From: an uncultured Alphaproteobacteria bacterium
GTDB lineage: Bacteria; Pseudomonadota; Alphaproteobacteria; Rs-D84
Direction of reading: 5' to 3'
Assembly: GCA_934272785.1 (NCBI GenBank)
Contig: CAKQSE010000004.1
Span: 10,634-74,633, forward strand
DNA: 64,000 nucleotides
Shown here: positions 1 to 64,000 of the stretch, in pieces
Position numbering within the stretch: the stretch's first letter is position 1
Layout of the letters: each line of letters opens with the position of its first letter
Notes under the pieces: model-generated
Databases searched by the model: none
The model's input: the letters and a program-made list of their open reading frames with translations, nothing else
What the model was told of the DNA's origin: nothing
Position numbers and translations under genes: made by a program

Positions 1-58
1 ACTGGGCGACCATCTTTTCACGTTTTTTCTGTTTATTTATCAACGCTAATTTAGCCAT
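1..58 (-). CDS. rpsN: 30S ribosomal protein S14, N-terminal fragment (gene runs off the window start)
   Basis: Reverse complement starts with ATG at 58 and reads MAKLALINKQKKREKMVAQ, an S14-like N-terminus. It lies directly downstream of rplE, as in the spc operon. Confidence 0.6.
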   Translation of the reverse strand, partial: MAKLALINKQKKREKMVAQ

Positions 59-76
59 GTTTATACCCTTTTATAA

Positions 77-622
77 TTATTTCAAAACCAACGGCAAGCC
101 GATTTTCGTCAGCAACGCACGTGCTTCGTCGTCAGTTTTCGCTGTTGTCGCGATGACGATGTCCATTCCGCGAATTGCGTCAATCTTGTCCACAGAGATT
201 TCCGGGAAAATCAAGTGTTCTTTGATACCGAACGCATAGTTGCCACGACCATCAAATTTAGATTTTGACAAACCACGAAAGTCCTTGACACGCGGCAATG
301 CAACCGTAATCAGTTTATCCAAGAAATCGTACATTCTTTTACCACGCAGTGTGACCTTGGTCCCAATAGGCTGGCCTTCGCGCAGACGATACGTCGCGAT
401 AGATTTTTTTGCATGTGTGATAACAGATTTCTGGGCTGCAATCGCGGTCAAATCTGCCGCGGCAGAATCCAATTTCTTTTTATCGCTGACTGCTTCGCCA
501 ACACCCATGTTCAAAACGATTTTGGACAATTTTGGCACTGCGAACGCATTTGTGTATCCGAATTCTTTAACCAATTCAGGTACAATTTCTTTTTCATAAA
601 TTTCACGCAATCTGCTTTGCAT
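77..622 (-). CDS. rplE: 50S ribosomal protein L5
   Basis: 181-aa ORF ([17 protein letters not shown]...[16 protein letters not shown]) is recognisably L5. Position in the spc operon fits. Confidence 0.95.
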
Positions 623-673
623 TTTTTTTATCCTTACACTTTACGTTCCCGTAACAGCGGGAACCGATTATTC

Positions 674-976
674 TTATAATTCTGTGCCAGACTTCTTAGC
701 AACACGAACTTTTTTGTCGCCAGACATTTTGTATCCGACGCGGGTTGCTTTTTTCGTCTTTGGGTCAACCAACGCAACGTTGGAAACATGAACCGGTGCT
801 TCGCGATCAACGATGTGACCCGGCTGGTCCTGGGTTGGTTTGACATGCCATTTGTGGCGGTTGACACCTTCGACCACAACGCGGGATTCTGTTGGGCGCG
901 CTTCCAGCACTTTGCCTTTGACACCCTTGTACTTTCCCGAAATAACTACGACTTCGTCGCCTTTTTTGATTTTCAT
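674..976 (-). CDS. rplX: 50S ribosomal protein L24
   Basis: 100 aa with the KOW motif [22 protein letters not shown]. Lies between rplN and rplE. Confidence 0.95.
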
Positions 977-998
977 CTTTATAACCCTTTATTTCAGA

Positions 999-1373
999 CT
1001 ATATAACTTCCGGTGCCAGAGATACGATTTTCTGAACATCGTATTTGCGGCGAACTTCACGTGCAATTGGCCCAAAGATACGTGTGCCAATCGGTTCAAA
1101 ATTGTTTTTGTTTATCAAAACAACCGCGTTATCGTCAAAGCGGATAATGGATCCGTCCGGACGTTTTACCGGGAATTTTGTGCGAACGATGATTGCACGC
1201 TGCACGGTACCTTTCTGGACCTTGCCACGTGGAATCGCTTCTTTGATGGCGACGACAATTTTATCGCCAACTGTCGCATAGCGACGGTGTGAACCGCCCA
1301 AAACCTTGATGCACATTGCTTTACGCGCACCAGAGTTATCAGCGACTGTCATAACTGTTTCATTCTGAATCAT
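999..1373 (-). CDS. rplN: 50S ribosomal protein L14
   Basis: ORF 999..1442 trimmed to the internal ATG at 1373, giving [18 protein letters not shown], the canonical L14 N-terminus and length (124 aa). Confidence 0.93.
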
Positions 1374-1487
1374 AACTTTTTTCCTTGTCCTGCGCGCGGG
1401 GCAATCCCCCGCCGCTTTGTTATAGGGCCCGACTGTCCGCATGTTGCGTGCGCAACACCGACCTCAAAGACCCTGTCCAGGCCAGTC

Positions 1488-1757
1488 TTAGTCTGCGACC
1501 TCGACTGATTCGTCCTTGGAAACGCCAACGCGTCCCTTGACCACCCAAGATTTTGTCTTGGAGATTGGACGATGTTCTTCGATTGCAACGATGTCACCAA
1601 CCTTGTATTCGTTGTTTTCATCGTGCGCCTTATACTTTTTGTTCTGCTTTACGAACTTGCCATACAGCGGGTGACGGAAACGACGTTCCACTTCGACGAC
1701 GACAGTTTTGTCGTTCGCTGTACTTTTAACTGTTCCCTGCAGTATACGTCTTGGCAT
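1488..1757 (-). CDS. rpsQ: 30S ribosomal protein S17
   Basis: 89 aa. [27 protein letters not shown] is typical of S17. Confidence 0.93.
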
Positions 1758-1911
1758 AACTTGTGTCCTTATACATTTGCCAGTGCTTGTTTTGCGGCAT
1801 TTATTTTACACTAAAACGCGCAAAACAGCAACTGATTCCTTGGGTTTATCTTACCGATTTCGGTGTATGATAACTAATTTTTTAGAAATCTCAACAAAAA
1901 TCGACAATTTT

Positions 1912-2106
1912 TTATTTTTTGTCCGCATTCAACTTGGTCTTGACACGCGCGATTTCACGACGGGTCTGACGAATGACATGCGATTTTGGCAACTGACCCG
2001 CCGCGTGTTGGAAACGCTGGTTCATTTGCTCTTTCTTTAAATCAGCCAGTTTGCTCTGCAAAGCTTCGACTGTCAAAGATTCTTTTGCAACTTTCTTTTC
2101 TGCCAT
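1912..2106 (-). CDS. rpmC: 50S ribosomal protein L29
   Basis: 64-aa helical Lys-rich protein sitting between rplP and rpsQ. Confidence 0.85.
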   Translation of the reverse strand: MAEKKVAKESLTVEALQSKLADLKKEQMNQRFQHAAGQLPKSHVIRQTRREIARVKTKLNADKK

Positions 2107-2129
2107 TTTATAAACCTTTTCTGTTTAAA

Positions 2130-2543
2130 TTAGTTAGCTTTGCGTTCAACAATTTTGGTTTTTACCGGCAACTTTGCCGCGGCCAGTGCAAACGCCTCGT
2201 ATGCGATTTCAGGTTTAACACCGTCAATTTCGAACATGATACGACCTGGTTTTACACGGCAAATCCAGTATTCAACCGCACCCTTACCTTTACCCATACG
2301 GACTTCGGCTGGTTTCTTGGTCACTGGAACATCAGGGAAAATACGAATCCACAATTTACCCATACGTTTCATATGACGTGTGATTGCGCGACGTGCCGCT
2401 TCGATTTGACGCGCGGTCACGCGTTCTGGTGTCATGGCTTTCAGTCCAAACGAACCAAATGCCAGTTCGCTGCCGCCTTTGGCGACGCCGTGAATACGGC
2501 CTTTGTGCTGTTTGCGAAACTTTGTTTTATTTGGCATCAACAT
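2130..2543 (-). CDS. rplP: 50S ribosomal protein L16
   Basis: 137 aa with the N-terminus [16 protein letters not shown]. Confidence 0.95.
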
Positions 2544-2610
2544 AATAAACTACCTTTTATTGCTTTGCTAATTTTTGGTTTCCCCGGCACCATATAGATG
2601 CCGGCAAAAA

Positions 2611-3312
2611 TTACTTGTTTCTCTTTTCGCTGCTGCCGGCATATTCAGTTGGGCGTGCCATTTCAGAAGCCAGCTTTTCCTTGTTCACAACGTCACCTGT
2701 GTAAATCCAAACCTTTACACCGATAACGCCATAGGTTGTTTTCGCCTGAATTGACGCATAGTCAATGTCAGCACGCAATGTATGCAAAGGAATACGACCT
2801 TCGCGGATTTGTTCGCTGCGGGCAATTTCTGCACCGTTCAGACGACCACTGCACATCACTTTGATACCCTGGGCACCTGCTTTCTGTGCATTTTGAACCG
2901 CCTTTTTCATTGCACGTTTGAACGAAACACGGCCTTCAATCTGCTGGGCAATGTTCTGTGCAACCAACTGGGCGTTCAAATCTGGGCGGCGAACTTCATA
3001 GATGTTCACAACGACCTGGTCATTTTTAACCAATTTTTTGATATCGTTACGCAGTGCTTCGATGTCGGCACCATTTTTACCGATAATCATACCCGGACGT
3101 GATGTGTGAATTGTCACGACAACTTTCTTAGCAAAGCGTTCAATAACAACCTTGGCCAGACCGGCTTTCTTTAATTTCTTTTCGATAAATTTGCGAATTT
3201 TGATATCTTCGGCCAACAGGTTCGCATAGTCCTTTTTGCCCGCTATCCAACGCGAATCAGTAATTTTATTGATAAATTCGCGCAATGAGATTGGTGATAC
3301 TTTCTGTCCCAT
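2611..3312 (-). CDS. rpsC: 30S ribosomal protein S3
   Basis: 233 aa, [11 protein letters not shown]... with KH and S3-C regions. Confidence 0.95.
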
Positions 3313-3400
3313 CTTACTTTTTCCTTACGTTTATGGCACATGTTCTTGAAACCATATAGATTTTATTCAGGGCTGCCCCATACCACGTGCCACGGTTTTA

Positions 3401-3811
3401 CTATTTTGCCTTTTTCGCAGTTTTTTCTGCTGTTTTCTTTGTTGGCGCCGCGCCAGATTCCAAAACGATTGTCAAATTAGAAAATGGTTTCAAAATTGGA
3501 CGTGCACTGCCGCGTGGACCGGCCATGATGCGTTTCATTGTCAACGCCTTGCCACACCAAATTTCTTTGACAAACAGTGTGTCTGCCGACAGATTTTTGT
3601 TGTGTTCTGCGTTTGCAATTGCGGACATCAAAGTCTTCAAGACTTCGCCAGATACGCGTTTTTTAGAAAATTTCAAGACATCAATTGCGCGATCGACCGG
3701 CAAACCGCGGACGGTGTCGCAAACCAGATTCAATTTCTGGTGGCTGACGCGAATCATTTTATTGAACGCGCGAACCTGATTATCTTTGATTCCATATCTT
3801 GTCGTTGTCAT
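3401..3811 (-). CDS. rplV: 50S ribosomal protein L22 (with Lys/Ala-rich C-terminal tail)
   Basis: 136 aa with the L22 core VRGLPVDRAIDVLKFSKKR. Operon position fits. Confidence 0.9.
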   Translation of the reverse strand: MTTTRYGIKDNQVRAFNKMIRVSHQKLNLVCDTVRGLPVDRAIDVLKFSKKRVSGEVLKTLMSAIANAEHNKNLSADTLFVKEIWCGKALTMKRIMAGPRGSARPILKPFSNLTIVLESGAAPTKKTAEKTAKKAK

Positions 3812-3853
3812 AACTACTTACCTTATATTCTTGCAGATTCCATATAGAAATCA

Positions 3854-4138
3854 TTATTTCTTGGCAGCGGCCTTTTTATTCGCCGCGTGACCCTTGAACG
3901 TACGTGTCGGCGCAAATTCACCCAATTTGTGTCCAATCATATCTTCGACAATCGACACAGGGATAAATTTGTTACCATTGTGAACTTCAAAAGTCAGCCC
4001 AACCATCGGCGGCACAATTGTGCTGCCACGTGACCAAGTTTTAATTGGTTTACGGTCATCTTTTTCATTCGCCACAGCGGTCTTTTTCAAGACAGATGGG
4101 TGAACATACGGACCTTTCCAAACTGAACGAGACATCAA
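3854..4138 (-). CDS. rpsS: 30S ribosomal protein S19
   Basis: [17 protein letters not shown]...[16 protein letters not shown]. The true start may be the second Met (4135). Confidence 0.95.
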
Positions 4139-4189
4139 TTACTCCGTTTTTCTGTATTCCCCTGCACCATATAGATGCAGGGCTATTTA

Positions 4190-5023
4190 TTATTTCTTCT
4201 TTGCCAAATGTCTGCTGCGGATAATCATCTTTGCAGTACGTTTGTTGCTGCGAGTGCGATATCCCTTGGCTGGAATACCAGTACGCGACACAGGTTCGTG
4301 GCCCTTGGAATGACCATTACCACCACCCATCGGGTGATCGTTCGGGTTCATCGCCATACCGCGGACAGATGGGCGGATACCCAACCAACGTGCGCGACCG
4401 GCCTTGCCCAAATTGACATTGCGTTGATCCGGGTTGGAAACGCTGCCAACTGTGGCCATACAATCGGAATGAACCTTGCGCAATTCACCGCTGTTCATTT
4501 TAATCTGTGCATAAACGCCGTCCTTACCCATCAACTGAGCATAGCAACCAGCGCTGCGCGCCAATTGACCGCCAGCACCCGGTTTCAGTTCAACGTTGTG
4601 CACAATCGTTCCGATTGGCATATTCTTTAACGGCATCGCATTACCCGGCTTGATATCTTCACGTGTGCCCGAGATAACAACATCCCCAGCCTTTAAATCA
4701 CGTGGTGCCAAAATGTATGAACGCACGCCATCTTTGTATTCAATCAATGCGATAAACGCAGTGCGGTTCGGGTCGTATTCCAAACGAATAACTGTCGCAG
4801 GAACGCCTGTCTTTTTACGATCAAAGTCAATCAAACGATATTTACGTTTGTGACCACCACCCTGGTGCATAACGGTCACATGACCAAAATTGTTACGACC
4901 ACCCTTGGATTTTAAGCCGACTGTCAATGCCTTTTCCGGCGCGCCGCGATGCAATTCGCTGCGGTCAACCTGGGTCAAGCCACGGGTTCCCGGGGTCATC
5001 GGCTTGTAATGCTTTAATGCCAT
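4190..5023 (-). CDS. rplB: 50S ribosomal protein L2
   Basis: 277 aa with [13 protein letters not shown] and [13 protein letters not shown] motifs. Confidence 0.96.
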
Positions 5024-5098
5024 TTTTTCTTACCTTATGTTTCCTGTCTGGGCACTAACGTCCAGAGATTCCGGATTCTCTGCCCAGACGATTTTTAC

Positions 5099-5425
5099 TT
5101 ATGCGTTTGCCGCCAAATCCAATTTTGCATCGGCTGGCAAAGACACATATGCCTTCTTTACAGTGCGTTGTGTGCCGCTGCTGCGACCACGGAAGGATTT
5201 AACCTTGCCCTTGGCAACAACAATGTTCACCTTGGTCGGTTTTACATTGTAAATCGCCTGAATTGCACGGGCCACATCTTCTTTTGTGGCGTCCGCTGCA
5301 ACTTCGAACGCAATACCATTGCTCTCGGACAACTTTGCAGTCTTTTCCGAGATTATCGGACGACGCAGTATATCATAAATACCGGCGGTCGCAACGATTT
5401 TCTTTTCAACTTTCTTTTCTGCCAT
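5099..5425 (-). CDS. rplW: 50S ribosomal protein L23
   Basis: 108 aa (ILRRPIISEKT...) lying between rplD and rplB. Confidence 0.9.
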   Translation of the reverse strand: MAEKKVEKKIVATAGIYDILRRPIISEKTAKLSESNGIAFEVAADATKEDVARAIQAIYNVKPTKVNIVVAKGKVKSFRGRSSGTQRTVKKAYVSLPADAKLDLAANA

Positions 5426-5442
5426 TTTATTGACCTTTTATT

Positions 5443-6063
5443 TTATGCCAATCTTGCTTCTACCGCTTTGACCGCGTCAGCCGTCAAAACCAATTTTTCA
5501 TGTTTCAAGATATCCAAAACATTCAAACCAATCGTCGGCAACGCATCAACATTCGCGATGTTAGCCGCAGATTTTTTGAAGTTTTCGTCCAACTTGTCCG
5601 CACCAACGAACAGAACTGAATCCAGACCCAGTTTCTTTAACTGTTTCGCAAATGCGCCAGTCTTTGCCGCTGACAACTTTTCAGAATCGATAACGACCAA
5701 GCTGCCGTCTTTTGCCTTGGATGACAATGCCATCTTCAGACCCAAGCTGCGGATTTTCTTTGGCAAATCGATAGAGTGGTCACGGACAACCGGTCCATGA
5801 ACAACGCCACCGCCACGCATGTGAACATTGTATTTTTCACCCTGGCGTGCATTACCAGTTTTCTTCTGTTTGAACGCTTTTTTGCCGCTGCCTTCGACAT
5901 CAGATACGGTCTTTACCGCATGTGTGCCGGCACGGGCGTTCGCGCGCTGCCAGGTAACAACCCGGTGCAGAATGTCTGCGCGTGGGTCCAAACCAAAGAT
6001 GCTGTCGGCCAATTCAACTTTGCCAACCGCTTTGCCATCAAAATTTATAATGTCTATTTGCAT
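5443..6063 (-). CDS. rplD: 50S ribosomal protein L4
   Basis: 206 aa with KQKKTGNARQG...GGGVVHGP motifs. Confidence 0.93.
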   Translation of the reverse strand: MQIDIINFDGKAVGKVELADSIFGLDPRADILHRVVTWQRANARAGTHAVKTVSDVEGSGKKAFKQKKTGNARQGEKYNVHMRGGGVVHGPVVRDHSIDLPKKIRSLGLKMALSSKAKDGSLVVIDSEKLSAAKTGAFAKQLKKLGLDSVLFVGADKLDENFKKSAANIANVDALPTIGLNVLDILKHEKLVLTADAVKAVEARLA

Positions 6064-6096
6064 TTTAATTCACCTTACTTTGCTGTTGACCCATTG

Positions 6097-6807
6097 TTAT
6101 TCTGCAACAGTTTCTGTTTCTGCCGCTGCTTCTGTTACATTTGCAACAGTCGGAACTGGCAAATCTTTCTGTTCTTTCTTTACCGCATCGGTAATCAGAA
6201 CGAATGTGCCGTTCGCACCCGGAACCGCGCCTTCGACGAAAATCAGATTTTCAGTCGCGTCTGTTCCGAAAACTTTCAGATTCTGGACAGTAACTGTTTC
6301 ATTACCCATCTGACCGGCCATCTTTTTACCTTTCAGAACGCGGCCTGGCCATTCACGCATACCAGTACCACCCAATGAACGATGCGCCTTTAAAACACCG
6401 TGGGTTGCTTCCTTACCACCAAAATTGTGGCGTTTCATTGCACCCTGAAAGCCTTTACCTTTGCTTGTCGCTTGGACATCGACAAATTGACCGGCAACAA
6501 AATGAGACGCAGACAAAACTGTCCCCGCTGGGATAACACAGTCATCCGATACGCGGAATTCGACAACCTTGCGATACGGCTTTACCCCTGCCTTTTCTGC
6601 TGCAATTGCCTGGGGTTTGGCAACATGCTTTGCCTTGGCTTCGCGCATACCCAAAATATTCGCGACATAGCCGTTCTTTTCTTGCGTGCGATTTCCAATG
6701 ACAGCACAATCACCCACAGACAAAACCGTTACTGGGTGGGCTGCGCCGGCATCATCATACAGACGCGTCATTCCTATTTTTGTTGTAATCAATCCGCTAC
6801 GTTTCAT
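6097..6807 (-). CDS. rplC: 50S ribosomal protein L3
   Basis: 236 aa with GLITTKIGMTRLYD and SKGKGFQGAMKRHNFGG. Confidence 0.95.
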   Translation of the reverse strand: MKRSGLITTKIGMTRLYDDAGAAHPVTVLSVGDCAVIGNRTQEKNGYVANILGMREAKAKHVAKPQAIAAEKAGVKPYRKVVEFRVSDDCVIPAGTVLSASHFVAGQFVDVQATSKGKGFQGAMKRHNFGGKEATHGVLKAHRSLGGTGMREWPGRVLKGKKMAGQMGNETVTVQNLKVFGTDATENLIFVEGAVPGANGTFVLITDAVKKEQKDLPVPTVANVTEAAAETETVAE

Positions 6808-6886
6808 TTTTTATGCCTTTTATTCTGTCAGTAGGTCGGCTGCCCTCGTTCAGAATCCGGGGACCGACGCTAACAACGTTTCAATT

Positions 6887-7198
6887 TTACAATTTAATTT
6901 TTACATCAACACCAGATGCCAAATCCAACTTCATCAAGGCATCAACTGTCTGAGGGGTTGGATTCACAATATCTACGACCGCCTTGTGATTGCGGATTTC
7001 GAACTGTTCGCGTGATTTTTTATCAACGTGTGGCGAACGGTTGACTGTAAATTTCTGAACCAATGTCGGCAAGCGAACGGGTCCAACGACATCTGCGCCT
7101 GTGCGCTTTGCTGTTTTGACGATTTCATCAACAGATTCCATCAATACGCGATGGTCAAATGCTGTCAATTTGATTCGAATTTTAGATGCAGGTACCAT
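6887..7198 (-). CDS. rpsJ: 30S ribosomal protein S10
   Basis: ORF 6887..7237 trimmed to Met14 (7198), giving 103 aa. [22 protein letters not shown] is typical of S10. Confidence 0.92.
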
Positions 7199-7279
7199 TT
7201 GTTCGTTTTCCTTATGTTTAGCCGGGCCGGTAATCACTGGCGTTATTTTATCCAGTTACACCGACCCGCGACCTGTTAC

Positions 7280-8467
7280 TTATTTAACAATTTTAGATAC
7301 AACACCAGCGCCAACTGTGCGTCCGCCTTCACGGATAGCAAAGCGACGGCCTTCGCTCATAGCAATAGGTGCAATCAATTGCACAGAGATACGAACGTTA
7401 TCGCCTGGCAGAACCATTTCTTTGTCTGCTGGCAATGTGATTGTACCAGTTACGTCTGTTGTGCTGAAGTAGAACTGAGGACGATAGTTGCTGAAGAACG
7501 CTGTGTGACGTCCACCTTCTTCTTTCGTCAAGATATAAACTTCGGCTTCAAATTCTGTGTGTGGTGTGATGGAACCTGGTTTGCAGATAATCTGGCCACG
7601 TTCAACATCTTCCTTCTTGGTTCCACGCAACAGCAAACCAACGTTATCACCGGCTTCACCCTGATCCAACATCTTGCGGAACATTTCTACGCCAGTAACT
7701 GTTGTTTTCTGTGTCGGGCGCAAACCAACGATTTCGCATTCGTCACCAACCTTGACAGTGCCGGATTCGATACGGCCTGTAACAACGGTACCACGACCTG
7801 TGATCGAGAATACGTCTTCGATTGGCATCAAGAACGGCTTATCAACTGGACGTTCTGGCAGTGGGATGTATTCATCCAACGCCTTTAACAACGCGTCGAT
7901 AGATTCTTTGCCCAAACCGTCGTTTTTGCCTTCCAATGCGGAAACAGCAGAACCACGGATGATTGGTGCATTGTCACCGTCGAAATCATTTGCGGACAAC
8001 AGTTCGCGGATTTCCATTTCGACCAATTCCAACAATTCAGGATCGTTCGCCAAATCGCATTTGTTCAAATAAACAACGATTTTTGGAATACCAACCTGAC
8101 GCGCCAACAAGATGTGTTCACGTGTCTGAGGCATTGGACCATCAGTTGCAGCAACAACCAAGATAGCACCGTCCATCTGGGCCGCACCGGTAATCATGTT
8201 TTTAACATAGTCCGCGTGTCCCGGGCAGTCAACGTGCGCATAGTGGCGATGTTCTGTTTCATATTCAACGTGTGCAGTATTGATTGTTATACCACGTGCA
8301 CGTTCTTCTGGTGCGTTATCGATTTTATCAACGCCCTTTTCTTTATCGGCGCCGACACCATAGTAATGAACGATAGCAGCAGTCAATGTTGTTTTACCGT
8401 GGTCAACGTGACCGATAGTACCAACATTCACATGCGGTTTGGTTCTTACGTACTTTTCTTTTGCCAT
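7280..8467 (-). CDS. tuf: elongation factor Tu
   Basis: 395 aa with [22 protein letters not shown] and NKCD GTPase motifs. Confidence 0.98.
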
Positions 8468-8595
8468 AGTTTTTTCTCCTTAGGCTTTGGCTTGTTAAAA
8501 CGATTTCGAAATTTGATTTCCGATTTTTTGGATTTCAAACCCAATAATAAACCAGAAATCAAAAATCACAATCTTTTTTTTATTATTTTTTTTCT

Positions 8596-10677
8596 TTACT
8601 TCGTCAGCTTTTTGATAACCTCATCTGCGACGTTCTGCGGCACTTCGTCATAGTGCGACAATTCCATATACGGATTTGCACGCCCCTGGGACAAAGAACG
8701 CAAGGTCTTGACATATCCGAACAGATTTGCCAACGGAACATAGGCTGAAATCTGCTGGTTACCAAACTGCGTTTCAATACCATTGATTTGTCCGCGGCGG
8801 CTGTTCAAGTCACCGATAATGTCACCGACGTATTCTTCCGGTGTATTGACCGAAAGCTTCATAATCGGTTCCAGCAACTTTGGCGATGCTTTTTTCATAG
8901 CTTCGCGGAAGCAAGCACGCGCCGCAATTTCAAAGCACAATACATTGGAGTCAACTTCGTGATATTTACCATCAACCAATGTAGCCTTGAAATCCACTGT
9001 CGGATAGCCAATCAGAACACCTGTCTGTTGGGCTATCTTTAAACCCTTTTCAACACCCGGGATGTATTCTTTTGGAATCGCACCACCGACAATCTTGTTT
9101 TCGAATTCGTATCCTTTGCCCGGTTCCAACGGTTCAAATTCAATTTTAACCTGGGCATACTGACCCGAACCACCAGACTGTTTCTTGTGGGTGTATTCTT
9201 CGGTAACCGGTTTGCGGAATGTTTCACGGTATGCAATACGTGGTTCACCAACGTTCACATCAACCTTAAACTCGCGCAACAGACGATCAACCAAAATTTC
9301 CAAGTGCAATTCACCAACACCGGCCAAAATTGTCTGGCCAGATTCTTCGTCAACCGACACGCGGAACGACGGATCTTCCTTGGCCAATGCCTGCAAGCCC
9401 AGGGACATCTTTTCAATGTCAGCCTTGGTCTTAGGCTCAACCGCGATGCTGATAACCGGTTCTGGAACGTGAATATTTTCCAAGATAATCGGATTCGCTT
9501 CGTCGCACAGTGTATCACCAGTAATTGTTTCTTTCATACCAACCAATGTGATAATATCACCAGCCGACGCTTCCTTGATTTCTTCACGCTGGTTCGAATG
9601 CATCAACAACATACGACCAACACGTTCACGTTTATCACGGTTAGAATTGTAGATATAAGAGCCCGATGTCAATTTACCAGAATAGATACGGATGAACATC
9701 AAGTTTCCAACGAACGGGTCATTTGCAACCTTGAACGCCAACGCGGCAAATGGTTCTTTTGGATCTGGGTGACGTTCGGTGACTGTTTCACGGTCCATCT
9801 TGGTTCCCTTGATTGCCGGGACATCCAATGGGCTGGGCAGATAGTCAACGATTGCATCCAACAACGGCTGAACACCCTTGTTCTTGAACGCTGTTCCGCA
9901 CAATACCGGATTAAAGTTCTGGGCGATTGTTCCCTTGCGAATCAACTTTTTGATTGTGGCGACATCTGGTTTGTTGCCTTCCATATAGGCTTCCATAATA
10001 TCATCGTCCAGTGTCACAACTTCTTCAATCAATTTGTTGTGCAATTCTTCGGCTTTTTCGCGCAAATCTTCTGGGATTTCTTTGATGTGCGGGTCCTTGC
10101 CCAAATCATCTTCCCAGACAATAGCACGCATTTCAACGACGTCAACAACGCCACGGAAATCAGATTCTGCGCCGATTGGGAAATTGATGACCAACGGATT
10201 TGCACCCAAACGTTCACGAATCATATCAACACAGCGGAAAAAGTTTCCACCGATACGATCCATTTTATTGATAAAGCAAATACGTGGAACATTGTAACGA
10301 TCCGCCTGACGCCATACAGTTTCTGTCTGGGGCTGAACACCGGACACAGATTCAAACACTGCGACCGCGCCGTCCAAAACGCGCAGCGAACGTTCCACTT
10401 CCATTGTAAAGTCAACGTGTCCCGGGGTATCAATCAAATTGATACGGTGATCACGCCAAAAGCATGTTGTTGCCGCAGACGTAATCGTGATACCACGTTC
10501 TTGTTCCTGTTCCATCCAGTCCATCGTCGCGCCACCATCGTGAACTTCGCCGATTTTATATGTTTTTCCTGTATAGAAAAGAATACGTTCTGATGTTGTT
10601 GTTTTACCCGCGTCAATATGGGCCATAATGCCGATATTGCGGTACATATGTAATGGTGCGGTTTTTCCGACTGACAT
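8596..10677 (-). CDS. fusA: elongation factor G
   Basis: 693 aa with [19 protein letters not shown] and DTPGHVDF. Position in the str operon fits. Confidence 0.98.
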
Positions 10678-10734
10678 AGATTCTTTCCTTGTTTATTTCT
10701 TGTTTTAACCCAATTTGTTCTTGTGTTGATACAA

Positions 10735-11208
10735 TTACCAACGGAAGTGCGCAAACGCCTTGTTCGCATCTGCCATTTTGTGTGTATCAATCTTTTTCTT
10801 GAACGCGCCACCCTGGCCCGACAATGCATCACGCAATTCACCGAACAGGCGATCTTCCATTGCGCGTTCGCCACGTTTACGTGCGAACATCACCAACCAA
10901 CGCAACGCCAATGTCTGCTGACGTGCCGGACGAACCTCGACCGGGACCTGGTAAGTTGCACCGCCAACACGACGGCCTTTAACCTCAACTGATGGTTTCA
11001 ATGCATCAACCGCTTCCAAAAATGCGGCCAATTCATCGCCGTCTTTTGCAACTTTTTTCAGTTTTTCCAGTGCACCATACACGATGTTTTCGGCAACTTC
11101 CTTTTTGCCATCCCACATAATTACATTGATACATTTTGCAACAACCAGATTGTTATATTTTGAATCTGGCAGAATTTCGCGTTTTGCTGCACTTTTACGT
11201 CTTGACAT
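10735..11208 (-). CDS. rpsG: 30S ribosomal protein S7
   Basis: 157 aa: [18 protein letters not shown]...[10 protein letters not shown]. Confidence 0.96.
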
Positions 11209-11290
11209 TTTTGCTTTTCCTTTTATTTCTTCATCTGTTTTTGTTCAGATTACTCACATGACCGCGTCATGTGCATGGGTTATCTTATAA

Positions 11291-11662
11291 TTATTTGCCG
11301 GCCTTGGCACCATACAGGGAACGGCCCTGCTTTCTGCTGTCAACGCCCTTGGTATCCAAAACACCACGGATAATGTGATATTTAACACCAGGCAAGTCCT
11401 TTACACGACCGCCACGAATCATAACGACGCTGTGTTCCTGCAGGTTGTGACCTTCGCCAGGAATATATGCGGTGACTTCGCGACCATTGGCCAGTTTAAC
11501 ACGTGCAACCTTACGCTGCGCCGAGTTAGGTTTCTTTGGTGTGGTTGTGTACACACGTGTGCAAACACCACGCTTTTGTGGGGCCTCCATCATGTCAGGT
11601 GCTGTGGATTTCACAACAACCTTTTTGCGAGGTTTCCGAATCAGTTGATTTACTGTTGGCAT
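11291..11662 (-). CDS. rpsL: 30S ribosomal protein S12
   Basis: 123 aa: [12 protein letters not shown]...[14 protein letters not shown]. Confidence 0.97.
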
Positions 11663-11810
11663 TCAAAATCTCTTTGTTTGTTCTTCTTTTTTTGCTTGCA
11701 CAAAAACTGCCCCACAGATTTATCTCAACGGGATGTCCGCGATTATAAACCTGTCAAACGTGCAGATTTCTGTGTTTTCCACTTTCCTTGTTTACACGGA
11801 AAGCGAACAT

Positions 11811-11839
11811 ACTATAATCACACAGCCCAACATTGTCAA
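11811..11839 (-). promoter_or_regulatory. candidate sigma70-type promoter of the rpsL-rpsG-fusA-tuf operon
   Basis: On the minus strand: TTGACA (11839-11834), 17-nt spacer, TATAGT (11816-11811), about 150 nt upstream of the rpsL ATG. Confidence 0.4.
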
Positions 11840-11962
11840 GGATTTTTATAACACGCGCATTGAAAAACCGCCTGTTTTTAAGGGTTATTCGCCGCCACAC
11901 AAATGACAAACAATTTATTTGTGTAAAAACAAAACTGGACAAATAAAAAATACAGAAAACAA

Positions 11963-12724
11963 TCAGAATTTTACAGAAAAACCGACACCCAATTTCCAAT
12001 AATTATCATAGTTCATCAAATTGTTATCGGCGTCCCTGGTTTCAAAATGATATTTAACATATGGATTTATTGACGCGGCGGTGGACAGATTATACACAAC
12101 CTGGGCACTGATGGCGCGATTGTATATTGTCTTGGGTCGCGAAATTTGCAGAAATGCGTAATCCAATTCCAAAATCACAGCAACATCGTCCAAGAAGTAA
12201 TACATAACCTGGGGCGAAATTTTAATATTCCAGAAATTTCCACCACCGTCCTTGACAAACTGGGGCGACAATTTGACCGACCATTGCGCGCGACGCCACC
12301 GCACACCATGCAATCGCATATCCAGCGTCACGTTATTTCGCCCATACCGCGCACCATTGTCGGCACGCCGGGTCCACGCCGGACCGTATGCCAGGCCGAC
12401 CTCGAACTTTAATGGCGGGGTTGTCCATATTTTATACAGCACGCCAATTTGCGTATCGGAATAATCGTTGTCCGTGCTGAATTGCACCGTGAAATTGTCA
12501 TCAGGACTGTAATCTAATGTCAAACTGGTGTTATGTATGCGACCGGCCGAAAAATCCGTCTGGGAATGTCCATCGCGCGTGCGCCCCGTGACAAATGCCA
12601 CGCCAAAATGTGCCGAAAATTCACCGGGGTGCACAATACGACTGACGTCGCCAATGTCGGCGCGCGCCGCGCCCACACCGACGCCAATCATTATTATAAA
12701 AAGCCAGCGCACCCGGACCATCAT
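11963..12724 (-). CDS. outer-membrane beta-barrel protein (porin-like, uncharacterised)
   Basis: Signal peptide MMVRVRWLFIIMIGVGVGAARA, alternating beta-strand pattern, and a C-terminal ...GVGFSVKF ending in Phe. Confidence 0.7.
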   Translation of the reverse strand: MMVRVRWLFIIMIGVGVGAARADIGDVSRIVHPGEFSAHFGVAFVTGRTRDGHSQTDFSAGRIHNTSLTLDYSPDDNFTVQFSTDNDYSDTQIGVLYKIWTTPPLKFEVGLAYGPAWTRRADNGARYGRNNVTLDMRLHGVRWRRAQWSVKLSPQFVKDGGGNFWNIKISPQVMYYFLDDVAVILELDYAFLQISRPKTIYNRAISAQVVYNLSTAASINPYVKYHFETRDADNNLMNYDNYWKLGVGFSVKF

Positions 12725-12774
12725 TTATCCCCCAGGTTACCGTCCGCGCCACAATCGTACAACAGGACGAAATT

Positions 12775-12808
12775 CAAAACAAAGGCCCGCGCAATTTGCG
12801 CGGGCCAA
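12775..12808 (-). terminator. Rho-independent terminator downstream of the 12830 OMP gene
   Basis: Hairpin GGCCCGCGCA-ATTT-GCGCGGGCC (12784-12806), followed on the minus strand by TTTGTTTTG. Confidence 0.6.
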
Positions 12809-12829
12809 TGCCTTTCTCTAATTAAATCA

Positions 12830-13594
12830 TTAGAACTGGATACCGAATTTGCCGCCAAAGCCAAAGCCGTCGTCAAATTCCCAATCGCCAGTTGCATGAC
12901 GCAATGTTGTGGAAACATATGCACCAACGAATTTGTTCGCGTCGATGTTATAGTTCACACCCAATTTGCCGTCCCATGTGCCAGCATTGTCGAATTCATC
13001 ATCGGTGTATCCGGTGTATTCTGCACCAGCATACAATGCCCAGTCAGGTGTCAAGGACAAGAATCCATCGATACCCGCCTTTAACTGGTGAACACCTTCG
13101 TCGTTCCAGTTGAACGATTCTGTGTTGCCATATGTAAATGCAAAGTGACCAGCAACTGTCCACATATCTGTGACATAGCCTGCGCGAACGCCAGCGGTCC
13201 ATGCATAGTCAGTCATATCTTTGTCCAAGAACGGGCTGTGATCACCCCAAACCGGTGTTACAGTGTATGCACCATAAACATCAGCCTTGATATTGCCCAT
13301 GTCCAATGCGCGATAGCTGGCCCCAACGGTCAAATCGCCCCATGTGCTGTGATCAAACCAATCCTGTTCGGCAACGTCTGTCAAAACAGCGACCGACAAT
13401 TTATCGGTTACGCCATAACCAAATCCCTGGCGCAGTGCCCATGTATCTGTGTGTTCAGAATGAGAAGCCACTTCGGTCATGCTGTAAAATTTGCCCTGAT
13501 CTGGACGATACAGCGGATTGTCATTTATCGCTGCAGCGTTCGCAGCAGATACCGCGAAAACAGCCATCAAGGAAGTTAAAGCTAATTTTTTCAT
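12830..13594 (-). CDS. outer-membrane beta-barrel protein (porin-like, uncharacterised)
   Basis: Start set at the ATG at 13594 (MKKLALTSLMAVFAVSAANA signal peptide, AAGGAAAGGA upstream). The C-terminus is ...GGKFGIQF. Confidence 0.72.
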   Translation of the reverse strand: MKKLALTSLMAVFAVSAANAAAINDNPLYRPDQGKFYSMTEVASHSEHTDTWALRQGFGYGVTDKLSVAVLTDVAEQDWFDHSTWGDLTVGASYRALDMGNIKADVYGAYTVTPVWGDHSPFLDKDMTDYAWTAGVRAGYVTDMWTVAGHFAFTYGNTESFNWNDEGVHQLKAGIDGFLSLTPDWALYAGAEYTGYTDDEFDNAGTWDGKLGVNYNIDANKFVGAYVSTTLRHATGDWEFDDGFGFGGKFGIQF

Positions 13595-13849
13595 AATATA
13601 TCCTTTCCTTTTGTTAAAGAACACTAGATTGTTTTCTAGCTGTCCCTATTTTACTGTGAAAAGATACCCATTTTCAACCGCAAAGATTTTTGCAAAAGAT
13701 TCTAAAACATGTTATAATTCGCGCGTTCGCGATTCGGATTTAATTCCCAAAACATATAAAAAACGCCCTGTTTTCCGGGCATTTTTCATTTTCAGACAAA
13801 TTTCACACAAAATCAAAAAACATTAAACTTTTTAACGATTGCCGTATTT

Positions 13850-14863
13850 TTAGTTTTTGTTTCTGGCTTTTTTTATCTCGCGCCAGTCGGCATGATTGCG
13901 CAAGTGTTCTTGGTATGAATTTGAAAACTTGTGTCCGCCGCGTCCATCTGCAACAAAAAACAGATAATTAGTATCCGCCGGACGCAATACCGCACGAATC
14001 GCCGCCTGGCCAACATTGGCAATCGGTGCCGGTGGCAGGCCATCTTTGACATATGTATTATACGGGCTGTCCACGCGCAGATGTCCGCGCAACAGTGGCG
14101 CGCCCTGCATATCACCCAGACCGCCTGTCAGTGCATACACAACCGTCGGATCCGCCTGGAGGCGCATTCCCGACCGCAGGCGATTTAAATACACACTGGC
14201 GACAACCGGCATTTCCGATTCGCGCGGCGTTTCCTTTTGAACAATTGACGCCAGGGTTATCACCTGGTTCCAATCTTTCAGTGGTTTCGGCATAACCCGC
14301 CCCGCCCTGGCCCAGGCGTCCTGGATATCAACCATCTTTTTACGCGCCAATTCCAATAATGCCAGGCGTGACGTCCCACGCGCCACGCGATATGTATCGG
14401 GGAAAATATCGCCATCGTGCAGATTGCACACCGGGGCCGTTTTCCCAGGGGCGCATTCCACGTCGCCCGTCAATGCCGCACTGGTCAATAATAATTGTTT
14501 CGTCTGTTTTATGGTCAGCCCTTCGGGAATAACAACAACGGTTGTTGCGATATCACCACGCGCCAACATACGCGCCACACGCCACACACTGGCCCCGCGC
14601 GGGATATCATAGACCCCACTTTGAATTTTACCGCCATGCGCGCGCACCGCAAATTTAAACAGGTCTGGCGACGAAATTAAATCATTTGCGGCCAGCGCAC
14701 CGGCAACCGATGCAACCGACGCACCACGTGACAACGTGAACGTTGTATTTTCACGAATTGGCGATTGAATACCAAACGCATATATCACACCGACCAGCCC
14801 CATTGCAATCACCGCACCGGCCAACCGTATCAATTTTTTATCACAAGATTTTTTTCGACGCAT
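13850..14863 (-). CDS. mltG: endolytic murein transglycosylase MltG (YceG-like)
   Basis: 337 aa with an N-terminal TM helix and YceG-type motifs (VYLNRL..MRLQADPTV, YNTY...GLPP.PI.N, YLFFVADGRGGHKFS). Confidence 0.85.
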   Translation of the reverse strand: MRRKKSCDKKLIRLAGAVIAMGLVGVIYAFGIQSPIRENTTFTLSRGASVASVAGALAANDLISSPDLFKFAVRAHGGKIQSGVYDIPRGASVWRVARMLARGDIATTVVVIPEGLTIKQTKQLLLTSAALTGDVECAPGKTAPVCNLHDGDIFPDTYRVARGTSRLALLELARKKMVDIQDAWARAGRVMPKPLKDWNQVITLASIVQKETPRESEMPVVASVYLNRLRSGMRLQADPTVVYALTGGLGDMQGAPLLRGHLRVDSPYNTYVKDGLPPAPIANVGQAAIRAVLRPADTNYLFFVADGRGGHKFSNSYQEHLRNHADWREIKKARNKN

Positions 14864-14917
14864 AATAAGGTATTATTACAGATAAAAAATCAATTGCCAC
14901 TGATTTAATTTTTTTGG

Positions 14918-15155
14918 CTTTCCTCGCTGGAGCATCCACGCTGCGCGCACAATAAAAAAAACACAGCTAACGCGGTATTTTTCTATTGTGGTCGGAGTGA
15001 CTGGGTTGCGCTGCGCGCGACCTTGGCTCGTTCACTGACGTTCACCGGCATACTGCCGTCTGCCTCTCGCCTGCGGTTCGAACCGCTTTCCTCGCTGGTT
15101 CGAACCCACGCTGCGCGCACAATAAAAAACACCGCTGACGCGGTATTTTTTATTG

Positions 15156-15174
<19 letters not shown>
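14918..15174. repeat. about 90-bp direct repeat pair; the distal copy carries a duplicate of the tRNA-Pro 3' end
   Basis: Copy 1 (14918-15007) and copy 2 (15086-15174) share CTTTCCTCGCTGG...CCACGCTGCGCGCACAATAAAAAA..ACGCGGTATTTTT.TATTGTGGTCGGAGTGACTGGGTT. The last 19 nt (14989-15007) equal the 3' end of the tRNA gene including CCA. Confidence 0.85.
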
Positions 15175-15232
<58 letters not shown>

Positions 15233-15372
15233 AAAACTGGCTGCAATTTTCTATGCGGGTTGGATTATGCAACGCGCGGAATAAAAAATCAACTGTTTTT
15301 ATTTTTTCTTTACACTTGTAAATGTCATTTTTTTTGCCATATTTTATCAGACACATAATGAAAGGAATAAAT

Positions 15373-17064
15373 ATGTTTGCATTACGTTTTTTGTCAAAAG
15401 ATAAATTTGACAATTATGATGATTATCGCAAAAATGCCACGGTTCGTGTGCCTGATAAATTTAATTTCGCATATGATGTTATCGACGTCCTGGCCAACGA
15501 AGAACCAGATCACGTCGCCCTGTTGTGGACCGATGACAGTGGTGAAAAAAAGAAATTTACATATCACGACCTGTCGCTGATGTCTAATTCGGTGGCAAAT
15601 TTCTTGGCCGCACGTGGATTAAAGAAAGGCGACACGGCCCTGTTGTTTATGCGCCGCCGTTGGGAATATTGGATTTTGATGATGGCAATGCACAAATTGG
15701 GCGCGATTCCAATTCCATCAACCAACCAATTAAAATCCGAAGATATTAAATACCGTATCGACACCGCCGGCATCCAGGCAATTATCGCATTTGATGATGG
15801 CACGGTGATGAACGAAATTAAAACCGCCATTGGTGACAGCGCGATTCAATTGATTTCAAACACTGAAATTGCGCGCGCGATTGACGAAATGCCAACAATC
15901 TTTGAACGCGTCCCGAACGAAAATTCTGATACCATGGTGATTTATTTCACCAGTGGCACAACCGATTTACCCAAAATGGTTGCGCACGATTTTACATACC
16001 CATTGGGACATATCAACACCGCAATATTTTGGCAACGCCTGCGCGATGGGGATATCCATCTGACGGTGTCAGAATCCGGCTGGGCAAAATGTTCATGGGG
16101 CAAAATGTATGGCCAATGGATGGCGGGCGCAACCGTGTTCGTGTATGACTTTGCAGGAATTGCAACCGCGCACGATTTGCTGACCGCGATGGCCGAAAAC
16201 CACGTGACGTCGTTCTGTGCACCACCGACGGCATACAAAATGCTGATACATGGCGATTTGTCTAAATATGATTTGTCCGCCCTGACCAAGGTTGACATCG
16301 CGGGCGAGGCATTAAATCCCGAGGTGTATGATCGCTTTCTGGCCCAGACAGGCATCAAATTACGCGAAGGGTTCGGTCAAACCGAAACATGTGTAATGCT
16401 GTTCACGAACGAGTGGATTGAGCCACGCCCGGGCAGTATGGGTATGCCGGCGGCCGGTTGGGATGTGGAATTACTGGACGAACGCGGTCGCCCGGTCCCA
16501 GATGACACAGTTGGCGAAATTTGCATTTCACTGAAAAATGGTCGCCCGGTCGGCCTGTTCCAGGGCTATCACAATGCCGAAAAATTGACGGCAAGCGTTT
16601 TCCGCGACGGATACTATCACACCGGCGACGTTGCATATCGTGACGCCGATGGATATTACTGGTTCGTGGGCCGTAATGACGACCTGATTAAAACATCGGG
16701 TTATCGTGTCAGCCCGTTCGAGGTGGAAAGTGTTCTGATTGAACATCCCGCCGTGCGCGAATGTGCCGTTACCGGTATCCCCGACGCGTCGCGTGGCATG
16801 GCTGTCAAGGCGACAATCGTGCTGAACAAATATTTTCAACCGACCGAATTTCTAAAGGGTCAATTGCAGCAACATGTTCGTAATCGCACAGCGCATTACA
16901 AATGCCCCCGCATGATTGAATTCGTGGACAGCCTGCCCATGACAATCAGTGGGAAAATACGTCGTGCCCTGATACGAACAATTGACAGCACGAAAAGCAC
17001 CATCATCGATCCAATTAAAACCACCATCGGTTTTGGCAAGGACGATGACAAGGACAAAAAATAA
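15373..17064 (+). CDS. AMP-forming acyl-CoA synthetase/ligase (medium-chain acyl-CoA or acetyl-CoA synthetase-like)
   Basis: Adenylate-forming motifs are present: YFTSGTTDLPKMV, GYYHTGDVAYRDADGYYWFVGRNDDLIKTSGYRV, and GKIRR near the C-terminus. Start chosen at ATG 15373, preceded by AAAGGAA; the upstream in-frame starts at 15322 and 15358 remain possible. Confidence 0.8.
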   Translation: MFALRFLSKDKFDNYDDYRKNATVRVPDKFNFAYDVIDVLANEEPDHVALLWTDDSGEKKKFTYHDLSLMSNSVANFLAARGLKKGDTALLFMRRRWEYWILMMAMHKLGAIPIPSTNQLKSEDIKYRIDTAGIQAIIAFDDGTVMNEIKTAIGDSAIQLISNTEIARAIDEMPTIFERVPNENSDTMVIYFTSGTTDLPKMVAHDFTYPLGHINTAIFWQRLRDGDIHLTVSESGWAKCSWGKMYGQWMAGATVFVYDFAGIATAHDLLTAMAENHVTSFCAPPTAYKMLIHGDLSKYDLSALTKVDIAGEALNPEVYDRFLAQTGIKLREGFGQTETCVMLFTNEWIEPRPGSMGMPAAGWDVELLDERGRPVPDDTVGEICISLKNGRPVGLFQGYHNAEKLTASVFRDGYYHTGDVAYRDADGYYWFVGRNDDLIKTSGYRVSPFEVESVLIEHPAVRECAVTGIPDASRGMAVKATIVLNKYFQPTEFLKGQLQQHVRNRTAHYKCPRMIEFVDSLPMTISGKIRRALIRTIDSTKSTIIDPIKTTIGFGKDDDKDKK

Positions 17065-17065
17065 T

Positions 17066-17092
17066 AAAAAACGCCCAAACGGGCGTTTTTTA
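17066..17092 (+). terminator. Rho-independent terminator
   Basis: AAAAAACGCCC-AAAC-GGGCGTTTTTT lies immediately after the stop codon. Confidence 0.75.
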
Positions 17093-17328
17093 TTGGCGAC
17101 AAAAATCCATTATGATATAATTCGCATGTGTGGCGTGTTGCCGCACTGGGTTTAAGCACCCATCAGAAAGCGTCAGCGATGACGAAAAAAATCGCCAGCC
17201 CAAGTGATTGGGGTTGGGGTGTGTCGAATATATTGAATAAGACACGCAATCCTTTCTGATTGTGCTTAAACTCCAACCCACCAATTTTTTTGGTGGCATT
17301 TTGTTTATACAACCAAGGGGGAACACAA

Positions 17329-18339
17329 ATGAAAAAAATACTTACCGTGCTGTTTGCACTGATACTGGCCGCATGCGACCGCCCAATCGCCACAACGGTG
17401 TTGCGACCCGATGCTGAGTTTGGGGAAATGACCGGACCAATCACACTGCGCATATATGATGTTGATAATGTTGTCGCAACCATACACGGCCAAGATATAA
17501 AATTAGTTTCCCAGGGGATAATAAATGACGACAACGATGCAATCCAAACAGAATTAGCATGGGATTGCACATACGGTGACCAAACATTTACAATCCATGG
17601 AATATATGACACCGAAAATAAAACTGTGCATTTTAAATATATTACATATATGGTGGATTCTGACACCACACGGTATAATTACCCAAAAACATTTGCCGCA
17701 GTAGATTTCAAAGACGGCGTTCCTGCCCGTCGCGCCGGTGACATTACGAACAATTGTGACGCGGCAATGAAAAAATGCGATAACGGGCAAGAAATTTATC
17801 TAAGTTGTCCAGACGGTCATGATGGTGCATACGAATATATAACACTGGTCAAATGCCCCGATAAAAGCAATATAATATGCGTGGACAATGGAATATCAAC
17901 GCCACAAACAACATCTGCCGTTACTGACCGAGATCCAGATTCCCTCGGCGGCGTACTGTATTCTGGTAAAAATGGCATCACTGTTAAATACGATCCGTTA
18001 TCTGATACATATTGGACCCACGGTCCCAGTGCATCGGATTTCGATGTCAAATGCATTCAGACAATTAAACTGGAACAACATAAAATCTGTGCCCGTCACA
18101 TAAACAGCATTACCATACGGCTGGCCGGCGGCATATCCGTCGTATTATTTGGCGAACGAACTAACCAGGCGCAAAGTGTATATTTTTCGCCCCTAAGCCA
18201 GGAACAGGCGCTGAGCATCACACCAAATTGGGACTATGCAAACATCAAACACTATAAATATGGCACAGAACCCCACGAGGCAGACGCGTGCGACGTGCTG
18301 CAAAAATTGGAACAATTCCGTTCAAACGTCAACAAATAA
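17329..18339 (+). CDS. Cys-rich lipoprotein, function unknown
   Basis: ATG at 17329 after AAGGGGGAA. The lipobox is MKKILTVLFALILAAC. I recognise no family. Confidence 0.6.
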   Translation: MKKILTVLFALILAACDRPIATTVLRPDAEFGEMTGPITLRIYDVDNVVATIHGQDIKLVSQGIINDDNDAIQTELAWDCTYGDQTFTIHGIYDTENKTVHFKYITYMVDSDTTRYNYPKTFAAVDFKDGVPARRAGDITNNCDAAMKKCDNGQEIYLSCPDGHDGAYEYITLVKCPDKSNIICVDNGISTPQTTSAVTDRDPDSLGGVLYSGKNGITVKYDPLSDTYWTHGPSASDFDVKCIQTIKLEQHKICARHINSITIRLAGGISVVLFGERTNQAQSVYFSPLSQEQALSITPNWDYANIKHYKYGTEPHEADACDVLQKLEQFRSNVNK

Positions 18340-18364
18340 AAAACGCCCGTTCGGGCGTTTTTTA
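18338..18364. terminator. bidirectional Rho-independent terminator between convergent genes
   Basis: AAAAAACGCCCG-TTC-GGGCGTTTTTT has an A-run on one side and a T-run on the other. Confidence 0.75.
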
Positions 18365-18580
18365 GTTTGCTTTTTTACTGCGGACGTCACTCCATGTCTT
18401 GCCAGCAATTTTGTTTGGTATCAGTTCAAAAAAGCCCCAAATATAAATCACCAGTGCAATAATCAACACATCAATGCCGGACATAGAAAAATCGCCGAAT
18501 GCGTTCTTTATCAGTTCCCCAACTAATAAAAACACAAAAAGCAACAACCACGTCAATATTGATTTGACTGACTTACTCAT
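18362..18580 (-). CDS. small membrane protein, unknown (two predicted TM helices)
   Basis: 72-aa ORF with hydrophobic stretches ILTWLLLFVFLLVG and VLIIALVIYIWGFF. No homology recognised. Confidence 0.4.
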   Translation of the reverse strand: MSKSVKSILTWLLLFVFLLVGELIKNAFGDFSMSGIDVLIIALVIYIWGFFELIPNKIAGKTWSDVRSKKAN

Positions 18581-18593
18581 ATGCCACCGCCTT

Positions 18594-19844
18594 TTACTTT
18601 ACACGTTTCAAGACCAATGATGCATTTGTTCCGCCAAATCCGAAACTGTTGCTGATGGCAACATCAACCTTGCGCTTTTTCGCGACATTTGGCACCAGGT
18701 CAAAGTCGCCAACGGCGTCTTCTGGATTTTCCAGATTGATTGTTGGTGGCACAACACCGTCACGTATGGCCAGTGTGCAGAATATCGCCTCAACCGCGCC
18801 GGCGGCACCCAACAGGTGTCCCGTCACAGACTTGGTCGATGACATTGATACCGGCGCATCACCAAACAGGTTTTTAACCGCTGTCAATTCACCAATATCG
18901 CCCAGGCCCGTTGACGTGCCGTGTGCGTTGACATAGTCAACATCCGATGGTTGCAATCCCGCATCGCGTAATGCCGCACGCATCGCGCGCAGGCCGCCCT
19001 CGCCCCCTTCGGCGGGCGCGGTGATATGATACGCGTCACCCGACAGGCCGTATCCAGCAACCTCGGCATAAATTTTTGCACCACGTGCGACGGCGTGTTC
19101 GTATTCTTCCAAAATCAAGATACCTGCACCTTCGGACATAACGAAACCATCGCGGTCTTTGTCCCACGGACGTGATGCCGCGGTCGGATTATCGTTGCGT
19201 GTGGACAGTGCCTTCATCGCGTTAAATCCCGCAATGCCGATTACGTCAATTGCGCCCTCGGTCCCGCCGGCAACCATAATGTCGGCGTCCCCATGTTCGA
19301 TTAAACGTGCGGCCTCGCCAATGGAATGGGCACCAGTTGCGCATGCGGTCACAATCGCCAGGTTTGGTCCCTTTAATCCATACTTGATAGAAATGTGACC
19401 CGCCGTCATATTGATAATAGATTTCGGAATAAAGAACGGGCTGATACGACGTGGACCGCCATTATACAATTCAATACAATTTTCATAAATAGATGTCAGT
19501 CCGCCAATACCCGCACCAACCGACACGCCAAAGCGTTCCTTGTCACCATCATAATCAATCAGACCCGCGTCACGCAATGCCTCGTCTGCGGCGACAACAC
19601 CGTATGCAATCGACTTGTCCATTTTGCGCAATTCTTTTGGGTTCAATACGGCCTCGGGATTATATTGGCCAGGTTCGGTCCCATGAATTGGTAATCCGGC
19701 AATCTGGGTTGCCAGCATTGACGCATCAAACGTATCAATTTTACGAATCCCAGAATTTCCCGCGACAACATTTTTCCACGCATACTCAACGCCCGTGCCG
19801 CACGGTGATACAATACCCATACCGGTAATAACGACTCTTCTCAT
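18594..19844 (-). CDS. fabF: 3-oxoacyl-ACP synthase II
   Basis: 416 aa with the active-site region ACATGAHSIGEA, HGTSTGLGD and NSFGFGGTNASLV. Confidence 0.93.
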   Translation of the reverse strand: MRRVVITGMGIVSPCGTGVEYAWKNVVAGNSGIRKIDTFDASMLATQIAGLPIHGTEPGQYNPEAVLNPKELRKMDKSIAYGVVAADEALRDAGLIDYDGDKERFGVSVGAGIGGLTSIYENCIELYNGGPRRISPFFIPKSIINMTAGHISIKYGLKGPNLAIVTACATGAHSIGEAARLIEHGDADIMVAGGTEGAIDVIGIAGFNAMKALSTRNDNPTAASRPWDKDRDGFVMSEGAGILILEEYEHAVARGAKIYAEVAGYGLSGDAYHITAPAEGGEGGLRAMRAALRDAGLQPSDVDYVNAHGTSTGLGDIGELTAVKNLFGDAPVSMSSTKSVTGHLLGAAGAVEAIFCTLAIRDGVVPPTINLENPEDAVGDFDLVPNVAKKRKVDVAISNSFGFGGTNASLVLKRVK

Positions 19845-19968
19845 ATAATTTTTCCTTTGTCATGATTTAACACACGCATATGATAAACCCTTTGTCCGGT
19901 AAAATACAGAAAAAAAATCCGCCGCCGGGTCATACCCGTGCGACGGACATTTTTTATGAAACGCCGGA

Positions 19969-20202
19969 TTATTTCTGGTGCGCTTCAATGTACTTGACAG
20001 CATCACCAACTGTGTTCAGCTTTGCAGCTTCTTCGTCAGGAATTGTGATATCGAATTCTTTTTCAACTTCCATAACGAATTCTACAACATCCAAAGAATC
20101 AGCACCCAAATCGTTGACGAATGTAGAAGCTTCTGTGATTGTGTCTTCTTTGACATTCAATTTTTCAGCTACGATTTTTTTTACTTTTTCAAAAGTTGTC
20201 AT
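19969..20202 (-). CDS. acpP: acyl carrier protein
   Basis: 77 aa with the [17 protein letters not shown] phosphopantetheine-attachment motif. Lies upstream of fabF. Confidence 0.95.
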
Positions 20203-20336
20203 TTTTTATCCTTTGTTTCGGTTAAATTTGTGGCCCAATATGGGACGTCATTATTCAACGCTATCATTTTATGGCATTGGTGTCAAGAATTTATAACAAA
20301 CGATAACAAAGGCTTGACATTTTACCTATTATATGT

Positions 20337-21332
20337 TTAGGCCATTATTTCGTTCAGTAATGAATTCATATTCGCACGAATATCCTCGCGATCGGGGGCC
20401 CACACCAAGCGGCGCATTAAAAATTTATGTACATCGTCCATCGTCAGCGTCGGTATTCCCGCCGCCACCGCAACCGCACGCCACGCGCGACGCGGATCGG
20501 TCAAATGCCCACGGCCACGCCCCGGGAAAACCCAGCGACCATTTTGCGGCAAATCCTGTAACAGCACAACCGCCTGGTCTGACAATGGCATATCGTTCCA
20601 CATATAATGATTGAAATCCAGGTCACGCCACTGCATCGAAAACACGCGCGATTTTGGCGCAAACCCATACACCAACATTAAAAATGCGGCACGCAGACTA
20701 GCTGATTTTTCCGCGTTTATCGCGTCCATCAATCGATGAAACACAAATCTGTTCAGCGGTCGCACACGACGATTTTGCACAACCTTGGGCAAATCAGAAA
20801 TTATATTTTCCGCGTATCCGTTTTCGGCGGCATATGCGAACATGCTCTGTAATAATTCTTGCATGCGACCACGTATTGCGACGCCATCGATATTTGATAT
20901 CACGTGTTCACAATCCGCACGCGTAATGTCGGACATATTTTTATCGGTCAATTCCCCCAGATGGCGCGTTATCGCACGACGCAATTTTTCACGCGACGCC
21001 GGCACGCGACGCACGCGATTCGTCATATACAAATCAACAAATTTTGAAAATTTAATCTTGCGACGACGGGTCGGCACCGGTGCATCGGCACGCGCCAGAA
21101 TTTCAGACACGGCACTGCGCGCATCTTCGATATCCATATCTGGATACTTTCCGATGATAAAGCGGCGATCACGCCCGCGCACACGATGACGAACAAAGAA
21201 CGTCTTGACCCCACGGCTGGTCACATACATGCGCAAACGCGGTTCTGATAAATCCTGGACCACATCAAAACCCGCACTGGGGGCCGGCAGGTTGTCCAAT
21301 ATGAACGGATTAAAAAAGAACTGGTGCGCCAT
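20337..21332 (-). CDS. P4/DUF4102-type tyrosine recombinase homologue, probably catalytically degenerate or truncated
   Basis: The N-terminal arm-binding pattern (LRMYVTSRGVKTFFVRHRVRGRDRRFIIGKYPDMDIEDAR) and a core-binding region are recognisable. The first catalytic Arg box reads YGFAPKS rather than TG.R..E. The protein ends at 331 aa with no LxH...Y nucleophile segment. Confidence 0.6.
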   Translation of the reverse strand: MAHQFFFNPFILDNLPAPSAGFDVVQDLSEPRLRMYVTSRGVKTFFVRHRVRGRDRRFIIGKYPDMDIEDARSAVSEILARADAPVPTRRRKIKFSKFVDLYMTNRVRRVPASREKLRRAITRHLGELTDKNMSDITRADCEHVISNIDGVAIRGRMQELLQSMFAYAAENGYAENIISDLPKVVQNRRVRPLNRFVFHRLMDAINAEKSASLRAAFLMLVYGFAPKSRVFSMQWRDLDFNHYMWNDMPLSDQAVVLLQDLPQNGRWVFPGRGRGHLTDPRRAWRAVAVAAGIPTLTMDDVHKFLMRRLVWAPDREDIRANMNSLLNEIMA

Positions 21333-21356
21333 GGTGTGTGCCCCCGCGTTAGTTGA

Positions 21357-21773
21357 TTATTTTACATTTGCGTATTTCTGGGTCCAAAAGGTATCACGTT
21401 TTTTACGCCAAAAATCCAAAATTTTTTTCTGGTAAAAATAGCCCACGTTTTGACCATGATTTTTGCAACTGTCAAAATTGCAACAACCTTTTTTACTCAA
21501 GAAACAACAATCTTTGTGTCGTGTCAGTGGTGCAGAACGCAGTCCCATAATTGCCCCCGCCATTGGCGATTGATATGTGTATTCAACAATGCACGCCCAT
21601 GTGTTGTCGGCCGTTTCTTTGTCATCAACCACCGCAGTCATCGCATCGCGCGCATCTTTCAAATCTGCCACCGCGTCATCATAATGATTCAAGACCGCCT
21701 GGTAATCCAATCTGTCATGCGCACGCTGGGCCGCAGATGTCTTTAAATAATATTTCAACTTCTGTATCAACAT
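21357..21773 (-). CDS. Cys-rich family protein, paralogue 1 (unknown function)
   Basis: N-terminus MLIQKLKYYLKTSAAQRAHDR. Cys module CCFLSKKGCCNFDSCKNHGQNVGYFY...FW. The ATG lies 1 nt after the stop of the previous paralogue. Confidence 0.7.
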   Translation of the reverse strand: MLIQKLKYYLKTSAAQRAHDRLDYQAVLNHYDDAVADLKDARDAMTAVVDDKETADNTWACIVEYTYQSPMAGAIMGLRSAPLTRHKDCCFLSKKGCCNFDSCKNHGQNVGYFYQKKILDFWRKKRDTFWTQKYANVK

Positions 21774-21774
21774 T

Positions 21775-22167
21775 TTATCTTACCTTGCTGTATATATTTT
21801 CCCAAAATATTGCTTTTTTATTCAGTGCCAATTCGCACACAGTATACAATTGTGCGCATTCATTATTCGCGGCACGCAACGGGCAATCCTGCTGCTTACA
21901 CGGAACACCATGAATAAAGTGCGGGCATGTGTGTGTTGTTGTGTATTTAACACCTGGCACCTTTTCCAGAATCTTAAACTTTACACAACCCGATACGTCC
22001 GCCGGGTCTTCGTAATAATCCAAATCAACGCTAATCCGATTTAATGCACGGGCATATTTATTTTTTGCAACACCATATTTCATACACAGCGCGCGATATT
22101 CGCCCGCGTTCTGGCGTCTAACGCCTGCTGGCGTTTTCAGCCAATACTTTATTTTTTTAATGTTCAT
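21775..22167 (-). CDS. Cys-rich family protein, paralogue 2 (unknown function)
   Basis: N-terminus MNIKKIKYWLKTPAGVRRQN. Cys module CPHFIHGVPCKQQDCPL...FW. AAGGAT RBS. Confidence 0.7.
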   Translation of the reverse strand: MNIKKIKYWLKTPAGVRRQNAGEYRALCMKYGVAKNKYARALNRISVDLDYYEDPADVSGCVKFKILEKVPGVKYTTTHTCPHFIHGVPCKQQDCPLRAANNECAQLYTVCELALNKKAIFWENIYSKVR

Positions 22168-22179
22168 TTATTTAATCCT

Positions 22180-22614
22180 TTATTTGTTTTCAGCGCGCCC
22201 CATTGCACGTGCCAAAAACGCATCACGTGCGGCAACGGCGGCGTCATAGCGGTCCTTGGCCGCAAAATACGCGGTATTTTTTTCATAAAAGGCACAGTCC
22301 TTGCGCGGACATTTTTTGTCGCCTTCGGCAAAATACCGACAATTATTCTCCCTTACCAACATGGGTGTATATCTGCTCAGGTCATCTCCGCCCAACATAT
22401 TGTTCGGATACGTCAGATATACAACACACGCCTTTCTTAAAACTTCTGTTCGGGACAGTCCATCGGTCACGATACGCAACGCCTCGTGCGCCTGTTCCAT
22501 GTCACGCCCTGCTTCGAAACATTTCAATTCCAGGTCTTCCAACACGGCATTATTCTGCGCACGCTGGGCGGCACTGGTTGTCAAATAATATTTTATCTTG
22601 GCAAAAAAATTCAT
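22180..22614 (-). CDS. Cys-rich family protein, paralogue 3 (unknown function)
   Basis: ORF trimmed to ATG 22614 (GGGGGA RBS). N-terminus MNFFAKIKYYLTTSAAQRAQNN. Cys module CRYFAEGDKKCPRKDCAFYEKNTAYF. Confidence 0.7.
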   Translation of the reverse strand: MNFFAKIKYYLTTSAAQRAQNNAVLEDLELKCFEAGRDMEQAHEALRIVTDGLSRTEVLRKACVVYLTYPNNMLGGDDLSRYTPMLVRENNCRYFAEGDKKCPRKDCAFYEKNTAYFAAKDRYDAAVAARDAFLARAMGRAENK

Positions 22615-22630
22615 AATCGTCCCCCAATTG

Positions 22631-23386
22631 TTATTTTGTTTTTGTTGGCATCCAATCCTTGCCAGCAATCGCACGATATGCCGCACACGCCGCATTATAG
22701 CGGTTTAAAACATCGGCATAATGCGCATTTTTTTCGCGATATGGGCAATTGCGTTCGCATGGCGTCGCAAATTCTGTGCATTTTTCATTTAATGTAAAAC
22801 TGTGCGACGGACCATCAGAATCCAACACCGCCCAATCACCGGCCCCATAATACGCCGACACAAAGCAGCCCATTTTTACCAACGGCCCGCTGTTTGGATT
22901 GATACAAACATGTGTCGATATCGCAGATTTTGCCAACGTCAATTCATTTTCCAAATCGGCGCATTGCGCATTTAAATGTGCAATTTCTGTATTCCGTTCT
23001 TGCCGGGCACGCGCCGCCTGGGCAATACGCAACGCACAACGCTCTGGCCAGAATTCCTTTTCCTTGACCAGGGCCGTCCCATACGCACGAAACGCGTCAA
23101 AATATTTATGATTTTCACCCAGATACGGACATTCTTTATCCATGCACGGCCCCTGTATTTCTGGCTGGAACGCCGCGCAACGCGTATCCGTATTATCCAG
23201 CAAATCATCAAATATTCCGCGTGTCGCCCCAATATGCTCGCCACTGCATACCAGCGCATATTCCATATCCTTTACACGCGCCTCTTTTTCCTTGGCATCA
23301 TGGACCAACTGTTTAAAATCCGCCCTATCTTGCGCACGCTGTGTGGCATCCGTATTCAAATAATATTTAATTCTTTTCAACATCAT
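22631..23386 (-). CDS. Cys-rich family protein, paralogue 4 (two Cys modules)
   Basis: ORF trimmed to ATG 23386 (AAGGGGG RBS). N-terminus MMLKRIKYYLNTDATQRAQDR. Modules CAAFQPEIQGPCMDKECPYLGENHKYF and CTEFATPCERNCPYREKNAHYA, joined by a coiled linker LNAQCADLENEL. Confidence 0.72.
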   Translation of the reverse strand: MMLKRIKYYLNTDATQRAQDRADFKQLVHDAKEKEARVKDMEYALVCSGEHIGATRGIFDDLLDNTDTRCAAFQPEIQGPCMDKECPYLGENHKYFDAFRAYGTALVKEKEFWPERCALRIAQAARARQERNTEIAHLNAQCADLENELTLAKSAISTHVCINPNSGPLVKMGCFVSAYYGAGDWAVLDSDGPSHSFTLNEKCTEFATPCERNCPYREKNAHYADVLNRYNAACAAYRAIAGKDWMPTKTK

Positions 23387-23402
23387 TTTCGCCCCCTTGG
23401 AC

Positions 23403-24182
23403 TTAGCGTTCATTTAATGGTTTCCACTCGCGTTCTGTCATCAATCTGTATGCCTCGCACGCCTTTCTGTAACGCTCCTGAACATTGGCATAGTGTTGAT
23501 TTCGCGCATTGTAATAGCAATCGACGCGCGTGCACGGCACACGAAATTCTGGACAGTGGTCTATTCGTGACCATATCATTCCCGGGTAATCATCACTGGT
23601 GTCAAATGATTTAGAACTATACGACACATCCAAAAAACAACCTTTCTCACGTGGGGGTGTCCACTCTGGCGTAGCGAATTCATAACCGGTTATTGCCTGC
23701 CGGGCCTGTTCAAGTTCGCGATATAAATCCGCACACTGTGCGTCCAGGGTATCTATTGCTGTCTGGACCGCGGGACTGTTTGGATACTTGGCGGCCTCGA
23801 TACGTGATGCCTTTCTATCTTCCCAAAATGCTTTTACATATTCCTTGGCCTGGTCATATTCACGATACACATTGCGATACTTTACATATTCGGGATAATA
23901 CATACATGTTTTTTTCCAGCATCCACCATCACGGGAAAAAATCCAAAACCTCCTACAATGCTCATCTTCTATTTTGCCGGGCAGTATTTCGCCCCAAATC
24001 CCCGGGAAATTTTTCAAATAGCGATGAACACATCCACCGCGATGTGACAATTCGGTCTTGACCTCTTCCAGTTTTACGCGTTTTTTCTGCATATCATTCC
24101 ACAATGAGCGAAACGCCGCACGATCCGCCGCACGCATTTCTGCATCTGTTGCCAGGTAATATTTTATCGTTTTAAACAGCAT
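23403..24182 (-). CDS. Cys-rich family protein, paralogue 5 (two Cys modules)
   Basis: N-terminus MLFKTIKYYLATDAEMRAADR. Modules CRRFWIFSRDGGCWKKTCMYYPEYVKY and CPEFRVPCTRVDCYYNARNQHYA, with linker LDAQCADLYREL. GGGGGAT RBS. Confidence 0.72.
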   Translation of the reverse strand: MLFKTIKYYLATDAEMRAADRAAFRSLWNDMQKKRVKLEEVKTELSHRGGCVHRYLKNFPGIWGEILPGKIEDEHCRRFWIFSRDGGCWKKTCMYYPEYVKYRNVYREYDQAKEYVKAFWEDRKASRIEAAKYPNSPAVQTAIDTLDAQCADLYRELEQARQAITGYEFATPEWTPPREKGCFLDVSYSSKSFDTSDDYPGMIWSRIDHCPEFRVPCTRVDCYYNARNQHYANVQERYRKACEAYRLMTEREWKPLNER

Positions 24183-24211
24183 CTAAATCCCCCGTGTTTT
24201 AAACCCGATTT

Positions 24212-24559
24212 TTATTTTTGGTGTTTCTTGCCTGTTTTCCAGAAATCACGGCGCAATGCGGCATAGCATGCCATTTTTTGACGCGATTCATAATATTCCA
24301 TATTGTCGCCATACAGCGCACACTTGGAATTATCGCACGGTCTGTTATCCTTGTAGTGTTCGCAACGCTCTTTCATCCCAGACGCATCAAAACCAATACA
24401 ATGGCATTCCGGGGTGCCGCGCATCATATTTTTATATGCCAATTCCGCCCGTTGAATACTTTCTTGTTCTTTTTCCTTGATACGTTCATAGATATATTTA
24501 TCTGCGACGCGCGCGTCTTTGCTTGTTACCAGGTAATAGGTCAATTTATCAATCAGCAT
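24212..24559 (-). CDS. Cys-rich family protein, paralogue 6 (unknown function)
   Basis: N-terminus MLIDKLTYYLVTSKDARVADK. Module CEHYKDNRPCDNSKCALYGDNMEYY...FW. The ATG lies 20 nt after the lepA stop, with AAAGGAG in between. Confidence 0.7.
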   Translation of the reverse strand: MLIDKLTYYLVTSKDARVADKYIYERIKEKEQESIQRAELAYKNMMRGTPECHCIGFDASGMKERCEHYKDNRPCDNSKCALYGDNMEYYESRQKMACYAALRRDFWKTGKKHQK

Positions 24560-24579
24560 TTAAACACTCCTTTACTATG

Positions 24580-26376
24580 CTATGACACTTTCAGTGCATT
24601 GATAAATGCGCTCTGCGGGATTTCGACATTACCGAATGTCCGCATACGCTTTTTCCCCTCCTTCTGCTTCTCTAACAGCTTGCGTTTACGGGTGATATCC
24701 CCGCCATAACATTTCGCCGTAACATCCTTGCGATACGCGGCGATTGTTTCACGCGCAATAATTTTGCCACCGATTGCCGCCTGTAACGGAATCTTGAACT
24801 GGTGACGCGGAATTAAATCTTTCAGTTTTTCAACAATCTGGCGACCACGTTTTTCCGCGAAACTGCGATGGCACATAAACGACAGCGGCTCTACATTTTC
24901 ATCATTGACCAGAATCGATACCTTGACCAAATCAGACGGCTGGTATCCGTTCACGACATAGTCAAACGACGCATACCCCGACGATATAGATTTCACCCGA
25001 TCATAGAAATCAAATACAATTTCCGCCAGCGGTAATTGATATACCAAAACCGCACGATTTCCGACATAGGAAATATTTTCCTGGATTCCGCGCCGCTCTG
25101 AACACAGGGACATAATTCCACCCATGTATTTATCAGGCATCATAATCGTTGCGCGCACCCAGGGTTCTTCGATGGATTCAATCTTGGTCAATTCAGGCAT
25201 ATCCGCCGGATTTTCCAAATCAATCGTCGTGCCGTCACGCATATGCACCTTGTATAGCACACTGGGCACCGTGTTTATCAGCGTCAGATTAAATTCCCGC
25301 GCCAGGCGTTCGCTGATAATTTCCATGTGCAACAGTCCCAAGAATCCGCAGCGCAACCCGAACCCCAGCGCAGATGACTTTTCCGTTGTGAACATAAACG
25401 ACGCGTCATTCAGTGCCAACTTTTCCGCACTGTCGCGCAGGTTGGGATAATCATCAGCAGATACCGGGAAAAATGACGAAAATACAACCGGCACCGATGG
25501 CTTGAACCCCGGCAACGCGTCGGCCACATCGGCCGATTTTGCATCGGCAATCGTATCGCCCACGCGGCAATCGTGAATTGTCTTCATACCGGTAATAATA
25601 AACCCGATTTCGCCGGTATCCAGCACGGTTGTATCAACCATCTTGGGTGTAAAGTATCCGATTTTTTCAACCGTGTATTCTGCCCCCGTGGCCAAGAATT
25701 TTATCTTTTGCCCGCGTGATAATTTACCGTCAACCACACGCACCAAAATCACCACGCCCAGATAAGAATCATACCACGAATCCACCAACAGCGCGCGCGT
25801 CGGCGCATTTTCATCGCCATGTGGCGCGGGTAATTTATGAACGATTTCTTCCAATAATTCGGGAACGCCCGCCCCGGTTTTGCCCGACACACACATCGCG
25901 TTCGCGGCGTCCAATCCAATAACATCGGCAATTTGTTCACGCGTCGCCGCGACATCACTGGACGGCAAATCAATCTTGTTCAGCACCGGCAACATTTCCA
26001 AATCATTATCCAACGCCAAATACGCGTTTGCCAGTGTTTGCGCCTGGACCCCCTGGGTTGCATCAACCAGAACCAGCGCCCCCTCGCACGCGGCCAAACT
26101 GCGCGACACCTCGTAAGAAAAGTCTACGTGTCCCGGCGTATCCATCAAATTCAATTGGTATGTTTGCCCATCGCGCGCATGGTAATTCAGACGCACCGTC
26201 TGGGCCTTTATCGTAATGCCGCGTTCGCGTTCAATATCCATAGAATCCAGGACCTGGGCCTTCATCTCGCGCGATTGCAGGCCACCGGTATATTCAATCA
26301 ACCGGTCCGACAATGTCGATTTACCGTGATCAATATGGGCAACAATTGCAAAATTTCTGATGTTCTTTTGGCTCAT
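24580..26376 (-). CDS. lepA: translation elongation factor 4 (LepA)
   Basis: 598 aa with [23 protein letters not shown] and DTPGHVDF, plus the LepA C-terminal region. Confidence 0.96.
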
Positions 26377-26409
26377 TTGCGAATGCCTTTACCTGGTCCA
26401 CTCGCGGCA

Positions 26410-26438
26410 ATGATACACCAGTATATTCGAACATGCAA
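26410..26438 (-). promoter_or_regulatory. candidate promoter upstream of lepA
   Basis: Minus strand: TTGCAT (26438-26433), 17-nt spacer, TATCAT (26415-26410). Confidence 0.3.
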
Positions 26439-26446
26439 CCTGTTTC

Positions 26447-26878
26447 TTAGCGGTTTTTCAATGTTTTTTGCATCAGCATATTATACCCGACCTGCTCAAA
26501 ACCATGCTTGGTATAAAAACTCTTGGCCTGGACCGTCGGGGCCGAATATAACTGAATCAATTCAAAATTGTTTTTACGACAAAAATCCTCGTATGCCTGT
26601 ATCAAAACCGTGCCAACGCCACTGCGACGATATATTCCGTCCACAAACAGATAGTCCACATGCATATGATTTTTGCCCAAAACCTTGTGCCCTTTGATAA
26701 AGCCCATCGGGGCATGCGCGCCATCAAACACGAACATCGTATGACCCGCCTTCTCTACCTCCTGGGCCAGGCTGTAATACAAATTCACTGCCTCGTCCGG
26801 GCGAATTTGACTCACAATATAATAGCAATCACGCAACAATGCGTCAGGAACCTGAAAAACCTGTCGTAATCCGGCCAT
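26447..26878 (-). CDS. GNAT-family N-acetyltransferase
   Basis: 143 aa with the acetyl-CoA binding pattern RRSGVGTVLIQAYEDFCRKN...FYTKHGF. Confidence 0.75.
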   Translation of the reverse strand: MAGLRQVFQVPDALLRDCYYIVSQIRPDEAVNLYYSLAQEVEKAGHTMFVFDGAHAPMGFIKGHKVLGKNHMHVDYLFVDGIYRRSGVGTVLIQAYEDFCRKNNFELIQLYSAPTVQAKSFYTKHGFEQVGYNMLMQKTLKNR

Positions 26879-26882
26879 TTTT

Positions 26883-27245
26883 TTACTCCAATTCTAAATT
26901 ATCCAGCAACGCGTCAATCCGCGCCGCGCGTTCCAATGTATCATCATACTCAAATTTTATATCAGGAACGTATTTCTGATCCATGCGCGCGGCCAGTTCA
27001 TATCGCACCATACGTGTGATTTCGTCCATACGCTTTTGCACCGCCGCCACATCAGAATTACGCGAATAGTAAAACAGACGCACAAATTGCAACCCACCAT
27101 GCGCAACCGCCCCGACCAGCGACACCCCAGATATGATTTTATCATCGCTGTAATTATCGCGCAGGATTTCCGCGACCAACGTTTGTACCTTGGACGCGAC
27201 GCGCGACGCACGATTTGAATTATTTGCTGCCTGCTTTTTTGGCAT
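26883..27245 (-). CDS. rbfA: ribosome-binding factor A
   Basis: 120 aa. RASRVASKVQTLVAEILRD......VSLVG....GLQFVRLFY and the C-terminal pattern are RbfA-like. Confidence 0.8.
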   Translation of the reverse strand: MPKKQAANNSNRASRVASKVQTLVAEILRDNYSDDKIISGVSLVGAVAHGGLQFVRLFYYSRNSDVAAVQKRMDEITRMVRYELAARMDQKYVPDIKFEYDDTLERAARIDALLDNLELE

Positions 27246-27272
27246 AATTACCCCTGTATTTGATATCTCATA

Positions 27273-27301
27273 TTGTAAATTAGTAGAAATTCCGCTATAA
27301 T
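27273..27301 (+). promoter_or_regulatory. candidate promoter for the YqaA-like gene
   Basis: TTGTAA (27273-27278), 17-nt spacer, TATAAT (27296-27301). Confidence 0.35.
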
Positions 27302-27319
27302 CAAGAAAAATTTTTACCC

Positions 27320-27910
27320 ATGGACGGTATCATCATGAAATTGGTCGATTTTGTATTAAAGCAATCTGAACACCCCATGTATTCGTGGGTCGTGTTTATT
27401 CTGACAATATGCGAGTCTATATTTTTATTCATCCCGCCCGAGGTGTTTATGACCCCGCCCATCATCGCGAACAAGCGACGCGCCGTGCCAATCGTAACGG
27501 CGGCGGCATTGGGTTCAATTGTCGGCGGCGCGATTGCGTATATGATTGGGGCATGGCTGTATGACTCGGTCGGGATGTGGCTGATAACAACATTTTCAGA
27601 CCCCGAATTGATTGAATCCACCGTCCGCCCAATGTTCACAAAATATGGCGTGCTGATAATCGTGCTGACGGCGGTAACACCAATACCGTATAAATTGCTG
27701 GCGATCTGGCTGGGCTTTATAGGATTCCCAATCTGGTTATTTTTGGGTGTATCGGCAATATTCCGCACGGCGCGATTTGCAATTGTGGGCTATCTGTTGT
27801 GGCAATTCCAAGAACGCGCAAACGCCATTGTGAAAAAGTATTTTTGGCCATTGACATTGGGCGCAATCATCGCCGCCGGCCTGGGCATCTGCCTGATATC
27901 GCTGTTTTAA
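27320..27910 (+). CDS. YqaA/DedA-related (VTT-domain) inner-membrane protein
   Basis: 196 aa and polytopic. The segment FLFIPPEVFMTPPIIANKRRAVPIVTAAALGSIVGGAIAYMIG resembles COG1238/YqaA. The start could instead be Met6 (27335). Confidence 0.65.
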   Translation: MDGIIMKLVDFVLKQSEHPMYSWVVFILTICESIFLFIPPEVFMTPPIIANKRRAVPIVTAAALGSIVGGAIAYMIGAWLYDSVGMWLITTFSDPELIESTVRPMFTKYGVLIIVLTAVTPIPYKLLAIWLGFIGFPIWLFLGVSAIFRTARFAIVGYLLWQFQERANAIVKKYFWPLTLGAIIAAGLGICLISLF

Positions 27911-28790
27911 GTGATAGAGTGATTTAGTGATAGAGTGATAAAGTAAATTCCCCTCTGGAGAGCCGGGGTGTCGTCTATGTTAGAGAGCAGAGTGTAGAGA
28001 GCAGAGAGCAATGAAAGTGTCCGCCAATGGCGGACAACTCTAATGACCTGGATCCTGGGGACACCACCCACAAAATCTGACGATTTTGCGGGGCCCGGAC
28101 AAGCCACAGGATGACGAGGTCTGAGAATTTGTGTTTATTTTACGAACATAGTTCATTTTTATGTCGCGGACTTTCTCTTGGGGGTCGCCTGCGGACTGCG
28201 TCCTTGCCGCATCCTGCGCTTCGCTTGGATTCATTCTGGGGCTTGACCCCAGAATCCAGGTAAATAGACTTGCGCGTATGCGCACTGCTATCAGTTCCCC
28301 TCTGGCCAGAGGGGTGGTGCGCAGCACCGGGGTGTCGTTTTATTGATTGCCACGCTGCGCTCGCAATGACAAGGGGTGAGTGCCCTATGGCATGAAAATT
28401 CCCCTTCGCTGGCGAAGGGGTGGCCGCCCCAGGCGGCCGGGGTAGTGGTATTATCGGTCCCTGCGGGGCAAGGGATACCGGCCTGCGCCGGTATGACGAT
28501 ATTATGTAGGTATTGTCCCATATTATGAACATTGTTCGTATTTGGGTTATTGACCGTTTCTTATGCCGTCACCCCGACGAAGGTCGGGGTCCATTGTGTT
28601 CCCTTGGCACGTCACAATTTGGTAATTAGTCCCCATAAGAAAATCCGCGATTGCTCGGATATGGCTCGCTTTTGCTCGCACTGCATAGTCCCTATTCCTG
28701 CCTGCGCAGGAATGACAAGTTTTTAAGTTTTCTATTCTAAAACTATATCACTCTGTCACTTACTCACTTTATCGTTGCCCCCTGCACTCT
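27911..28790. repeat. about 0.9-kb mosaic of short palindromic repeat modules (BIME/MITE-like), non-coding
   Basis: A chain of GC-rich hairpins (CCGCCAATGGCGG, CCCCTCTGGCCAGAGGGG, CCCCTTCGCTGGCGAAGGGG, GGCCGCCCCAGGCGGCC, CCGGCCTGCGCCGG, CCCCGACGAAGGTCGGGG, CCTGCCTGCGCAGG). Individual 20-60-bp modules recur in either orientation at 40254-40533, 43286-43579 and 59480-59628. The two ends carry inverted GTGATAGAGTGAT / ATCACTCTGTCAC motifs. Confidence 0.85.
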
Positions 28791-28821
28791 AAAACAAGAA
28801 ACGCGCCGATGGCGCGTCCTT
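28790..28821 (-). terminator. Rho-independent terminator after the last fibre gene
   Basis: CGCGCC-GAT-GGCGCG (28802-28816), followed on the minus strand by TTTCTTGTTTT. Confidence 0.6.
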
Positions 28822-29700
28822 TTATTCAATCCAAATCGCGGCATACGTTGTCGCCGTTGATGATCCAACAGGAACCTGGACATTTCCCTTGGTCACCGTG
28901 ACCTTGCCGTCTGTCTGGGTAACATTTGTTACAACCGCACCCGTGCCTGTGGACGTGCTGTCCAAGGCGTCCAACTGAGCCTTGGTTGCGAACGTTGTTC
29001 CCTTGGTAACGGTGTATTTGCCATCCGCAACGGTTACAGCCGTAACCGCATTCCCAGTCCCGGTGGTTGTCACCGAAACCGGTGCGACATCACCAGTTGC
29101 CCCAGTTATCAATATTTTGTTTTTATTAGACTCACCCTGCGACTTGTCAACAGAATTATTCCCAGCCGCAATATTCGCAATATCCCACGCGGCGGCAACT
29201 GTCGGAACCTTGGCATCTTCGGTGGCTGACGTTTCATCAATCCCCGACGCCGATGTCATTATACGAACACCACCCTTTTCTGTGGCACTGGCATCCGGCA
29301 ATGAATATTTTGTATCTGTCCCAGTTATTGTCACAACACCATTTGCAATACCGACGCTGACACTGCCTGCGCCCTTTAAATTTGTTGTCGTCAACGTTGG
29401 CTGCTTACCACCCAATGCCGTTGTAATTGCGCCACGGGTCATTGTTCCGTCGGTGCTGGTGCCTGTCGAGGTATACAACTTTGTTGTTCCGGAATAAGCC
29501 TCGGTTCCGGTGGTATACGTTGTATTTGTATCTGTGGCATTGATAACAATCTTGCCACTGTTTGTGCCCGATGTTGGATTTTCAATCGTAACATTTGTGC
29601 CGGCAACAATGTTTGTCTTGGACACAATTTCCGCACGCGCACCGGTTACAACCAACATGGCAAAAATCGAAACGGTAAAGATACTTTTAACACATCTCAT
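28822..29700 (-). CDS. fibrous surface protein 1 (Thr/Ala/Gly-rich, phage-tail-fibre-like modules)
   Basis: Start set at ATG 29700, giving the signal peptide MRCVKSIFTVSIFAMLVVTGARA (the ORF track extends to 29754). Shares with the next gene the modules GVVTITGTDTKYSLPDAS..GGV and KVPTVAAAWDIANIA. C-terminus VQVPVGSSTATTYAAIWIE. Confidence 0.7.
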   Translation of the reverse strand: MRCVKSIFTVSIFAMLVVTGARAEIVSKTNIVAGTNVTIENPTSGTNSGKIVINATDTNTTYTTGTEAYSGTTKLYTSTGTSTDGTMTRGAITTALGGKQPTLTTTNLKGAGSVSVGIANGVVTITGTDTKYSLPDASATEKGGVRIMTSASGIDETSATEDAKVPTVAAAWDIANIAAGNNSVDKSQGESNKNKILITGATGDVAPVSVTTTGTGNAVTAVTVADGKYTVTKGTTFATKAQLDALDSTSTGTGAVVTNVTQTDGKVTVTKGNVQVPVGSSTATTYAAIWIE

Positions 29701-29818
29701 AACGCTACATTCTGTATATTTAATCTCTCTGATGTATAATACCAAATTCTTCACATTGTGACAAGTCTATTTCCATGGTGCGCACAGACAAATCCGCACG
29801 CACCACAGAAATCAGACA

Positions 29819-31261
29819 TTAACGACCAATTTTTTCCCATGTATATGTTGGAACACTGTTCACAACCTTCATCGTCAGCGTGTATGTTCCATCTGTGGAT
29901 GTTGCAGATTCTGCCGGTGCAACAAACTTTGCCGCCAATGCCGTATCCAGCCCAGTAATCTTGGACGTTGCCAACGCTGGGATATCAGCCGCAGTCAGGT
30001 CAGAACCACCAGTTACCAAACCTTTCGCATCATATGTAATTTTTGTTTTGGTACCACCTGTAATTGCGGTATTGGCCACAACCGCCGCACTCGCTGTCTT
30101 CTGGGCTGCATCTGCCGCTGATTTAGCATTGGCCGCCGCAGTAGCTGCATCAGTACCCGCTTTCTTCGCATCTGCAATGGCCGCATTCGCTACCTTGTTT
30201 TGAACAGGGTTCGTGCTGGTATCACTCATTGCTGTATCAACCATTACACCACCCAGAACTTTATCTGTCGCGGCTGGCAATGTGTATTTAGTGTCCGCCG
30301 AACTAATCGTAACGACGCCAGTCGTTGCATCACGCGAAACTGTGACATTTGTTCCGTTCTTGATTAAACCCGCCGGGATATCAGCCGCAGTCAGGTCAGA
30401 ACCACCAGTTACCAAACCTTTCGCATCATATGTAATTTTTGTTTTGGTACCACCTGTAATTGCGGTATTGGCCACAACCGCCGCACTCGCTGTCTTCTGG
30501 GCTGCATCTGCCGCTGATTTAGCATTGGCCGCCGCAGTAGCTGCATCAGTACCCGCTTTCTTCGCATCTGCAATGGCCGCATTCGCTACCTTGTTTTGAA
30601 CAGGGTTCGTGCTGGTATCACTCATTGCTGTATCAACCATTACACCACCCAGAACTTTATCTGTCGCGGCTGGCAATGTGTATTTAGTGTCCGCCGAACT
30701 AATCGTCACGACGCCAGTCGATGCATTACGTGAAACCGTAACGTTTGTTCCAGCAGTAATCAATCCATCCTTGACCTTTAACGGCGTAACCGAATCCGTC
30801 GCCAATTTAGCATCTGTAACGGCCGAGTCTGCGATTTTGGCCGTGGTTACTGCATTTGCACCTATTTTATCCGCCGTGACGGCACCATTGGCAATTTTCC
30901 CATTTGTCACCGCGCTGTTTGTAATCATACCCGTTGCGATTGTTCCAGTTGTAACCGTCCCAGACGCATTAGTAATCAATGCCTTGTTTGCACCAGCGGT
31001 TCCCTGTTCCTTTTCAACCGCATTATCACCCAATGCAACATTCGCAATGTTATAAGCCGCCGCAACAGTTGGATAGCTGGTGTCATCCTTCTCGCTAAGT
31101 TGTTCGGTCGATGTTTTTTTGTTCGCCTTCACTTCCATATCATTACGAATAGCGGCGTCCTTGGTATCGACATACGCGGTTGATGCGATGTCTGCGCGGG
31201 CCGCGGGCGCCATCATAATCGCAATCAATGAAACAGCCAACAATCCAGATAATTTTTTCAT
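29819..31261 (-). CDS. fibrous surface protein 2 (contains a 132-aa perfect tandem duplication)
   Basis: Signal peptide MKKLSGLLAVSLIAIMMAPAARA, then the DIASTAYVD neck motif. TKITYDAKGLVTGGSDLTAADIPA resembles the phage tail-fibre repeat. C-terminus GTYTLTMKVVNSVPTYTWEKIGR. Confidence 0.75.
   Translation of the reverse strand: MKKLSGLLAVSLIAIMMAPAARADIASTAYVDTKDAAIRNDMEVKANKKTSTEQLSEKDDTSYPTVAAAYNIANVALGDNAVEKEQGTAGANKALITNASGTVTTGTIATGMITNSAVTNGKIANGAVTADKIGANAVTTAKIADSAVTDAKLATDSVTPLKVKDGLITAGTNVTVSRNASTGVVTISSADTKYTLPAATDKVLGGVMVDTAMSDTSTNPVQNKVANAAIADAKKAGTDAATAAANAKSAADAAQKTASAAVVANTAITGGTKTKITYDAKGLVTGGSDLTAADIPAGLIKNGTNVTVSRDATTGVVTISSADTKYTLPAATDKVLGGVMVDTAMSDTSTNPVQNKVANAAIADAKKAGTDAATAAANAKSAADAAQKTASAAVVANTAITGGTKTKITYDAKGLVTGGSDLTAADIPALATSKITGLDTALAAKFVAPAESATSTDGTYTLTMKVVNSVPTYTWEKIGR
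29979..30770. repeat. in-frame 396-bp tandem duplication inside fibre gene 2
   Basis: 29979-30310 is identical base for base to 30375-30706 (332 bp). The last roughly 64 bp of each unit diverge. The 396-bp period equals 132 codons. Confidence 0.95.
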
Positions 31262-31349
31262 AACCCTAAAACCTTTTTATTTTTTTATTTAACCACAATC
31301 CCTGAACCTGTGTCGGGGCATTCCCCGCCCCCGACACAGCATTTTTTAT

Positions 31350-32543
31350 TTATTCACCTGTCGATTCACTTGCGTCACGTTCAACGCTTTCCCAAGCATA
31401 ACCATTATTTCCAACAGTCAACACGCATTTTGCACCCAATGTTGTGCATGCGTCAGTTGGTGCAGGAATAGCTTTGTCAGCAACTGCTTTCGCCGCGGCC
31501 GCGTCTGTTACACCCTGGTCTGCCTTGGTCTGAGCCGCTGTAATTTTCGCATCATAACCATCATATGTGGTTACTTTTGTCGCCGTGATGCCAGAATTTA
31601 CCGCGCTCAACTGCGCTTCTGTCAAAGCGTCTTGTTTCTTTGCGATATCTTCGGTATTTTTAGTGATATTTTCTGTATTGGTGGCAATTGCATCAATCCT
31701 TTCTTTGGTAACACCTGTGCCTTCCAATGTCGTTACACGACCAGCCAGACCAGAATCATCATATTCATACGTTGCGCTGATGGTGCCATCTTCGGCAATT
31801 GTGATGTTTGAACCTTGTTTCAAGGTATTCTGTTTTTTCGCTAATTCTTCATTAACATATGTCGTAGATGCCTTGGTCGCCAAACCTGTTGTAGCATTAT
31901 TCACAGCGGCGGCTGTATCATCTGCAGTTTTTCCCTGGGCAGTGGTTGCATAATTACCAGCCAAGCCGTCTGCATATGTTTTTGCATTTTGCTCGGCAGT
32001 GGCGGCCGCACCCTTGGCATCATATGCAGCGTCAGCACGTGCTGTTTCCGTTGTAATTGCATCTGCAATGGATTTTGCAATAGAACCATCACCATCACCA
32101 GTCAATGTCCCCAATGTTGTGGTGTGACCCGCAACTGTTGTTTGCAAATTGCCTAATTCTTCTGATGTGGCAACACTTGCTGTGGAGTATTTAATTTTGC
32201 CATCGTCACCAACTGTCACGGCGGTCACAACGTTTCCTGTGCCATCTTTTACAAAGTCAGCAGCGGTCAATGTATTCTGCTTCTTGCCCAATTCTGCGGT
32301 TACTGTTTCAGAATCTGCCTTTTTGGCGATCGCATCTGTATTTGCTGTAACTTTTTCAGACAACACTGTAACAGTTGAAGCATCTGCCTTGGTTCCGACA
32401 GTTGTTGTCAAATCAGCAATCGCATCAGCGTTCACTTTCACCTTTGCATCAACGTATTTCTGTGATGTCAGGGCTGCGTCAGCAGAGTTTGCCGCGACAA
32501 CGCCCAACAATACTGTAAATATACCAGCGGTTAATTTTTTCAT
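31350..32543 (-). CDS. fibrous surface protein 3
   Basis: Signal peptide MKKLTAGIFTVLLGVVAANSADA. Motifs include SQKYVDAK, YVNEELAKKQNTL and KKQDALTEAQLSAVNSGITATKVTTYDGYDAKI. C-terminal knob IPAPTDACTTLGAKCVLTVGNNGYAWESV. Confidence 0.75.
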   Translation of the reverse strand: MKKLTAGIFTVLLGVVAANSADAALTSQKYVDAKVKVNADAIADLTTTVGTKADASTVTVLSEKVTANTDAIAKKADSETVTAELGKKQNTLTAADFVKDGTGNVVTAVTVGDDGKIKYSTASVATSEELGNLQTTVAGHTTTLGTLTGDGDGSIAKSIADAITTETARADAAYDAKGAAATAEQNAKTYADGLAGNYATTAQGKTADDTAAAVNNATTGLATKASTTYVNEELAKKQNTLKQGSNITIAEDGTISATYEYDDSGLAGRVTTLEGTGVTKERIDAIATNTENITKNTEDIAKKQDALTEAQLSAVNSGITATKVTTYDGYDAKITAAQTKADQGVTDAAAAKAVADKAIPAPTDACTTLGAKCVLTVGNNGYAWESVERDASESTGE

Positions 32544-32599
32544 TTTTCTTTCCTTTCTTTTTTGTTTTTTATTTTTTGTTTAAATCTTGGTTGGTGTGC

Positions 32600-33805
32600 T
32601 TATTCTTCTCCCAATGGGGCAGTTACATCCATCCACATCATATTTTTGGACGCCGCGTCCACAGACAGAACGCAACGACCGGATTCGGCGGCACATGAGC
32701 CCTCTGGCTTTGGAATAGTTGTGTCAAATTTGTCATCAACCGCTTTTTTATCATAGACGTCATCGGCGTTTGCCTTTTTCGCCAATTCTGTGTTCACTGT
32801 TGCCGCGTCAGCCTTGGCATCCAACGCATCTTTGATGTCACCCGTTGTCAACGCGTTCGTAATTGCACCAGTTACGTCAGCCATTGATGTAAAGTCTGTC
32901 AGCTTTTTATCAGAAACCTGATACTGGCCATTGGCATCAACTGTCGCGATATTGCCGGCGTTTGCCGCATCAACCGTCAACTTGTTTGCTTTGGTCGCCA
33001 TACCTTCTTGGTATGTTGTTTCTTTTACATAGCCTTTCAAATCAACGTCACCCGCCTGGATATCACCAATTAATGTATTCACCTGTGCCTTGGTATATGT
33101 ATCAACTTTGCGGTATACATCATTATTGATTTCATTGATTGCGCCAACGATTGTTTTTGCATCGGTGGTTAAATCACCCTCGCCAACCTTGGTGTTGATG
33201 TTGGAAATGTTTGTTTCATTTGTCGAAACACGACCAGTCAACGCGGTTAAATCCGTCTTGTTCTGATCCGCTGTGGCCTGGGCGGCTGATGCAGCCGTTG
33301 CAGCATTACCGGCCTTGGTATCCGCAGCAGCAGCGGCGGCGGCGGCGTCAGCGGCAGCCTGGGTCGCGTCAGCGACACCCTTGGTCAAACCAGATTCTGC
33401 ATCACCGATTGCCGTTTTATTTGCATTGGCAGTGGTCTGGGCCGCATCGGCTGCTTCCTTGGCCGCGTTTGCAGTATTTTCGACACCTGTTACAGCGTCT
33501 TTCTTGGCATACGTTGTTTCAGCATCCGCAGATTTCAAGTAACCATCCAAGTCAGCTGCGTCCGCCTTGCCATCAATCGTGGTGGTCAAATTGGTAACAT
33601 TTTGTTGTAATTCGTTCACCGTGGTTTTATCGGCCTTGCCTTCGACTGTTGTGGTCAAATTAGTAATCTTTTCTGTGGTCGTCTTGTCAATATTATCAAC
33701 ATACTGACGGCTGGCGATTTCAATCTTGGCATTTGCCGCCGTGGCACCCGCCGACAACATTATCGCCGCCATAAAACCAGAAAAAGCTATGTTTTTTACT
33801 TTCAT
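32600..33805 (-). CDS. fibrous surface protein 4 (long Ala-rich coiled segment)
   Basis: Signal peptide MKVKNIAFSGFMAAIMLSAGATAANA, SRQYVDN motif, repeated TTV.GKAD heptad-like units. C-terminal knob IPKPEGSCAAESGRCVLSVDAASKNMMWMDV parallels that of fibre 3. Confidence 0.75.
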   Translation of the reverse strand: MKVKNIAFSGFMAAIMLSAGATAANAKIEIASRQYVDNIDKTTTEKITNLTTTVEGKADKTTVNELQQNVTNLTTTIDGKADAADLDGYLKSADAETTYAKKDAVTGVENTANAAKEAADAAQTTANANKTAIGDAESGLTKGVADATQAAADAAAAAAAADTKAGNAATAASAAQATADQNKTDLTALTGRVSTNETNISNINTKVGEGDLTTDAKTIVGAINEINNDVYRKVDTYTKAQVNTLIGDIQAGDVDLKGYVKETTYQEGMATKANKLTVDAANAGNIATVDANGQYQVSDKKLTDFTSMADVTGAITNALTTGDIKDALDAKADAATVNTELAKKANADDVYDKKAVDDKFDTTIPKPEGSCAAESGRCVLSVDAASKNMMWMDVTAPLGEE

Positions 33806-33880
33806 TTTTCGTTCCTTTCTGTCCTTTCATTTTGCCCCGTTCCCCGTTATGGCGGAAGATTGAAGCCAAATTCCCCTTAC

Positions 33881-35944
33881 CTATTCTGCGATGCTGACCG
33901 CGGTCCATTGCTGTGCACTGCCATCATACAGAAACATTCCGTCGCCATCCGGCGCAGACAATTTTGCCGCAGCCGTCTTTTTCGCCTCGCCCGCGTCGGC
34001 CAATGCCGCGCTCGCAGTTGTCTTGGCCGCGCCAGCGTCAGTCTGGGCCGTGTTCGCCGCCGAAACAGCATCGGCAATCGACGCACCGTAGCCATCGTAT
34101 TTCGTGACCAATGTCGCCGTAATACCAGAATCCACCGCCGCGATTTGTTCGGCGTTTAATTTATCCTGTTTGCCCGCAACCGCATCATTGACATATGTTT
34201 CCGTCGCGTATCCCTTTAAAGTAATTTCACCACTCAGCGCGGCGTCAGCAATTGCCTTTTGCACGCCAGATGAACGGACCAGTTTATTCGAACCCGCCGT
34301 CGGCACATCGTCAATCGCGTCGGCACTGATGTTGTCCAGGCCAACCGTCGCACGGTTATATGTCACCGTCTGGGTCGCAGCATCATATGTAATGCCATTT
34401 ACAACACCATTGACATCACCGGTTCCGGTAACCGCAACCATACCCGCGGGACCAGTGTCACCCTTGTCACCTTTCTCGCCAGCGGGACCCTGGGGACCTT
34501 GTTCACCCTGGGGACCAGCGGGACCAGTATCGCCTTTTTCACCCTTTTCACCGGCAGGCCCCTGGGGACCTTGCTCGCCCTGGGGACCTTGTTCACCCTG
34601 GGGACCAGCGGGACCGGTATCACCCTTCTCGCCCTTTTCACCGGCGGGACCCTGAATACCTTGCTCGCCCTGGGGACCTTGTTCACCCTGGGGACCAGCG
34701 GGACCAGTATCACCCTTCTCGCCCTTTTCACCGGCGGGACCCTGAATACCTTGCTCGCCCTGGGGTCCTTGCTCGCCCGGGTCACCTTTGTCACCCTTTT
34801 CGCCAGGATCACCCTTGTCGCCCTTGGCACCGGCAGGAATCGCATCTAATTTTGCATCAATCTCGCTCTTGGCATAGACGTCAGAACTGTTCGCCTTGTT
34901 CGCCAGGCCGGCATTTAATGCCGCAATATCAGATTTATTTGTTTCAATTTGACCAACCGCAGTCGATGTAATGCCAGAATTTGTCGCCGCAATTTGCGCA
35001 TCGGACAATTTATCCTGTTTCTTTGCCAATTCGCTGTCAACATATGTCTGGGACGCCAGACCACTGATTGCGGTCGCAATCGCAGAATTCATCGCCGCCT
35101 TGGCACCGGCCACCTGGTCATCAACATATGTGATTTTTGCATATGGCGTCAGGTCAACATCCGCACCATCGCCCTTTGGTCCCTGGGGACCCATCGGCCC
35201 TTCGGGTCCACGTGGCCCCTCGGGTCCCATTGGACCCTGGGGTCCTTCGGGTCCGCGGTCACCCGGCGCACCCATAATTTCTGATTTAGAAATCAAATTC
35301 TGCCACGCGGTATCACCATCGTATTTCCATAACAGGTCTGTTTCATTGGAACCAATTACAACCTCGCGTCCGTCCTGGCCCGCGATTGTGCCAATCGCAT
35401 CCTTGACCCGGTCAATATCAACCGTGATTTCGTTTGTCCGATCATCAATCGAAACAAAACCATCAGACGCCGGCGTCAATGTGTCCTGTTTTCTGTCAAT
35501 TTTATCACCCAACGCAATATCGGCATTTTTCAGGTTTTCGATATCACGACGAATTGCACTGGCCTCGCCAGGTGTAACGCCAGAACCACCAGACGACGTA
35601 TCACCCGTCGGGCGTTTAATCGAACTGCCCCCGCTGACGGATGTGCCACCATTTAAATATTTACCAATCGACAAACGTGAACCCGTGGCAACACGACCAT
35701 TGGTCGTTGTCGCAGACGAATTTGTCGAACCAGTTGATGATTTATCGGACGTCGGCGTAACACGCAGTGAGCCACCACGAACACCAGACGCAGAACCGTT
35801 ACCATTGCCAGACGCAGCAGCCGCACTGTTGTATGTTCCAGCCCCCCCCAGGCTGCGCACAGATGATGCCGCGTTGGCCACAGAAGTCGCCGCACACAGC
35901 ACACACACGATTGCCCACGTTGATATTTTCAAGTCTTTTTTCAT
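33881..35944 (-). CDS. collagen-like fibrous surface protein 5
   Basis: 687 aa with signal peptide MKKDLKISTWAIVCVLCAATSVANA. Two GXY blocks (residues about 225-260 and 372-501). The YVD/KKQDKL/NSGIT modules are shared with fibre 3. C-terminus LSAPDGDGMFLYDGSAQQWTAVSIAE. Confidence 0.8.
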   Translation of the reverse strand: MKKDLKISTWAIVCVLCAATSVANAASSVRSLGGAGTYNSAAAASGNGNGSASGVRGGSLRVTPTSDKSSTGSTNSSATTTNGRVATGSRLSIGKYLNGGTSVSGGSSIKRPTGDTSSGGSGVTPGEASAIRRDIENLKNADIALGDKIDRKQDTLTPASDGFVSIDDRTNEITVDIDRVKDAIGTIAGQDGREVVIGSNETDLLWKYDGDTAWQNLISKSEIMGAPGDRGPEGPQGPMGPEGPRGPEGPMGPQGPKGDGADVDLTPYAKITYVDDQVAGAKAAMNSAIATAISGLASQTYVDSELAKKQDKLSDAQIAATNSGITSTAVGQIETNKSDIAALNAGLANKANSSDVYAKSEIDAKLDAIPAGAKGDKGDPGEKGDKGDPGEQGPQGEQGIQGPAGEKGEKGDTGPAGPQGEQGPQGEQGIQGPAGEKGEKGDTGPAGPQGEQGPQGEQGPQGPAGEKGEKGDTGPAGPQGEQGPQGPAGEKGDKGDTGPAGMVAVTGTGDVNGVVNGITYDAATQTVTYNRATVGLDNISADAIDDVPTAGSNKLVRSSGVQKAIADAALSGEITLKGYATETYVNDAVAGKQDKLNAEQIAAVDSGITATLVTKYDGYGASIADAVSAANTAQTDAGAAKTTASAALADAGEAKKTAAAKLSAPDGDGMFLYDGSAQQWTAVSIAE
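34442..34831. repeat. collagen GXY-coding repeat block with 90-bp internal periodicity
   Basis: About 43 consecutive Gly-X-Y triplets (GEKGEKGDTGPAGPQGEQGPQGEQGIQGPA units). GTTCACCCTGGGGACCAGCGGGACC recurs at 34501, 34591 and 34681. A second, shorter GXY block lies at 35165-35272. Confidence 0.9.
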
Positions 35945-36006
35945 AACTCTCTCTACTGATACCTAGTTTATCATATTTTGCGAATCGGGGTCAACACCTT
36001 TCTATG

Positions 36007-36723
36007 TTAAAATTCATATCTGATACCAACAGAAATTGAATTATCCAATATCGTGTCGATTTTATTTTCAAACCAGTGATTGGTTTCGTCGGTTGTTTGG
36101 AAATCAAATTTCTGCTTCGTGCCAGTCATACCCGCCAAGCGATAGCGAACATCCAAAACCAGGTTATCATCCAATTTCTGGGTATAGCCCAACATCAACG
36201 CCGCCATCGGCGCGACAGATGTTTTTTTGCGGTCACTGCCGTCAAAGAATACGGAATCAATCGTTGTTGTCGGCATCGCCAGTCCCAGACCACCGCCAAC
36301 ATACAGGCCGCTGGTGAAATCATAATAACCACTGGCCATCAAATACGGGATTGACATTGTGAATTCGGCCGCGCTGTCTTTGTCGCTGAAATATCCGATA
36401 TAGCCGGCCTCTACCTCGCCCCGCCAGAAGTAACCAAAGTGATAACCACCGGCCAGACTGCCGCCAAAGACAGGTTCAAACGAATAATCGTCCGAAGCGT
36501 AATCATTATTCGCCGCAAAATTATCATCAGACGAATATTTATTCTTCCAATTTAAAAAACTAACCTCGGCACGGCCGGTGATATACCACCCCGTCTTGGC
36601 CTTGTCTGTATAGTTATATGTAACATTATATCCGCCATTTGAATCAGGACGCACATAGCTGGGGGCCGCAGACGCCGCCGTTGTCACGCCCAACGCAACA
36701 AATAAAGTGAACAATTTTTTCAT
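36007..36723 (-). CDS. small outer-membrane beta-barrel protein (OmpA-beta-barrel/Opa-like)
   Basis: ATG at 36723 with an AGGAGG RBS. Signal peptide MKKLFTLFVALGVTTAASA, Gly/Tyr-rich alternating strands, C-terminus SVGIRYEF. It sits first in the same-strand run with the five fibre genes. Confidence 0.72.
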   Translation of the reverse strand: MKKLFTLFVALGVTTAASAAPSYVRPDSNGGYNVTYNYTDKAKTGWYITGRAEVSFLNWKNKYSSDDNFAANNDYASDDYSFEPVFGGSLAGGYHFGYFWRGEVEAGYIGYFSDKDSAAEFTMSIPYLMASGYYDFTSGLYVGGGLGLAMPTTTIDSVFFDGSDRKKTSVAPMAALMLGYTQKLDDNLVLDVRYRLAGMTGTKQKFDFQTTDETNHWFENKIDTILDNSISVGIRYEF

Positions 36724-36751
36724 AGTAAAGTACCCTCCTAAACTTTCAGAC

Positions 36752-36780
36752 AGTATATCATATTTCGATTCGCTTTCCAA
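36752..36780 (-). promoter_or_regulatory. candidate promoter for the OMP gene (and possibly the fibre genes)
   Basis: Minus strand: TTGGAA (36780-36775), 17-nt spacer, TATACT (36757-36752), about 30 nt upstream of the ATG. Confidence 0.4.
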
Positions 36781-36862
36781 AACATAAAAAACAGTTGTTG
36801 ACATTTTTTTGTCGTTTTTGCTAAGTTGTGCTTAGTAATATTTTGACAAGAGAGGAATATAA

Positions 36863-37267
36863 ATGAAAAAAATTCTGATTGGTTTTGCAATTTTAACTGT
36901 GGCTGCATGCACCAAGGTGCCCAGCAATATCAATGATGACAAGGTATTTTACGCGTTTGACTCGGCCGAGGTTTCAGATGCCGCACGTAAAAATCTGGAA
37001 TCCCAGGCATTGTATATGAAGAAAAACCCAGACAAAAATATCATTATGGCAGGACACTGTGACGAACGTGGTTCGACCGAATATAACCTGGCACTGGGCG
37101 CGTTGCGCGCGGGAAATGCCGCACACGTTTTGATTCACGACGGAATTGAACCGGAACGCATTAAAACAATTTCTTATGGCAAGGAAAATCCCCAGTATCC
37201 GGGTTCTGGCGAAGAAATTTGGGCCAAGAACAGAAATGCCACAACCCAAGTGGTTGACCAGAAATAA
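36863..37267 (+). CDS. pal: peptidoglycan-associated lipoprotein (OmpA-family)
   Basis: Lipobox ILTVAAC. OmpA-like domain FDSAEV...GHCDERGSTEYNLALGALRA...ISYGKENP. Confidence 0.9.
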   Translation: MKKILIGFAILTVAACTKVPSNINDDKVFYAFDSAEVSDAARKNLESQALYMKKNPDKNIIMAGHCDERGSTEYNLALGALRAGNAAHVLIHDGIEPERIKTISYGKENPQYPGSGEEIWAKNRNATTQVVDQK

Positions 37268-37298
37268 AAAGTGCGCCGACGGCGCATTTTTTTCTTTT
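37266..37298 (+). terminator. Rho-independent terminator after pal
   Basis: TGCGCC-GAC-GGCGCA (37272-37286) followed by TTTTTTT. Confidence 0.7.
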
Positions 37299-37320
37299 GA
37301 CCGAAAAAAGTTTTTTTACT

Positions 37321-38136
37321 ATGATTCACACCATGGAAGACAAGACTGCAATTTCGTTCGCAAATGTGGCCGCCGCATATGACGATGGACGCGAGGTTTT
37401 GACCGACGTATCATTTAATATCAGTGCGGGCGCGTTCTATTTTTTATCGGGTGCATCGGGCGCGGGAAAAACAACACTGTTGCGACTGATTTACCAATTG
37501 CACAAACCACTGCGCGGGCAAATCAAGTTATTTGGTCGCGTTACAAATGAAATGTCGCGTGACGATATCGCGCGTATGCGGCACAAAATGGCAATCGTAT
37601 TCCAGGAATATTCATTGCTGTCGCACCTGACGGTGTTTGACAATATCGCATTGCCGTTGCGCGTGCGCGGTGTTGCCGAAGATAAAATCAAAAAGCTGGT
37701 GGCCAAGGTTCTGGAATGGGTCGGTCTGGCAAAATACGCCGACGCAAATCCAATGGCACTGTCCGGTGGACAACAGCAACGCGTTTCTGTTGCGCGCGCA
37801 ATTATTGTCCAGCCATCAATATTACTGGCCGACGAACCGACCGGAAATCTGGACGATGAAAACGCGTCGCGTTTGATGGAGTTGTTTATCCAGATGAACA
37901 AAATGTTTGGCACGACGATTATCCTGGCGACACATAATAAAAAGCTGATGGATACTTATAAATTCCCGGTAATCCACGTTGAAAATCATCGTGTTGGATT
38001 TGGCACACACCCGGCGACAACCACCGCACCATCTGTAGATGCAAAGCCCGATATCAAAAAAGTATGGAAGGGACCAAAACCACAAAACTATTTCACCGAA
38101 TTATCAAAACAATTTGACGACATTGGGAACGCATAA
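37321..38136 (+). CDS. ftsE: cell-division ABC ATPase FtsE (with a C-terminal extension of about 45 aa)
   Basis: Walker A GASGAGKTT, signature LSGGQQQRV and Walker B ILLADEPTGNLD are present. It is followed by ftsX through an ATGA overlap. The start is uncertain (37297 TTG, 37321 ATG or 37333 ATG). Confidence 0.85.
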   Translation: MIHTMEDKTAISFANVAAAYDDGREVLTDVSFNISAGAFYFLSGASGAGKTTLLRLIYQLHKPLRGQIKLFGRVTNEMSRDDIARMRHKMAIVFQEYSLLSHLTVFDNIALPLRVRGVAEDKIKKLVAKVLEWVGLAKYADANPMALSGGQQQRVSVARAIIVQPSILLADEPTGNLDDENASRLMELFIQMNKMFGTTIILATHNKKLMDTYKFPVIHVENHRVGFGTHPATTTAPSVDAKPDIKKVWKGPKPQNYFTELSKQFDDIGNA

Positions 38137-38975
38137 TGAAGACACCTGTTGTATTTTCACTGGTTCGCAGCCAATCAATTTTTATGACCGCGATTATGTC
38201 GCTGTTGACATTTTTGGCGGTGCTGGCGTTTGGGATTTGCCTGTCGATTGGGACGGGCGTTATGCGTTGGAATGCCCAGTGGGACCTGTTTGCCACGGTC
38301 CAGGTTATGAATTCTGATAACAGTGCGGCGGTCAAAAAAATAATCAATGAAAACAAGGCCAAGACCGTTTCCGTGACCGAGGTTACGTCCGAACAAATGG
38401 CCGATTTAATGCGCCCGTGGATGTCGTCTGGGGGTGACGCATTGAAAAATTACCTGCCCCAGATGTATGAAATTCAGTTCAAAACAAAATCTGATTTGGA
38501 CGCGTTTGGTCGCCAGATTGGTGATAACGCGCGATTCTTGTCACACAGTGCAGCGTTAAAAAATTCGGCATCGGCCGGCTGGCAAATGATAATGATTTCG
38601 GCGTTGGTTTTGGCAATGGTGCTGGGCGCGATTGGCGTCTGTATATCGTATATCGCACGCAATACGGCATTGTTGCATAAACGCGAATTGGAAATATTAA
38701 ACCAGGTTGGCGCAACCGATTCATTTGTCGCGCGCCAGATGCAAATCATCGTGACAAAGATTTCTGCGGTGGCCGCGTTGGCGGGGTTCTGTGCGGCGGC
38801 ACTGGTGTTGCTGATGATTCTGGGGGCGGCGCACGGCGTGCGTGTTGGTCTGATGGCAATGATGGGATTATCGGGCGCGGGCTGGATTGCGTTGGCAATG
38901 CTGCCGATTGCGATTATAATATTTGCGATATACATCACGCGTCGCACAACGTTAAAGATTCTTGAAAACAACTGA
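38136..38975 (+). CDS. ftsX: cell-division permease-like protein FtsX
   Basis: 279 aa. One N-terminal TM, a periplasmic domain and three C-terminal TMs. Overlaps the ftsE stop. Confidence 0.8.
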   Translation: MKTPVVFSLVRSQSIFMTAIMSLLTFLAVLAFGICLSIGTGVMRWNAQWDLFATVQVMNSDNSAAVKKIINENKAKTVSVTEVTSEQMADLMRPWMSSGGDALKNYLPQMYEIQFKTKSDLDAFGRQIGDNARFLSHSAALKNSASAGWQMIMISALVLAMVLGAIGVCISYIARNTALLHKRELEILNQVGATDSFVARQMQIIVTKISAVAALAGFCAAALVLLMILGAAHGVRVGLMAMMGLSGAGWIALAMLPIAIIIFAIYITRRTTLKILENN

Positions 38976-39484
38976 TGAAATTACTGACACCGTCTTTATT
39001 ATTTCTGGCCCTGTTTGTGTTGGGTGGCATGATGTTCAAATCGATGGCCCCGACCCAGTGCGGCACGATATTACCAGACGACAGTATATTTGTCCTGACG
39101 GGTGATATGCGTCGAATTCCATTTGCAATGCGAATGCTGCGCACGTATCCAGATGCCGATTTGTATATCATTGGCGTTGGGGCCGATGCGTCATACGAAA
39201 TGACACGACGCGTAACGATTGAATCAGAATCAAAATCCACATATCAAAACGCCCGTGCAATTCACGATATTGTTGTGCGTGCGGGTCTGGACCGAATTGT
39301 TTTAATCACAACCGAAGATCATATGAACCGGGCATCATACCTGGTGCGTTCTGAATTACCAAATGTAGAGGTTGTCGCATGCCCTGCCCGACTGGCGGGA
39401 ATGCCGCCGGCGCGCCGTCTGGAACGCTGGACAATCGAGTATGTGAAATACATCGCCACTATGCTTGGTATCAAGGAAGGGTAA
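38975..39484 (+). CDS. DUF218 (ElyC/YdcF/SanA-like) protein
   Basis: 169 aa with an N-terminal TM. IFVLTGDMRR...IVLITTEDHMNRA is typical of DUF218. The ATG overlaps the ftsX stop (TGATG). Confidence 0.65.
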   Translation: MKLLTPSLLFLALFVLGGMMFKSMAPTQCGTILPDDSIFVLTGDMRRIPFAMRMLRTYPDADLYIIGVGADASYEMTRRVTIESESKSTYQNARAIHDIVVRAGLDRIVLITTEDHMNRASYLVRSELPNVEVVACPARLAGMPPARRLERWTIEYVKYIATMLGIKEG

Positions 39485-39516
39485 AAACGCAACATAAATC
39501 AAGGAAAAGCAGCGAA

Positions 39517-40224
39517 ATGTTAAAAACGATTTTGTTTAAATTTTTATTGGCCGTGTATTATATTGTTTGGTCACCGGTTATATTGATTGGACTGGTCTAT
39601 AAACCGTTAAACGATTTCTTGGTCCTGACGTGCGCCAGCGGGGTGTTATTGCTGGCCCGATTGATTGTCGGGATAAAATATGAAATCCACTATCCCCCGG
39701 TCGAAGAAAATGGTATCCCGGTCGCCCCGAACGAGAATTCACGCCTGGATGGCAAGGCAATTGTCGCGGCAAAGCATATGTCTATTCTGGAAATCGCGAT
39801 TTTGTCGACACATATCCCGAATTCATTTTTTATTGTAAAGCGCGAAATAATGTGGTTGCCGATTTATGGTTGGGCGTTTTGGCGTATGGGTCTGCAACCG
39901 GTGAACCGCACACGTGGTGCAACCAATATGAAAAAACTGGCCCACGTTGTCGGGGACAAAATTATGAACGGCCAAACATTGGTCATTTTCCCCGAAGGCA
40001 CACGTGTTAAACCAGGCGCGCGTCCGCAACTGCGCCGCGGATTATTATTCTTGGCACACGAATTAAAATTGCCGATTTTACCGGTGGGCACCGATGCGGG
40101 CCTGTATTGGCCCAAACGTGGCCGTATGCGTGGTGGCACGGCAAACATTTGGATAGAGCCGATATTACCATGCAACGCATCACTGGATGAAATTCGTGAC
40201 GCAATCAACCGTCACAGCGCATAA
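39517..40224 (+). CDS. plsC: 1-acyl-sn-glycerol-3-phosphate acyltransferase
   Basis: ORF 39379.. trimmed to ATG 39517 (AAGGAAAAG RBS). Acyltransferase blocks KHMSILE (HX4D-like), FFIVKRE and FPEGTR. Confidence 0.8.
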   Translation: MLKTILFKFLLAVYYIVWSPVILIGLVYKPLNDFLVLTCASGVLLLARLIVGIKYEIHYPPVEENGIPVAPNENSRLDGKAIVAAKHMSILEIAILSTHIPNSFFIVKREIMWLPIYGWAFWRMGLQPVNRTRGATNMKKLAHVVGDKIMNGQTLVIFPEGTRVKPGARPQLRRGLLFLAHELKLPILPVGTDAGLYWPKRGRMRGGTANIWIEPILPCNASLDEIRDAINRHSA

Positions 40225-40253
40225 AAAGCCCCGCCATTTGGCGGTGCTTTTTT

Positions 40254-40533
40254 TAGAGAGCAAAGCGCAGAGAGCAGAGAGCAATGGCGACACCCCGCAC
40301 GCTATCGCGTGCATCCCGGCTCCCCAGAGGGGAACATAGCCGGCAACAGGAACGTAGTAAGTTCTCCTCCTGTGGAGGAGTACCGCGTAGCGGGGAGGTG
40401 GTCTTTTTTTATACACATCATCGCGAGCTCTAAAGACCACCCCGTCCTAGCGGACACCCGGGAACTCGGGCCGCGACGGTAAAAACAAGTGCGCCATCGG
40501 CGCACGTCATTGCTCTCTGCACTCTGCTCTCTC
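40254..40533. repeat. mosaic palindromic repeat cluster (same module set as 27911-28790)
   Basis: TAGAGAGCAAAGCGCAGAGAGCAGAGAGCAATG (40254-40286) and its inverse CATTGCTCTCTGCACTCTGCTCTCTC (40508-40533) flank hairpins such as TCTCCTCCTGTGGAGGAG and GTGCGCCATCGGCGCAC. The segment 40287-40335 is the inverse of 27948-27973 with an 18-bp insertion. Confidence 0.85.
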
Positions 40534-40944
40534 TTACTTGCACCAGCCGGCGCGGTGGCCGCCACTGTATGGGCGGCCCAATTTTTCATTTACCAATATT
40601 TTCCCAACATCATGCCCCGACGTGTCCAATACCCGCGCATCAATTCGCCCCAGGTATTTATCGTCCTTGATTTCTTGCAATTCGGCCGTGGTCCCAACCG
40701 GCAGTAATTCCGCCAATCGTGCCTTGGCCGCAAACGCCGCACGAATTTCAGATTCGCACTCGCCATGGATTTCGGGCGTATCAACATTTATCAGACGAAC
40801 ACGCACCGTGATTTTTGTATCATCGGCCAATGCAACCCGCCCGGCGAACGTATCACCATCAATGATATAATCCACCACAACCGGCGTGGCATTTGCCACC
40901 CCAATAACAAACAAGGCAACAAAAAATGAAATTATTTTCCGCAT
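40534..40944 (-). CDS. secreted thermonuclease (SNase-like) family protein
   Basis: Signal peptide MRKIISFFVALFVIGVANA. Contains DGDTF...VRLINVDTPE...KYLGRIDA motifs. Confidence 0.75.
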   Translation of the reverse strand: MRKIISFFVALFVIGVANATPVVVDYIIDGDTFAGRVALADDTKITVRVRLINVDTPEIHGECESEIRAAFAAKARLAELLPVGTTAELQEIKDDKYLGRIDARVLDTSGHDVGKILVNEKLGRPYSGGHRAGWCK

Positions 40945-40971
40945 CTACTCTCTATGCTCTATTATCTATGC

Positions 40972-41001
40972 TCTAAAAATGCGCCATGTGGCGCATTTTT
41001 T
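40972..41001. terminator. bidirectional terminator downstream of tolB
   Basis: AAAAA-TGCGCCA-TG-TGGCGCA-TTTTTT (hairpin 40980-40995). Confidence 0.7.
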
Positions 41002-42316
41002 ACGGTAATTTTGGCGACCATGTTGGTTCAACACCGTTGACATTTTCCGGCAACTCAATGTCATATACATTTTGACCGGTTATATCAACACTGCGGATAT
41101 GGCTGATGCGTTCAATACCGTCCAGTGCCTTTTCTGTTTCATAATACACCACCCGACGCGAGCCTGGGGCCCAGGACGGGGCCTCCATATACCAGCCACC
41201 GGCCAGGATTTTTTCATTACGCCCCCGCGGATCCATAATGCCAATGTAAAATGTATCATCGGCCATTTTGGTGAACGCGATAAACTGGCCATCGGGCGAC
41301 CACGCCGGCGTCGCATACCGCCCCGCCCCATACGTCAGGCGCGTTGGTTCCAATGTATCCAAATCCATAATCCAGATTTGTTGATTGCCACTGCGATCTG
41401 AATTAAATACCATCTTTTTGCCGTCCGGGGAATACGATGGACTGGTATTCAACGAATGCCCGAACGTCAATTGGCGCAACCGCTTTGATTCAATATCGTA
41501 TTCATATATGTGCGTAATTCCATTTTTAACCAAGGACAACGCAACGCGCGACCCATCGGGCGAAAAGCGCGGTGCAAAATTCATCCCGCCAAATTGTCCC
41601 AAACGACGTTGCGCCCCAGTGTTCAAATCCAATGTCCAAACCATCGGGTCATCATTGCGGAATGACAAGAACACAACCGTTTGCATATTCGGCGAAAAAT
41701 GTGGCGACATAACAAACGTCTTGTCATCGGACAGATACCGCATTCCATATCCATCCTGGTCCATTATGGCCAGGCGTTTTGTGCGATTATGCACCGGCCC
41801 AGTTTCGGCAATAAATACGATTTGGGTATCGAAATAGCCAACCTCGCCCGTCAGGCGTTCATAAATCGCGTCGGCCATAATATGCGCCAGACGCCGTGCC
41901 GATTTCTTGGACGAAATCAGCGATTGTGCCTCTATCTGTTCTTTGCCGGCAACGTCCCAGACATAGAATTCCAATTTATATTGTCCGCCCGTCGTGACCA
42001 GTTTCGCCTGGACCAGCACCTGGGTCTTTATCGCCGCCCATAATTTAAAGTCCGGCATATCGCCCATTTTTACGTATTCTGGGAACGCGTCATGATTTGC
42101 AATACGAAACAGCCCCGTTGATTTTAAATCGCGCTCTACAACATCGCGTATCATTGCCGCATCCTTGGCCGATGCGTTACCGGCAACCTCGAACTTTTGG
42201 ACCGCGATTGAAATCGGCTCGGTCGCGCCCGCAATAATATCAACCTTTAATTCGGCACGTGCCGCGCCAACCGCCAGCGCACACGCAATAAATACAGATA
42301 ATATCTTTTTAAACAT
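41000..42316 (-). CDS. tolB: Tol-Pal system beta-propeller protein TolB
   Basis: ORF trimmed to ATG 42316 (MFKKILSVFIACALAVGAARA). TolB N-domain plus repeated SPDG propeller motifs (FSPDGSRV, YSPDGKKM, WSPDGQFI). Confidence 0.92.
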   Translation of the reverse strand: MFKKILSVFIACALAVGAARAELKVDIIAGATEPISIAVQKFEVAGNASAKDAAMIRDVVERDLKSTGLFRIANHDAFPEYVKMGDMPDFKLWAAIKTQVLVQAKLVTTGGQYKLEFYVWDVAGKEQIEAQSLISSKKSARRLAHIMADAIYERLTGEVGYFDTQIVFIAETGPVHNRTKRLAIMDQDGYGMRYLSDDKTFVMSPHFSPNMQTVVFLSFRNDDPMVWTLDLNTGAQRRLGQFGGMNFAPRFSPDGSRVALSLVKNGITHIYEYDIESKRLRQLTFGHSLNTSPSYSPDGKKMVFNSDRSGNQQIWIMDLDTLEPTRLTYGAGRYATPAWSPDGQFIAFTKMADDTFYIGIMDPRGRNEKILAGGWYMEAPSWAPGSRRVVYYETEKALDGIERISHIRSVDITGQNVYDIELPENVNGVEPTWSPKLP

Positions 42317-42472
42317 AATAAAAATTCCTTTCCATAAATACGCGTTTAATTTTACACACAAGAATCACAAAAATCAAACATCTATTATCCGCAACCCGCT
42401 TTATCCACCAACCATACAAACGCCCACACGCCAGTCATTACAGCAGTAATTACACCAGCCATCACATTTGTA

Positions 42473-42500
42473 TTGACAAACGTCAACACAATGTTATAGT
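42473..42500 (+). promoter_or_regulatory. candidate sigma70 promoter, followed by a 9-bp direct-repeat putative operator, for the RHH gene
   Basis: TTGACA (42473-42478), 16-nt spacer, TATAGT (42495-42500). CGTTAGTAT occurs twice (42513-42521 and 42525-42533), followed by an AGGAG RBS. Confidence 0.45.
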
Positions 42501-42545
42501 CACTTGTAAAGACGTTAGTATTGCCGTTAGTATAGGAGTTCGTAT

Positions 42546-42770
42546 ATGCCAAACGTTATGCAGCAATTGTTCATCATGAACATAGAATCACTGCTGCGTG
42601 AATATGCCGCGTATCGCGCGTTTAACAAATCAGATTGCGTTATAAATATGCGAATCCCGCGCCCTATTCTGGACCGGATTAAACAGCTGGCCGAACAGCA
42701 ACACGTCCCATATCAATCCCTGATATCGTCGGTATTATTTTCACTGGCCAATATCGAAGAACAAAAATAA
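42546..42770 (+). CDS. BrnA-like CopG/ribbon-helix-helix antitoxin-family protein (no adjacent toxin)
   Basis: 74 aa. INMRIPRPILDRIKQLAEQQHVPYQSLISSVL matches the BrnA pattern (RLP..LL..LK..A....VPYQSLIK). Confidence 0.55.
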   Translation: MPNVMQQLFIMNIESLLREYAAYRAFNKSDCVINMRIPRPILDRIKQLAEQQHVPYQSLISSVLFSLANIEEQK

Positions 42771-42830
42771 ACAAAACATAAAAACAGGCGACCATTCGGC
42801 CACCTGTTTTAATTTTATATCGTGATGGAT

Positions 42831-43187
42831 TTACCACCGACCAGTAATATCACACCCCAGCCTTCCTCCCTCACCAGCCGCACTCATCAAGAACGACAAG
42901 ATTATACCGATACCAAACAGCATAATAAAGCCGACCATCATACCAATACCCTTGTCTTTCAGATCATCCTTTTTCACTTCACCCTTAGAGATATAACCCC
43001 ACGCCCATCCGGCGATAACAAACGCCGCACCAACAAATGCCAATGTGCGCAACGTCCCAAATACGCCCTTCATTTGATTAATCAACGCACACAATCCTTC
43101 GTTTCCGCCTGCACCGGCCGCAAATGCCGGCATGGATGCCATAACACCAATCAGTGCGAAATTAAATTTTTTCAACATTTTTTTCAT
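42831..43187 (-). CDS. virB2: TrbC/VirB2-like type IV secretion pilin (orphan)
   Basis: ORF trimmed to ATG 43187 (AAAGGGGA RBS). It has a long signal peptide MKKMLKKFNFALIGVMASMPAFA and two hydrophobic helices (LRTLAFVGAAFVIAGWAWGY, IGMMVGFIMLFGIGIILSFL). Size is 118 aa. Confidence 0.5.
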   Translation of the reverse strand: MKKMLKKFNFALIGVMASMPAFAAGAGGNEGLCALINQMKGVFGTLRTLAFVGAAFVIAGWAWGYISKGEVKKDDLKDKGIGMMVGFIMLFGIGIILSFLMSAAGEGGRLGCDITGRW

Positions 43188-43285
43188 ATGAATCCCCTTT
43201 GTTTCCTTTGATACGCTAATTTTATCATAATTCGCCCCCCCTTTCAAATATAAAAAATACGCATGGCAACCCGCCACACGTATTA

Positions 43286-43579
43286 TCTGAACTCCGCACT
43301 CCGTAAAAAAACCGCAATTGTTCGGACATGGCTCGCATACGCTCGCACTGCATAGACCCTATTCCTGCCTTTGCCCACCCACAAAATCTTGCGATTTTGC
43401 GGGGCCCGGAGCAGGAATGAATCCAAGCGAAGCGCAGGATGCGGCAAGGACGCAGTCCGCAAGCGACACATGAATAGTTTTCTATTCTAAAACTATATCA
43501 CTTTATCACTCTATCACTTGCGCGCCATTGGCGCGCTTCATTGCTCTCTGCACTCTGAACTCCGCACTCTGTAAAAAAA
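43286..43579. repeat. mosaic repeat element bounded by about 24-bp direct repeats
   Basis: TCTGAACTCCGCACTC(C/T)GTAAAAAAA occurs at 43286-43310 and 43554-43579. The interior is built from modules also present at 28059-28115, 28178-28235 (inverted), 28645-28701 and 28727-28773. Confidence 0.85.
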
Positions 43580-43600
43580 ACGCGCCGGTGGCGCGTTATT
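43571..43600 (-). terminator. Rho-independent terminator after the 43601 lipoprotein gene
   Basis: CGCGCC-GGT-GGCGCG (43581-43595), followed on the minus strand by an 8-T run. Confidence 0.7.
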
Positions 43601-43960
43601 TTACTGGGAAACAATCACATAGCGACGTTTCAAAACCGGCTGGTTACATGTCTTGCAACCACATGACGGGGCGTCTGTAACCTCGCGCGCGGCAGGAACA
43701 ATCACCTGGCGATCATGACGTGGGGCCTGGCCCAGGTTATCACGCGCATACAAATCGCTGCAGCGTGTGTTGCGATAAACAATCTTTTTGCCATTGTTCA
43801 TATCATAAATGTCGTTGCTGAAATGATGGCCATTTTCACCCATCGTGTAAATGCAATCTTCGCCATCCTGGGTATAACGAATGCCACCCTTGTAATAATC
43901 ATAGCTGCTGCACGCCGCCAATGCCGACAACGCCAAAACAGAAACCAAAACTTTTTTCAT
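43601..43960 (-). CDS. Cys-rich lipoprotein, unknown function
   Basis: Lipobox MKKVLVSVLALSALAAC. 119 aa with 7 Cys. No family recognised. Confidence 0.6.
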   Translation of the reverse strand: MKKVLVSVLALSALAACSSYDYYKGGIRYTQDGEDCIYTMGENGHHFSNDIYDMNNGKKIVYRNTRCSDLYARDNLGQAPRHDRQVIVPAAREVTDAPSCGCKTCNQPVLKRRYVIVSQ

Positions 43961-44118
43961 GCTGCACCCTTTACGGTTTTTAATCTGCGCTCTCTGTCCT
44001 GCCCCCGATTCGTAATCTTATTGTTGCACAAAATCGCCCGTTGTCAAGTTTTGTTGTAAAATTTCCACGGGCACCCCAGTCACAAATATGGTATAATCAC
44101 CGCAAAAGGAATAGCACC

Positions 44119-45063
44119 ATGAAATATTATGAATTTGGTTTAACAAATACTCGGGCAATATTTGCCGACGCAATTCGTCGCCACTATGCGGTGCCGGCAT
44201 TTAATTTCTATAATATGGAAACATTACAGGCAATTTTATCCGCCGCCCGCGACGCGCACAGCCCGGTCATACTGGCCGTGTCGGAATCCGCACTGAAATA
44301 CATGGGTGGCGATTTGCTGATGGGTATGATACGCGGCGCAAATATCCGCCCGACCGAACGCATAACACTGCACCTGGATCACGGGGCCAGTTTTGACGCA
44401 TGCCGCACGGCACTGGAATTGGGATTTTCATCCGTCATGATTGACGCCAGCAAATTGCCATTTAACGAAAACGTGGAACTGTCGCGTCGCGTTGCCGAAT
44501 TGGCCCACCAATATGATGCCTCGGTCGAGGCGGAATTAGGCACCATATCCGGAATCGAAGATGAAAATACATTTTCCGACCATTCCAGTTATACCGACCC
44601 CAACGATGTAATAAAATTTGTGAACGCAACTGGGATTGATTCACTGGCCATCGCCATCGGGACCAGCCACGGCGCATACAAACGCAAAAACGAAAACGAG
44701 AAACTGCGCCTGGACATATTGGACGAAATCGCCAAACAATTGCCTGAATTTCCACTGGTCTTGCACGGCGCAAGCAGTATTCCACAACACTTTGTCAAAA
44801 CCATAAATGAATTTGGTGGGGCACTGCCCGGGGCATTGGGGATTGACCCGCAACAACTGCGCGCGGCGACCGAAATGAATATTTGCAAAATAAACGTGGA
44901 CAGCGATTCCCGCCTGGCATTCACCGCGGGCGTTCGCGCAACACTGGGCCAACACCCCGAAATGTTTAACCCACGCGATTTCCTGAAATCCGCCCGCCAA
45001 AACATCTATGACAACTGCATAGATGAAATCAAACACATCATGGGATCGGATAACAAATTATAA
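44119..45063 (+). CDS. fba: class II fructose-1,6-bisphosphate aldolase
   Basis: ORF trimmed to ATG 44119. Motifs YAVPAFNFYNMETLQAIL, LHLDHG and LVLHGASSI. Confidence 0.88.
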   Translation: MKYYEFGLTNTRAIFADAIRRHYAVPAFNFYNMETLQAILSAARDAHSPVILAVSESALKYMGGDLLMGMIRGANIRPTERITLHLDHGASFDACRTALELGFSSVMIDASKLPFNENVELSRRVAELAHQYDASVEAELGTISGIEDENTFSDHSSYTDPNDVIKFVNATGIDSLAIAIGTSHGAYKRKNENEKLRLDILDEIAKQLPEFPLVLHGASSIPQHFVKTINEFGGALPGALGIDPQQLRAATEMNICKINVDSDSRLAFTAGVRATLGQHPEMFNPRDFLKSARQNIYDNCIDEIKHIMGSDNKL

Positions 45064-45072
45064 AGGCACAAA

Positions 45073-46338
45073 ATGGAATTCGCGCCACACATACATAAAT
45101 TATCAAATGGTCTGAATGTTATTCTGGACGATTTTGATATCGCAACCGCATGCGTCGAAATCGCAATACACTCTGGGGCCACGGACGAATCCGACGCATC
45201 AGAATTCGGCATAACGCACTTTGTTGAACACATGCTGTCCAAGGGAACGCACCAACACCCGGACACCATGGACAACACAACCAATATTCCCATATCAATT
45301 GGCGGCGTGCGCAATGCCGGAACAACATACGACAAGATGTGTTTGTTTGGGCGCGTGCTGGCCGAAAATCTGGATAAACTGCTGGGGCTGTTTTCAGAAC
45401 AGTTGCGCAATTCCCTGTTTGACCCGCACAAGATTGAAATTGAACGCGGCGTAATTCTGGACGAATACAGACGCAAAATGATGGACAGCGCGGCCGCGTT
45501 TAGCGTATTTTCCAATGAAAAATTATTTGGCGCACATAATATTCTGGGGACCCCAGATACAATTAAATCATTTTCGCGCGAACAATTGATGAATTACTTT
45601 CATAAAATCTTGTCTGCGCAAAATATGACAATTTGTATATCGGGCAAAATTACCGACCCAGAAAAAACATTACAAAAACTGGAACAATTGTTCGGGTGGA
45701 TTCCGTCATTTCCGGTGCCGCACACACAACAAAAAATTACGCAAGTATTTGCACACAACACAAAAAACAATCAGGCAAACATCCAACTGCGCATTGCATT
45801 TGAAAATAGAATCCCAAATGATTTAGAACATAGAGCCCAAACGCTGGCCGCCAACAGATTCATTTTTTTATTTGGTAAAAAACTGCACGAAATTATTCGC
45901 AACAAACAGGGGCTGGCATACGGCATATCCGCCACACATTTTGGCAACGCATGCGTATATGCGAACACCATAAACACATCAACCGGCCCACAAAATATTG
46001 ACACGGTAATTGCAACAATTGCGCGCGAATGCGCCAGCGCACAACAGAACCCCGAAATTACCGATGACGATGTTGCGCGGATGCGCATGCTGATGAAATT
46101 ACAATTTGCCGACATTATGGAATCGGCGTCAAAACGTTGCGGGAAATTGATGGAACACTGGCATCAATATGGCGCACTTTACGACCTGGTGGGCGAAATG
46201 CAAATCAGTGGGAAAACAACCGCATCTGACATCACCCGTGCCACAAAAAATTTCTTTACCAAACCAGTATCCATCCTGACCCAGGGCCCAGATGTAAATT
46301 CTGGTTTACAAAAAATCTGGAACGATAATTTCAAATAA
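45073..46338 (+). CDS. M16-family zinc peptidase (pitrilysin-like)
   Basis: 421 aa with the inverted zincin motif HFVEH (GITHFVEHMLSKG). Confidence 0.8.
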   Translation: MEFAPHIHKLSNGLNVILDDFDIATACVEIAIHSGATDESDASEFGITHFVEHMLSKGTHQHPDTMDNTTNIPISIGGVRNAGTTYDKMCLFGRVLAENLDKLLGLFSEQLRNSLFDPHKIEIERGVILDEYRRKMMDSAAAFSVFSNEKLFGAHNILGTPDTIKSFSREQLMNYFHKILSAQNMTICISGKITDPEKTLQKLEQLFGWIPSFPVPHTQQKITQVFAHNTKNNQANIQLRIAFENRIPNDLEHRAQTLAANRFIFLFGKKLHEIIRNKQGLAYGISATHFGNACVYANTINTSTGPQNIDTVIATIARECASAQQNPEITDDDVARMRMLMKLQFADIMESASKRCGKLMEHWHQYGALYDLVGEMQISGKTTASDITRATKNFFTKPVSILTQGPDVNSGLQKIWNDNFK

Positions 46339-46370
46339 AAACACGCGCCATTTGGCGCGTGTATTCTTAT
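46337..46370 (+). terminator. Rho-independent terminator after the M16 peptidase gene
   Basis: ACACGCGCCA-TTT-GGCGCGTGT (46341-46362) with a weak T tract. Confidence 0.5.
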
Positions 46371-46372
46371 AT

Positions 46373-46578
46373 ACAAATAAATTAGAACGGTGCAGATGGT
46401 GGGTGTGACGAAGGCGAAGTGTATTAAACATACACGAGCCGCCGCCACGCCCGCCAGATGGCGTCCACTTATAAATAAATTAGAACGGTGCAGATGTGCG
46501 TAGTGTGGATTGCGAAGTGTACACGACGTACACGAACAAAACACACCGCGCACAGATGTGCCGTTATAATTTATTTGG
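46373..46578. repeat. local 98-bp tandem repeat (2 copies) plus a partially inverted third copy overlapping the efp stop
   Basis: AAATAAATTAGAACGGTGCAGATG occurs at 46375-46398 and 46473-46496. The following segments share GCGAAGTGTA...ACACGA. CACAGATGTGCCGTTATAATTTATTTGG at 46551-46578 carries the inverted arms. Confidence 0.8.
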
Positions 46579-47140
46579 CGCGTTCAACATATTCCAGGGT
46601 TTCAGTATTAACCACGATTTTCTCGCCGGCTTCGACAAACAATGGAACCTGGACGCGAATACCGTTGTCCAAAACGGCCGGTTTGCCACCACTGCTGGAT
46701 GCGGTCTGGCCCTTTAACGCCGGTTCGGTTTCTTCGACCGTGGCGATAACTGTTTTCGGCAGCGATATTGATACAGGCTTGCCTTCGACAAAGTTCGCCT
46801 TGACGTTCATTTCTGGGGCCAAGAATTTCATCTGTTCGCCCAGTGATTCAACCGGCATTGTGAACTGTTCATAATCAGACAGGTTCATAAAGAACGCGTC
46901 TGTGCCATCAGAATACAAATACTGGCATTCAAAATCTTCGACCATCAGTTTTTCAACCTTGTCTTCGGCACGCCAGCGATCGCCGCCCTTGTTGCCAGAA
47001 TCAATGTCACGCAAATCCGCCTGGACGAACGCGCCACCCTTGCCTGGTTTAACCTTTGTAATCGATGTAACAGAATAACGGCGGCCATTGTGCGAAATCA
47101 CCCAACCCACGCGCATATCATTTGCAATATATGATGCCAT
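46571..47140 (-). CDS. efp: elongation factor P
   Basis: 189 aa. MASYIANDMRVGWVI...KPGKGGAFVQ has the conserved loop Lys. Confidence 0.93.
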   Translation of the reverse strand: MASYIANDMRVGWVISHNGRRYSVTSITKVKPGKGGAFVQADLRDIDSGNKGGDRWRAEDKVEKLMVEDFECQYLYSDGTDAFFMNLSDYEQFTMPVESLGEQMKFLAPEMNVKANFVEGKPVSISLPKTVIATVEETEPALKGQTASSSGGKPAVLDNGIRVQVPLFVEAGEKIVVNTETLEYVERAK

Positions 47141-47203
47141 TGTTTTACCTCTTTGATTTTTGTGTATGAATTATAAAAACGCGACCGCCACTATGCAAGG
47201 CTT

Positions 47204-47752
47204 TTATTGCGCGGTACGCTTGTGCGCCCAGTAACGGTCGATACTGTCCATAATTAGTTTGTCGGCCGCGTCACGATCCGCCCAACCAGACACCTTGGAC
47301 CAAGAATTTGGTTGCAAATCCTTGTAGTGCTGGAAAAAGTATTCAATTTTTGAACGCAGAATTTCCGGCAATTGTTCAATGTATTCCGTGGTGGTGTAAT
47401 ATGGATCAATCCGGTCCAGCGGGACGCAGATGATTTTTTCGTCGCCGCCCGCCTGGTCTTCCATAATCAGGGCACCGATGGGCCGCACCTCTATCAAAAC
47501 ACCGGGACGCAGTGGCGCATTGCAAACAACCACACAATCCAACGGGTCGCCATCATCGCCCAATGTGCCCGGAAAATATCCATAGTTCGCCGGATACGCC
47601 ATTGGCGCGTGCAAAATTCTGTCCACGCGGGGCAGTCCGGTTTCTTTATCAATTTCGTATTTTACAAATCCATTTTCTGGAACCTCTATAATTGCGTTCA
47701 TCTTCTTTGGGGGTAATTTCCCCGGCGCAATTTCTGATATTGTCATATTCAT
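47204..47752 (-). CDS. ppa: inorganic pyrophosphatase (family I)
   Basis: Motifs NAIIEVPENGFVKYE, YPANYGYFPGTLGDDGDPLDCVVV. The start is ATG 47752 or 47746 rather than the ORF-track 47800. Confidence 0.9.
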   Translation of the reverse strand: MNMTISEIAPGKLPPKKMNAIIEVPENGFVKYEIDKETGLPRVDRILHAPMAYPANYGYFPGTLGDDGDPLDCVVVCNAPLRPGVLIEVRPIGALIMEDQAGGDEKIICVPLDRIDPYYTTTEYIEQLPEILRSKIEYFFQHYKDLQPNSWSKVSGWADRDAADKLIMDSIDRYWAHKRTAQ

Positions 47753-47812
47753 CCTTTTTCTAAAGCCGGCCAATTCTACCAGAAAAAAACACCATTGCAA
47801 ACGAATCGGCCA

Positions 47813-47841
47813 ATAAAAAAACGCCCCATCGGGGCGTTTCG
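47813..47841 (-). terminator. Rho-independent terminator after dnaN
   Basis: ACGCCCC-ATC-GGGGCGT, followed on the minus strand by TTTTTTT. Confidence 0.7.
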
Positions 47842-47851
47842 GAATACGTTC

Positions 47852-48970
47852 TTACATTCTCATCGGCATCAAGATAAACAACGCATCTGTGTTTTTATCA
47901 GTAGATTTGATGATTGTCGGTGATAATGGATCCTGCATTTCCATCTGGAATTTTTCGCCCTCGACCTGGCCGGCGACATCCATCAAGAATTTCACATTAA
48001 ACGTAACCGTGAACGATGTATCACCATTGTATTCAATATCCAATTCCTGGGTTGCGGTTCCGGCATCCGGACTGGACGCGTTCACAACCAGTTTGTTCAT
48101 AGAATATGTCAACTGGACCGATTTTGTTTTATCAACACTGGCCACCGATACCAGGTCGACCGCGTTCAAGAATTGTTTTCTGTCCAAAATGGCAATCTTG
48201 TCGTTCCCCTTGGGGATAACAACGCGATAGTTTGGATACTGGGCATCAACCAATTTGCTGGTCAAAATTGCGGCACCAACAGTAAAGCGCGCCTTGGTAT
48301 CAGACAATTCAACCGTTACATCATCAACGGTCGCATCTTCCAGCAACTTGGACAATTCGCCAATCACGCGACGTGGCAAAATCACCGCTGGCATTTCTGC
48401 ACTGCCCGCGGGGGCCGGCATCGCGCACAAGGCCATACGCTGGGCATCGGTTGCAACCGCGGTCAGCATTTTTTCTTTGCCCTCGTCCGAGATATGGAAA
48501 TAAATACCGCCCAAGTGATAACGGACATCGTCGGTCGGAATTGCAAACTTGGTCTGGTTTATCAGGTGCGCCAAATCGCCCGTTGTCATCTGGAATTTTG
48601 TGGTCAGATTGCTGCCCGCCATGGCCGGGAAATTTTCCGCCGGCAATGTTGGCAAACGGAACACCGCGCGTCCACTGGACACAACCAATTGGTCACCCGC
48701 CTGTTTAAATGTGATTTCGGCGTCATCTGGCAATTTACGAACGATATCATACAACATCTGGACCGGGACAGTTGTTTTCCCGCCCAACGTAATATCAGCC
48801 GCCACATGTTCAACCAATTCCAAATCAACATTTGTCGCCGACAAGATTAAATCATCAGCAACCTCTAATTTAACATTCATCAATATCGGCAATGTCGCGC
48901 GCTTTTCCACGATGGACTGCATATGTCCCAGCGCACGTATTAAAACCTGACGAAATACCGAAAATTCCAT
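47852..48970 (-). CDS. dnaN: DNA polymerase III beta sliding clamp
   Basis: ORF trimmed to ATG 48970 (AGGAG RBS). MEFSVFRQVLIRALGHMQSIVEKRATLPILMNVKL... and a C-terminal LMPMRM. Confidence 0.93.
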   Translation of the reverse strand: MEFSVFRQVLIRALGHMQSIVEKRATLPILMNVKLEVADDLILSATNVDLELVEHVAADITLGGKTTVPVQMLYDIVRKLPDDAEITFKQAGDQLVVSSGRAVFRLPTLPAENFPAMAGSNLTTKFQMTTGDLAHLINQTKFAIPTDDVRYHLGGIYFHISDEGKEKMLTAVATDAQRMALCAMPAPAGSAEMPAVILPRRVIGELSKLLEDATVDDVTVELSDTKARFTVGAAILTSKLVDAQYPNYRVVIPKGNDKIAILDRKQFLNAVDLVSVASVDKTKSVQLTYSMNKLVVNASSPDAGTATQELDIEYNGDTSFTVTFNVKFLMDVAGQVEGEKFQMEMQDPLSPTIIKSTDKNTDALFILMPMRM

Positions 48971-49136
48971 TATTTTGCTCCTAAGATATTTATGGTTTCC
49001 CACATTCTTTTATCTGATTTTACCAAAAAATGCCGATTCGGTGCAAGAGCAAATACGCCACGCGACGCCGACACATCGTAAAAAATTAAAAACCGGCCAT
49101 CATTTGATGACCGGCGAGAGTAATTACGAACGTAAT

Positions 49137-49898
49137 TTATTGTTTTTCCATAACTTTTGACAATTTCGCACGCAACTTTTTCATATCGTCGTATTTGGTG
49201 AACTTGCCCTTTTCAGCGATAGAAATGTCACCGCTTTCTTCGGACACGACCAAGACTGTTGCACTGGACACCTCGGACAGGCCCAACGCCGCACGATGAC
49301 GCGTGCCATATTTCCAATTCAGGTTATTTTGCGACAACGGCAAAATTCCACCCGCGTATGCAATACGTTCATTTTCAATTATAACCGCACCGTCATGCAA
49401 TGGTGTTTTATTAAAGAATATCGTCAGCAATAATTCACTGGTGATAATCGCATCAATGCGAACGCCTTTTTTCTCGATGGCACTCTCGTCCAATGTTGTT
49501 GGGAATACAATCAATGCACCGGTATGTTTGGCCGACATATATTCAACCGCGCTGCAAATCGCGTCCAGGCTGCGTGTATCCTTGGTTGTGACGCCCCCCT
49601 TGCGGAACATTCGGGACCAGCCCTCTATATTCCCCATCAGTGCCATAAACTTGCGCAATTCTGGTTGGAATATAACAATCAACCCCAGTGACAAGAACAA
49701 CGCCGTCCAATGCAAAAATCCGCCCAGCAAATCTAAATGCGCCCACGTTAAAACGAAACTGGTGAACCACAACGCCGCCAGCCCCAGCAACCCGCGCACC
49801 AACCGTTCAGATGATGTGTTTTGAATAAAACTTCTGTAAAACAGCCATACAAAGACCGCAATTATCAGAATTTGAATCAGCCCCAGCCAATTAAACAT
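49137..49898 (-). CDS. cdaA: membrane-anchored diadenylate cyclase CdaA (DisA_N/DAC domain)
   Basis: Three N-terminal TM helices, then DAC motifs GALIVF, TPLHDGAVII and GTRHRAALGLSE. Confidence 0.88.
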   Translation of the reverse strand: MFNWLGLIQILIIAVFVWLFYRSFIQNTSSERLVRGLLGLAALWFTSFVLTWAHLDLLGGFLHWTALFLSLGLIVIFQPELRKFMALMGNIEGWSRMFRKGGVTTKDTRSLDAICSAVEYMSAKHTGALIVFPTTLDESAIEKKGVRIDAIITSELLLTIFFNKTPLHDGAVIIENERIAYAGGILPLSQNNLNWKYGTRHRAALGLSEVSSATVLVVSEESGDISIAEKGKFTKYDDMKKLRAKLSKVMEKQ

Positions 49899-49908
49899 TT
49901 TTATCTCC

Positions 49909-52035
49909 TTATGATTTTGTGTTATTTTCTTCTTTGTTTTGTTCTTCTGTAACCTGTTGCGTTGATGTTATAACAGTTTTTTCCAAATCTGCAACTGGTA
50001 TATTCAACCAATCGGGATCATCACGCATTGGTGGCGCACCACGCGACATCGCCGTTTCACACGGATGTTCATCCGCCAGCCAGTTTTCCAACAAATCCCC
50101 AGCCAGCAGCCCGACGCCCGCACCCGCAACCAGGCCAATTCCACCGGTAAATGGTGCCAACAACAGACCCAACCCTGTTGCCGACGCAACCTTGCCAGCG
50201 ACAGCCGCGCCACTGATTTTTATATCGGGTTCCGCCAGGTTTCCGGTTATTTCAATCGAATTCACAACATTTCCGGTCAGCGACAATTTAATGCCACGCA
50301 CCGGCACCGTCGTCAATGCCATTTTTAACTTTTCCTTGCCCAAATCCAGACTGCCCGCCAGGCGCAGATTTATTGCATTTGTTTCAACCGCGACACCCTG
50401 TTGCGTTTCAGCAACGCCATCACGGAATTTTGTATTCAACGCGACGCACGATATCTTCATTTGATTGTATTTCTTTTCAGACCGGAACATATCCTGGACA
50501 CTGTGACGCAACGTGGTCAAGAAATCCGTCCCATACATATATGCGACCAACGCCGAATGCGCATATCCCGCGCCCGACGATTTCACCTGGACCGGACCGG
50601 TCGCGGTCGCCATCAATTCAGACAGCGTTGTCCCATTTCCCTGTAAATACGCATCAATATTCGTTGGCAAATCCGACAACAGGTCCGTTTCGCGCACCTG
50701 GGTCAATATTTTACCCACACTGATATCACGCCCACGCGCCGCGGCGATTACGAAATAGCGACCCTCGCCATCAATGTTGGCGTCCGCGCCAATTGTGATT
50801 TTGCCGCCACCCATCGAAACATCGCCATCAACACGCGCAACCCCATCGGCCAATTTTGCACGCACATCAATATCACTGATGGCCAGGTCACGATACACAA
50901 CCAATTTGCCGATTTTGACATTCAGATTTATGTTAAAATTACGCAATTCTTTCCCAAACAGTGGCGTATCTTTGAACACGTTCAAATCACGTTTCGGACG
51001 CACCCATGTGCCCTGATACCATTCTGGAAATACCTGGGTCAGATTGATGGACTTTGATTCAACATTGGCATTTATCGCAATACGGGGACGGCCCCAATCC
51101 ACACTGCCCGACAGGCGCACTTCGTTCCCACGGACCGAAAACGACGATTTGCGCAATGTCAATTTTGTGCGATCCAGACCGCCGGCAATATTCACGCGCA
51201 TTGTCGGAATCTGGGTTAAATCCAATTGCAGCAACCGCCCCACCGCCGACACATCAGGAATATCGCCCTTGATAACAAAATCAATCGGGGCGCGGCTGGT
51301 TCCTTCCAGTGCGATATCCGCAATCAGTGCGTCCCCGCCCGTTGAAAACGCCACACGCACCGGATACACACGCCGTTCAGCATTGTATTCATAATATGAC
51401 AATATAAATGGGAATACATCATCGCCATTTTTTATCCACCCGGTGTATTCACGCGTATCATCGCGCGGAACATAGCGTAATGAAAAATCCGCCAGTGAAT
51501 ATTTTTTATCAAACACATGCGCGGTCAGATTTCGCACCTCTACCCCGCCCAGGCCCGGATCTTCGAACGGGAATTTCTTTGGTCCAGTGTCGGAATCATC
51601 TTTGGATTCTTCTTCTGTTTTCTTTTGATTCATTACAACCGAATATTCGCCCGCGGCATTTTTTTCCAGACAAACATCTGCATCATAAATTTTAACATTT
51701 TGAATCGTCGGCATTGGTCGGAACAGTGACAACAAATCCAACGTAACGTCTATCTTTTCGGCACTGAACGCATATTTGTGCTTTGCCCATTCGGCATTTG
51801 GCACGCGCACCTGGTTTAGTTCAATACGCGGACGCAGTGAAAATTTCCACGACACATCGCCTGCAATTTCAACCGGCATACCGGTGGCATTGCGCAATAT
51901 AGACAAAACATTTCCGCGCAATGTTTCCAAATTCACCTGGCTGAGTGCGATAAAGAACGCAACCAACAACCCGCCAAAGAACAGGACGATAACGCGCGCA
52001 ATCATTAAAAATTTTCTTTTTCTTCTGGTTTTCAC
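49909..52035 (-). CDS. AsmA-family outer-membrane biogenesis protein
   Basis: 708 aa. An N-terminal TM anchor (VIVLFFGGLLVAFFIAL) is followed by a long beta-rich periplasmic region with repetitive ...L.G.V....P.I character. The assignment rests on architecture only. Confidence 0.5.
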   Translation of the reverse strand: MKTRRKRKFLMIARVIVLFFGGLLVAFFIALSQVNLETLRGNVLSILRNATGMPVEIAGDVSWKFSLRPRIELNQVRVPNAEWAKHKYAFSAEKIDVTLDLLSLFRPMPTIQNVKIYDADVCLEKNAAGEYSVVMNQKKTEEESKDDSDTGPKKFPFEDPGLGGVEVRNLTAHVFDKKYSLADFSLRYVPRDDTREYTGWIKNGDDVFPFILSYYEYNAERRVYPVRVAFSTGGDALIADIALEGTSRAPIDFVIKGDIPDVSAVGRLLQLDLTQIPTMRVNIAGGLDRTKLTLRKSSFSVRGNEVRLSGSVDWGRPRIAINANVESKSINLTQVFPEWYQGTWVRPKRDLNVFKDTPLFGKELRNFNINLNVKIGKLVVYRDLAISDIDVRAKLADGVARVDGDVSMGGGKITIGADANIDGEGRYFVIAAARGRDISVGKILTQVRETDLLSDLPTNIDAYLQGNGTTLSELMATATGPVQVKSSGAGYAHSALVAYMYGTDFLTTLRHSVQDMFRSEKKYNQMKISCVALNTKFRDGVAETQQGVAVETNAINLRLAGSLDLGKEKLKMALTTVPVRGIKLSLTGNVVNSIEITGNLAEPDIKISGAAVAGKVASATGLGLLLAPFTGGIGLVAGAGVGLLAGDLLENWLADEHPCETAMSRGAPPMRDDPDWLNIPVADLEKTVITSTQQVTEEQNKEENNTKS

Positions 52036-52052
52036 CCCTGTTTCCCCCAGGA

Positions 52053-53021
52053 TTATGGTAACTGGAATTCAAAAAATTCCATAACCTGTGTCATAAATGC
52101 CGGCGGCGTTGCACGAAATGTCATTATGCGCCCCGTTGTCGGATGCTGGAACGTCAATTGATATGCAAACAAAAACAAATTATTTGTCGCCATCACACCA
52201 CCCAGTGCATCTGGCGCACCGCGCCCGGCACCATACAACGCATCACCAACAATCGGCGCATTTAGCACCAGTGCACTGTGCACACGCAATTGATGTGTGC
52301 GGCCGGTTTTCGGCGAAAACATAACCCACGACAGATGTTCGCCCGCCGTTGCCAGAACCTGGTATTCCGTGATTGCGCGTTGGGGCCGCTGGCCCGTGCC
52401 ATTGTTCACACGGACTGGGGTGTCAAAAACCTGGCCCCGCGTCATATAATCGTCAATCGTTCCGCGTGGCGGTTTTACATCGCCGTTTAATAAAGCCAAA
52501 TATTCCTTGTGCGCGGTTTTTGCCTGGAACGCGGTTGCCAAATTTTGCGCCGCATGCAGATTTTTTGCCACCACCAACAGGCCCGATGTTTCCCGATCCA
52601 AACGATGAACCAACGAAATCTTGTCATACGGGAACAATGCCGCCGCCATTTTATCCACAGATTTGCGGATTCCGCTGCCCCCCTGGACCGCCAGGCCGGC
52701 CGGCTTGTTAAAAACAACAATATCATCATCGCTGTGAATTATGCACTTGCGCAATTCTTCCAGGTCGCTAAGTGTGAAATTATCGCCACTTTCTGTTTTC
52801 TTGGTCCGCACAGCATATCCGGCAATTGTTGGTGGCACACGCACCGCATCACCGGCACGTAAAAATTCCTGGCCATGGACACGGCGTGAATTCACACGAA
52901 TCTGTCCCCCACGGCACAGCCGATAAAACTCGCGCTGGGGCATAGATGGGAAATTGCGCAAGAACCAGCGCAATAAACGCACGCCATCTTCGGTCTGGGG
53001 AACTGTGATTACATCTGCCAT
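52053..53021 (-). CDS. RluA-superfamily 23S rRNA pseudouridine synthase (RluC/RluD-like)
   Basis: N-terminal S4-like segment, catalytic motif HRLDRETSGLLVVAK, and KEYLALL...HQLRVH. Confidence 0.85.
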   Translation of the reverse strand: MADVITVPQTEDGVRLLRWFLRNFPSMPQREFYRLCRGGQIRVNSRRVHGQEFLRAGDAVRVPPTIAGYAVRTKKTESGDNFTLSDLEELRKCIIHSDDDIVVFNKPAGLAVQGGSGIRKSVDKMAAALFPYDKISLVHRLDRETSGLLVVAKNLHAAQNLATAFQAKTAHKEYLALLNGDVKPPRGTIDDYMTRGQVFDTPVRVNNGTGQRPQRAITEYQVLATAGEHLSWVMFSPKTGRTHQLRVHSALVLNAPIVGDALYGAGRGAPDALGGVMATNNLFLFAYQLTFQHPTTGRIMTFRATPPAFMTQVMEFFEFQLP

Positions 53022-53034
53022 TTACAAACGCCCA

Positions 53035-53505
53035 TTATTCACCGTATGTTATCTGGACGCTGTTTGTCGCGCCGGCACGATTACAATCGCCGACCGCACC
53101 GCCCTGTTTGCCATTAGACGCGGCATATCCAACCGAATCGGACCATGCCTTGGTCACAAAGTATTCGCAATCTGATTGCGACAGACCATCAATCGAAACC
53201 ACAAACTGGCGCGAATTGGCCGGATCAACCGCCAATGTGTATGTCCCGCCATATGGGTTTTTATTCGTCATACCAATTGCACCAAATATCGTTGAATTGT
53301 TGATGTGTGAATAGTCATCAAATTCGCCCAGCAGCGTGCGAACCTGGGTCACCATTTGGACCACTTCGTCATTGACGGCATTGCGTTTCTGGGTCCGCAT
53401 TGCGGTTGAAATCATACCAATCGCGCCAACGGTAATAACGCCCATAATTGCCAACACGCCCAACATTTCAATCATTGAACGACCAGATTCTTGTCTCATA
53501 TTCAT
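53035..53505 (-). CDS. type IV pilin/pseudopilin-like protein
   Basis: N-terminus MNMRQESG|RSMIEMLGVLAIMGVITVGAIGM has a prepilin-peptidase-type site, with Glu at +5 and a hydrophobic helix. The Arg at +1 is unusual. Two Cys lie near the C-terminus. Confidence 0.6.
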   Translation of the reverse strand: MNMRQESGRSMIEMLGVLAIMGVITVGAIGMISTAMRTQKRNAVNDEVVQMVTQVRTLLGEFDDYSHINNSTIFGAIGMTNKNPYGGTYTLAVDPANSRQFVVSIDGLSQSDCEYFVTKAWSDSVGYAASNGKQGGAVGDCNRAGATNSVQITYGE

Positions 53506-53549
53506 ATCCCCTATTTGCTATTTGTTTTTTTTATTTTATCATAATTGGC

Positions 53550-54971
53550 ATGAATATTCAATTTTCTGATTTGATTGAAAACAGTCCCAATGCCCCCGGC
53601 GTCTATAAAATGTATGACGCCGATGGTGCGTTGCTATACGTTGGCAAGGCCAAGAATTTGGCCAATCGCCTGCGCCAATACGTGGACGTGTCAAAATTGG
53701 AATTGCACAAACAGGTCATGCGCAGCCTGGTTACGCGCGTTGATTGGGAAATCGTTCCGACCGAATCGGATGCACTGATACGGGAACAGGAATTGATTAA
53801 AACCCTGCGTCCCAAATACAACATTATGCTGACCGATGGGAAAATGTACCCGATGTTGGCATTGACCAATTCGGAATATCCGCGTCTGTTGAAATTCCGC
53901 GGCAAGATATCCCAGCGTCGTGACGTATACGGTCCATATCCATCGGTCGGCGCACTGAACGAAACGATAAAAACAATTCAAAAAGTGTGCCAGATTCGCA
54001 CATGCACCGATACGTTTATGCGCAATCGCGCGCGACCATGTTTGTTACACCAAATTGGTCGGTGCAGTGCGCCATGCGTTTTACCACAATCAGACTATAA
54101 CGCACGCGTCAGCCTGGCGCGCCGAATCCTGACTGGGGACAGTGAACCAATCATCGCCGATTTAACGCAACAGATGCAAAAATTTGCCGCCGAAATGGAT
54201 TTTGAATCCGCCGCCGCGGTGCGCGATAAAATTGCCGAATTGACCCACACATCAAATCGCGGTATACAGCGCAAACGTGCACATAGCGCAGATTTTGACT
54301 GGGCAAATGCAACCGATGATTTGGAAAAATTTTTGGGGCTGAAAATATCCATGGCGGGAGTATTTGATAACTCGCATTTATTCGGACGAAATGCGGTCGG
54401 TGCAATGATTACATTTGGTCACGATGGATTTATAAAAACAGGATACCGACACTTTAAATTACGCAATGCCGCGGCCGCCGGAAATGATATTGCAATGATG
54501 GCCGAATTTGTGTCGCGCGCGACACAAAAAAACAATCTGGATTTAATAATTGTTGACGGTGGCATGGCCCAGTGGCGAATCGCACACAGCGTTGCACCAA
54601 ATATTCCTGTCCTGGGTGTCACCAAGGGCGAGGTTCGCAACGGTGACGAACACTTTATTATGCCCGACGGCACCGTAAATCGTGACGTGCCCAAGGATTC
54701 AAAACTGTTTCTGTTGCTGCGCGCCGTCCGGGACGAGGCACATCGTTTTGTCATAACATATCACCGCACCGTGCGCGCCAAGACGATGACATCGTCTGTT
54801 TTGGACGACATCGAGGATATTGGTCCCAAACGCAAGCACGCCCTGTTGACGCATTTTGGGTCGGTTCGGGCGATATCAGATGCCGATATGCCCGCATTGT
54901 TACGCGTGCCAGGACTGGGGCAAAGCGCGGCTGAAAAAATTTATGCATATTTCCATTCTGGGGTGGTATAA
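53550..54971 (+). CDS. uvrC: excinuclease ABC subunit C (short form, 473 aa)
   Basis: ORF trimmed to ATG 53550. Contains GIY-YIG (GVYKMYDADGALLYVGKAKNL), a UVR motif (DFESAAAVRDKIAEL), the endonuclease region (LIIVDGGMAQ) and a C-terminal HhH pair. Confidence 0.88.
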   Translation: MNIQFSDLIENSPNAPGVYKMYDADGALLYVGKAKNLANRLRQYVDVSKLELHKQVMRSLVTRVDWEIVPTESDALIREQELIKTLRPKYNIMLTDGKMYPMLALTNSEYPRLLKFRGKISQRRDVYGPYPSVGALNETIKTIQKVCQIRTCTDTFMRNRARPCLLHQIGRCSAPCVLPQSDYNARVSLARRILTGDSEPIIADLTQQMQKFAAEMDFESAAAVRDKIAELTHTSNRGIQRKRAHSADFDWANATDDLEKFLGLKISMAGVFDNSHLFGRNAVGAMITFGHDGFIKTGYRHFKLRNAAAAGNDIAMMAEFVSRATQKNNLDLIIVDGGMAQWRIAHSVAPNIPVLGVTKGEVRNGDEHFIMPDGTVNRDVPKDSKLFLLLRAVRDEAHRFVITYHRTVRAKTMTSSVLDDIEDIGPKRKHALLTHFGSVRAISDADMPALLRVPGLGQSAAEKIYAYFHSGVV

Positions 54972-55010
54972 TATGGGTATTCATGATTTATAAGAAAAAA
55001 GGAGTAAAAC

Positions 55011-55610
55011 ATGAAATTCTTTGTGAACTTTTTATCTGCATTCCGCATTGCAGCGGCATTTGCGATAATCCCGACAATCATGTTCGGTATGTACAAGACG
55101 ACATTTATCCTGTATGTACTGGCGGCGGCATCCGATTGGTTTGACGGATACCTGGCCCGAAAATATGATGTGTGCAGCAAATTGGGCGGTGTGATGGATC
55201 ACATTGGCGACAAATTATTGGTTTGCAACACACTGATTATGTTGGCGGTAATGATGCCGGTTTGGTTCGTGGTTGTTCCAATCATATTGATGATTGCCCG
55301 CGAATTGTATATCAGTGGCCTGCGCGAATTCCTGGGCACCCAGAAAATTGAAATGCCTGTTCCCAAGGCGCGCTTTTCCATGGGCAAAGTAAAGACAACA
55401 TTTCAAATGATTACGATCGCGGCGTTCTTGGGCGTATTTGCAATTGGCACATTGATTACACCACAAACGACCAGCCGTTTTGTTATGTATATGATTTATG
55501 CCCTGCCCCAGATTGGCATTTGGGGTCTGTGGATTTCACTGGGCGCATCCTTGTTCAGTGCCACACAATACACACGCACATTTGCAGAAAAATTAAAGAA
55601 AATTAAATAA
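55011..55610 (+). CDS. pgsA: CDP-alcohol phosphatidyltransferase (phosphatidylglycerophosphate synthase-like)
   Basis: DWFDGYLARKYDVCSKLGGVMDHIGDKLL matches DG(x2)AR(x8)G(x3)D(x3)D. Polytopic. Confidence 0.85.
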   Translation: MKFFVNFLSAFRIAAAFAIIPTIMFGMYKTTFILYVLAAASDWFDGYLARKYDVCSKLGGVMDHIGDKLLVCNTLIMLAVMMPVWFVVVPIILMIARELYISGLREFLGTQKIEMPVPKARFSMGKVKTTFQMITIAAFLGVFAIGTLITPQTTSRFVMYMIYALPQIGIWGLWISLGASLFSATQYTRTFAEKLKKIK

Positions 55611-55611
55611 T

Positions 55612-55644
55612 AAAAATACCGGCAAAACTGCCGGTATTTTTTTT
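55612..55644 (+). terminator. Rho-independent terminator after pgsA
   Basis: TACCGGCA-AAAC-TGCCGGTA followed by TTTTTTTT. Confidence 0.75.
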
Positions 55645-55650
55645 GCCGTA

Positions 55651-55695
55651 AAAAAATGCGCTATGTGCACGGTTTCCTGCACATAGCGCGTTTTT
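55651..55695 (-). terminator. Rho-independent terminator after dnaJ
   Basis: 12-bp stem GCGCTATGTGCA / TGCACATAGCGC (55658-55689), flanked by A- and T-runs. Confidence 0.75.
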
Positions 55696-56821
55696 AGAAC
55701 CATCCTTTTTTAGCTGGTTTTGTTTCTGCAAATTCGGTCAAAATCTTCTTTTGTTTTTCGGTCAATTTTGTTGGAACATGAACGCCAACTGAAATATACA
55801 AATCACCAAAACCGCCACTGCGTCCTGTGGGCATACCGTGACCACGAACGCGCAATTTTTCACCGACCTGGGTGCCAGACGGAACCTTGACCGATAACTT
55901 TTTATCGTCAATGGTTTCAACCTCTATCTCGCCCCCCAGTGCCAATGTTGTGAACGGTATATCAATGTGCGAAATCAAATCCGCACCATTGCGTTCAAAA
56001 CGTGCATCGGGTGCGATATGAATATCCAAATAGAAATCACCAGGTGTGCCACCATTGGGTGCGGCCTCGCCCTGGCCGGCCAGACGCAGACGCGTGCCAT
56101 CATCAACACCGGCTGGGATTTTTACATCCAGTGTTCTGGACTTGTGCACCGTGCCCGTGCCATCGCACGCGGTGCATTTTTTATCAATCTTGCGCCCCAG
56201 GCCGCCACAATCCGGACACGGCGTTTCCATGGCGAAAAATCCCTGGCGCGTGTGAACATATCCCGAACCGCCACATGTTTTGCACACCGGTGCCGGCTTG
56301 CCATCGGCGGTGCCATTGCCACCACATTTTTCGCATGTCACATTACTGGAAAACTTTACAGTATGTGTTGTGCCAAAATATGCATCACGCAGTGATATTG
56401 TCACATCGTCCAGCAAATCGCGTCCGCGGTTTTGTTGCGCGGCGCGCCCACCACCAAAATCACCAAATCCAAAACCACGCATAGCCTCGCGCAAGATATC
56501 GTCCATACCGGCACCGCCACCCATATCAAAGTGGAACGCACCGTTACCAAACGGATTCGCGCCGCCAAAACCCGCACCCGCCGACGCGCCATTGCCACCG
56601 GCAAACGCCGCATCACCGAATCGGTCATATGCCGCACGTTTTTGCGGATCTTTCAGAATATCAAACGCGTTGTTTATTTCCTTGAATTTCTCTTCGGCAG
56701 ATTTATCGCCCGGATTTTTATCCGGATGATATTGCATAACCAATTTATGGTATGCCTTTTTAATATCAGCGTCCGACGCATCGCGCGCGACGCCCAAAAC
56801 TTCGTATGGATTTTTATTCAT
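55694..56821 (-). CDS. dnaJ: molecular chaperone DnaJ
   Basis: ORF trimmed to ATG 56821. J domain (YEVLGV...YHPDKNPGD), a G/F region and four CxxCxGxG zinc motifs. Confidence 0.95.
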   Translation of the reverse strand: MNKNPYEVLGVARDASDADIKKAYHKLVMQYHPDKNPGDKSAEEKFKEINNAFDILKDPQKRAAYDRFGDAAFAGGNGASAGAGFGGANPFGNGAFHFDMGGGAGMDDILREAMRGFGFGDFGGGRAAQQNRGRDLLDDVTISLRDAYFGTTHTVKFSSNVTCEKCGGNGTADGKPAPVCKTCGGSGYVHTRQGFFAMETPCPDCGGLGRKIDKKCTACDGTGTVHKSRTLDVKIPAGVDDGTRLRLAGQGEAAPNGGTPGDFYLDIHIAPDARFERNGADLISHIDIPFTTLALGGEIEVETIDDKKLSVKVPSGTQVGEKLRVRGHGMPTGRSGGFGDLYISVGVHVPTKLTEKQKKILTEFAETKPAKKGWF

Positions 56822-56938
56822 AATATCAGGCCTATCTATTTTCGTTGTTGAATATATAAGTCCCCAATCAGAAAAATTCAAGCCCCGAAAACTGTTTCAC
56901 TTGCGAAAAATGAAATTTTGCGCTAATAATACGGTGCT

Positions 56939-58918
56939 ATGACAGAAAATAATACACACACATATGACGCATCAGATATCCAGGTATTAGAGGGGCTGGA
57001 ACCCGTTCGCCTGCGCCCTGGGATGTATATCGGGGGCACCGATGAAAAGGCGTGGCATCACCTGCCGATTGAAATTATGGATAACTCTATTGACGAGGCG
57101 GTTGCCGGCTTTGCCAAGAAAATCACTGTAAATCTGATTGACGCCAAGACAATTGAAATCACCGATGATGGTCGTGGTATCCCGGTTGACGAACACCCAA
57201 AATACCCCGGCAAATCCGCACTAGAGGTTATTTTGACAACCCTGCATTCGGGGGGTAAATTTAATAATAACGTTTATAAAACCAGTGGCGGTCTGCATGG
57301 CGTGGGCAGTGCGGTTGTCAACGCATTGTCGCGCGAGATGATTGTGACTATTTCCCGCGATGGATACGAATGGCACCAGACATTTTCACGCGGCAAAACA
57401 ACGTCACCAATTACGCGCGGAAATGCCACAAAAAATCACGGGACCAAAATCCGCTTTACCATCGATGACCAGATATTTGGTGCGAACGCCGTGTTCAAGC
57501 CGATTAAAATCTATCGTATGGCGCGTGCGAAATCGTTCCTGTCACGTGGGGTAAAAATTGATTGGCATTGCAATCCAGAATTATTGACCGAGGATATGAA
57601 TATCCCCGCCGACACAACATTTTATTACCCGGGGGGTGTGGCCGATTTCTTGGACGAAAAGACCCGTGACAAGCCACGCATTTTGCCAAAAATTTTCAGC
57701 GGCAGCGTTGATTTCCCAGATGACACGGGCCGCGTGGAATGGGCACTGACGGTGCTGACCGATGAAAACGGTGCGGCGTCTGATGATGGATTTTTCGCAT
57801 CATACTGTAATACAATCGCAACCATCGACGGTGGCACACACGAAACCGGATTCAAGGCCGCAATTACCAAGGGAATAAAGGCATACGGCGAAAAAGTAAA
57901 TAACAAGGCTGCCGCAACAATCATTGGCGACGACGTATTCGATTCGGTCGCGGCGATTGTATCTGTGTTCTATAAAACACCACAATTTTTGGGCCAGACC
58001 AAGGAAAAATTATCTAATCCAGAGGTTGCCCGTTACACCGAAAACGCCCTGCGCGATCCGTGGGAAATATTCCTGGCGTCCGACCCCAAAACCGCAAATG
58101 CGTTGTTGGATTTTGTCGTGAATTTGGCCAACGCCCGTATCAAGACCAAACAGGTCAAGGATATCGCACGCAAAACCCCGACCAAGCGCGCACGTATGCC
58201 GGCAAAACTGGCCGATTGTTCCAAGCATGGGATAGAAGGCACAGAACTGTTCATCGTCGAGGGGGAATCCGCAGGCGGCACCGCAAAACAGGCACGCGAC
58301 CGCGCGACCCAGGCAATTATGCCCCTGCGTGGCAAGGTGTTAAATGTTATTTCTAATTCCGACGAACGATTCGGCGCAAACAAGGAATTAAACGAACTGA
58401 TTGACATTATCGGTGCCGGCACGGCCAAGGATTGGGACGAATCCAAACTGCGTTATGAAAAAATTATCGTCATGACCGATGCCGACGTCGACGGCAGTCA
58501 TATTGCATCGCTGTTGATGGCATTTTTCTATCAGCATATGCCACAACTGATTTACGGTGGCCACCTGTATTTGTCATGTCCGCCATTGTATAAATTCACA
58601 TGCGGAACCGAATCGTTCTATGTTGACACAGACGAAGAATTGGACGCATTGCAAAACGGCAAATATAAAAATAAAAAAGTGGAAATTTCCCGATTCAAGG
58701 GTCTGGGCGAAATGATGCCGAACCAGTTAAAGGAAACAACCATGTCGCCCAAAACGCGTCGGTTGATTCGCGTCGACCTGCCCCCGCGGACGGACGATGG
58801 CGTGGAAGACACCGAAAAAACGCGCACAATCGTTTCCGAGCTGATGGGTCGCAAGCCGGAATTCCGTTTCAAATTCATTACTGAACACGCACAATTCGTC
58901 AAAGATTTATTTGTCTGA
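56939..58918 (+). CDS. parE: type IIA topoisomerase B subunit, most likely topoisomerase IV ParE
   Basis: 659 aa with RPGMYIGGTDE, EGESAGG, PLRGKVLNV and DADVDGSHI. The short length and the IGGT motif favour ParE over GyrB. Confidence 0.75.
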   Translation: MTENNTHTYDASDIQVLEGLEPVRLRPGMYIGGTDEKAWHHLPIEIMDNSIDEAVAGFAKKITVNLIDAKTIEITDDGRGIPVDEHPKYPGKSALEVILTTLHSGGKFNNNVYKTSGGLHGVGSAVVNALSREMIVTISRDGYEWHQTFSRGKTTSPITRGNATKNHGTKIRFTIDDQIFGANAVFKPIKIYRMARAKSFLSRGVKIDWHCNPELLTEDMNIPADTTFYYPGGVADFLDEKTRDKPRILPKIFSGSVDFPDDTGRVEWALTVLTDENGAASDDGFFASYCNTIATIDGGTHETGFKAAITKGIKAYGEKVNNKAAATIIGDDVFDSVAAIVSVFYKTPQFLGQTKEKLSNPEVARYTENALRDPWEIFLASDPKTANALLDFVVNLANARIKTKQVKDIARKTPTKRARMPAKLADCSKHGIEGTELFIVEGESAGGTAKQARDRATQAIMPLRGKVLNVISNSDERFGANKELNELIDIIGAGTAKDWDESKLRYEKIIVMTDADVDGSHIASLLMAFFYQHMPQLIYGGHLYLSCPPLYKFTCGTESFYVDTDEELDALQNGKYKNKKVEISRFKGLGEMMPNQLKETTMSPKTRRLIRVDLPPRTDDGVEDTEKTRTIVSELMGRKPEFRFKFITEHAQFVKDLFV

Positions 58919-58972
58919 CGCGCCATTGCACCCACTGTGCACGGCGCAACGTGTGCGTGACGAAATAATCAC

Positions 58973-59001
58973 TTGACAATTTGCGCTTTTGTCCCTATAT
59001 A
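58973..59001 (+). promoter_or_regulatory. candidate sigma70 promoter for the 59034 gene
   Basis: TTGACA (58973-58978), 17-nt spacer, TATATA (58996-59001). An AGGGGGA RBS lies before ATG 59034. Confidence 0.45.
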
Positions 59002-59033
59002 AAGACAGGTAAAAATTATCACAGGGGGACATT

Positions 59034-59477
59034 ATGCGCAAAGAATTTGGACCAACACACAAAAAGAAAAACACATATAACGTTCAAGTCGAGGGGATTA
59101 TCAGTAATTCCGACCTGTTCAGCCTGTGCAAATCGACCCCACTGGTGGTCATAAAATTAAATGGCACGCCACGTAATCAAAATGGTGGCTTTCTGACATG
59201 CACCCGTTTTCCAAATCCATTTGCGTCGGACATGACCAAGACCGTAAAAACATTTAAATCAATTATGGGCGAAAAACTGTCCACAACAATTATCGAATAT
59301 ATGGACAAAGAAACCGGCCAAACGGTCGCAACACTGTTTCCAACGGGGTTGTATATCCACGACGGATATGAACACGATTATATGACACACCTGAATCACG
59401 CATCGCGCCGGGATCTGGCGTACCAGCTGGCTCTGCGCCAAGGATTGATTGAAAAATATATGTCAAAGCATCGTTAA
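59034..59477 (+). CDS. hypothetical protein
   Basis: 147-aa ORF with a good promoter and RBS. No recognisable family. Confidence 0.55.
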   Translation: MRKEFGPTHKKKNTYNVQVEGIISNSDLFSLCKSTPLVVIKLNGTPRNQNGGFLTCTRFPNPFASDMTKTVKTFKSIMGEKLSTTIIEYMDKETGQTVATLFPTGLYIHDGYEHDYMTHLNHASRRDLAYQLALRQGLIEKYMSKHR

Positions 59478-59479
59478 AA

Positions 59480-59628
59480 CCGCACCAAGCGGGGACCGGT
59501 AATACCACTACCCCGTCCACTACGTGGACACCCCTTCGCCAGCGAAGGGGAACTTGGTCCGCAACGGTAAAAAACAAGCGCGCCTAAGGCGCGCAACATT
59601 GCTCTCTGCTCTCTGCACTCTGCTCTCT
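59480..59628. repeat. mosaic palindromic repeat cluster (same module set)
   Basis: ATACCACTACCCCG..CACCCCTTCGCCAGCGAAGGGGA (59502-59552) is the inverse of 28397-28455. GCGCGCC-TAA-GGCGCGC plus CATTGCTCTCTGCTCTCTGCACTCTGCTCTCT (59578-59628) matches 40489-40533 and 43520-43571. Confidence 0.85.
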
Positions 59629-59656
59629 AAAAAAACGCGCCAATGGCGCGTTTTTT
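59629..59656. terminator. bidirectional Rho-independent terminator
   Basis: AAAAAAACGCGCC-AAT-GGCGCGTTTTTT lies between convergent genes. Confidence 0.8.
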
Positions 59657-60533
59657 ATTGCATTCCTACACTAAACTCGTCACCGAAACTGGCCACCACC
59701 TGGCCCCCAACGGTGCACTGGATATCATCAAACCCGTTGGACAGTTGGTTCTTTTTTACAATATGACTGGTCACCAATGCGCCCGTTGTCCCCAACACCA
59801 CCGCCGCAATCGAATCGGATGCCAGACGCGATGTATTAAAGTTACCCTGTTTATCACGCCATACAGATACCTGGAAATTATCGGACAATGCGTTCATTCG
59901 GGCATATGCACGCGTAATTTTCAAACGTGATGCACTTTGCATTGTGGCAATTGTCTGTGAATTATCCCCAGTTATCGTCACAGAATACAAATTTGGTTGT
60001 TCTGTTGGCTTTGGCAATTCCTGGCAATATTCACTGCGCCCTGCATTATAGTAAAGTGGAACACTCTGCAATTTACCATTTTCGTATTTGAGCACACTGA
60101 CAGATGTATTATCGCCGACATTAAGGCAATTTTTCAATACCGGTAATGCTTTCCACTTATGACTGGTCTGATTATCACCATGGTTTTCGTTTGTGCATTC
60201 AAAAACAAACTGGTCGCTACCTTGGGTTGTTGAAGCACCGACCGCGGCCCCAAATGGCAACCAAATTTTATCGCCTGGATTTTTTACCTCGCACCCGGTA
60301 ATTTGTGAAGTTGCCCCAGACGCATTACAATCATAACATTTTTTATTTGTATCATTTGCCGGACGCACCCCACCAGTTGCACAGAATTCATACCCTGCAC
60401 TGTCCACCCACAAATATTCATCCATGTAGGCATTTCTGGTCACGCTCTTGGCGCACGTCCCAACGGCATGAACCGGCGCATTGGAAACAATGCCAATCAC
60501 AAACGCAAATACAACGGAACAGTATTTTCTCAT
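59655..60533 (-). CDS. Cys-rich secreted or membrane-anchored protein, unknown function
   Basis: Signal peptide MRKYCSVVFAFVIGIVSNAPVHA. 11 Cys in the mature part and a Gly/Ala-rich hydrophobic segment (IAAVVLGTTGALV) near the C-terminus. Confidence 0.6.
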   Translation of the reverse strand: MRKYCSVVFAFVIGIVSNAPVHAVGTCAKSVTRNAYMDEYLWVDSAGYEFCATGGVRPANDTNKKCYDCNASGATSQITGCEVKNPGDKIWLPFGAAVGASTTQGSDQFVFECTNENHGDNQTSHKWKALPVLKNCLNVGDNTSVSVLKYENGKLQSVPLYYNAGRSEYCQELPKPTEQPNLYSVTITGDNSQTIATMQSASRLKITRAYARMNALSDNFQVSVWRDKQGNFNTSRLASDSIAAVVLGTTGALVTSHIVKKNQLSNGFDDIQCTVGGQVVASFGDEFSVGMQ

Positions 60534-60602
60534 CTCTCTTGTCTATCCTATCCCAACAATTATAGCATATTTTGCGTTCAACCCCAATGGATTTTTTTGC
60601 AC

Positions 60603-60627
60603 AAGAAAACGCCCATCCTGGCGTTCA
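60603..60627 (-). terminator. Rho-independent terminator after dnaA
   Basis: ACGCC-CATCCT-GGCGT, followed on the minus strand by TTTTCTT. Confidence 0.5.
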
Positions 60628-61902
60628 TTATTTGTATTCTGCAACCATCTGATTGATTTGTGCCGCCAGGACCAAATCACCCTGCTTTTGCTTTTCAATC
60701 TGGGCAATGGCATAGACAACAGTGGCATGATCACGGCCACCAACATAACCACCGATTTCGGCCAAGGACAGGTTTGTCGCGCCCTTTAACACCGCCATCA
60801 TTGTCTGGCGTGCAATAACCAATGCGCGTGCGCGACCACGACCACAAACCGCATCATATGAAACACCCAACTTTTCGCACATATTGCGAACCATCGCGAT
60901 TGGTGTCTTGGCACGCTGTAATGTGTCGGCCAACAAACGCGATGCAACCGTCATGTCAACTGTTGTGCCCATCAATTCAGCATATGTTTTAACCTTGGTC
61001 GCGATACCAGATACCAAATGACCATCGGCCGCCGTGCGTGACGCCAATTCGGTTGCAACGTCCGATGTAACGCCCGCACGTAACAACATAACGCGACGAA
61101 TGTTTTCATTTGGTGCCGCAACATCGGCAACCAGGCCAGACGCCATCACAGATTGTGCACGGCGATCAAAACCGGTCAAATTATTTGGGGTTGTGTTCGC
61201 GGTCAAAACAACGTTTTTACCCGCATTGCGCAAATCAGATATCAGTTGAATAAATTCTTCGCATGTTGCACGTTTGCCACCCAACGCCGCAACATCATCT
61301 AAAATAAATGTATCACAGTTACGGCAGTAATCCTTGAATGCAAAGATTGTGTGATCATGCAATGCACGTGTGAAATCAGACACAAACTGGGCACCGGTCA
61401 TCATGATTGTGCGACCCGCCGCCGCAGAATTTATGCAACGCGCCAGCAATGATTTACCACAACCCGCCGGGCCATAAATAAACAGTGGTGAAAATGGAAC
61501 CTGACCCGCCGCCAATTTTTTGCACGCCGTCAACGCAAACGCATTTTCATCAGATGAAATAAATTCATCAAAATCAGCCATCGCATCGCGCACCGCCGGT
61601 GTCGGGGTAAATGTCTGGATCGCATTGTCGTTTGCAACCGGTGCCGCCACAGACGCGCCACGGACCGCAATACGCACCGCCAGACCAAATTCCGCCGCAA
61701 CCGCATTTAATGTTGCACCATGCACCCCAGATATAAAGTCAGCCGAGAATTGATTCTGGGCGGTCAATACCAAGGTATCATTTTCAATTTCGAAATTCAG
61801 TGGGGCAATCCAAGACGAGAACGCAGCAGAATCCATTTTTGCGGCAATGGCCCCCTTGATTGTTTCCAAGTCAGTCATTTTTTTTGTCGCCGCTGCCTGC
61901 AT
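60628..61902 (-). CDS. dnaA: chromosomal replication initiator DnaA
   Basis: ORF trimmed to ATG 61902 (AAGGAAGGAGA RBS). AAA+ Walker A GPAGCGKSLL, DDV box, and the domain IV helix-turn-helix ...IGGYVGGRDHATVVYA. Confidence 0.93.
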   Translation of the reverse strand: MQAAATKKMTDLETIKGAIAAKMDSAAFSSWIAPLNFEIENDTLVLTAQNQFSADFISGVHGATLNAVAAEFGLAVRIAVRGASVAAPVANDNAIQTFTPTPAVRDAMADFDEFISSDENAFALTACKKLAAGQVPFSPLFIYGPAGCGKSLLARCINSAAAGRTIMMTGAQFVSDFTRALHDHTIFAFKDYCRNCDTFILDDVAALGGKRATCEEFIQLISDLRNAGKNVVLTANTTPNNLTGFDRRAQSVMASGLVADVAAPNENIRRVMLLRAGVTSDVATELASRTAADGHLVSGIATKVKTYAELMGTTVDMTVASRLLADTLQRAKTPIAMVRNMCEKLGVSYDAVCGRGRARALVIARQTMMAVLKGATNLSLAEIGGYVGGRDHATVVYAIAQIEKQKQGDLVLAAQINQMVAEYK

Positions 61903-62211
61903 GCCGTTTCTCCTTCCTTTCAGAGTTTCCTGCCAGCGCAAGAGTATAAAAATCACCTGCACATAAACGCTAAATTTTACTGGGTCATAAAATTTAGTGT
62001 TTATGTTAGCCCTACTTTTAAACCCTCTCGCTTTTGTTTTTGGATTGAGCGTTTGTTCTCAATCGTTTTGGATACGTCAAATAAGTTATAAGATAAATTT
62101 AGATTTTCAACCAAATGTTAAACGTTTTTTTAACATTTATTTTTTGACAACGATTCGTTTTTTTGCCAGATTTCCGCGCGTTGTATATACACTGTATATA
62201 CATAAAAAGTT

Positions 62212-63237
62212 TTAAACACGAACATATCCGCCCGATGTTTTTCGCACCAAACCCTGCAATTCCAGGACCACCAAATCGCGTTTTATTTCCGAAATATTTT
62301 TTTTGACAATTTCTGCCAATACAGAATCAGACACCGGAACCGTTCCAATTTTATCCAACAGCGAATTTTCATTTTCACTTTTTTCTGATTTTTTTTGTTT
62401 TTGTTCCGATTTTTTTGTCGTGGCAAAGAAATCAGACGCCCCAACACACAATTCGGCCACACCTGATTTTATCAATGAATTTGGGCCCGCGCCCCGGGAA
62501 TCCGACGGATGCGACGGGATTGCATATATTTTGCGCCCAATATCACATGCGAATCGGGCGGTTCGCATACTGCCAGAATTCATATCAGCCTCGCCCAATA
62601 TCAATTTTTCCCCGATTCCTGCGACCCAGCGATTACGCTGGACAAAATTTGTTGCGACTGGAACAAAACCAACCGGCATTTCACTGATAACCACACCGCG
62701 CGCAACAATGTCCCAATACAACGATTCGTTTTCGGTCGGCCAAATATAATCCACCCCGCCCGCCAAAACCGCGATTGTCTGGGTGTCACCCGCCGCGCGC
62801 AATGCGCCACGGTGTGCGGCCGTATCTGTTCCTATTGCCATTCCAGATGTAACAACGATATCATGCGATGCAAACTGGGTCGCCATATCGGCAATAAATT
62901 CCATACCTGCGGCGGTTGCATGACGCGTTCCGACCATTGAAACCGCGGGCCGGCGCAAAGTGTCCAGATTTCCCCGCGCCGTAATCACCGGCGGATGATT
63001 TCGTACGTCGCGCAGCCGCGCCGGATAATAATCGTCATCGTCACATATATAATGTATATCCAATGTCGTCGCCCGTTCCATTTCACGCGAAACCGCATCA
63101 CGATGCGCCGGTGATGGATTCAACGCCCCCACTGCCGCGGCCACATCACCACCGAATCGCGTCACCAGTTCGTTATATCGCACCGGTCCAATTCCCGGTG
63201 TCCGCAGAATCAATAATCTGTTAAATAATTTTTCCAT
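62212..63237 (-). CDS. dprA: DNA-processing protein DprA (Smf)
   Basis: 341 aa with the Rossmann-like core VSMVGTRHAT......VVTSGMAIGTDTAAHRGAL and a C-terminal winged-helix-like tail. Confidence 0.88.
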   Translation of the reverse strand: MEKLFNRLLILRTPGIGPVRYNELVTRFGGDVAAAVGALNPSPAHRDAVSREMERATTLDIHYICDDDDYYPARLRDVRNHPPVITARGNLDTLRRPAVSMVGTRHATAAGMEFIADMATQFASHDIVVTSGMAIGTDTAAHRGALRAAGDTQTIAVLAGGVDYIWPTENESLYWDIVARGVVISEMPVGFVPVATNFVQRNRWVAGIGEKLILGEADMNSGSMRTARFACDIGRKIYAIPSHPSDSRGAGPNSLIKSGVAELCVGASDFFATTKKSEQKQKKSEKSENENSLLDKIGTVPVSDSVLAEIVKKNISEIKRDLVVLELQGLVRKTSGGYVRV

Positions 63238-63274
63238 GGCACCAATATAATAAAAACCGCATATATATTAAAAG

Positions 63275-63306
63275 TAAAAAACGTCCCAAGTGTGGGACGT
63301 TTTTTA
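63275..63306. terminator. bidirectional Rho-independent terminator
   Basis: AAAAAACGTCCCA-AGTG-TGGGACGTTTTTT. Confidence 0.75.
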
Positions 63307-63323
63307 TCTGAACACTTATATAA

Positions 63324-64000
63324 TTACGATTCCCAGATTTGCAACAGGCCCTCGTAATCAAATTTCTGGCATTCTTCGGGTTTTTCCGCGCCGTTCCAAA
63401 TGTCTTTATCGCATTCGTTACGCAACTCTTTCAAATAGCGACCAAATTCATTATATTCAGACGCCTTTTCCTTTTTTAATACCAGCAACTGGCTGCGCAA
63501 CTGTTCGCTCTCGCTCAGTGACTTTTGCCCTTCGACCGCGCCACCAATCAACTTGTTTCCGAACAGTTCCATAATACCAACGCCAACGGCCGCGCCACCG
63601 ACACCGGCACCAATGGTTGCCCATGTACGTGTGGATTTTTTCGCATCCAAGATACGCTGTTTAATCTTGGCCTCGTCCGCCCATTCACCACATGTGATAT
63701 TGCGGCCCCATTCAAAATACTTCGCCGGAACATCAGACACGCTGACCTTTGGATCAGATGATTTCAACTCAACACGAACAAAGCATGTGTTGTTTTTCGG
63801 TTCTTCGACATCTTCGACCATGCTGGCATAATTGTTCAGGTTGCTGTAACGCGACGCCCAAACGAACGTATTACCCATACCAACATTGTTGTTTATGCAT
63901 GCATTTTTTTCCTTTTCGCGCATATCGATGGCTGGCTTGGTATCATCAGGCTCAACCCGCGTGCTGGATTTGCTGGTATCCGGTGTGGTTGTCGGATTGC
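63324..64000 (-). CDS. hypothetical membrane protein (frame open to the window end, so the N-terminus may lie outside)
   Basis: The ORF track gives 63324..63923, but the frame has no stop up to 64000 (..NPTTTPDTSKSSTRVEPDDTKPAID before the Met). Contains a Gly-rich TM WATIGAGVGGAAVGVGIMELF and a coiled C-terminal part. Confidence 0.5.
   Translation of the reverse strand, partial: NPTTTPDTSKSSTRVEPDDTKPAIDMREKEKNACINNNVGMGNTFVWASRYSNLNNYASMVEDVEEPKNNTCFVRVELKSSDPKVSVSDVPAKYFEWGRNITCGEWADEAKIKQRILDAKKSTRTWATIGAGVGGAAVGVGIMELFGNKLIGGAVEGQKSLSESEQLRSQLLVLKKEKASEYNEFGRYLKELRNECDKDIWNGAEKPEECQKFDYEGLLQIWES

Follow-up and report, generated by a model that had tools for sequence, protein, structure and literature searches.

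What are the six short genes that lie head to tail behind lepA at 21357-24559, on the minus strand of the window (the whole 64-kb stretch of DNA from an uncultured alphaproteobacterium that was analyzed here)? They are followed by an integrase-like gene, here called intL, and the question is what kind of protein they encode, how they came to lie at this place, and what they do for the cell.

One module in eight copies

A sequence-only reading had described six co-oriented minus-strand paralogues of 115-259 aa that share a Cys module and arose by tandem duplication. All six ORFs are confirmed (Table 1). A family HMM recognizes each of the proteins with E values of 1e-14 to 1e-33, and these scores point to a homology far beyond chance. 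Because G2 and G3 each give two HMM domains, there is one module in eight copies, as had been proposed. G3 is 251 aa when read from the ATG preceded by a Shine-Dalgarno (SD) sequence; an alternative start at 23413 would give 260 aa, and gene callers on related contigs report 251, 250 or 260 aa. The ORF of G4 reaches to 22695.

Each module consists of an N-terminal helix (KY..kT, D..EY..L), four Cys, an N..Y motif and a fixed C-terminal helix that ends FW..K..K. The eight copies align on the four Cys plus the N and the Y, and the Cys follow the spacing C1-x10-36-C2-x5-14-C3-x4-C4. They are invariant in all eight modules and in 131 diverse relatives, 94% of which also have the W. Thus, the Cys motif as first drawn holds for the conservation of its Cys in all eight modules, but the fourth Cys had been misplaced. 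Instead of following the other three by about 18 residues, it precedes the first of them, by 11-28 residues in this window. Five N-terminal positions are common to the six proteins (M1, Y8, L10, T12 and R17), and the C-terminus is conserved to the same degree, with 35 residues between C4 and the end in 86 of the 131 relatives. The conserved tail (FW..K[FY]..K-COOH) is positively charged; in most members, the net charge over the last 12 residues is +2 to +4. Lys and Arg are conserved at both termini of the family proteins, and the median pI is 9.1. No 19-residue window reaches the hydropathy of a membrane segment (maximum 0.85 in the six proteins and 1.54 in the 131 relatives), in keeping with the earlier view that the six have no transmembrane segment or export signal.

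The tight packing behind lepA is as described before. The gap from lepA to G1 is 20 nt, the following gaps are 29, 16, 16, 12 and 1 nt, and a purine-rich SD lies 5-9 nt 5' of every start codon from G1 to G6. In a scan of 19800-27400, there were 13 terminator-like matches against 9.9 +/- 3.6 in shuffled sequence and 24 promoter-like matches against 15.9 +/- 4.5, neither a clear excess, and no strong minus-strand terminator was found between the array genes. The spacing suggests that lepA and the array are co-transcribed and translationally coupled, which would imply constitutive expression of the array. The upstream rbfA and GNAT genes may belong to the same transcription unit. The identity of lepA follows from Pfam GTP_EFTU, EFG_C and LepA_C, found on orthologues.

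Table 1. Features of the locus in order of position, with dN/dS of the array genes against orthologues
Feature	Position	Strand	Length (aa)	dN/dS	Description
fabF	18594-19844	-			conserved downstream flank of the locus
acpP	19969-20202	-			conserved downstream flank of the locus
intL	20337-21332	-	331		integrase-derived; starts 24 nt after G6; co-conserved with the array
G6	21357-21773	-	138	0.28-0.46	single module; fastest evolving of the six
G5	21775-22167	-	130	0.02-0.07	single module
G4	22180-22614	-	144	0.20-0.31	single module; Cys 63, 92, 102, 107; protein used for AlphaFold
G3	22631-23386	-	251	0.19-0.22	double module; two HMM domains
G2	23403-24182	-	259	0.26-0.30	double module; Cys 51, 76, 88, 93 and 182, 210, 217, 222; two HMM domains
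G1	24212-24559	-	115	0.05-0.18	single module; shortest Cys region; Cys 54, 66, 75, 80; HMM E = 1.4e-14
lepA	24580-26376	-	598		EF4 GTPase; upstream gene of the operon-like block
GNAT acetyltransferase	26447-26878	-			RimI-like; between rbfA and lepA
rbfA	26883-27245	-			with the GNAT gene, block immediately upstream of lepA

A predicted hairpin and the families it resembles

The AlphaFold model of G4 (pLDDT 90.6, pTM 0.80) is a long antiparallel helical hairpin, a shape that is predicted with high confidence for each module. At one end of the hairpin, the two termini, which are conserved, basic and rich in aromatic residues, are modeled side by side. The opposite end forms a small alpha/beta region held in place by the four invariant Cys, which flank one compact sub-domain in the secondary structure of the model. 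These Cys are a putative metal site, most probably for Zn(II), and an Fe-S cluster is a possible alternative.

A Foldseek search with this model gave no significant match, the best E values being 0.79 in the PDB and 0.31 in BFVD. The top matches were coiled coils of the F1-ATPase gamma, V-ATPase subunit D and prefoldin type. These likewise have antiparallel N- and C-terminal helices with an inserted globular part, but the matches have E >= 0.79 and TM <= 0.42 (query-normalised) and share no sequence similarity with the array proteins. Proteins of this type have no Cys4 site.

In sequence searches, the six proteins and their relatives have no match in Pfam, NCBIfam, PHROGs, PADLOC or the PDB sequences. 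In Pfam there is none at E <= 1 for the six or at E <= 0.01 for the 131 relatives. The best PADLOC value is 0.008 (one protein) and the best PHROG value is 0.005, on a coiled-coil stretch; neither is significant. Collections of phage, plasmid and viral sequences contain no copies that we could find. Thus, the array family is previously undescribed and has no relative in any curated library searched, which agrees with the first impression of an unrecognized family. A connection to present-day phages, plasmids or known defence systems found no support in these collections, in PHROGs or in PADLOC. The fold is confidently predicted and the four-Cys signature is strict, yet nothing comparable is present in Pfam, NCBIfam, PHROGs, PADLOC, the PDB or BFVD.

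Several known Cys families deserve comparison. DksA/TraR proteins (PF01258) are also small and cytoplasmic, with an antiparallel coiled coil and a Cys4 site. However, DksA has a CxxC-x17-CxxC finger in its globular base and a free coiled-coil tip, whereas the Cys cluster of the array module is placed between the two helices, at the tip. The array proteins have no CxxC pairs, no zf-dskA_traR match and no Foldseek match. Radical SAM enzymes carry a CX3CX2C cluster motif within a TIM-barrel domain, and they are rejected by the array spacing of C-x5-14-C-x4-C, by the 115-145 aa of each module and by the Pfam search. Radical SAM, paired-CXXC and DksA/TraR assignments had already been set aside in the sequence-only reading, rightly in view of the different Cys spacing and the missing Pfam and NCBIfam matches.

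P2 Ogr and P4 Delta (PF04606) are also small and of the Cys4 type, and they too are associated with elements that have P4-type integrases. In P4 Delta, two Ogr-like modules are fused head to tail, reminiscent of the two-module fusions in G2 and G3. In contrast, the array proteins are twice as long and have flanking long helices, and no phage or satellite copy was found. The Ogr zinc finger has the pattern C-x2-C-x22-C-x4-C; of this, only the final C-x4-C is similar in the array, which has no CxxC pair and no Pfam Ogr_Delta match. The WhiB-like (Wbl) proteins of Actinobacteria (PF02467) are a parallel in another sense. They likewise occur in a single bacterial lineage, where each genome encodes several divergent paralogues, and they too are small and cytoplasmic and have four invariant Cys. 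Their spacing (C-x14-22-C-x2-C-x5-C) is not matched and there is no Pfam Whib match. Wbl proteins are compact bundles encoded by dispersed genes, whereas the array proteins are predicted long hairpins encoded in tandem at one locus.

A fixed locus with changing content

An exhaustive profile search, of the kind proposed at the outset, recovered 284 clusters at 50% identity (E <= 1e-3). As far as sampled, the family is confined to one clade of uncultured gut alphaproteobacteria. The same locus (lepA, family genes, an integrase-like gene of 331-338 aa, acpP and fabF) is found in 10 of the 11 lineages sampled, and the member contigs are up to 0.9 Mb long. One lineage, L012, has just one copy, and it lies elsewhere, after leuS. 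There are 3 to at least 7 family genes per locus, with gaps of 1-38 nt throughout. The first of these genes is 2-33 nt from lepA in eight lineages, and the last always directly precedes intL on the same strand, with 15-38 nt between them. The GNAT gene is missing in several lineages, and rbfA has the opposite orientation to lepA in L016-L018, where the array is retained. The locus is a stable, vertically inherited core chromosomal locus, unlike typical defence islands. Thus, of the earlier idea of local duplication beside an integrase, the tandem duplication stands, but with the locus conserved in almost every lineage sampled it is not a recent burst beside a chance remnant.

The content of the array does change. 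The three-gene arrays of L009 and L011 are without G2 and G5, and L014 and L015 have an identical first gene followed by arrays that total 7 and 5 genes, respectively. Gene 3 of L015 is chimeric, with the N-terminus of L014 gene 3 on the body of L014 gene 5, and gene 3 of L011 joins a G4-like body to the C-terminal tail of G6. Genes are added to the array and lost from it through unequal crossing-over, with the conserved gene ends as the sites of exchange.

The tight lepA linkage that is kept across the clade, the rbfA and RimI-like GNAT genes just upstream and the basic nature of the proteins would suit translation or ribosome-associated factors that are functionally connected with LepA and RbfA. 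In that case, the array would belong to an operon for ribosome biogenesis (rbfA, GNAT, lepA), and its products would be zinc proteins that bind rRNA or the 30S subunit. We consider this improbable. Such factors are normally single-copy and slow to evolve, whereas LepA is 90-99% identical across lineages and the best cross-species matches of the family are only 24-40% identical. In addition, contigs with an identical first gene differ in copy number, and the inversion of rbfA has not led to loss of the array.

Judged from their substitution patterns, the six genes are translated and under purifying selection. Their dN/dS values lie at 0.02-0.46 (about 0.2) compared with 0.00-0.12 in neighboring genes, and dN in the array exceeds that of these neighbors by a factor of about 5-10. 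The Cys region is the most variable part in both sequence and length. Its dN/dS is 0.21-0.35 compared with 0.10-0.16 in the N-terminal helices, and against the L011 orthologues up to 41% of its amino acids differ, compared with 17% in the helices. Since no region reaches a dN/dS above 1, diversifying selection is not demonstrated, and relaxed constraint would yield the same figures. A family of effectors, anti-defence proteins or regulators that diversifies, as suggested earlier, would be consistent with this evolutionary pattern.

As to effectors, a fast-evolving multi-copy family in host-associated bacteria with a conserved, positively charged C-terminal tail might comprise secreted proteins, e.g., type IV secretion substrates that enter host or competitor cells by way of the basic C-terminus. 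We think this very doubtful. There are no secretion-system genes in the window or at any related locus fetched, and the conserved C-terminus is predicted in the model to be part of the structural hairpin. Invariant Cys4 sites of cytoplasmic type are also unusual in translocated substrates, which must unfold. The virB2-like gene that had been mentioned with type IV secretion in mind gives no such link; this ORF (42831-43277) is isolated, 19 kb away, and has neither a pilin Pfam match nor type IV secretion neighbors.

A conserved N-terminus, a variable Cys region and several tandem copies also bring to mind a set of RiPP precursors, in which the N-terminus would be the leader and the Cys-rich region the core peptide. 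RiPP precursors are short, with a leader and a C-terminal core, and are encoded beside modification and export genes. The array proteins have 115-259 aa and a confidently predicted globular fold, their C-terminus is as conserved as the N-terminus and lies at a fixed distance from C4, and no modifying enzyme, protease or exporter is encoded in any conserved neighborhood. Size, fold, C-terminus and neighborhoods effectively refute this reading.

The integrase-derived neighbor and a proposed origin

The sequence-only reading had taken the neighboring gene for an integrase relic. In Pfam, intL matches Arm-DNA-bind_3 (1.1e-7), while the catalytic-domain model (Phage_integrase) gives only E = 0.057. 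It matches the PHROG 1 integrase at 1e-25, its N-domain matches that of a CP4-like integrase (3jtz), and its orthologues have precomputed PF22022 and PF14659 matches. By these domain matches, Arm-type DNA-binding and core-binding domains are present. The catalytic residues of tyrosine recombinases are R-K-H-R-H/W-Y. When intL is aligned with a phage integrase, Arg-I is replaced by Ala, HxxR is replaced by D..H/N and the segment with His-III and the Tyr nucleophile is deleted, in each of the five lineages aligned. With these residues lost, and with the poor Phage_integrase score, we reject intL as a catalytic tyrosine recombinase. The best 120 of 1085 homologues are all 331-362 aa long, and none of these 120 has a precomputed PF00589 match. 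A dN/dS of 0.06-0.12 and an intact reading frame do not fit a decaying remnant; judged by its sequence, intL is a full-length, strongly constrained and catalytically dead gene that has lost its catalytic residues.

The array lies directly upstream of this P4/CP4-type integrase homologue and is co-oriented with it, and its content is variable and fast evolving. In these respects it resembles the int-proximal accessory genes of phages, satellites and islands. It differs from them in that the integrase is catalytically dead, the locus stays in place in a core chromosomal region and is passed on vertically, no att site, att repeats or tRNA were found there, and all of the cargo is from one family. 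The array does not qualify as an integron cassette array. Integrons have an active IntI divergent from the array and attC inverted repeats of ~60-140 nt after each cassette. Here, the gaps are 1-29 nt, no inverted repeats flank the genes, and the integrase-like gene, which belongs to the P4/CP4 Arm-domain type, lies downstream in the same orientation as the array and is catalytically dead.

In temperate elements with lambda-like int-xis organisation, xis/RDF genes occupy the int-proximal position. The family genes, always next to intL, could therefore encode partners of intL, either small regulators that bind nucleic acid or nucleoid-associated proteins. These would be basic zinc proteins, comparable to recombination-directionality or architectural factors, that bind DNA jointly with the Arm-domain protein and have since been recruited to control transcription, e.g., of the adjacent acpP-fabF or of foreign DNA. 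The pI, the Lys and Arg at both termini, and the strong constraint on the DNA-binding domains of intL favor this account. However, Pfam searches reveal no HTH or known DNA-binding zinc-finger signature, RDFs are normally single-copy proteins of 55-100 aa, and a dead recombinase has no need of a directionality factor. Architectural DNA binders would also not be expected to occur as 3-8 divergent paralogues in one genome and to have a hypervariable Cys region. We regard this account as unlikely, on balance.

We favor a different explanation, to which we assign a probability of roughly 40%, namely that the array encodes a panel of binding proteins, cytoplasmic helical hairpins each clamped by a metal, that remain from an integrated element fixed long ago. 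The integrase-derived neighbor is what points to such an origin. The element would have integrated between lepA and acpP in the ancestor of the clade, with the array close to int, a position in which accessory genes of temperate elements are found. It would then have become fixed, and the integrase would have been domesticated as a DNA-binding protein. The paralogues would use their constant base to dock to a shared partner or to nucleic acid, and the variable Cys region would recognize different, fast-changing targets. Given such a panel with a variable tip, a role in genetic conflict, e.g., in neutralizing phage or toxin proteins, would be more likely than housekeeping. We infer this role from the evolutionary pattern and the architecture.

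A bolder version, which we hold to be rather improbable, is that the array and the dead integrase are one new system domesticated from the ancient element, a recombinase-derived innate immune or exclusion module with a new fold. Here, intL would give DNA binding or a docking platform. The Cys4-hairpin paralogues would be interchangeable specificity or sensor subunits, each for a different invader (a phage or mobile-element protein or DNA), and unequal crossing-over would renew the repertoire.

The narrow taxonomic range of the family limits its significance. If the explanation by a binder panel holds, the family would add a new member to the known protein scaffolds, a helical hairpin that is clamped by a metal and hypervariable at its tip. 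Such a scaffold would be of interest to students of protein evolution, and binder engineering might profit from it as well. The family would also be a pointer to clade-specific biology in widespread uncultured alphaproteobacteria of the human and animal gut, for which the fixed link to lepA offers a simple handle for expression studies. On the same condition, intL would be a clear natural example of a tyrosine integrase that lost catalysis and has long been kept, under strong constraint, beside its former cargo.

A cysteine-rich gene array behind lepA

Behind lepA, six minus-strand genes (G1-G6, together the array) follow each other at intervals of 29, 16, 16, 12 and 1 nt, with 20 nt between the lepA stop and G1 and 24 nt between G6 and the next gene, the integrase-like intL. 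An SD sequence of the AAGGAG, GGGGGA or AAGG type lies upstream of every start codon. The ORF coordinates, gaps and SD sequences bear out the sequence-only reading, which had described six tightly packed ORFs. That reading saw no terminator in the array, and a strong minus-strand terminator between the genes was looked for and not found; it was right in seeing no signal peptide or TM segment, since hydrophobicity is too low for a membrane or signal segment in all 19-residue windows. Promoter-like and terminator-like matches showed no clear excess over shuffled controls. We suggest that the block would be co-transcribed with lepA. At the DNA level, the only direct repeats within the array are the homologous 5' coding ends of the genes (60-80% identity), and the search for recombination sites found no attC-like or cassette-type inverted repeats in it. 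No tRNA or att-like repeat was found at the array locus, and the tRNA-Pro gene is the only tRNA gene detected.

Features of the window (positions in nucleotides)
Feature	Position	Strand	Description
G1	24212-24559	-	ORF, 115 aa
G2	23403-24182	-	ORF, 259 aa
G3	22631-23386	-	ORF, 251 aa
G4	22180-22614	-	ORF, 144 aa
G5	21775-22167	-	ORF, 130 aa
G6	21357-21773	-	ORF, 138 aa
intL	20337-21332	-	integrase-like gene
tRNA-Pro	15156-15232		tRNA gene
Lipoprotein-like gene	17260-18339	+	about 360 aa, adjoins fabF
GNAT gene	26447-26878	-	RimI-like, between rbfA and lepA
Large-gene run	28822-35944	-	five genes, 310-687 aa
Head-fibre-like gene	29819-31261		weak phage head-fibre match
Collagen-like gene	33881-35944		collagen triple-helix repeats
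CopG-type antitoxin gene	42546-42770	+	beside the 'virB2-like' ORF
'virB2-like' ORF	42831-43277	-	small membrane protein
dnaN	47852-49003		
gyrB	56939-58918		
dnaA	60628-61962		

Alignment of the six proteins gives M1, Y8, L10, T12, R17, four Cys and one Phe as invariant. With the double-module proteins G2 and G3 divided, the array has eight modules, and their alignment shows four invariant Cys (C1-C4) and near-invariant R, N and Y. The three-Cys motif proposed earlier is therefore incomplete, as a fourth conserved Cys lies upstream of its three. Among 131 aligned relatives the four Cys are again invariant, and a W is present in 94%. The family signature begins with [KR]-Y-x-[LIF]-K-T, D-x-x-E-Y-x-x-L and [GA]-C-[IV], continues after x10-36 with C-x-x-F and after x5-14 with C-x4-C-[P]-[YF]-x3-N-x-x-Y-[F]-x-A-x3-Y, and closes at the C-terminus with F-W-x-x-K-[FY]-x2-3-K. 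In 86 of the 131 sequences, C4 lies 35 residues from the C-terminus. Both length and sequence are hypervariable ahead of C1 and between C1 and C2. The proteins are basic (median pI 9.1, with pI > 8.5 in 90%), and most members have a net charge of +2 to +4 over their last 12 residues.

The sequence-only reading did not recognise the family, and neither the sequence-library nor the structure searches gave a significant match. Pfam, PHROGs, NCBIfam and PADLOC returned nothing significant or recurrent for the six proteins, and Pfam gave only scattered sub-threshold matches, with no recurring family, for the 131 relatives. PDB sequence profiles gave no match below E = 0.4. No relatives were found by tblastn in phage records or in plasmid records, where two chance low-complexity matches were haloarchaeal, or among the scanned IMG/VR viral contigs. 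The literature on the clade, on lepA-linked Cys-rich paralogues and on dead integrases yielded nothing relevant. A word-indexed protein search, which reached no further than close orthologues, badly under-reported the family, with 8 and 6 matches. When 1.84 billion representatives were scanned exhaustively with the HMMER profile, 284 clusters passed E <= 1e-3 and 62 passed E <= 1e-10; almost all of the 284 are 115-150 aa or double-length. The family is thus larger than the array, and the earlier description needs correcting on its breadth. No source names any member, and the contigs that bear them reach 0.9 Mb. The family is new, clade-restricted as far as sampled, and has a strict Cys4 signature. 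One high-scoring profile match, P0025 (1038 aa, 11 stretches), is an unrelated repetitive protein and was discarded.

Predicted fold and selection

The AlphaFold2 model of G4, built on the 131-sequence alignment, has a pLDDT of 90.6 and a pTM of 0.80. In the model, a short helix bearing the N-terminal motif (residues 3-12) and a long helix (15-44) precede a compact part, built from three strands and short helices, in which C63 and C92 lie; C102 and C107 sit in the loop that follows, and a long helix (110-143) comes last. The predicted fold is an antiparallel helical hairpin, with the conserved termini at one end and the Cys4-pinned region at the other. We suggest that the four Cys may bind metal. 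Foldseek found nothing significant for two models against PDB (best E = 0.79) or against BFVD (best E = 0.31); the top, insignificant matches were generic antiparallel coiled coils such as ATPase gamma and D subunits, prefoldin and SH3BP5. The family fold is thus confidently predicted and, as modelled, unmatched in either library.

Orthologous arrays from gut metagenome assemblies were compared by pairwise Nei-Gojobori dN/dS. Values for G1-G6 are 0.02-0.46, typically about 0.2, and therefore G1-G6 are real genes under purifying selection. At equal synonymous distances, rbfA, lepA, acpP, fabF and intL have values of 0.00-0.12, and dN of G1-G6 is roughly 5-10 times that of the neighbouring genes. 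The difference is also regional: dN/dS is 0.10-0.16 in the N-terminal helices versus 0.21-0.35 in the Cys region, and against the related locus L011 the residue differences are 17% and 41% (C1-C4), respectively. No region showed positive selection, dN/dS being below 1 in every one. The tip of the family is variable. We hypothesize that the paralogues could form a set of binding proteins that keep the base constant and vary the tip, and that genetic conflict would be their most plausible setting.

A conserved locus with an integrase-like partner

The window is core chromosome, with genes for S7, EF-G, EF-Tu, L3 and L4 as well as dnaN, dnaA, gyrB, efp, tolB and dnaJ. On all related contigs long enough to be judged the gene order is (VTT/DedA), rbfA, (GNAT), lepA, the array, a 331-338-aa integrase-like gene, acpP and fabF. 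Shorter contigs carry parts of it: lepA then a family member (L022), a family member then intL (L023 and L024), or a family member, intL and acpP (L025). The first family gene lies 2-33 nt from lepA and the last 15-38 nt from intL. The position behind lepA described for the window thus recurs in every judgeable contig except L012, and copy number varies from 3 to at least 7 per array. Six family genes are present in the window, in L001-L008 and in L010 (Hadza gut MAG), seven in L014, at least seven in L013, five in L015, four in each of L016-L018, and three in L019 and L020 as well as in L009 and L011 (UMGS1304, labelled 'uncultured Rickettsiales'). The only member outside the lepA locus, L012:10001-10393 (MAG GCA_965320375.1), is a single copy downstream of leuS; it has no intL close by, and the small ORFs beside it do not belong to the family. 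In all the lineages that carry the array at the lepA locus, LepA is 90-99% identical to that of the window. The best cross-lineage matches of the family are 24-40% identical, versus 62-94% for intL and 79-98% for fabF.

Gain and loss can be read from individual arrays. L014 and L015 share an identical first gene and have 7 versus 5 genes. Gene 3 of L015 is a hybrid whose N-terminus comes from L014 gene 3 and whose body comes from L014 gene 5, a pattern that marks a deletion through recombination in the conserved 5' region. Gene 3 of L011 has a body resembling G4 and a tail resembling G6 (...YWAQKHANVK); this array lacks G2, G5 and most of G6. From these two chimeras we conclude that the conserved gene ends provide the homology for unequal crossing-over. 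A further member (L016:10437-11045, 202 aa) has an ACP-like PP-binding domain in place of the N-terminal KY..KT helix, followed by a normal Cys4 module. The ACP-like domain keeps an intact DSL phosphopantetheine motif and is 38% identical to the neighbouring acpP product; the fusion also occurs in L017 and L018 and is kept in three independent samples.

The neighbouring intL matches Arm-DNA-bind_3 in Pfam (1.1e-7), and its residues 29-292 match the PHROG 1 integrase (1e-25); the Pfam catalytic-domain model reaches only E = 0.057. An alignment set it against a bona fide phage integrase and its own orthologues in four further lineages. In every aligned lineage, Arg-I is replaced by Ala, the HxxR box reads D-D-V-H/N, and the stretch that would contain the third His and the Tyr nucleophile is missing. 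Lengths of the best 120 of 1085 homologues all fall within 331-362 aa, and no precomputed PF00589 match is recorded for any of them. The gene had been called an integrase relic. It is not decaying, however, being full-length everywhere with a dN/dS of 0.06-0.12 though its catalytic residues are gone. It is an integrase derivative, catalytically dead and probably domesticated, and is conserved together with the array. Thus, the family holds a fixed, operon-like slot behind lepA, with birth-and-death dynamics and this dead integrase as its partner.

In lambda-like and P4-like elements, xis and accessory genes sit upstream of int and point the same way. Because the array has the same placement and orientation relative to intL, the locus may have descended from an anciently integrated element. 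We also considered that the family proteins are DNA-binding partners of intL, or LepA- or ribosome-linked factors. RiPP precursors have little or no support, since no modification enzymes lie nearby and the C-terminus is conserved. The finding matters for its unmatched fold and for the way in which the array and a dead integrase are kept together; the narrow host range limits its value.

Other genes around the array

The 'virB2-like' protein has a signal-like N-terminus and two hydrophobic segments, and its gene lies beside a CopG-type antitoxin gene. No T4SS pilin match was found for it in Pfam, and there are no T4SS neighbours. Secretion genes are absent from the window and the related loci. 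The earlier speculation on type IV secretion is not supported by these loci, and secreted effectors have little or no support as an account of the array.

The GNAT gene is also present in L001-L005, L008, L010 and L019, and is absent from L009, L011, L013-L015 and L016-L018; in L016-L018 the rbfA/VTT pair is inverted relative to lepA. With dnaN, gyrB and dnaA no more than 25-40 kb away, the array probably sits near the replication origin, at high gene dosage. Over almost the whole window cumulative GC skew declines; the only rises are brief, at 16-18 kb, 38-40 kb and 54-56 kb.

The five large genes upstream of VTT/DedA are mostly without Pfam match. Their lengths vary by strain (L001 versus L002), and their L019 counterparts have faint YadA-head and fibritin matches; they may be variable surface fibres. 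The lipoprotein-like gene, also without Pfam match, flips orientation between strains (L001:16238-17329 versus L003:14464-15555). L001, L002 and L004 have a GT61 glycosyltransferase gene that the window and L003 lack. The region has the look of a local inversion/insertion polymorphism.

What the first reader, a model, noticed from the sequence alone, without database searches (positions are those of the whole stretch)
28822..36723. Cluster of five secreted fibre proteins built from phage-tail-fibre-like modules, led by a small OMP gene
Five consecutive minus-strand genes (about 290-690 aa) each begin with a classical Sec signal peptide ending in AxA. They are low-complexity, Ala/Thr/Gly/Lys/Asp-rich fibres. 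They share shuffled modules:

- A neck motif [ST]-x-x-Y-V-[DN] directly after the signal peptide and internally.
- KKQ[DN]xL-x(2)-AQ[IL]-x-A-[VT]-[ND]-SGIT-[AS]T-x-V in fibres 3 and 5.
- GVVTI[ST]..DTKY[ST]LP...GGV in fibres 1 and 2.
- [YV]PTVAAA[YW][ND]IAN[IV]A in fibres 1 and 2.
- T-K-I-T-Y-D-A-K-G-L-V-T-G-G-S-D-L-T-A-A-D-I-P in fibre 2. From memory this closely resembles the phage tail-fibre repeat (x-V-T-V-D-x-x-G-R-V-T-x-G...DIP).

There are no other phage structural genes nearby. An 8-strand-type OMP gene with its own promoter heads the run, and I see no terminator between it and fibre 5.

The arrangement resembles a chromosomal repertoire of trimeric adhesive fibres, such as the mosaic fibre arsenals described in predatory bacteria, rather than a prophage. 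It could mediate host or prey recognition.
Basis: partly seen in the sequence, partly recalled or inferred. Interest (0 to 1): 0.8.

Follow-up and report, generated by a model that had tools for sequence, protein, structure and literature searches.

The report
Variable secreted fibre-protein gene cluster
An uncultured small-genome gut alphaproteobacterium keeps, at one fixed chromosomal site, an outer-membrane protein gene followed by five exported fibre-protein genes whose ends are conserved and whose middles, partly built from phage tail-fibre and collagen modules, are swapped between strains; they are candidate contact organelles of a probably partner-dependent microbe.

Summary

- **Not a prophage.** All 17 related loci I read, from uncultured gut and rumen Alphaproteobacteria with roughly 0.9 Mb genomes, carry OMP plus 4-5 fibre genes at the same site, between pal-ftsEX and dedA-rbfA-lepA.
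- **Conserved ends, variable middles.** Each slot keeps its own signal peptide, a short N-terminal tag (x-I-A-S-x-x-Y-V-D) or, in fibre 5, a ~190-aa N-terminal domain, and a ~30-aa C-terminal Trp motif. Against a near-identical strain the flanks are 94-97% identical in DNA and the fibre middles 58-77%.
- **Recombination.** In five other genomes, fibres 1 and 2 share 83-111 aa at 89-95% identity, which indicates gene conversion.
- **Phage kinship is partial.** It is shown for fibre 2 and one fibre 3 module; fibre 5 matches only through collagen repeats. Fibres 1 and 4 and the fibre 5 N-domain match no phage in GenBank.
- **Swapped C-terminal knobs are refuted.**

Best reading: trimeric surface fibrils anchored by the N-terminus with recombining shafts. 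Export across the outer membrane, the anchor and adhesion are all inferred. I rate it a new variant of a known kind, of moderate interest.

The parts
36007..36723 (-). Small outer-membrane beta-barrel protein (238 aa; signal peptide cleaved after about residue 19). It heads the run of genes. Its conserved mature N-terminal extension is APSYVRPDSNGGYNVTYNYTDKAKTGWY.
   Evidence: One search gives the ORF. Pfam OMP_b-brl scores 20.5 bits, below the gathering score. There are 264 homologue clusters at 53-100% identity, many carrying PF13505 or PF01389 and named 'porin family protein'. The AlphaFold model has pLDDT 84 and pTM 0.75 with about 10 DSSP strands. Foldseek best matches are OmpA TM domain, OprG, Ail, OmpX, NspA and OpcA at E 1e-8 to 5e-7.
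33881..35944 (-). Fibre 5 (687 aa). Signal peptide 1-25; conserved N-terminal domain to about residue 215; two collagen blocks; KKQDxL..SGIT modules; C-terminal motif LSAPDGDGMFLYDGSAQQWTAVSIAE.
   Evidence: Orthologues in all loci.
35300..35869 (-). Fibre 5 conserved N-terminal domain (residues 26-215). Motifs: SVRSLGGAGTY, RGGSLRVTP, RLSIGKYLGGG, and L.W.Y.GD..W..LI just before the first collagen block.
   Evidence: An exhaustive phmmer search found 280 representatives (50%-identity clusters). Nearly all match from about residue 1 of proteins 151-1213 aa long. Consensus from 76 sequences. No match in GenBank phages.
35165..35272 (-). Collagen block 1 of fibre 5: 12 G-X-Y triplets (residues 225-260).
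34436..34831 (-). Collagen block 2 of fibre 5: about 43 G-X-Y triplets (residues 372-503), encoded by 90-bp tandem repeats.
32600..33805 (-). Fibre 4 (401 aa). Signal peptide 1-26; N-terminal tag KIEIASRQYVD; Ala/Thr/Asp/Lys-rich shaft; C-terminal IPKPEGSCAAESGRCVLSVD...MMWMDVTAP with two Cys.
   Evidence: The family has 308 clusters with no Pfam domain. Nearly invariant positions are the signal peptide, A-S-x-x-Y-V-D and P.P...C......CVLSV.......W..VT.P.
31350..32543 (-). Fibre 3 (397 aa). Signal peptide 1-23; N-terminal tag ALTSQKYVD; KKQDALTEAQLSAVNSGITATKV module; C-terminal IPAPTDACTTLGAKCVLTVGNNGYAWESVER.
   Evidence: The only phage match is 48 aa at 58% identity.
29819..31261 (-). Fibre 2 (480 aa). 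Signal peptide 1-23; tag DIASTAYVD; YPTVAAAYNIANVA module; xAVTxxKI repeats; two copies of the block containing GVVTISSADTKYTLP and TKITYDAKGLVTGGSDLTAADIP; C-terminal DGTYTLTMKV...TYTWEKIGR.
   Evidence: PHROG tail-fibre families at E 3e-8. tblastn to cyanopodovirus and roseophage tail fibres: residues ~43-215, 36-52% identity, E down to 1e-6. Shares the repeat with the phage-type protein P0083. The AlphaFold monomer shows alternating helices and beta-hairpins and a C-terminal three-strand meander at 452-477, at low confidence.
29975..30751 (-). Recent tandem duplication inside fibre 2 (2 x 396 bp, which is residues 170-297 and 302-429).
   Evidence: Tandem Repeats Finder reports 97% matches. 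300 nt are 100% identical. The protein copies differ at 3 of 128 positions.
28822..29700 (-). Fibre 1 (292 aa). Signal peptide 1-23; conserved Thr/Gly-rich N-terminal ~95 aa; GVVTITGTDTKYSLP and VPTVAAAWDIANIA modules; C-terminal VQVPVGSSTATTYAAIWIE.
   Evidence: No phage match and no Pfam or NCBIfam hit.
28799..28819 (-). Terminator-like hairpin (9-bp stem, 6 G-C pairs) with a T-rich tail, starting 3 nt after the fibre 1 stop codon.
   Evidence: -19.7 kcal/mol for the 82-nt stretch that contains it.
29701..29818 (-). F2-F1 spacer. It holds a long perfect hairpin (-40 kcal/mol for the whole 118-nt spacer, no U-tract) followed by the best promoter-like match of the region (TTGTCA-17-TATTAT, 29764-29736).
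   Evidence: The spacer is 93% identical to strain L003.
31262..31349 (-). F3-F2 spacer with a G+C-rich hairpin (-23 kcal/mol for the 88-nt spacer, no U-tract).
   Evidence: The spacer is 95% identical to L003.
35945..36006 (-). OMP-F5 spacer (62 nt). It has no terminator-like hairpin and contains a promoter-like pair, TTGACC-18-TAAACT (35994-35965).
   Evidence: The spacer is 97% identical to L003.

Best explanation
This is a core chromosomal locus of a clade of uncultured gut and rumen Alphaproteobacteria with genomes of about 0.9 Mb. It encodes a set of four or five Sec-exported, homotrimeric fibrils.

**How each fibre is built**
1. A cleavable signal peptide.
2. A conserved, slot-specific N-terminus. 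In slots 2-4 (and slot 1 in one distant lineage, L014/L015) this is the shared mature tag x-I-A-S-x-x-Y-V-D. In slot 5 it is a ~190-aa domain. I infer that this end holds the fibre at the cell envelope.
3. A long shaft assembled from interchangeable modules: beta-hairpin repeats of phage tail-fibre type, Ala-rich helical segments and, in fibre 5, collagen triple helix.
4. A conserved ~30-aa C-terminal beta-meander with an invariant Trp, plus a Cys-x6-Cys loop in fibres 3 and 4. I infer that this sets the trimer register or forms the distal cap.

**How the locus varies**
Shaft-coding DNA is replaced between strains by homologous recombination that uses the conserved gene ends and spacers as anchors. 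Gene conversion reshuffles shaft DNA between neighbouring slots, and tandem duplication lengthens it.

**What it does**
The most likely function is contact with a partner-cell or host surface. Shaft diversification is driven by immune, phage or partner specificity.

**Shown versus inferred**
- Shown: the gene set, signal-peptide features, conservation pattern, recombination signatures, module kinship with phage fibres for F2, and collagen in F5.
- Inferred: trimerisation of F1-F4, passage across the outer membrane, N-terminal anchoring, any role of the OMP, and adhesion.
For: **Genes and export signals**
- The -3/-1 small residues persist through substitutions in orthologues (ANA, AHG, AYG, AFG).
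- Paired Cys in F3 and F4 fit an oxidising compartment outside the cytoplasm.

**Universal synteny**
- The locus is present in the window plus 17 related loci, with OMP identity down to 56%.
- Every homologue looked up mapped to this one locus.

**Conserved ends, variable middles**
- Column identity is 0.61-0.87 for the first 35 aa, 0.21-0.40 for the middle and 0.32-0.70 for the last 25 aa.
- The neighbouring genes score 0.74-0.88.

**Recombination**
- Window against L003: flanks 94-97% nucleotide identity, spacers 68-97%, fibre 5' ends 80-96%, middles 58-77%.
- F1 and F2 share 83-111 aa at 89-95% identity within L003, L005, L006, L009 and L010. The same segment is about 73% identical between genomes.
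- L007 carries a chimera with an F2 N-terminus and an F1 C-terminus.
- F2 has a 396-bp duplication with 300 nt at 100%.

**Fibre nature**
- Collagen repeats score E 1.9e-26.
- F2 matches PHROG tail-fibre families.
- The TKITYDAKGLVT..DIP repeat is shared with phage tail fibres.
- Secondary structure alternates helices and hairpins and ends in a three-strand meander.

**N-terminal anchoring of slot 5**
- 280 representative proteins of 151-1213 aa match, nearly all from about residue 1.

**Lifestyle**
- Related lineages of similar genome size are predicted to depend on partners (PMC12306168). The window's assignment to that order is not proven.
Against: - No outer-membrane secretion route is visible. 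The OMP is a small barrel, and I could not inspect the rest of the genome.
- There is no expression or localisation data.
- The AlphaFold monomer of F2 is poor (pLDDT 60, pTM 0.22) and Foldseek finds nothing. No fibre fold is confirmed structurally, and no trimer could be modelled.
- The C-terminal motif shows no significant similarity to the T4 foldon, to any PDB chain or to a phage N-terminal motif that looks alike by eye.
- Conservation of the distal end is unlike receptor-binding fibres, where the tip varies. This weakens a specific-adhesin reading.
- Some chimeras or duplications could be artefacts of metagenome assembly.
Confidence: 0.55

Rival explanations
1. The fibres form a variable protective coat rather than adhesins. 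They make a dense, antigenically variable fuzz, like exosporium hairs or an S-layer substitute, that shields outer-membrane receptors from phages, IgA or predators. Only length and antigenicity matter, not specific binding.
For: - Variation lies in the shafts while both ends are conserved.
- Lengths vary widely: F2 344-540 aa, F1 200-349 aa, and the F5 family 151-1213 aa.
- The collagen segment is encoded by repeats that can expand or contract.
- No recognisable binding domain is present.
Against: - Five distinct, separately conserved slots are more than a simple coat seems to need.
- The modules are those of phage receptor-recognition fibres.
- The data here cannot tell this apart from the adhesin reading.
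Confidence: 0.2
2. The fibres are periplasmic or envelope-spanning structural elements. They never cross the outer membrane and instead tether or space envelope layers, for example OMP or outer membrane to peptidoglycan or inner membrane. This would fit the envelope genes next door.
For: - No secretion system is seen at the locus.
- The neighbours are pal, tolB, ftsEX, an AsmA-like gene and the OMP.
- Both termini are conserved, as expected if both ends dock to fixed partners.
Against: - The two- to three-fold length variation between strains is hard to reconcile with a fixed periplasmic width.
- Recombinational replacement in near-identical strains is typical of exposed antigens.
- Collagen and phage-fibre modules are so far known from exposed fibres (my own knowledge).
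Confidence: 0.12
3. The five products form one composite fibre. They join end to end, or onto a common base, as in the T4 long tail fibre (gp34-gp37). The conserved slot-specific N- and C-termini would be the joints.
For: - Gene order is fixed, and the termini are slot-specific and conserved while the shafts vary freely.
Against: - Slots can be lost or fused without loss of the rest. L014 and L015 have four genes, and L007 has an F2/F1 chimera.
- Slots 2-4 share the same N-terminal tag, which suggests a common docking site rather than distinct joints.
Confidence: 0.08
4. It is a prophage, tailocin or gene-transfer-agent remnant. The genes would be tail-fibre genes of a degraded or domesticated phage-like element assembled in the cytoplasm.
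For: - F2 matches PHROG tail-fibre families and shares a repeat with phage tail fibres.
- A protein with an Arm DNA-binding domain lies 7.5 kb away.
Against: - All five proteins carry Sec signal peptides.
- No capsid, tail, baseplate, terminase or lysis genes occur in 64 kb.
- The locus sits at the same site throughout a clade.
- The Arm-domain gene is itself a conserved syntenic gene (76-94% identity) with no catalytic-domain hit.
Confidence: 0.03

Closest known systems
Bdellovibrio bacteriovorus MAT (mosaic adhesive trimer) fibres (PMC10769870)
   Same: - Both are chromosomal families of proteins that bear signal peptides.
- Both are phage-tail-fibre-like fibres with mosaic modules and a conserved cell-proximal N-terminus.
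- For both, the route and anchor at the cell surface are unknown.
- Fibre 5, with a conserved N-domain and a variable remainder, has the most similar layout.
   Different: - MAT proteins share one ~130-aa beta-rich N-domain, are about 600-1100+ aa long, are scattered as 21 genes, and vary at the C-terminal tip, with or without an S74 chaperone-protease.
- Here there are 4-5 genes in one fixed locus, and only a 9-aa shared tag in slots 2-4.
- No S74 hit is found.
- C-termini are conserved and shafts are variable.
- No sequence comparison with MAT proteins was possible.
Phage tail fibres carrying the N.AIT.GT.TKITYDAKGLVT.G.DL..ADIP repeat (phrog_7389 type, such as protein P0083 on a 172-kb phage-like contig)
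   Same: - The repeat unit is about 85% identical, and the flanking GGV..D module and helical spacers are shared.
- The repeat is abundant in viral contigs.
   Different: - The phage proteins have no signal peptide, a different N-terminus (MKFYNNIDLLKNEIQNF...) and different C-terminal domains.
- They sit in tail modules.
- Overall identity to F2 is only 37-39%.
- F1, F4 and the F5 N-domain have no counterpart in GenBank phages.
Bacterial collagen-like surface proteins (Legionella Lcl, Streptococcus Scl1/Scl2, Bacillus BclA)
   Same: - Fibre 5 has long G-X-Y tracts encoded by repeats of variable length, flanked by non-collagen domains.
- NCBIfam adhesin_Lcl and SclB models are hit through the collagen part.
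   Different: - Scores are far below the family cut-offs (123 against 500 bits for Lcl, 103 against 325 for SclB).
- There is no LPXTG motif, no Lcl C-terminal domain and no C1q-like domain.
- Relatives with 56-57% OMP identity have slot 5 proteins with no recorded Pfam Collagen hit.
Trimeric autotransporter adhesins, including tandem modular arrays such as Bartonella Vomp/BadA (my own knowledge)
   Same: - Both are alphaproteobacterial, Sec-dependent, modular trimeric fibres.
- In both, tandem paralogues recombine.
- Both show YVD-type 'neck-like' short motifs.
   Different: - No YadA_anchor beta-barrel domain and no extended signal peptide region are found.
- The conserved C-terminal element is only ~30 aa (about 3 strands) and does not end in an aromatic residue.
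T4 fibritin foldon and the segmented T4 long tail fibre (my own knowledge)
   Same: By eye, the C-terminal pattern P.P...G.Y(V/L)L....G..W..(I/V) resembles the foldon [23 protein letters not shown]. A related motif, L.W.Y.GD..W..LI, precedes the first collagen block of fibre 5. That position would suit a trimer-registering element.
   Different: The profile search against PDB and the hhalign comparison with the foldon give no significant match. This is a resemblance only.

Membership tests
Bdellovibrio MAT fibre family | N-terminal Sec signal peptide | tested here: met
   n-, h- and c-regions with a small-x-small site are present in all five proteins. This was read by rule, not with a predictor.
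Bdellovibrio MAT fibre family | One conserved beta-rich domain of about 130 aa immediately after the signal peptide, shared by all members (PMC10769870) | tested here: not met
   Slots 2-4 share only x-I-A-S-x-x-Y-V-D. F1 and F5 have their own, mutually unrelated conserved N-regions. Direct comparison with MAT sequences was not possible.
Bdellovibrio MAT fibre family | Variable C-terminal tip domains, in one subfamily with an S74 chaperone-protease | tested here: not met
   No Peptidase_S74 hit at E<=1. C-termini are conserved within each slot.
Bdellovibrio MAT fibre family | Localisation on the cell surface | not testable with these tools
   Needs microscopy or proteomics.
Trimeric autotransporter adhesins (type Vc) | C-terminal YadA-like membrane anchor (four beta-strands per monomer, terminal aromatic residue) | tested here: not met
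   No PF03895 hit at E<=1. The proteins end in ...IWIE...EKIGR...STGE...PLGEE and ...SIAE. The model of F2 shows only a three-strand C-terminal meander.
Phage tail fibre proteins | Sequence modules shared with annotated tail fibres | tested here: met
   Met for F2. Marginal for F3 (48 aa). Collagen-driven for F5. Not met for F1, F4 and the F5 N-domain in GenBank phages.
   Not listed for any of the five proteins at E<=1. The only phage Pfam hits are Phage_head_fibr in F2 (E 3.8e-4, 20.4 bits, below the 24.6 cut-off) and PTR in F4 (E 0.038).
Phage tail fibre proteins | Encoded within a phage or tail morphogenesis module, and cytoplasmic (no signal peptide) | tested here: not met
   The context is housekeeping and the site is conserved across the clade. 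Signal peptides are present.
Bacterial collagen-like proteins | Uninterrupted G-X-Y repeats long enough for a triple helix | tested here: met
   F5 only: 12 and about 43 triplets, Pfam Collagen E 1.9e-26.
Bacterial collagen-like proteins | Equivalog-level match to Lcl, Scl1 or Scl2 (NCBIfam cut-offs), or an LPXTG anchor | tested here: not met
   123, 103 and 87 bits against cut-offs of 500, 325 and 400. No LPXTG motif appears in the F5 translation.
Small OmpA/OmpX-like outer-membrane beta-barrels (Pfam OMP_b-brl clan), for the OMP gene | Signal peptide, antiparallel barrel of 8-10 strands, C-terminal aromatic beta-signal | tested here: met
   The window protein is below the Pfam cut-off (20.5 against 28.7 bits), but orthologues carry PF13505 or PF01389. 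The model has pLDDT 84. Foldseek matches OmpA, OprG, Ail, OmpX, NspA and OpcA. The protein ends in ...GIRYEF. I could not decide between 8 and 10 strands.

The most novel reading that the evidence does not exclude
The locus encodes the host-recognition apparatus of an obligately partner-dependent gut alphaproteobacterium. On this reading the fibres are phage-derived receptor-binding proteins, re-targeted to the cell surface by added signal peptides, through which the cell attaches to specific partner bacteria, protists or host mucosa. Strain-specific recombination of the shafts would set partner range. This would be an independent, minimal-genome counterpart of the Bdellovibrio MAT system, possibly docked on the co-located small OMP through the shared N-terminal I-A-S-x-x-Y-V-D tag.
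Probability: 0.2. Interest if true: 0.8.

Novelty: new variant of a known kind. Interest (0 to 1): 0.55.

Why it matters
These small-genome gut and rumen Alphaproteobacteria are common in human (including Hadza), ruminant and other animal metagenomes. They are uncultured, and related lineages are predicted to depend on other cells (PMC12306168, PMC6785717). Nothing is known about how they touch their surroundings.

A cell with about 0.9 Mb of DNA spends about 8 kb on this locus, keeps it in every genome examined, and diversifies it by recombination. That makes it the most obvious candidate for the cell's contact or antigenic surface.

If the fibres are surface-exposed, three things follow:
- They offer handles for enrichment and imaging, such as antibodies or labelled recombinant fibres.
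- They provide strain-typing markers.
- They give a second, independent example, after Bdellovibrio MAT, of bacteria re-using phage fibre modules as their own exported fibres.

The conserved-ends, variable-shaft design is also the opposite of the variable-tip pattern of phage and MAT fibres.

Tried and rejected
1. **Structure of F2.** The AlphaFold monomer built from 80 homologues gave pLDDT 60 and pTM 0.22. Foldseek against PDB returned nothing below E 6.9. No multimer tool was available, so no fibre fold could be confirmed.
2. **Sequence search of F2 against PDB.** No hit at E<=1.
3. **Foldon hypothesis for the C-terminal motif.** A profile of 21 C-termini against PDB gave only chance hits (best E 0.11). 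hhalign against the T4 foldon gave probability 0.7%. I reject it as homology and keep it only as a functional analogy.
4. **Phage N-terminal motif.** The phage motif ...AP.NPVAGQHYFNT..EYVYDGTKWVDA looks like the fibre C-termini by eye. hhalign gave probability 0.7%, and Pfam found nothing on isolated C-termini at E<=10. Rejected.
5. **Defence-system and naming libraries.** No PADLOC model hits F2 or the OMP, the two locus genes scanned. NCBIfam gives only collagen-driven hits below cut-off for F5 and a weak Rickettsia Adr hit for the OMP (E 1.9e-4, 21 against 210 bits).
6. **Recent gene conversion inside the window.** Shared modules between paralogues are only 60-79% identical in DNA. The strong F1-F2 conversion tracts are seen in other genomes, not in this one.
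7. **Inverted repeat flanking the cluster** (28791-28814 and 36202-36225; 24 nt, 79% complementary). I judge this to be a chance or terminator-hairpin match.
8. **The ~900-nt gap downstream of F1 as an RNA gene.** No Rfam match at E<=1. The pattern GTCAT-N5-GCGCAG is not enriched in the window (4 matches against 1.2 expected).
9. **Assignment to GTDB order Rs-D84 / Ca. Enterousia.** This is plausible from genome size and habitat but unproven. The window has a class II fructose-bisphosphate aldolase, which PMC12306168 reports as absent from Rs-D84.
10. **Literature.** Searches for Enterousia, Rs-D84, the MAG names and tail-fibre-like adhesins found no description of this locus.

Full report
**1.

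One search lists six consecutive minus-strand ORFs.

| Gene | Coordinates | Length |
|---|---|---|
| F1 | 28822-29700 | 292 aa |
| F2 | 29819-31261 | 480 aa |
| F3 | 31350-32543 | 397 aa |
| F4 | 32600-33805 | 401 aa |
| F5 | 33881-35944 | 687 aa |
| OMP | 36007-36723 | 238 aa |

The mechanical ORFs of F1 and the OMP extend further upstream. Orthologues begin at MRCVK/MKLVK/MKYIK and at MKKLF, so I use those starts.

All six products have a net +2 n-region, a 12-residue hydrophobic core and a small-x-small site. Cleavage is inferred after residues 23, 23, 23, 26, 25 and 19. The small residues at -3 and -1 persist through substitutions in orthologues (ANA, AHG, AYG, AFG). No signal-peptide predictor was available, so this rests on the -3/-1 rule.

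The neck motif [ST]xxYV[DN] occurs six times, against 0.1 expected in shuffles.

- F2 carries a recent 2 x 396-bp tandem duplication with 300 nt at 100% identity.
- F5 has 12 + ~43 collagen triplets (Pfam Collagen, E 1.9e-26).

**2. Context and organism**

The 64-kb window is housekeeping DNA near the replication origin. It holds ribosomal proteins, lepA, rbfA, a GNAT gene and a DedA/VTT gene on one side of the locus. On the other side are pal, ftsE, ftsX, DUF218, plsC and tolB. Further out are dnaN, gyrB, dnaA, uvrC, dnaJ and dprA. There are no capsid, tail, baseplate, terminase or lysis genes.

A scan of GTDB species genomes with an F2 alignment found eight loci. They come from MAGs labelled 'uncultured Rickettsiales bacterium' (UMGS1304, UMGS1180, UMGS860), 'Alphaproteobacteria bacterium UBA6376', Hadza-gut Alphaproteobacteria and a Pseudomonadota MAG. 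Homologues sit on contigs of 0.82-0.95 Mb, which look like near-complete genomes.

Small-genome gut and rumen Proteobacteria of this kind are described in PMC6785717. The order Rs-D84 / Ca. Enterousia, with genomes under 1 Mb and a predicted partner-dependent lifestyle, is described in PMC12306168. I could not prove that the window belongs to that order. Its class II FBP aldolase is a gene that paper reports as missing from Rs-D84.

**3. One locus, present throughout the clade**

I read 17 related loci: L001-L010, L012-L015 and L096-L099 minus duplicates. In every one, the run of fibre genes lies between pal-ftsEX-DUF218-plsC and dedA-rbfA-lepA, headed by the OMP gene wherever the contig reaches that far.
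- Most loci have five fibre genes.
- L014 and L015 have four (1146, 622, 514 and 377 aa).
- L007 has a 204-aa gene with the slot 2 N-terminus and the slot 1 C-terminus.
- Every fibre or OMP homologue I looked up mapped to this same site. As far as sampled, there is one locus per genome.
- The OMP is well conserved (264 clusters, at least 53% identity).

**4. Conserved ends, replaceable middles**

Slot by slot, the column identity across relatives is as follows.

| Region | Column identity |
|---|---|
| First 35 aa of fibres | 0.61-0.87 |
| Middle of fibres | 0.21-0.40 |
| Last 25 aa of fibres | 0.32-0.70 |
| OMP, Pal, DedA | 0.74-0.88 |

Lengths vary by slot: F1 200-349, F2 344-540, F3 259-409, F4 329-416 and F5 615-698 aa.

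L003 is essentially the same species as the window, and the DNA comparison is sharp.

| Region | Nucleotide identity to L003 |
|---|---|
| Flanking genes | 94-97% |
| Intergenic spacers | 68-97% |
| 5' 120 nt of fibre genes | 80-96% |
| Fibre middles | 58-77% |

A step like that inside otherwise near-identical DNA means replacement by recombination, not faster point substitution.

Within five other genomes, F1 and F2 share 83-111 aa at 89-95% identity. The same segment is about 73% identical between genomes. This is gene conversion between neighbouring slots, and it explains the L007 chimera as an unequal crossover, provided the chimera is not an assembly artefact.

Modules also change slot between genomes. 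The KQ.xL..Q..A.NSGIT module is in slots 3 and 5 here but in slot 2 elsewhere.

The C-termini are the conserved part.

**5. The conserved ends**

*N-termini.* Mature N-termini of slots 2-4 (and slot 1 in one distant lineage, L014/L015) read x-I-A-S-x-x-Y-V-D within the first 9-12 residues.

Slot 5 instead has a ~190-aa domain with the motifs SVRSLGGAGTY, RGGSLRVTP and RLSIGKYLGGG. An exhaustive phmmer search found it in 280 representative proteins of 151-1213 aa, nearly all matching from about residue 1. This is a conserved N-domain with a variable remainder, the layout reported for MAT fibres.

*C-termini.* All slots fit one loose pattern: P.P, 5-10 residues, G/C, Y/C-V-L, 5-12 residues, Y-x-W-x-x-I/V. 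F3 and F4 add a Cys-x6-Cys pair. In the low-confidence F2 model this region is a three-strand meander. A related motif, L.W.Y.GD..W..LI, sits just before the first collagen block of F5.

I infer that the C-terminal element registers or nucleates the trimer. This is by analogy with foldon-type and collagen-flanking trimerisation domains, which I know from the literature. Profile searches give no significant link to the T4 foldon, to any PDB chain or to a look-alike phage N-terminal motif.

**6. Kinship with phage fibres is real but partial**

*F2*
- It hits PHROG tail-fibre families at about 3e-8.
- It matches tail fibres of cyanopodoviruses and roseophages over residues ~43-215 (36-52% identity, E down to 1e-6).
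- Its TKITYDAKGLVTGGSDLTAADIP unit recurs four times, about 85% identical, in P0083. That 708-aa protein has no signal peptide and matches phrog_7389 'tail fiber' at 3e-26. It lies beside a 2061-aa tail protein (phrog_17472, 9e-105) on a 172-kb contig.
- At least 405 IMG/VR stretches carry the unit at 48-89% identity.

*The other fibres*
- F3 has one 48-aa phage match.
- F5 matches phage families through collagen only.
- F1, F4 and the F5 N-domain have no match in 50,697 GenBank phage records.

**7. The OMP**

The model is confident (pLDDT 84, pTM 0.75). It is a small barrel whose best PDB neighbours are the OmpA TM domain, OprG, Ail, OmpX, NspA and OpcA (E 1e-8 to 5e-7). DSSP gives about ten strands, and I cannot decide between 8 and 10.

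It is too small to be a translocation pore. Its mature N-terminal 27 residues are rich in invariant Tyr, Lys and Gly but unstructured in the model.

Its link to the fibres is constant adjacency and nothing more. The 62-nt OMP-F5 spacer lacks a hairpin but contains a promoter-like pair. Strong hairpins without U-tracts sit in the F3-F2 spacer (-23 kcal/mol for the whole spacer) and the F2-F1 spacer (-40 kcal/mol). The best promoter-like match of the region precedes F1. A terminator-like hairpin follows F1. Promoter-like matches are not enriched over shuffles, so the transcription units are undetermined.

**8. Most likely mechanism**

Confidence 0.55. The steps below are marked as shown or inferred.

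- *Shown:* a core locus for 4-5 proteins with Sec-type signal peptides; F5 necessarily a collagen-type trimer; shafts made of interchangeable modules, some of phage tail-fibre type; shaft DNA exchanged between strains and between slots, using the conserved ends and spacers as homology anchors.
- *Inferred:* all five are homotrimeric fibrils; they cross the outer membrane by an unidentified route; they are held at the cell by the conserved N-terminus, possibly on the neighbouring OMP; the C-terminal element sets the trimer register; they mediate contact with partner or host surfaces, with diversification driven by immunity, phages or partner specificity.

Rivals:

| Rival | Confidence |
|---|---|
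| Variable protective coat without specific binding | 0.2 |
| Periplasmic or envelope tethers | 0.12 |
| One composite fibre joined end to end | 0.08 |
| Prophage or tailocin remnant | 0.03 |

**9. Comparison with known systems**

The locus works most like the Bdellovibrio MAT fibres (PMC10769870), but it fails two of their defining features. There is no shared ~130-aa N-domain, and there are no variable or S74 C-terminal tips.

It is not a trimeric autotransporter, because there is no YadA anchor. F5 is a bacterial collagen-like protein by repeats only. F2 shares modules with phage tail fibres but is not in a phage.

No Pfam, NCBIfam or PADLOC family covers F1-F4 (PADLOC was run on F2 and the OMP only). 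I found no paper describing the locus.

**10. Verdict**

This is a genuine, uncharacterised, clade-wide fibre locus with an unusual conserved-ends, recombining-shaft design. I rate it a new variant of a known kind. Interest is moderate (0.55), because export to the surface and function remain inferred.

Noticed in passing
window 21357-24559 (minus strand), with 20337-21332: An array of six genes (115, 259, 260, ~144, 130 and 138 aa; the two long ones are two-domain fusions) belongs to one unknown paralogous family. The family has the N-terminus M...K(I/L)KYYL.T....RA.DR..Y, a Cys-rich centre and the C-terminus FW..KY..K. Copy number is about 3-9 in relatives. The array always lies between lepA and a conserved 331-aa protein whose only hit is an Arm DNA-binding domain (PF13356, E 1e-7). 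No Pfam, NCBIfam or PADLOC match.
   Followed up: partly
window 27911-28821: A ~900-nt non-coding gap lies between dedA and the end of fibre 1. It is packed with G+C-rich hairpins, several of the form GTCAT-stem-GCAG-stem. Its length ranges from about 170 to 1010 nt among relatives, and only the 90 nt next to dedA align with strain L003. No Rfam match.
   Followed up: partly
window 36586-36666 (OMP residues 20-46): The mature N-terminal extension of the OMP (APSYVRPDSNGGYNVTYNYTDKAKTGWY) contains many invariant residues across 58 homologues, yet it is unstructured in the model (pLDDT about 50). It may be a docking segment.
   Followed up: no
L005 (CAVGNU010000018.1): A 16.9-kb contig deposited under 'Bacteroides fragilis isolate H07647-L1_cleanbin_000047' carries this alphaproteobacterial locus with its flanks. 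It is probably a mis-binned contig in that assembly.
   Followed up: no
L007 10001-10615; L014 and L015: L007 has a 204-aa gene with the slot 2 N-terminus and the slot 1 C-terminus. This is either a deletion by crossover in the F1-F2 shared segment or an assembly collapse. L014 and L015 have only four fibre genes, one of them 1146-1150 aa.
   Followed up: partly
L011 (ENA ERZ27270767 k115_2932783, 172 kb): This phage-like contig has very large proteins without Pfam hits (2916, 1314 and 2061 aa) around the F2-related tail fibre P0083. It is probably a large gut phage.
   Followed up: partly
window 44041-45063: A class II fructose-bisphosphate aldolase is present (E 2.6e-90). PMC12306168 states that Rs-D84 genomes lack this enzyme. 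Either the clade differs from Rs-D84 or the published annotation missed the gene.
   Followed up: no
window 62212-63237: A DprA (DNA-processing protein A) gene is present. This is compatible with uptake-driven homologous recombination as the source of fibre allele exchange.
   Followed up: no
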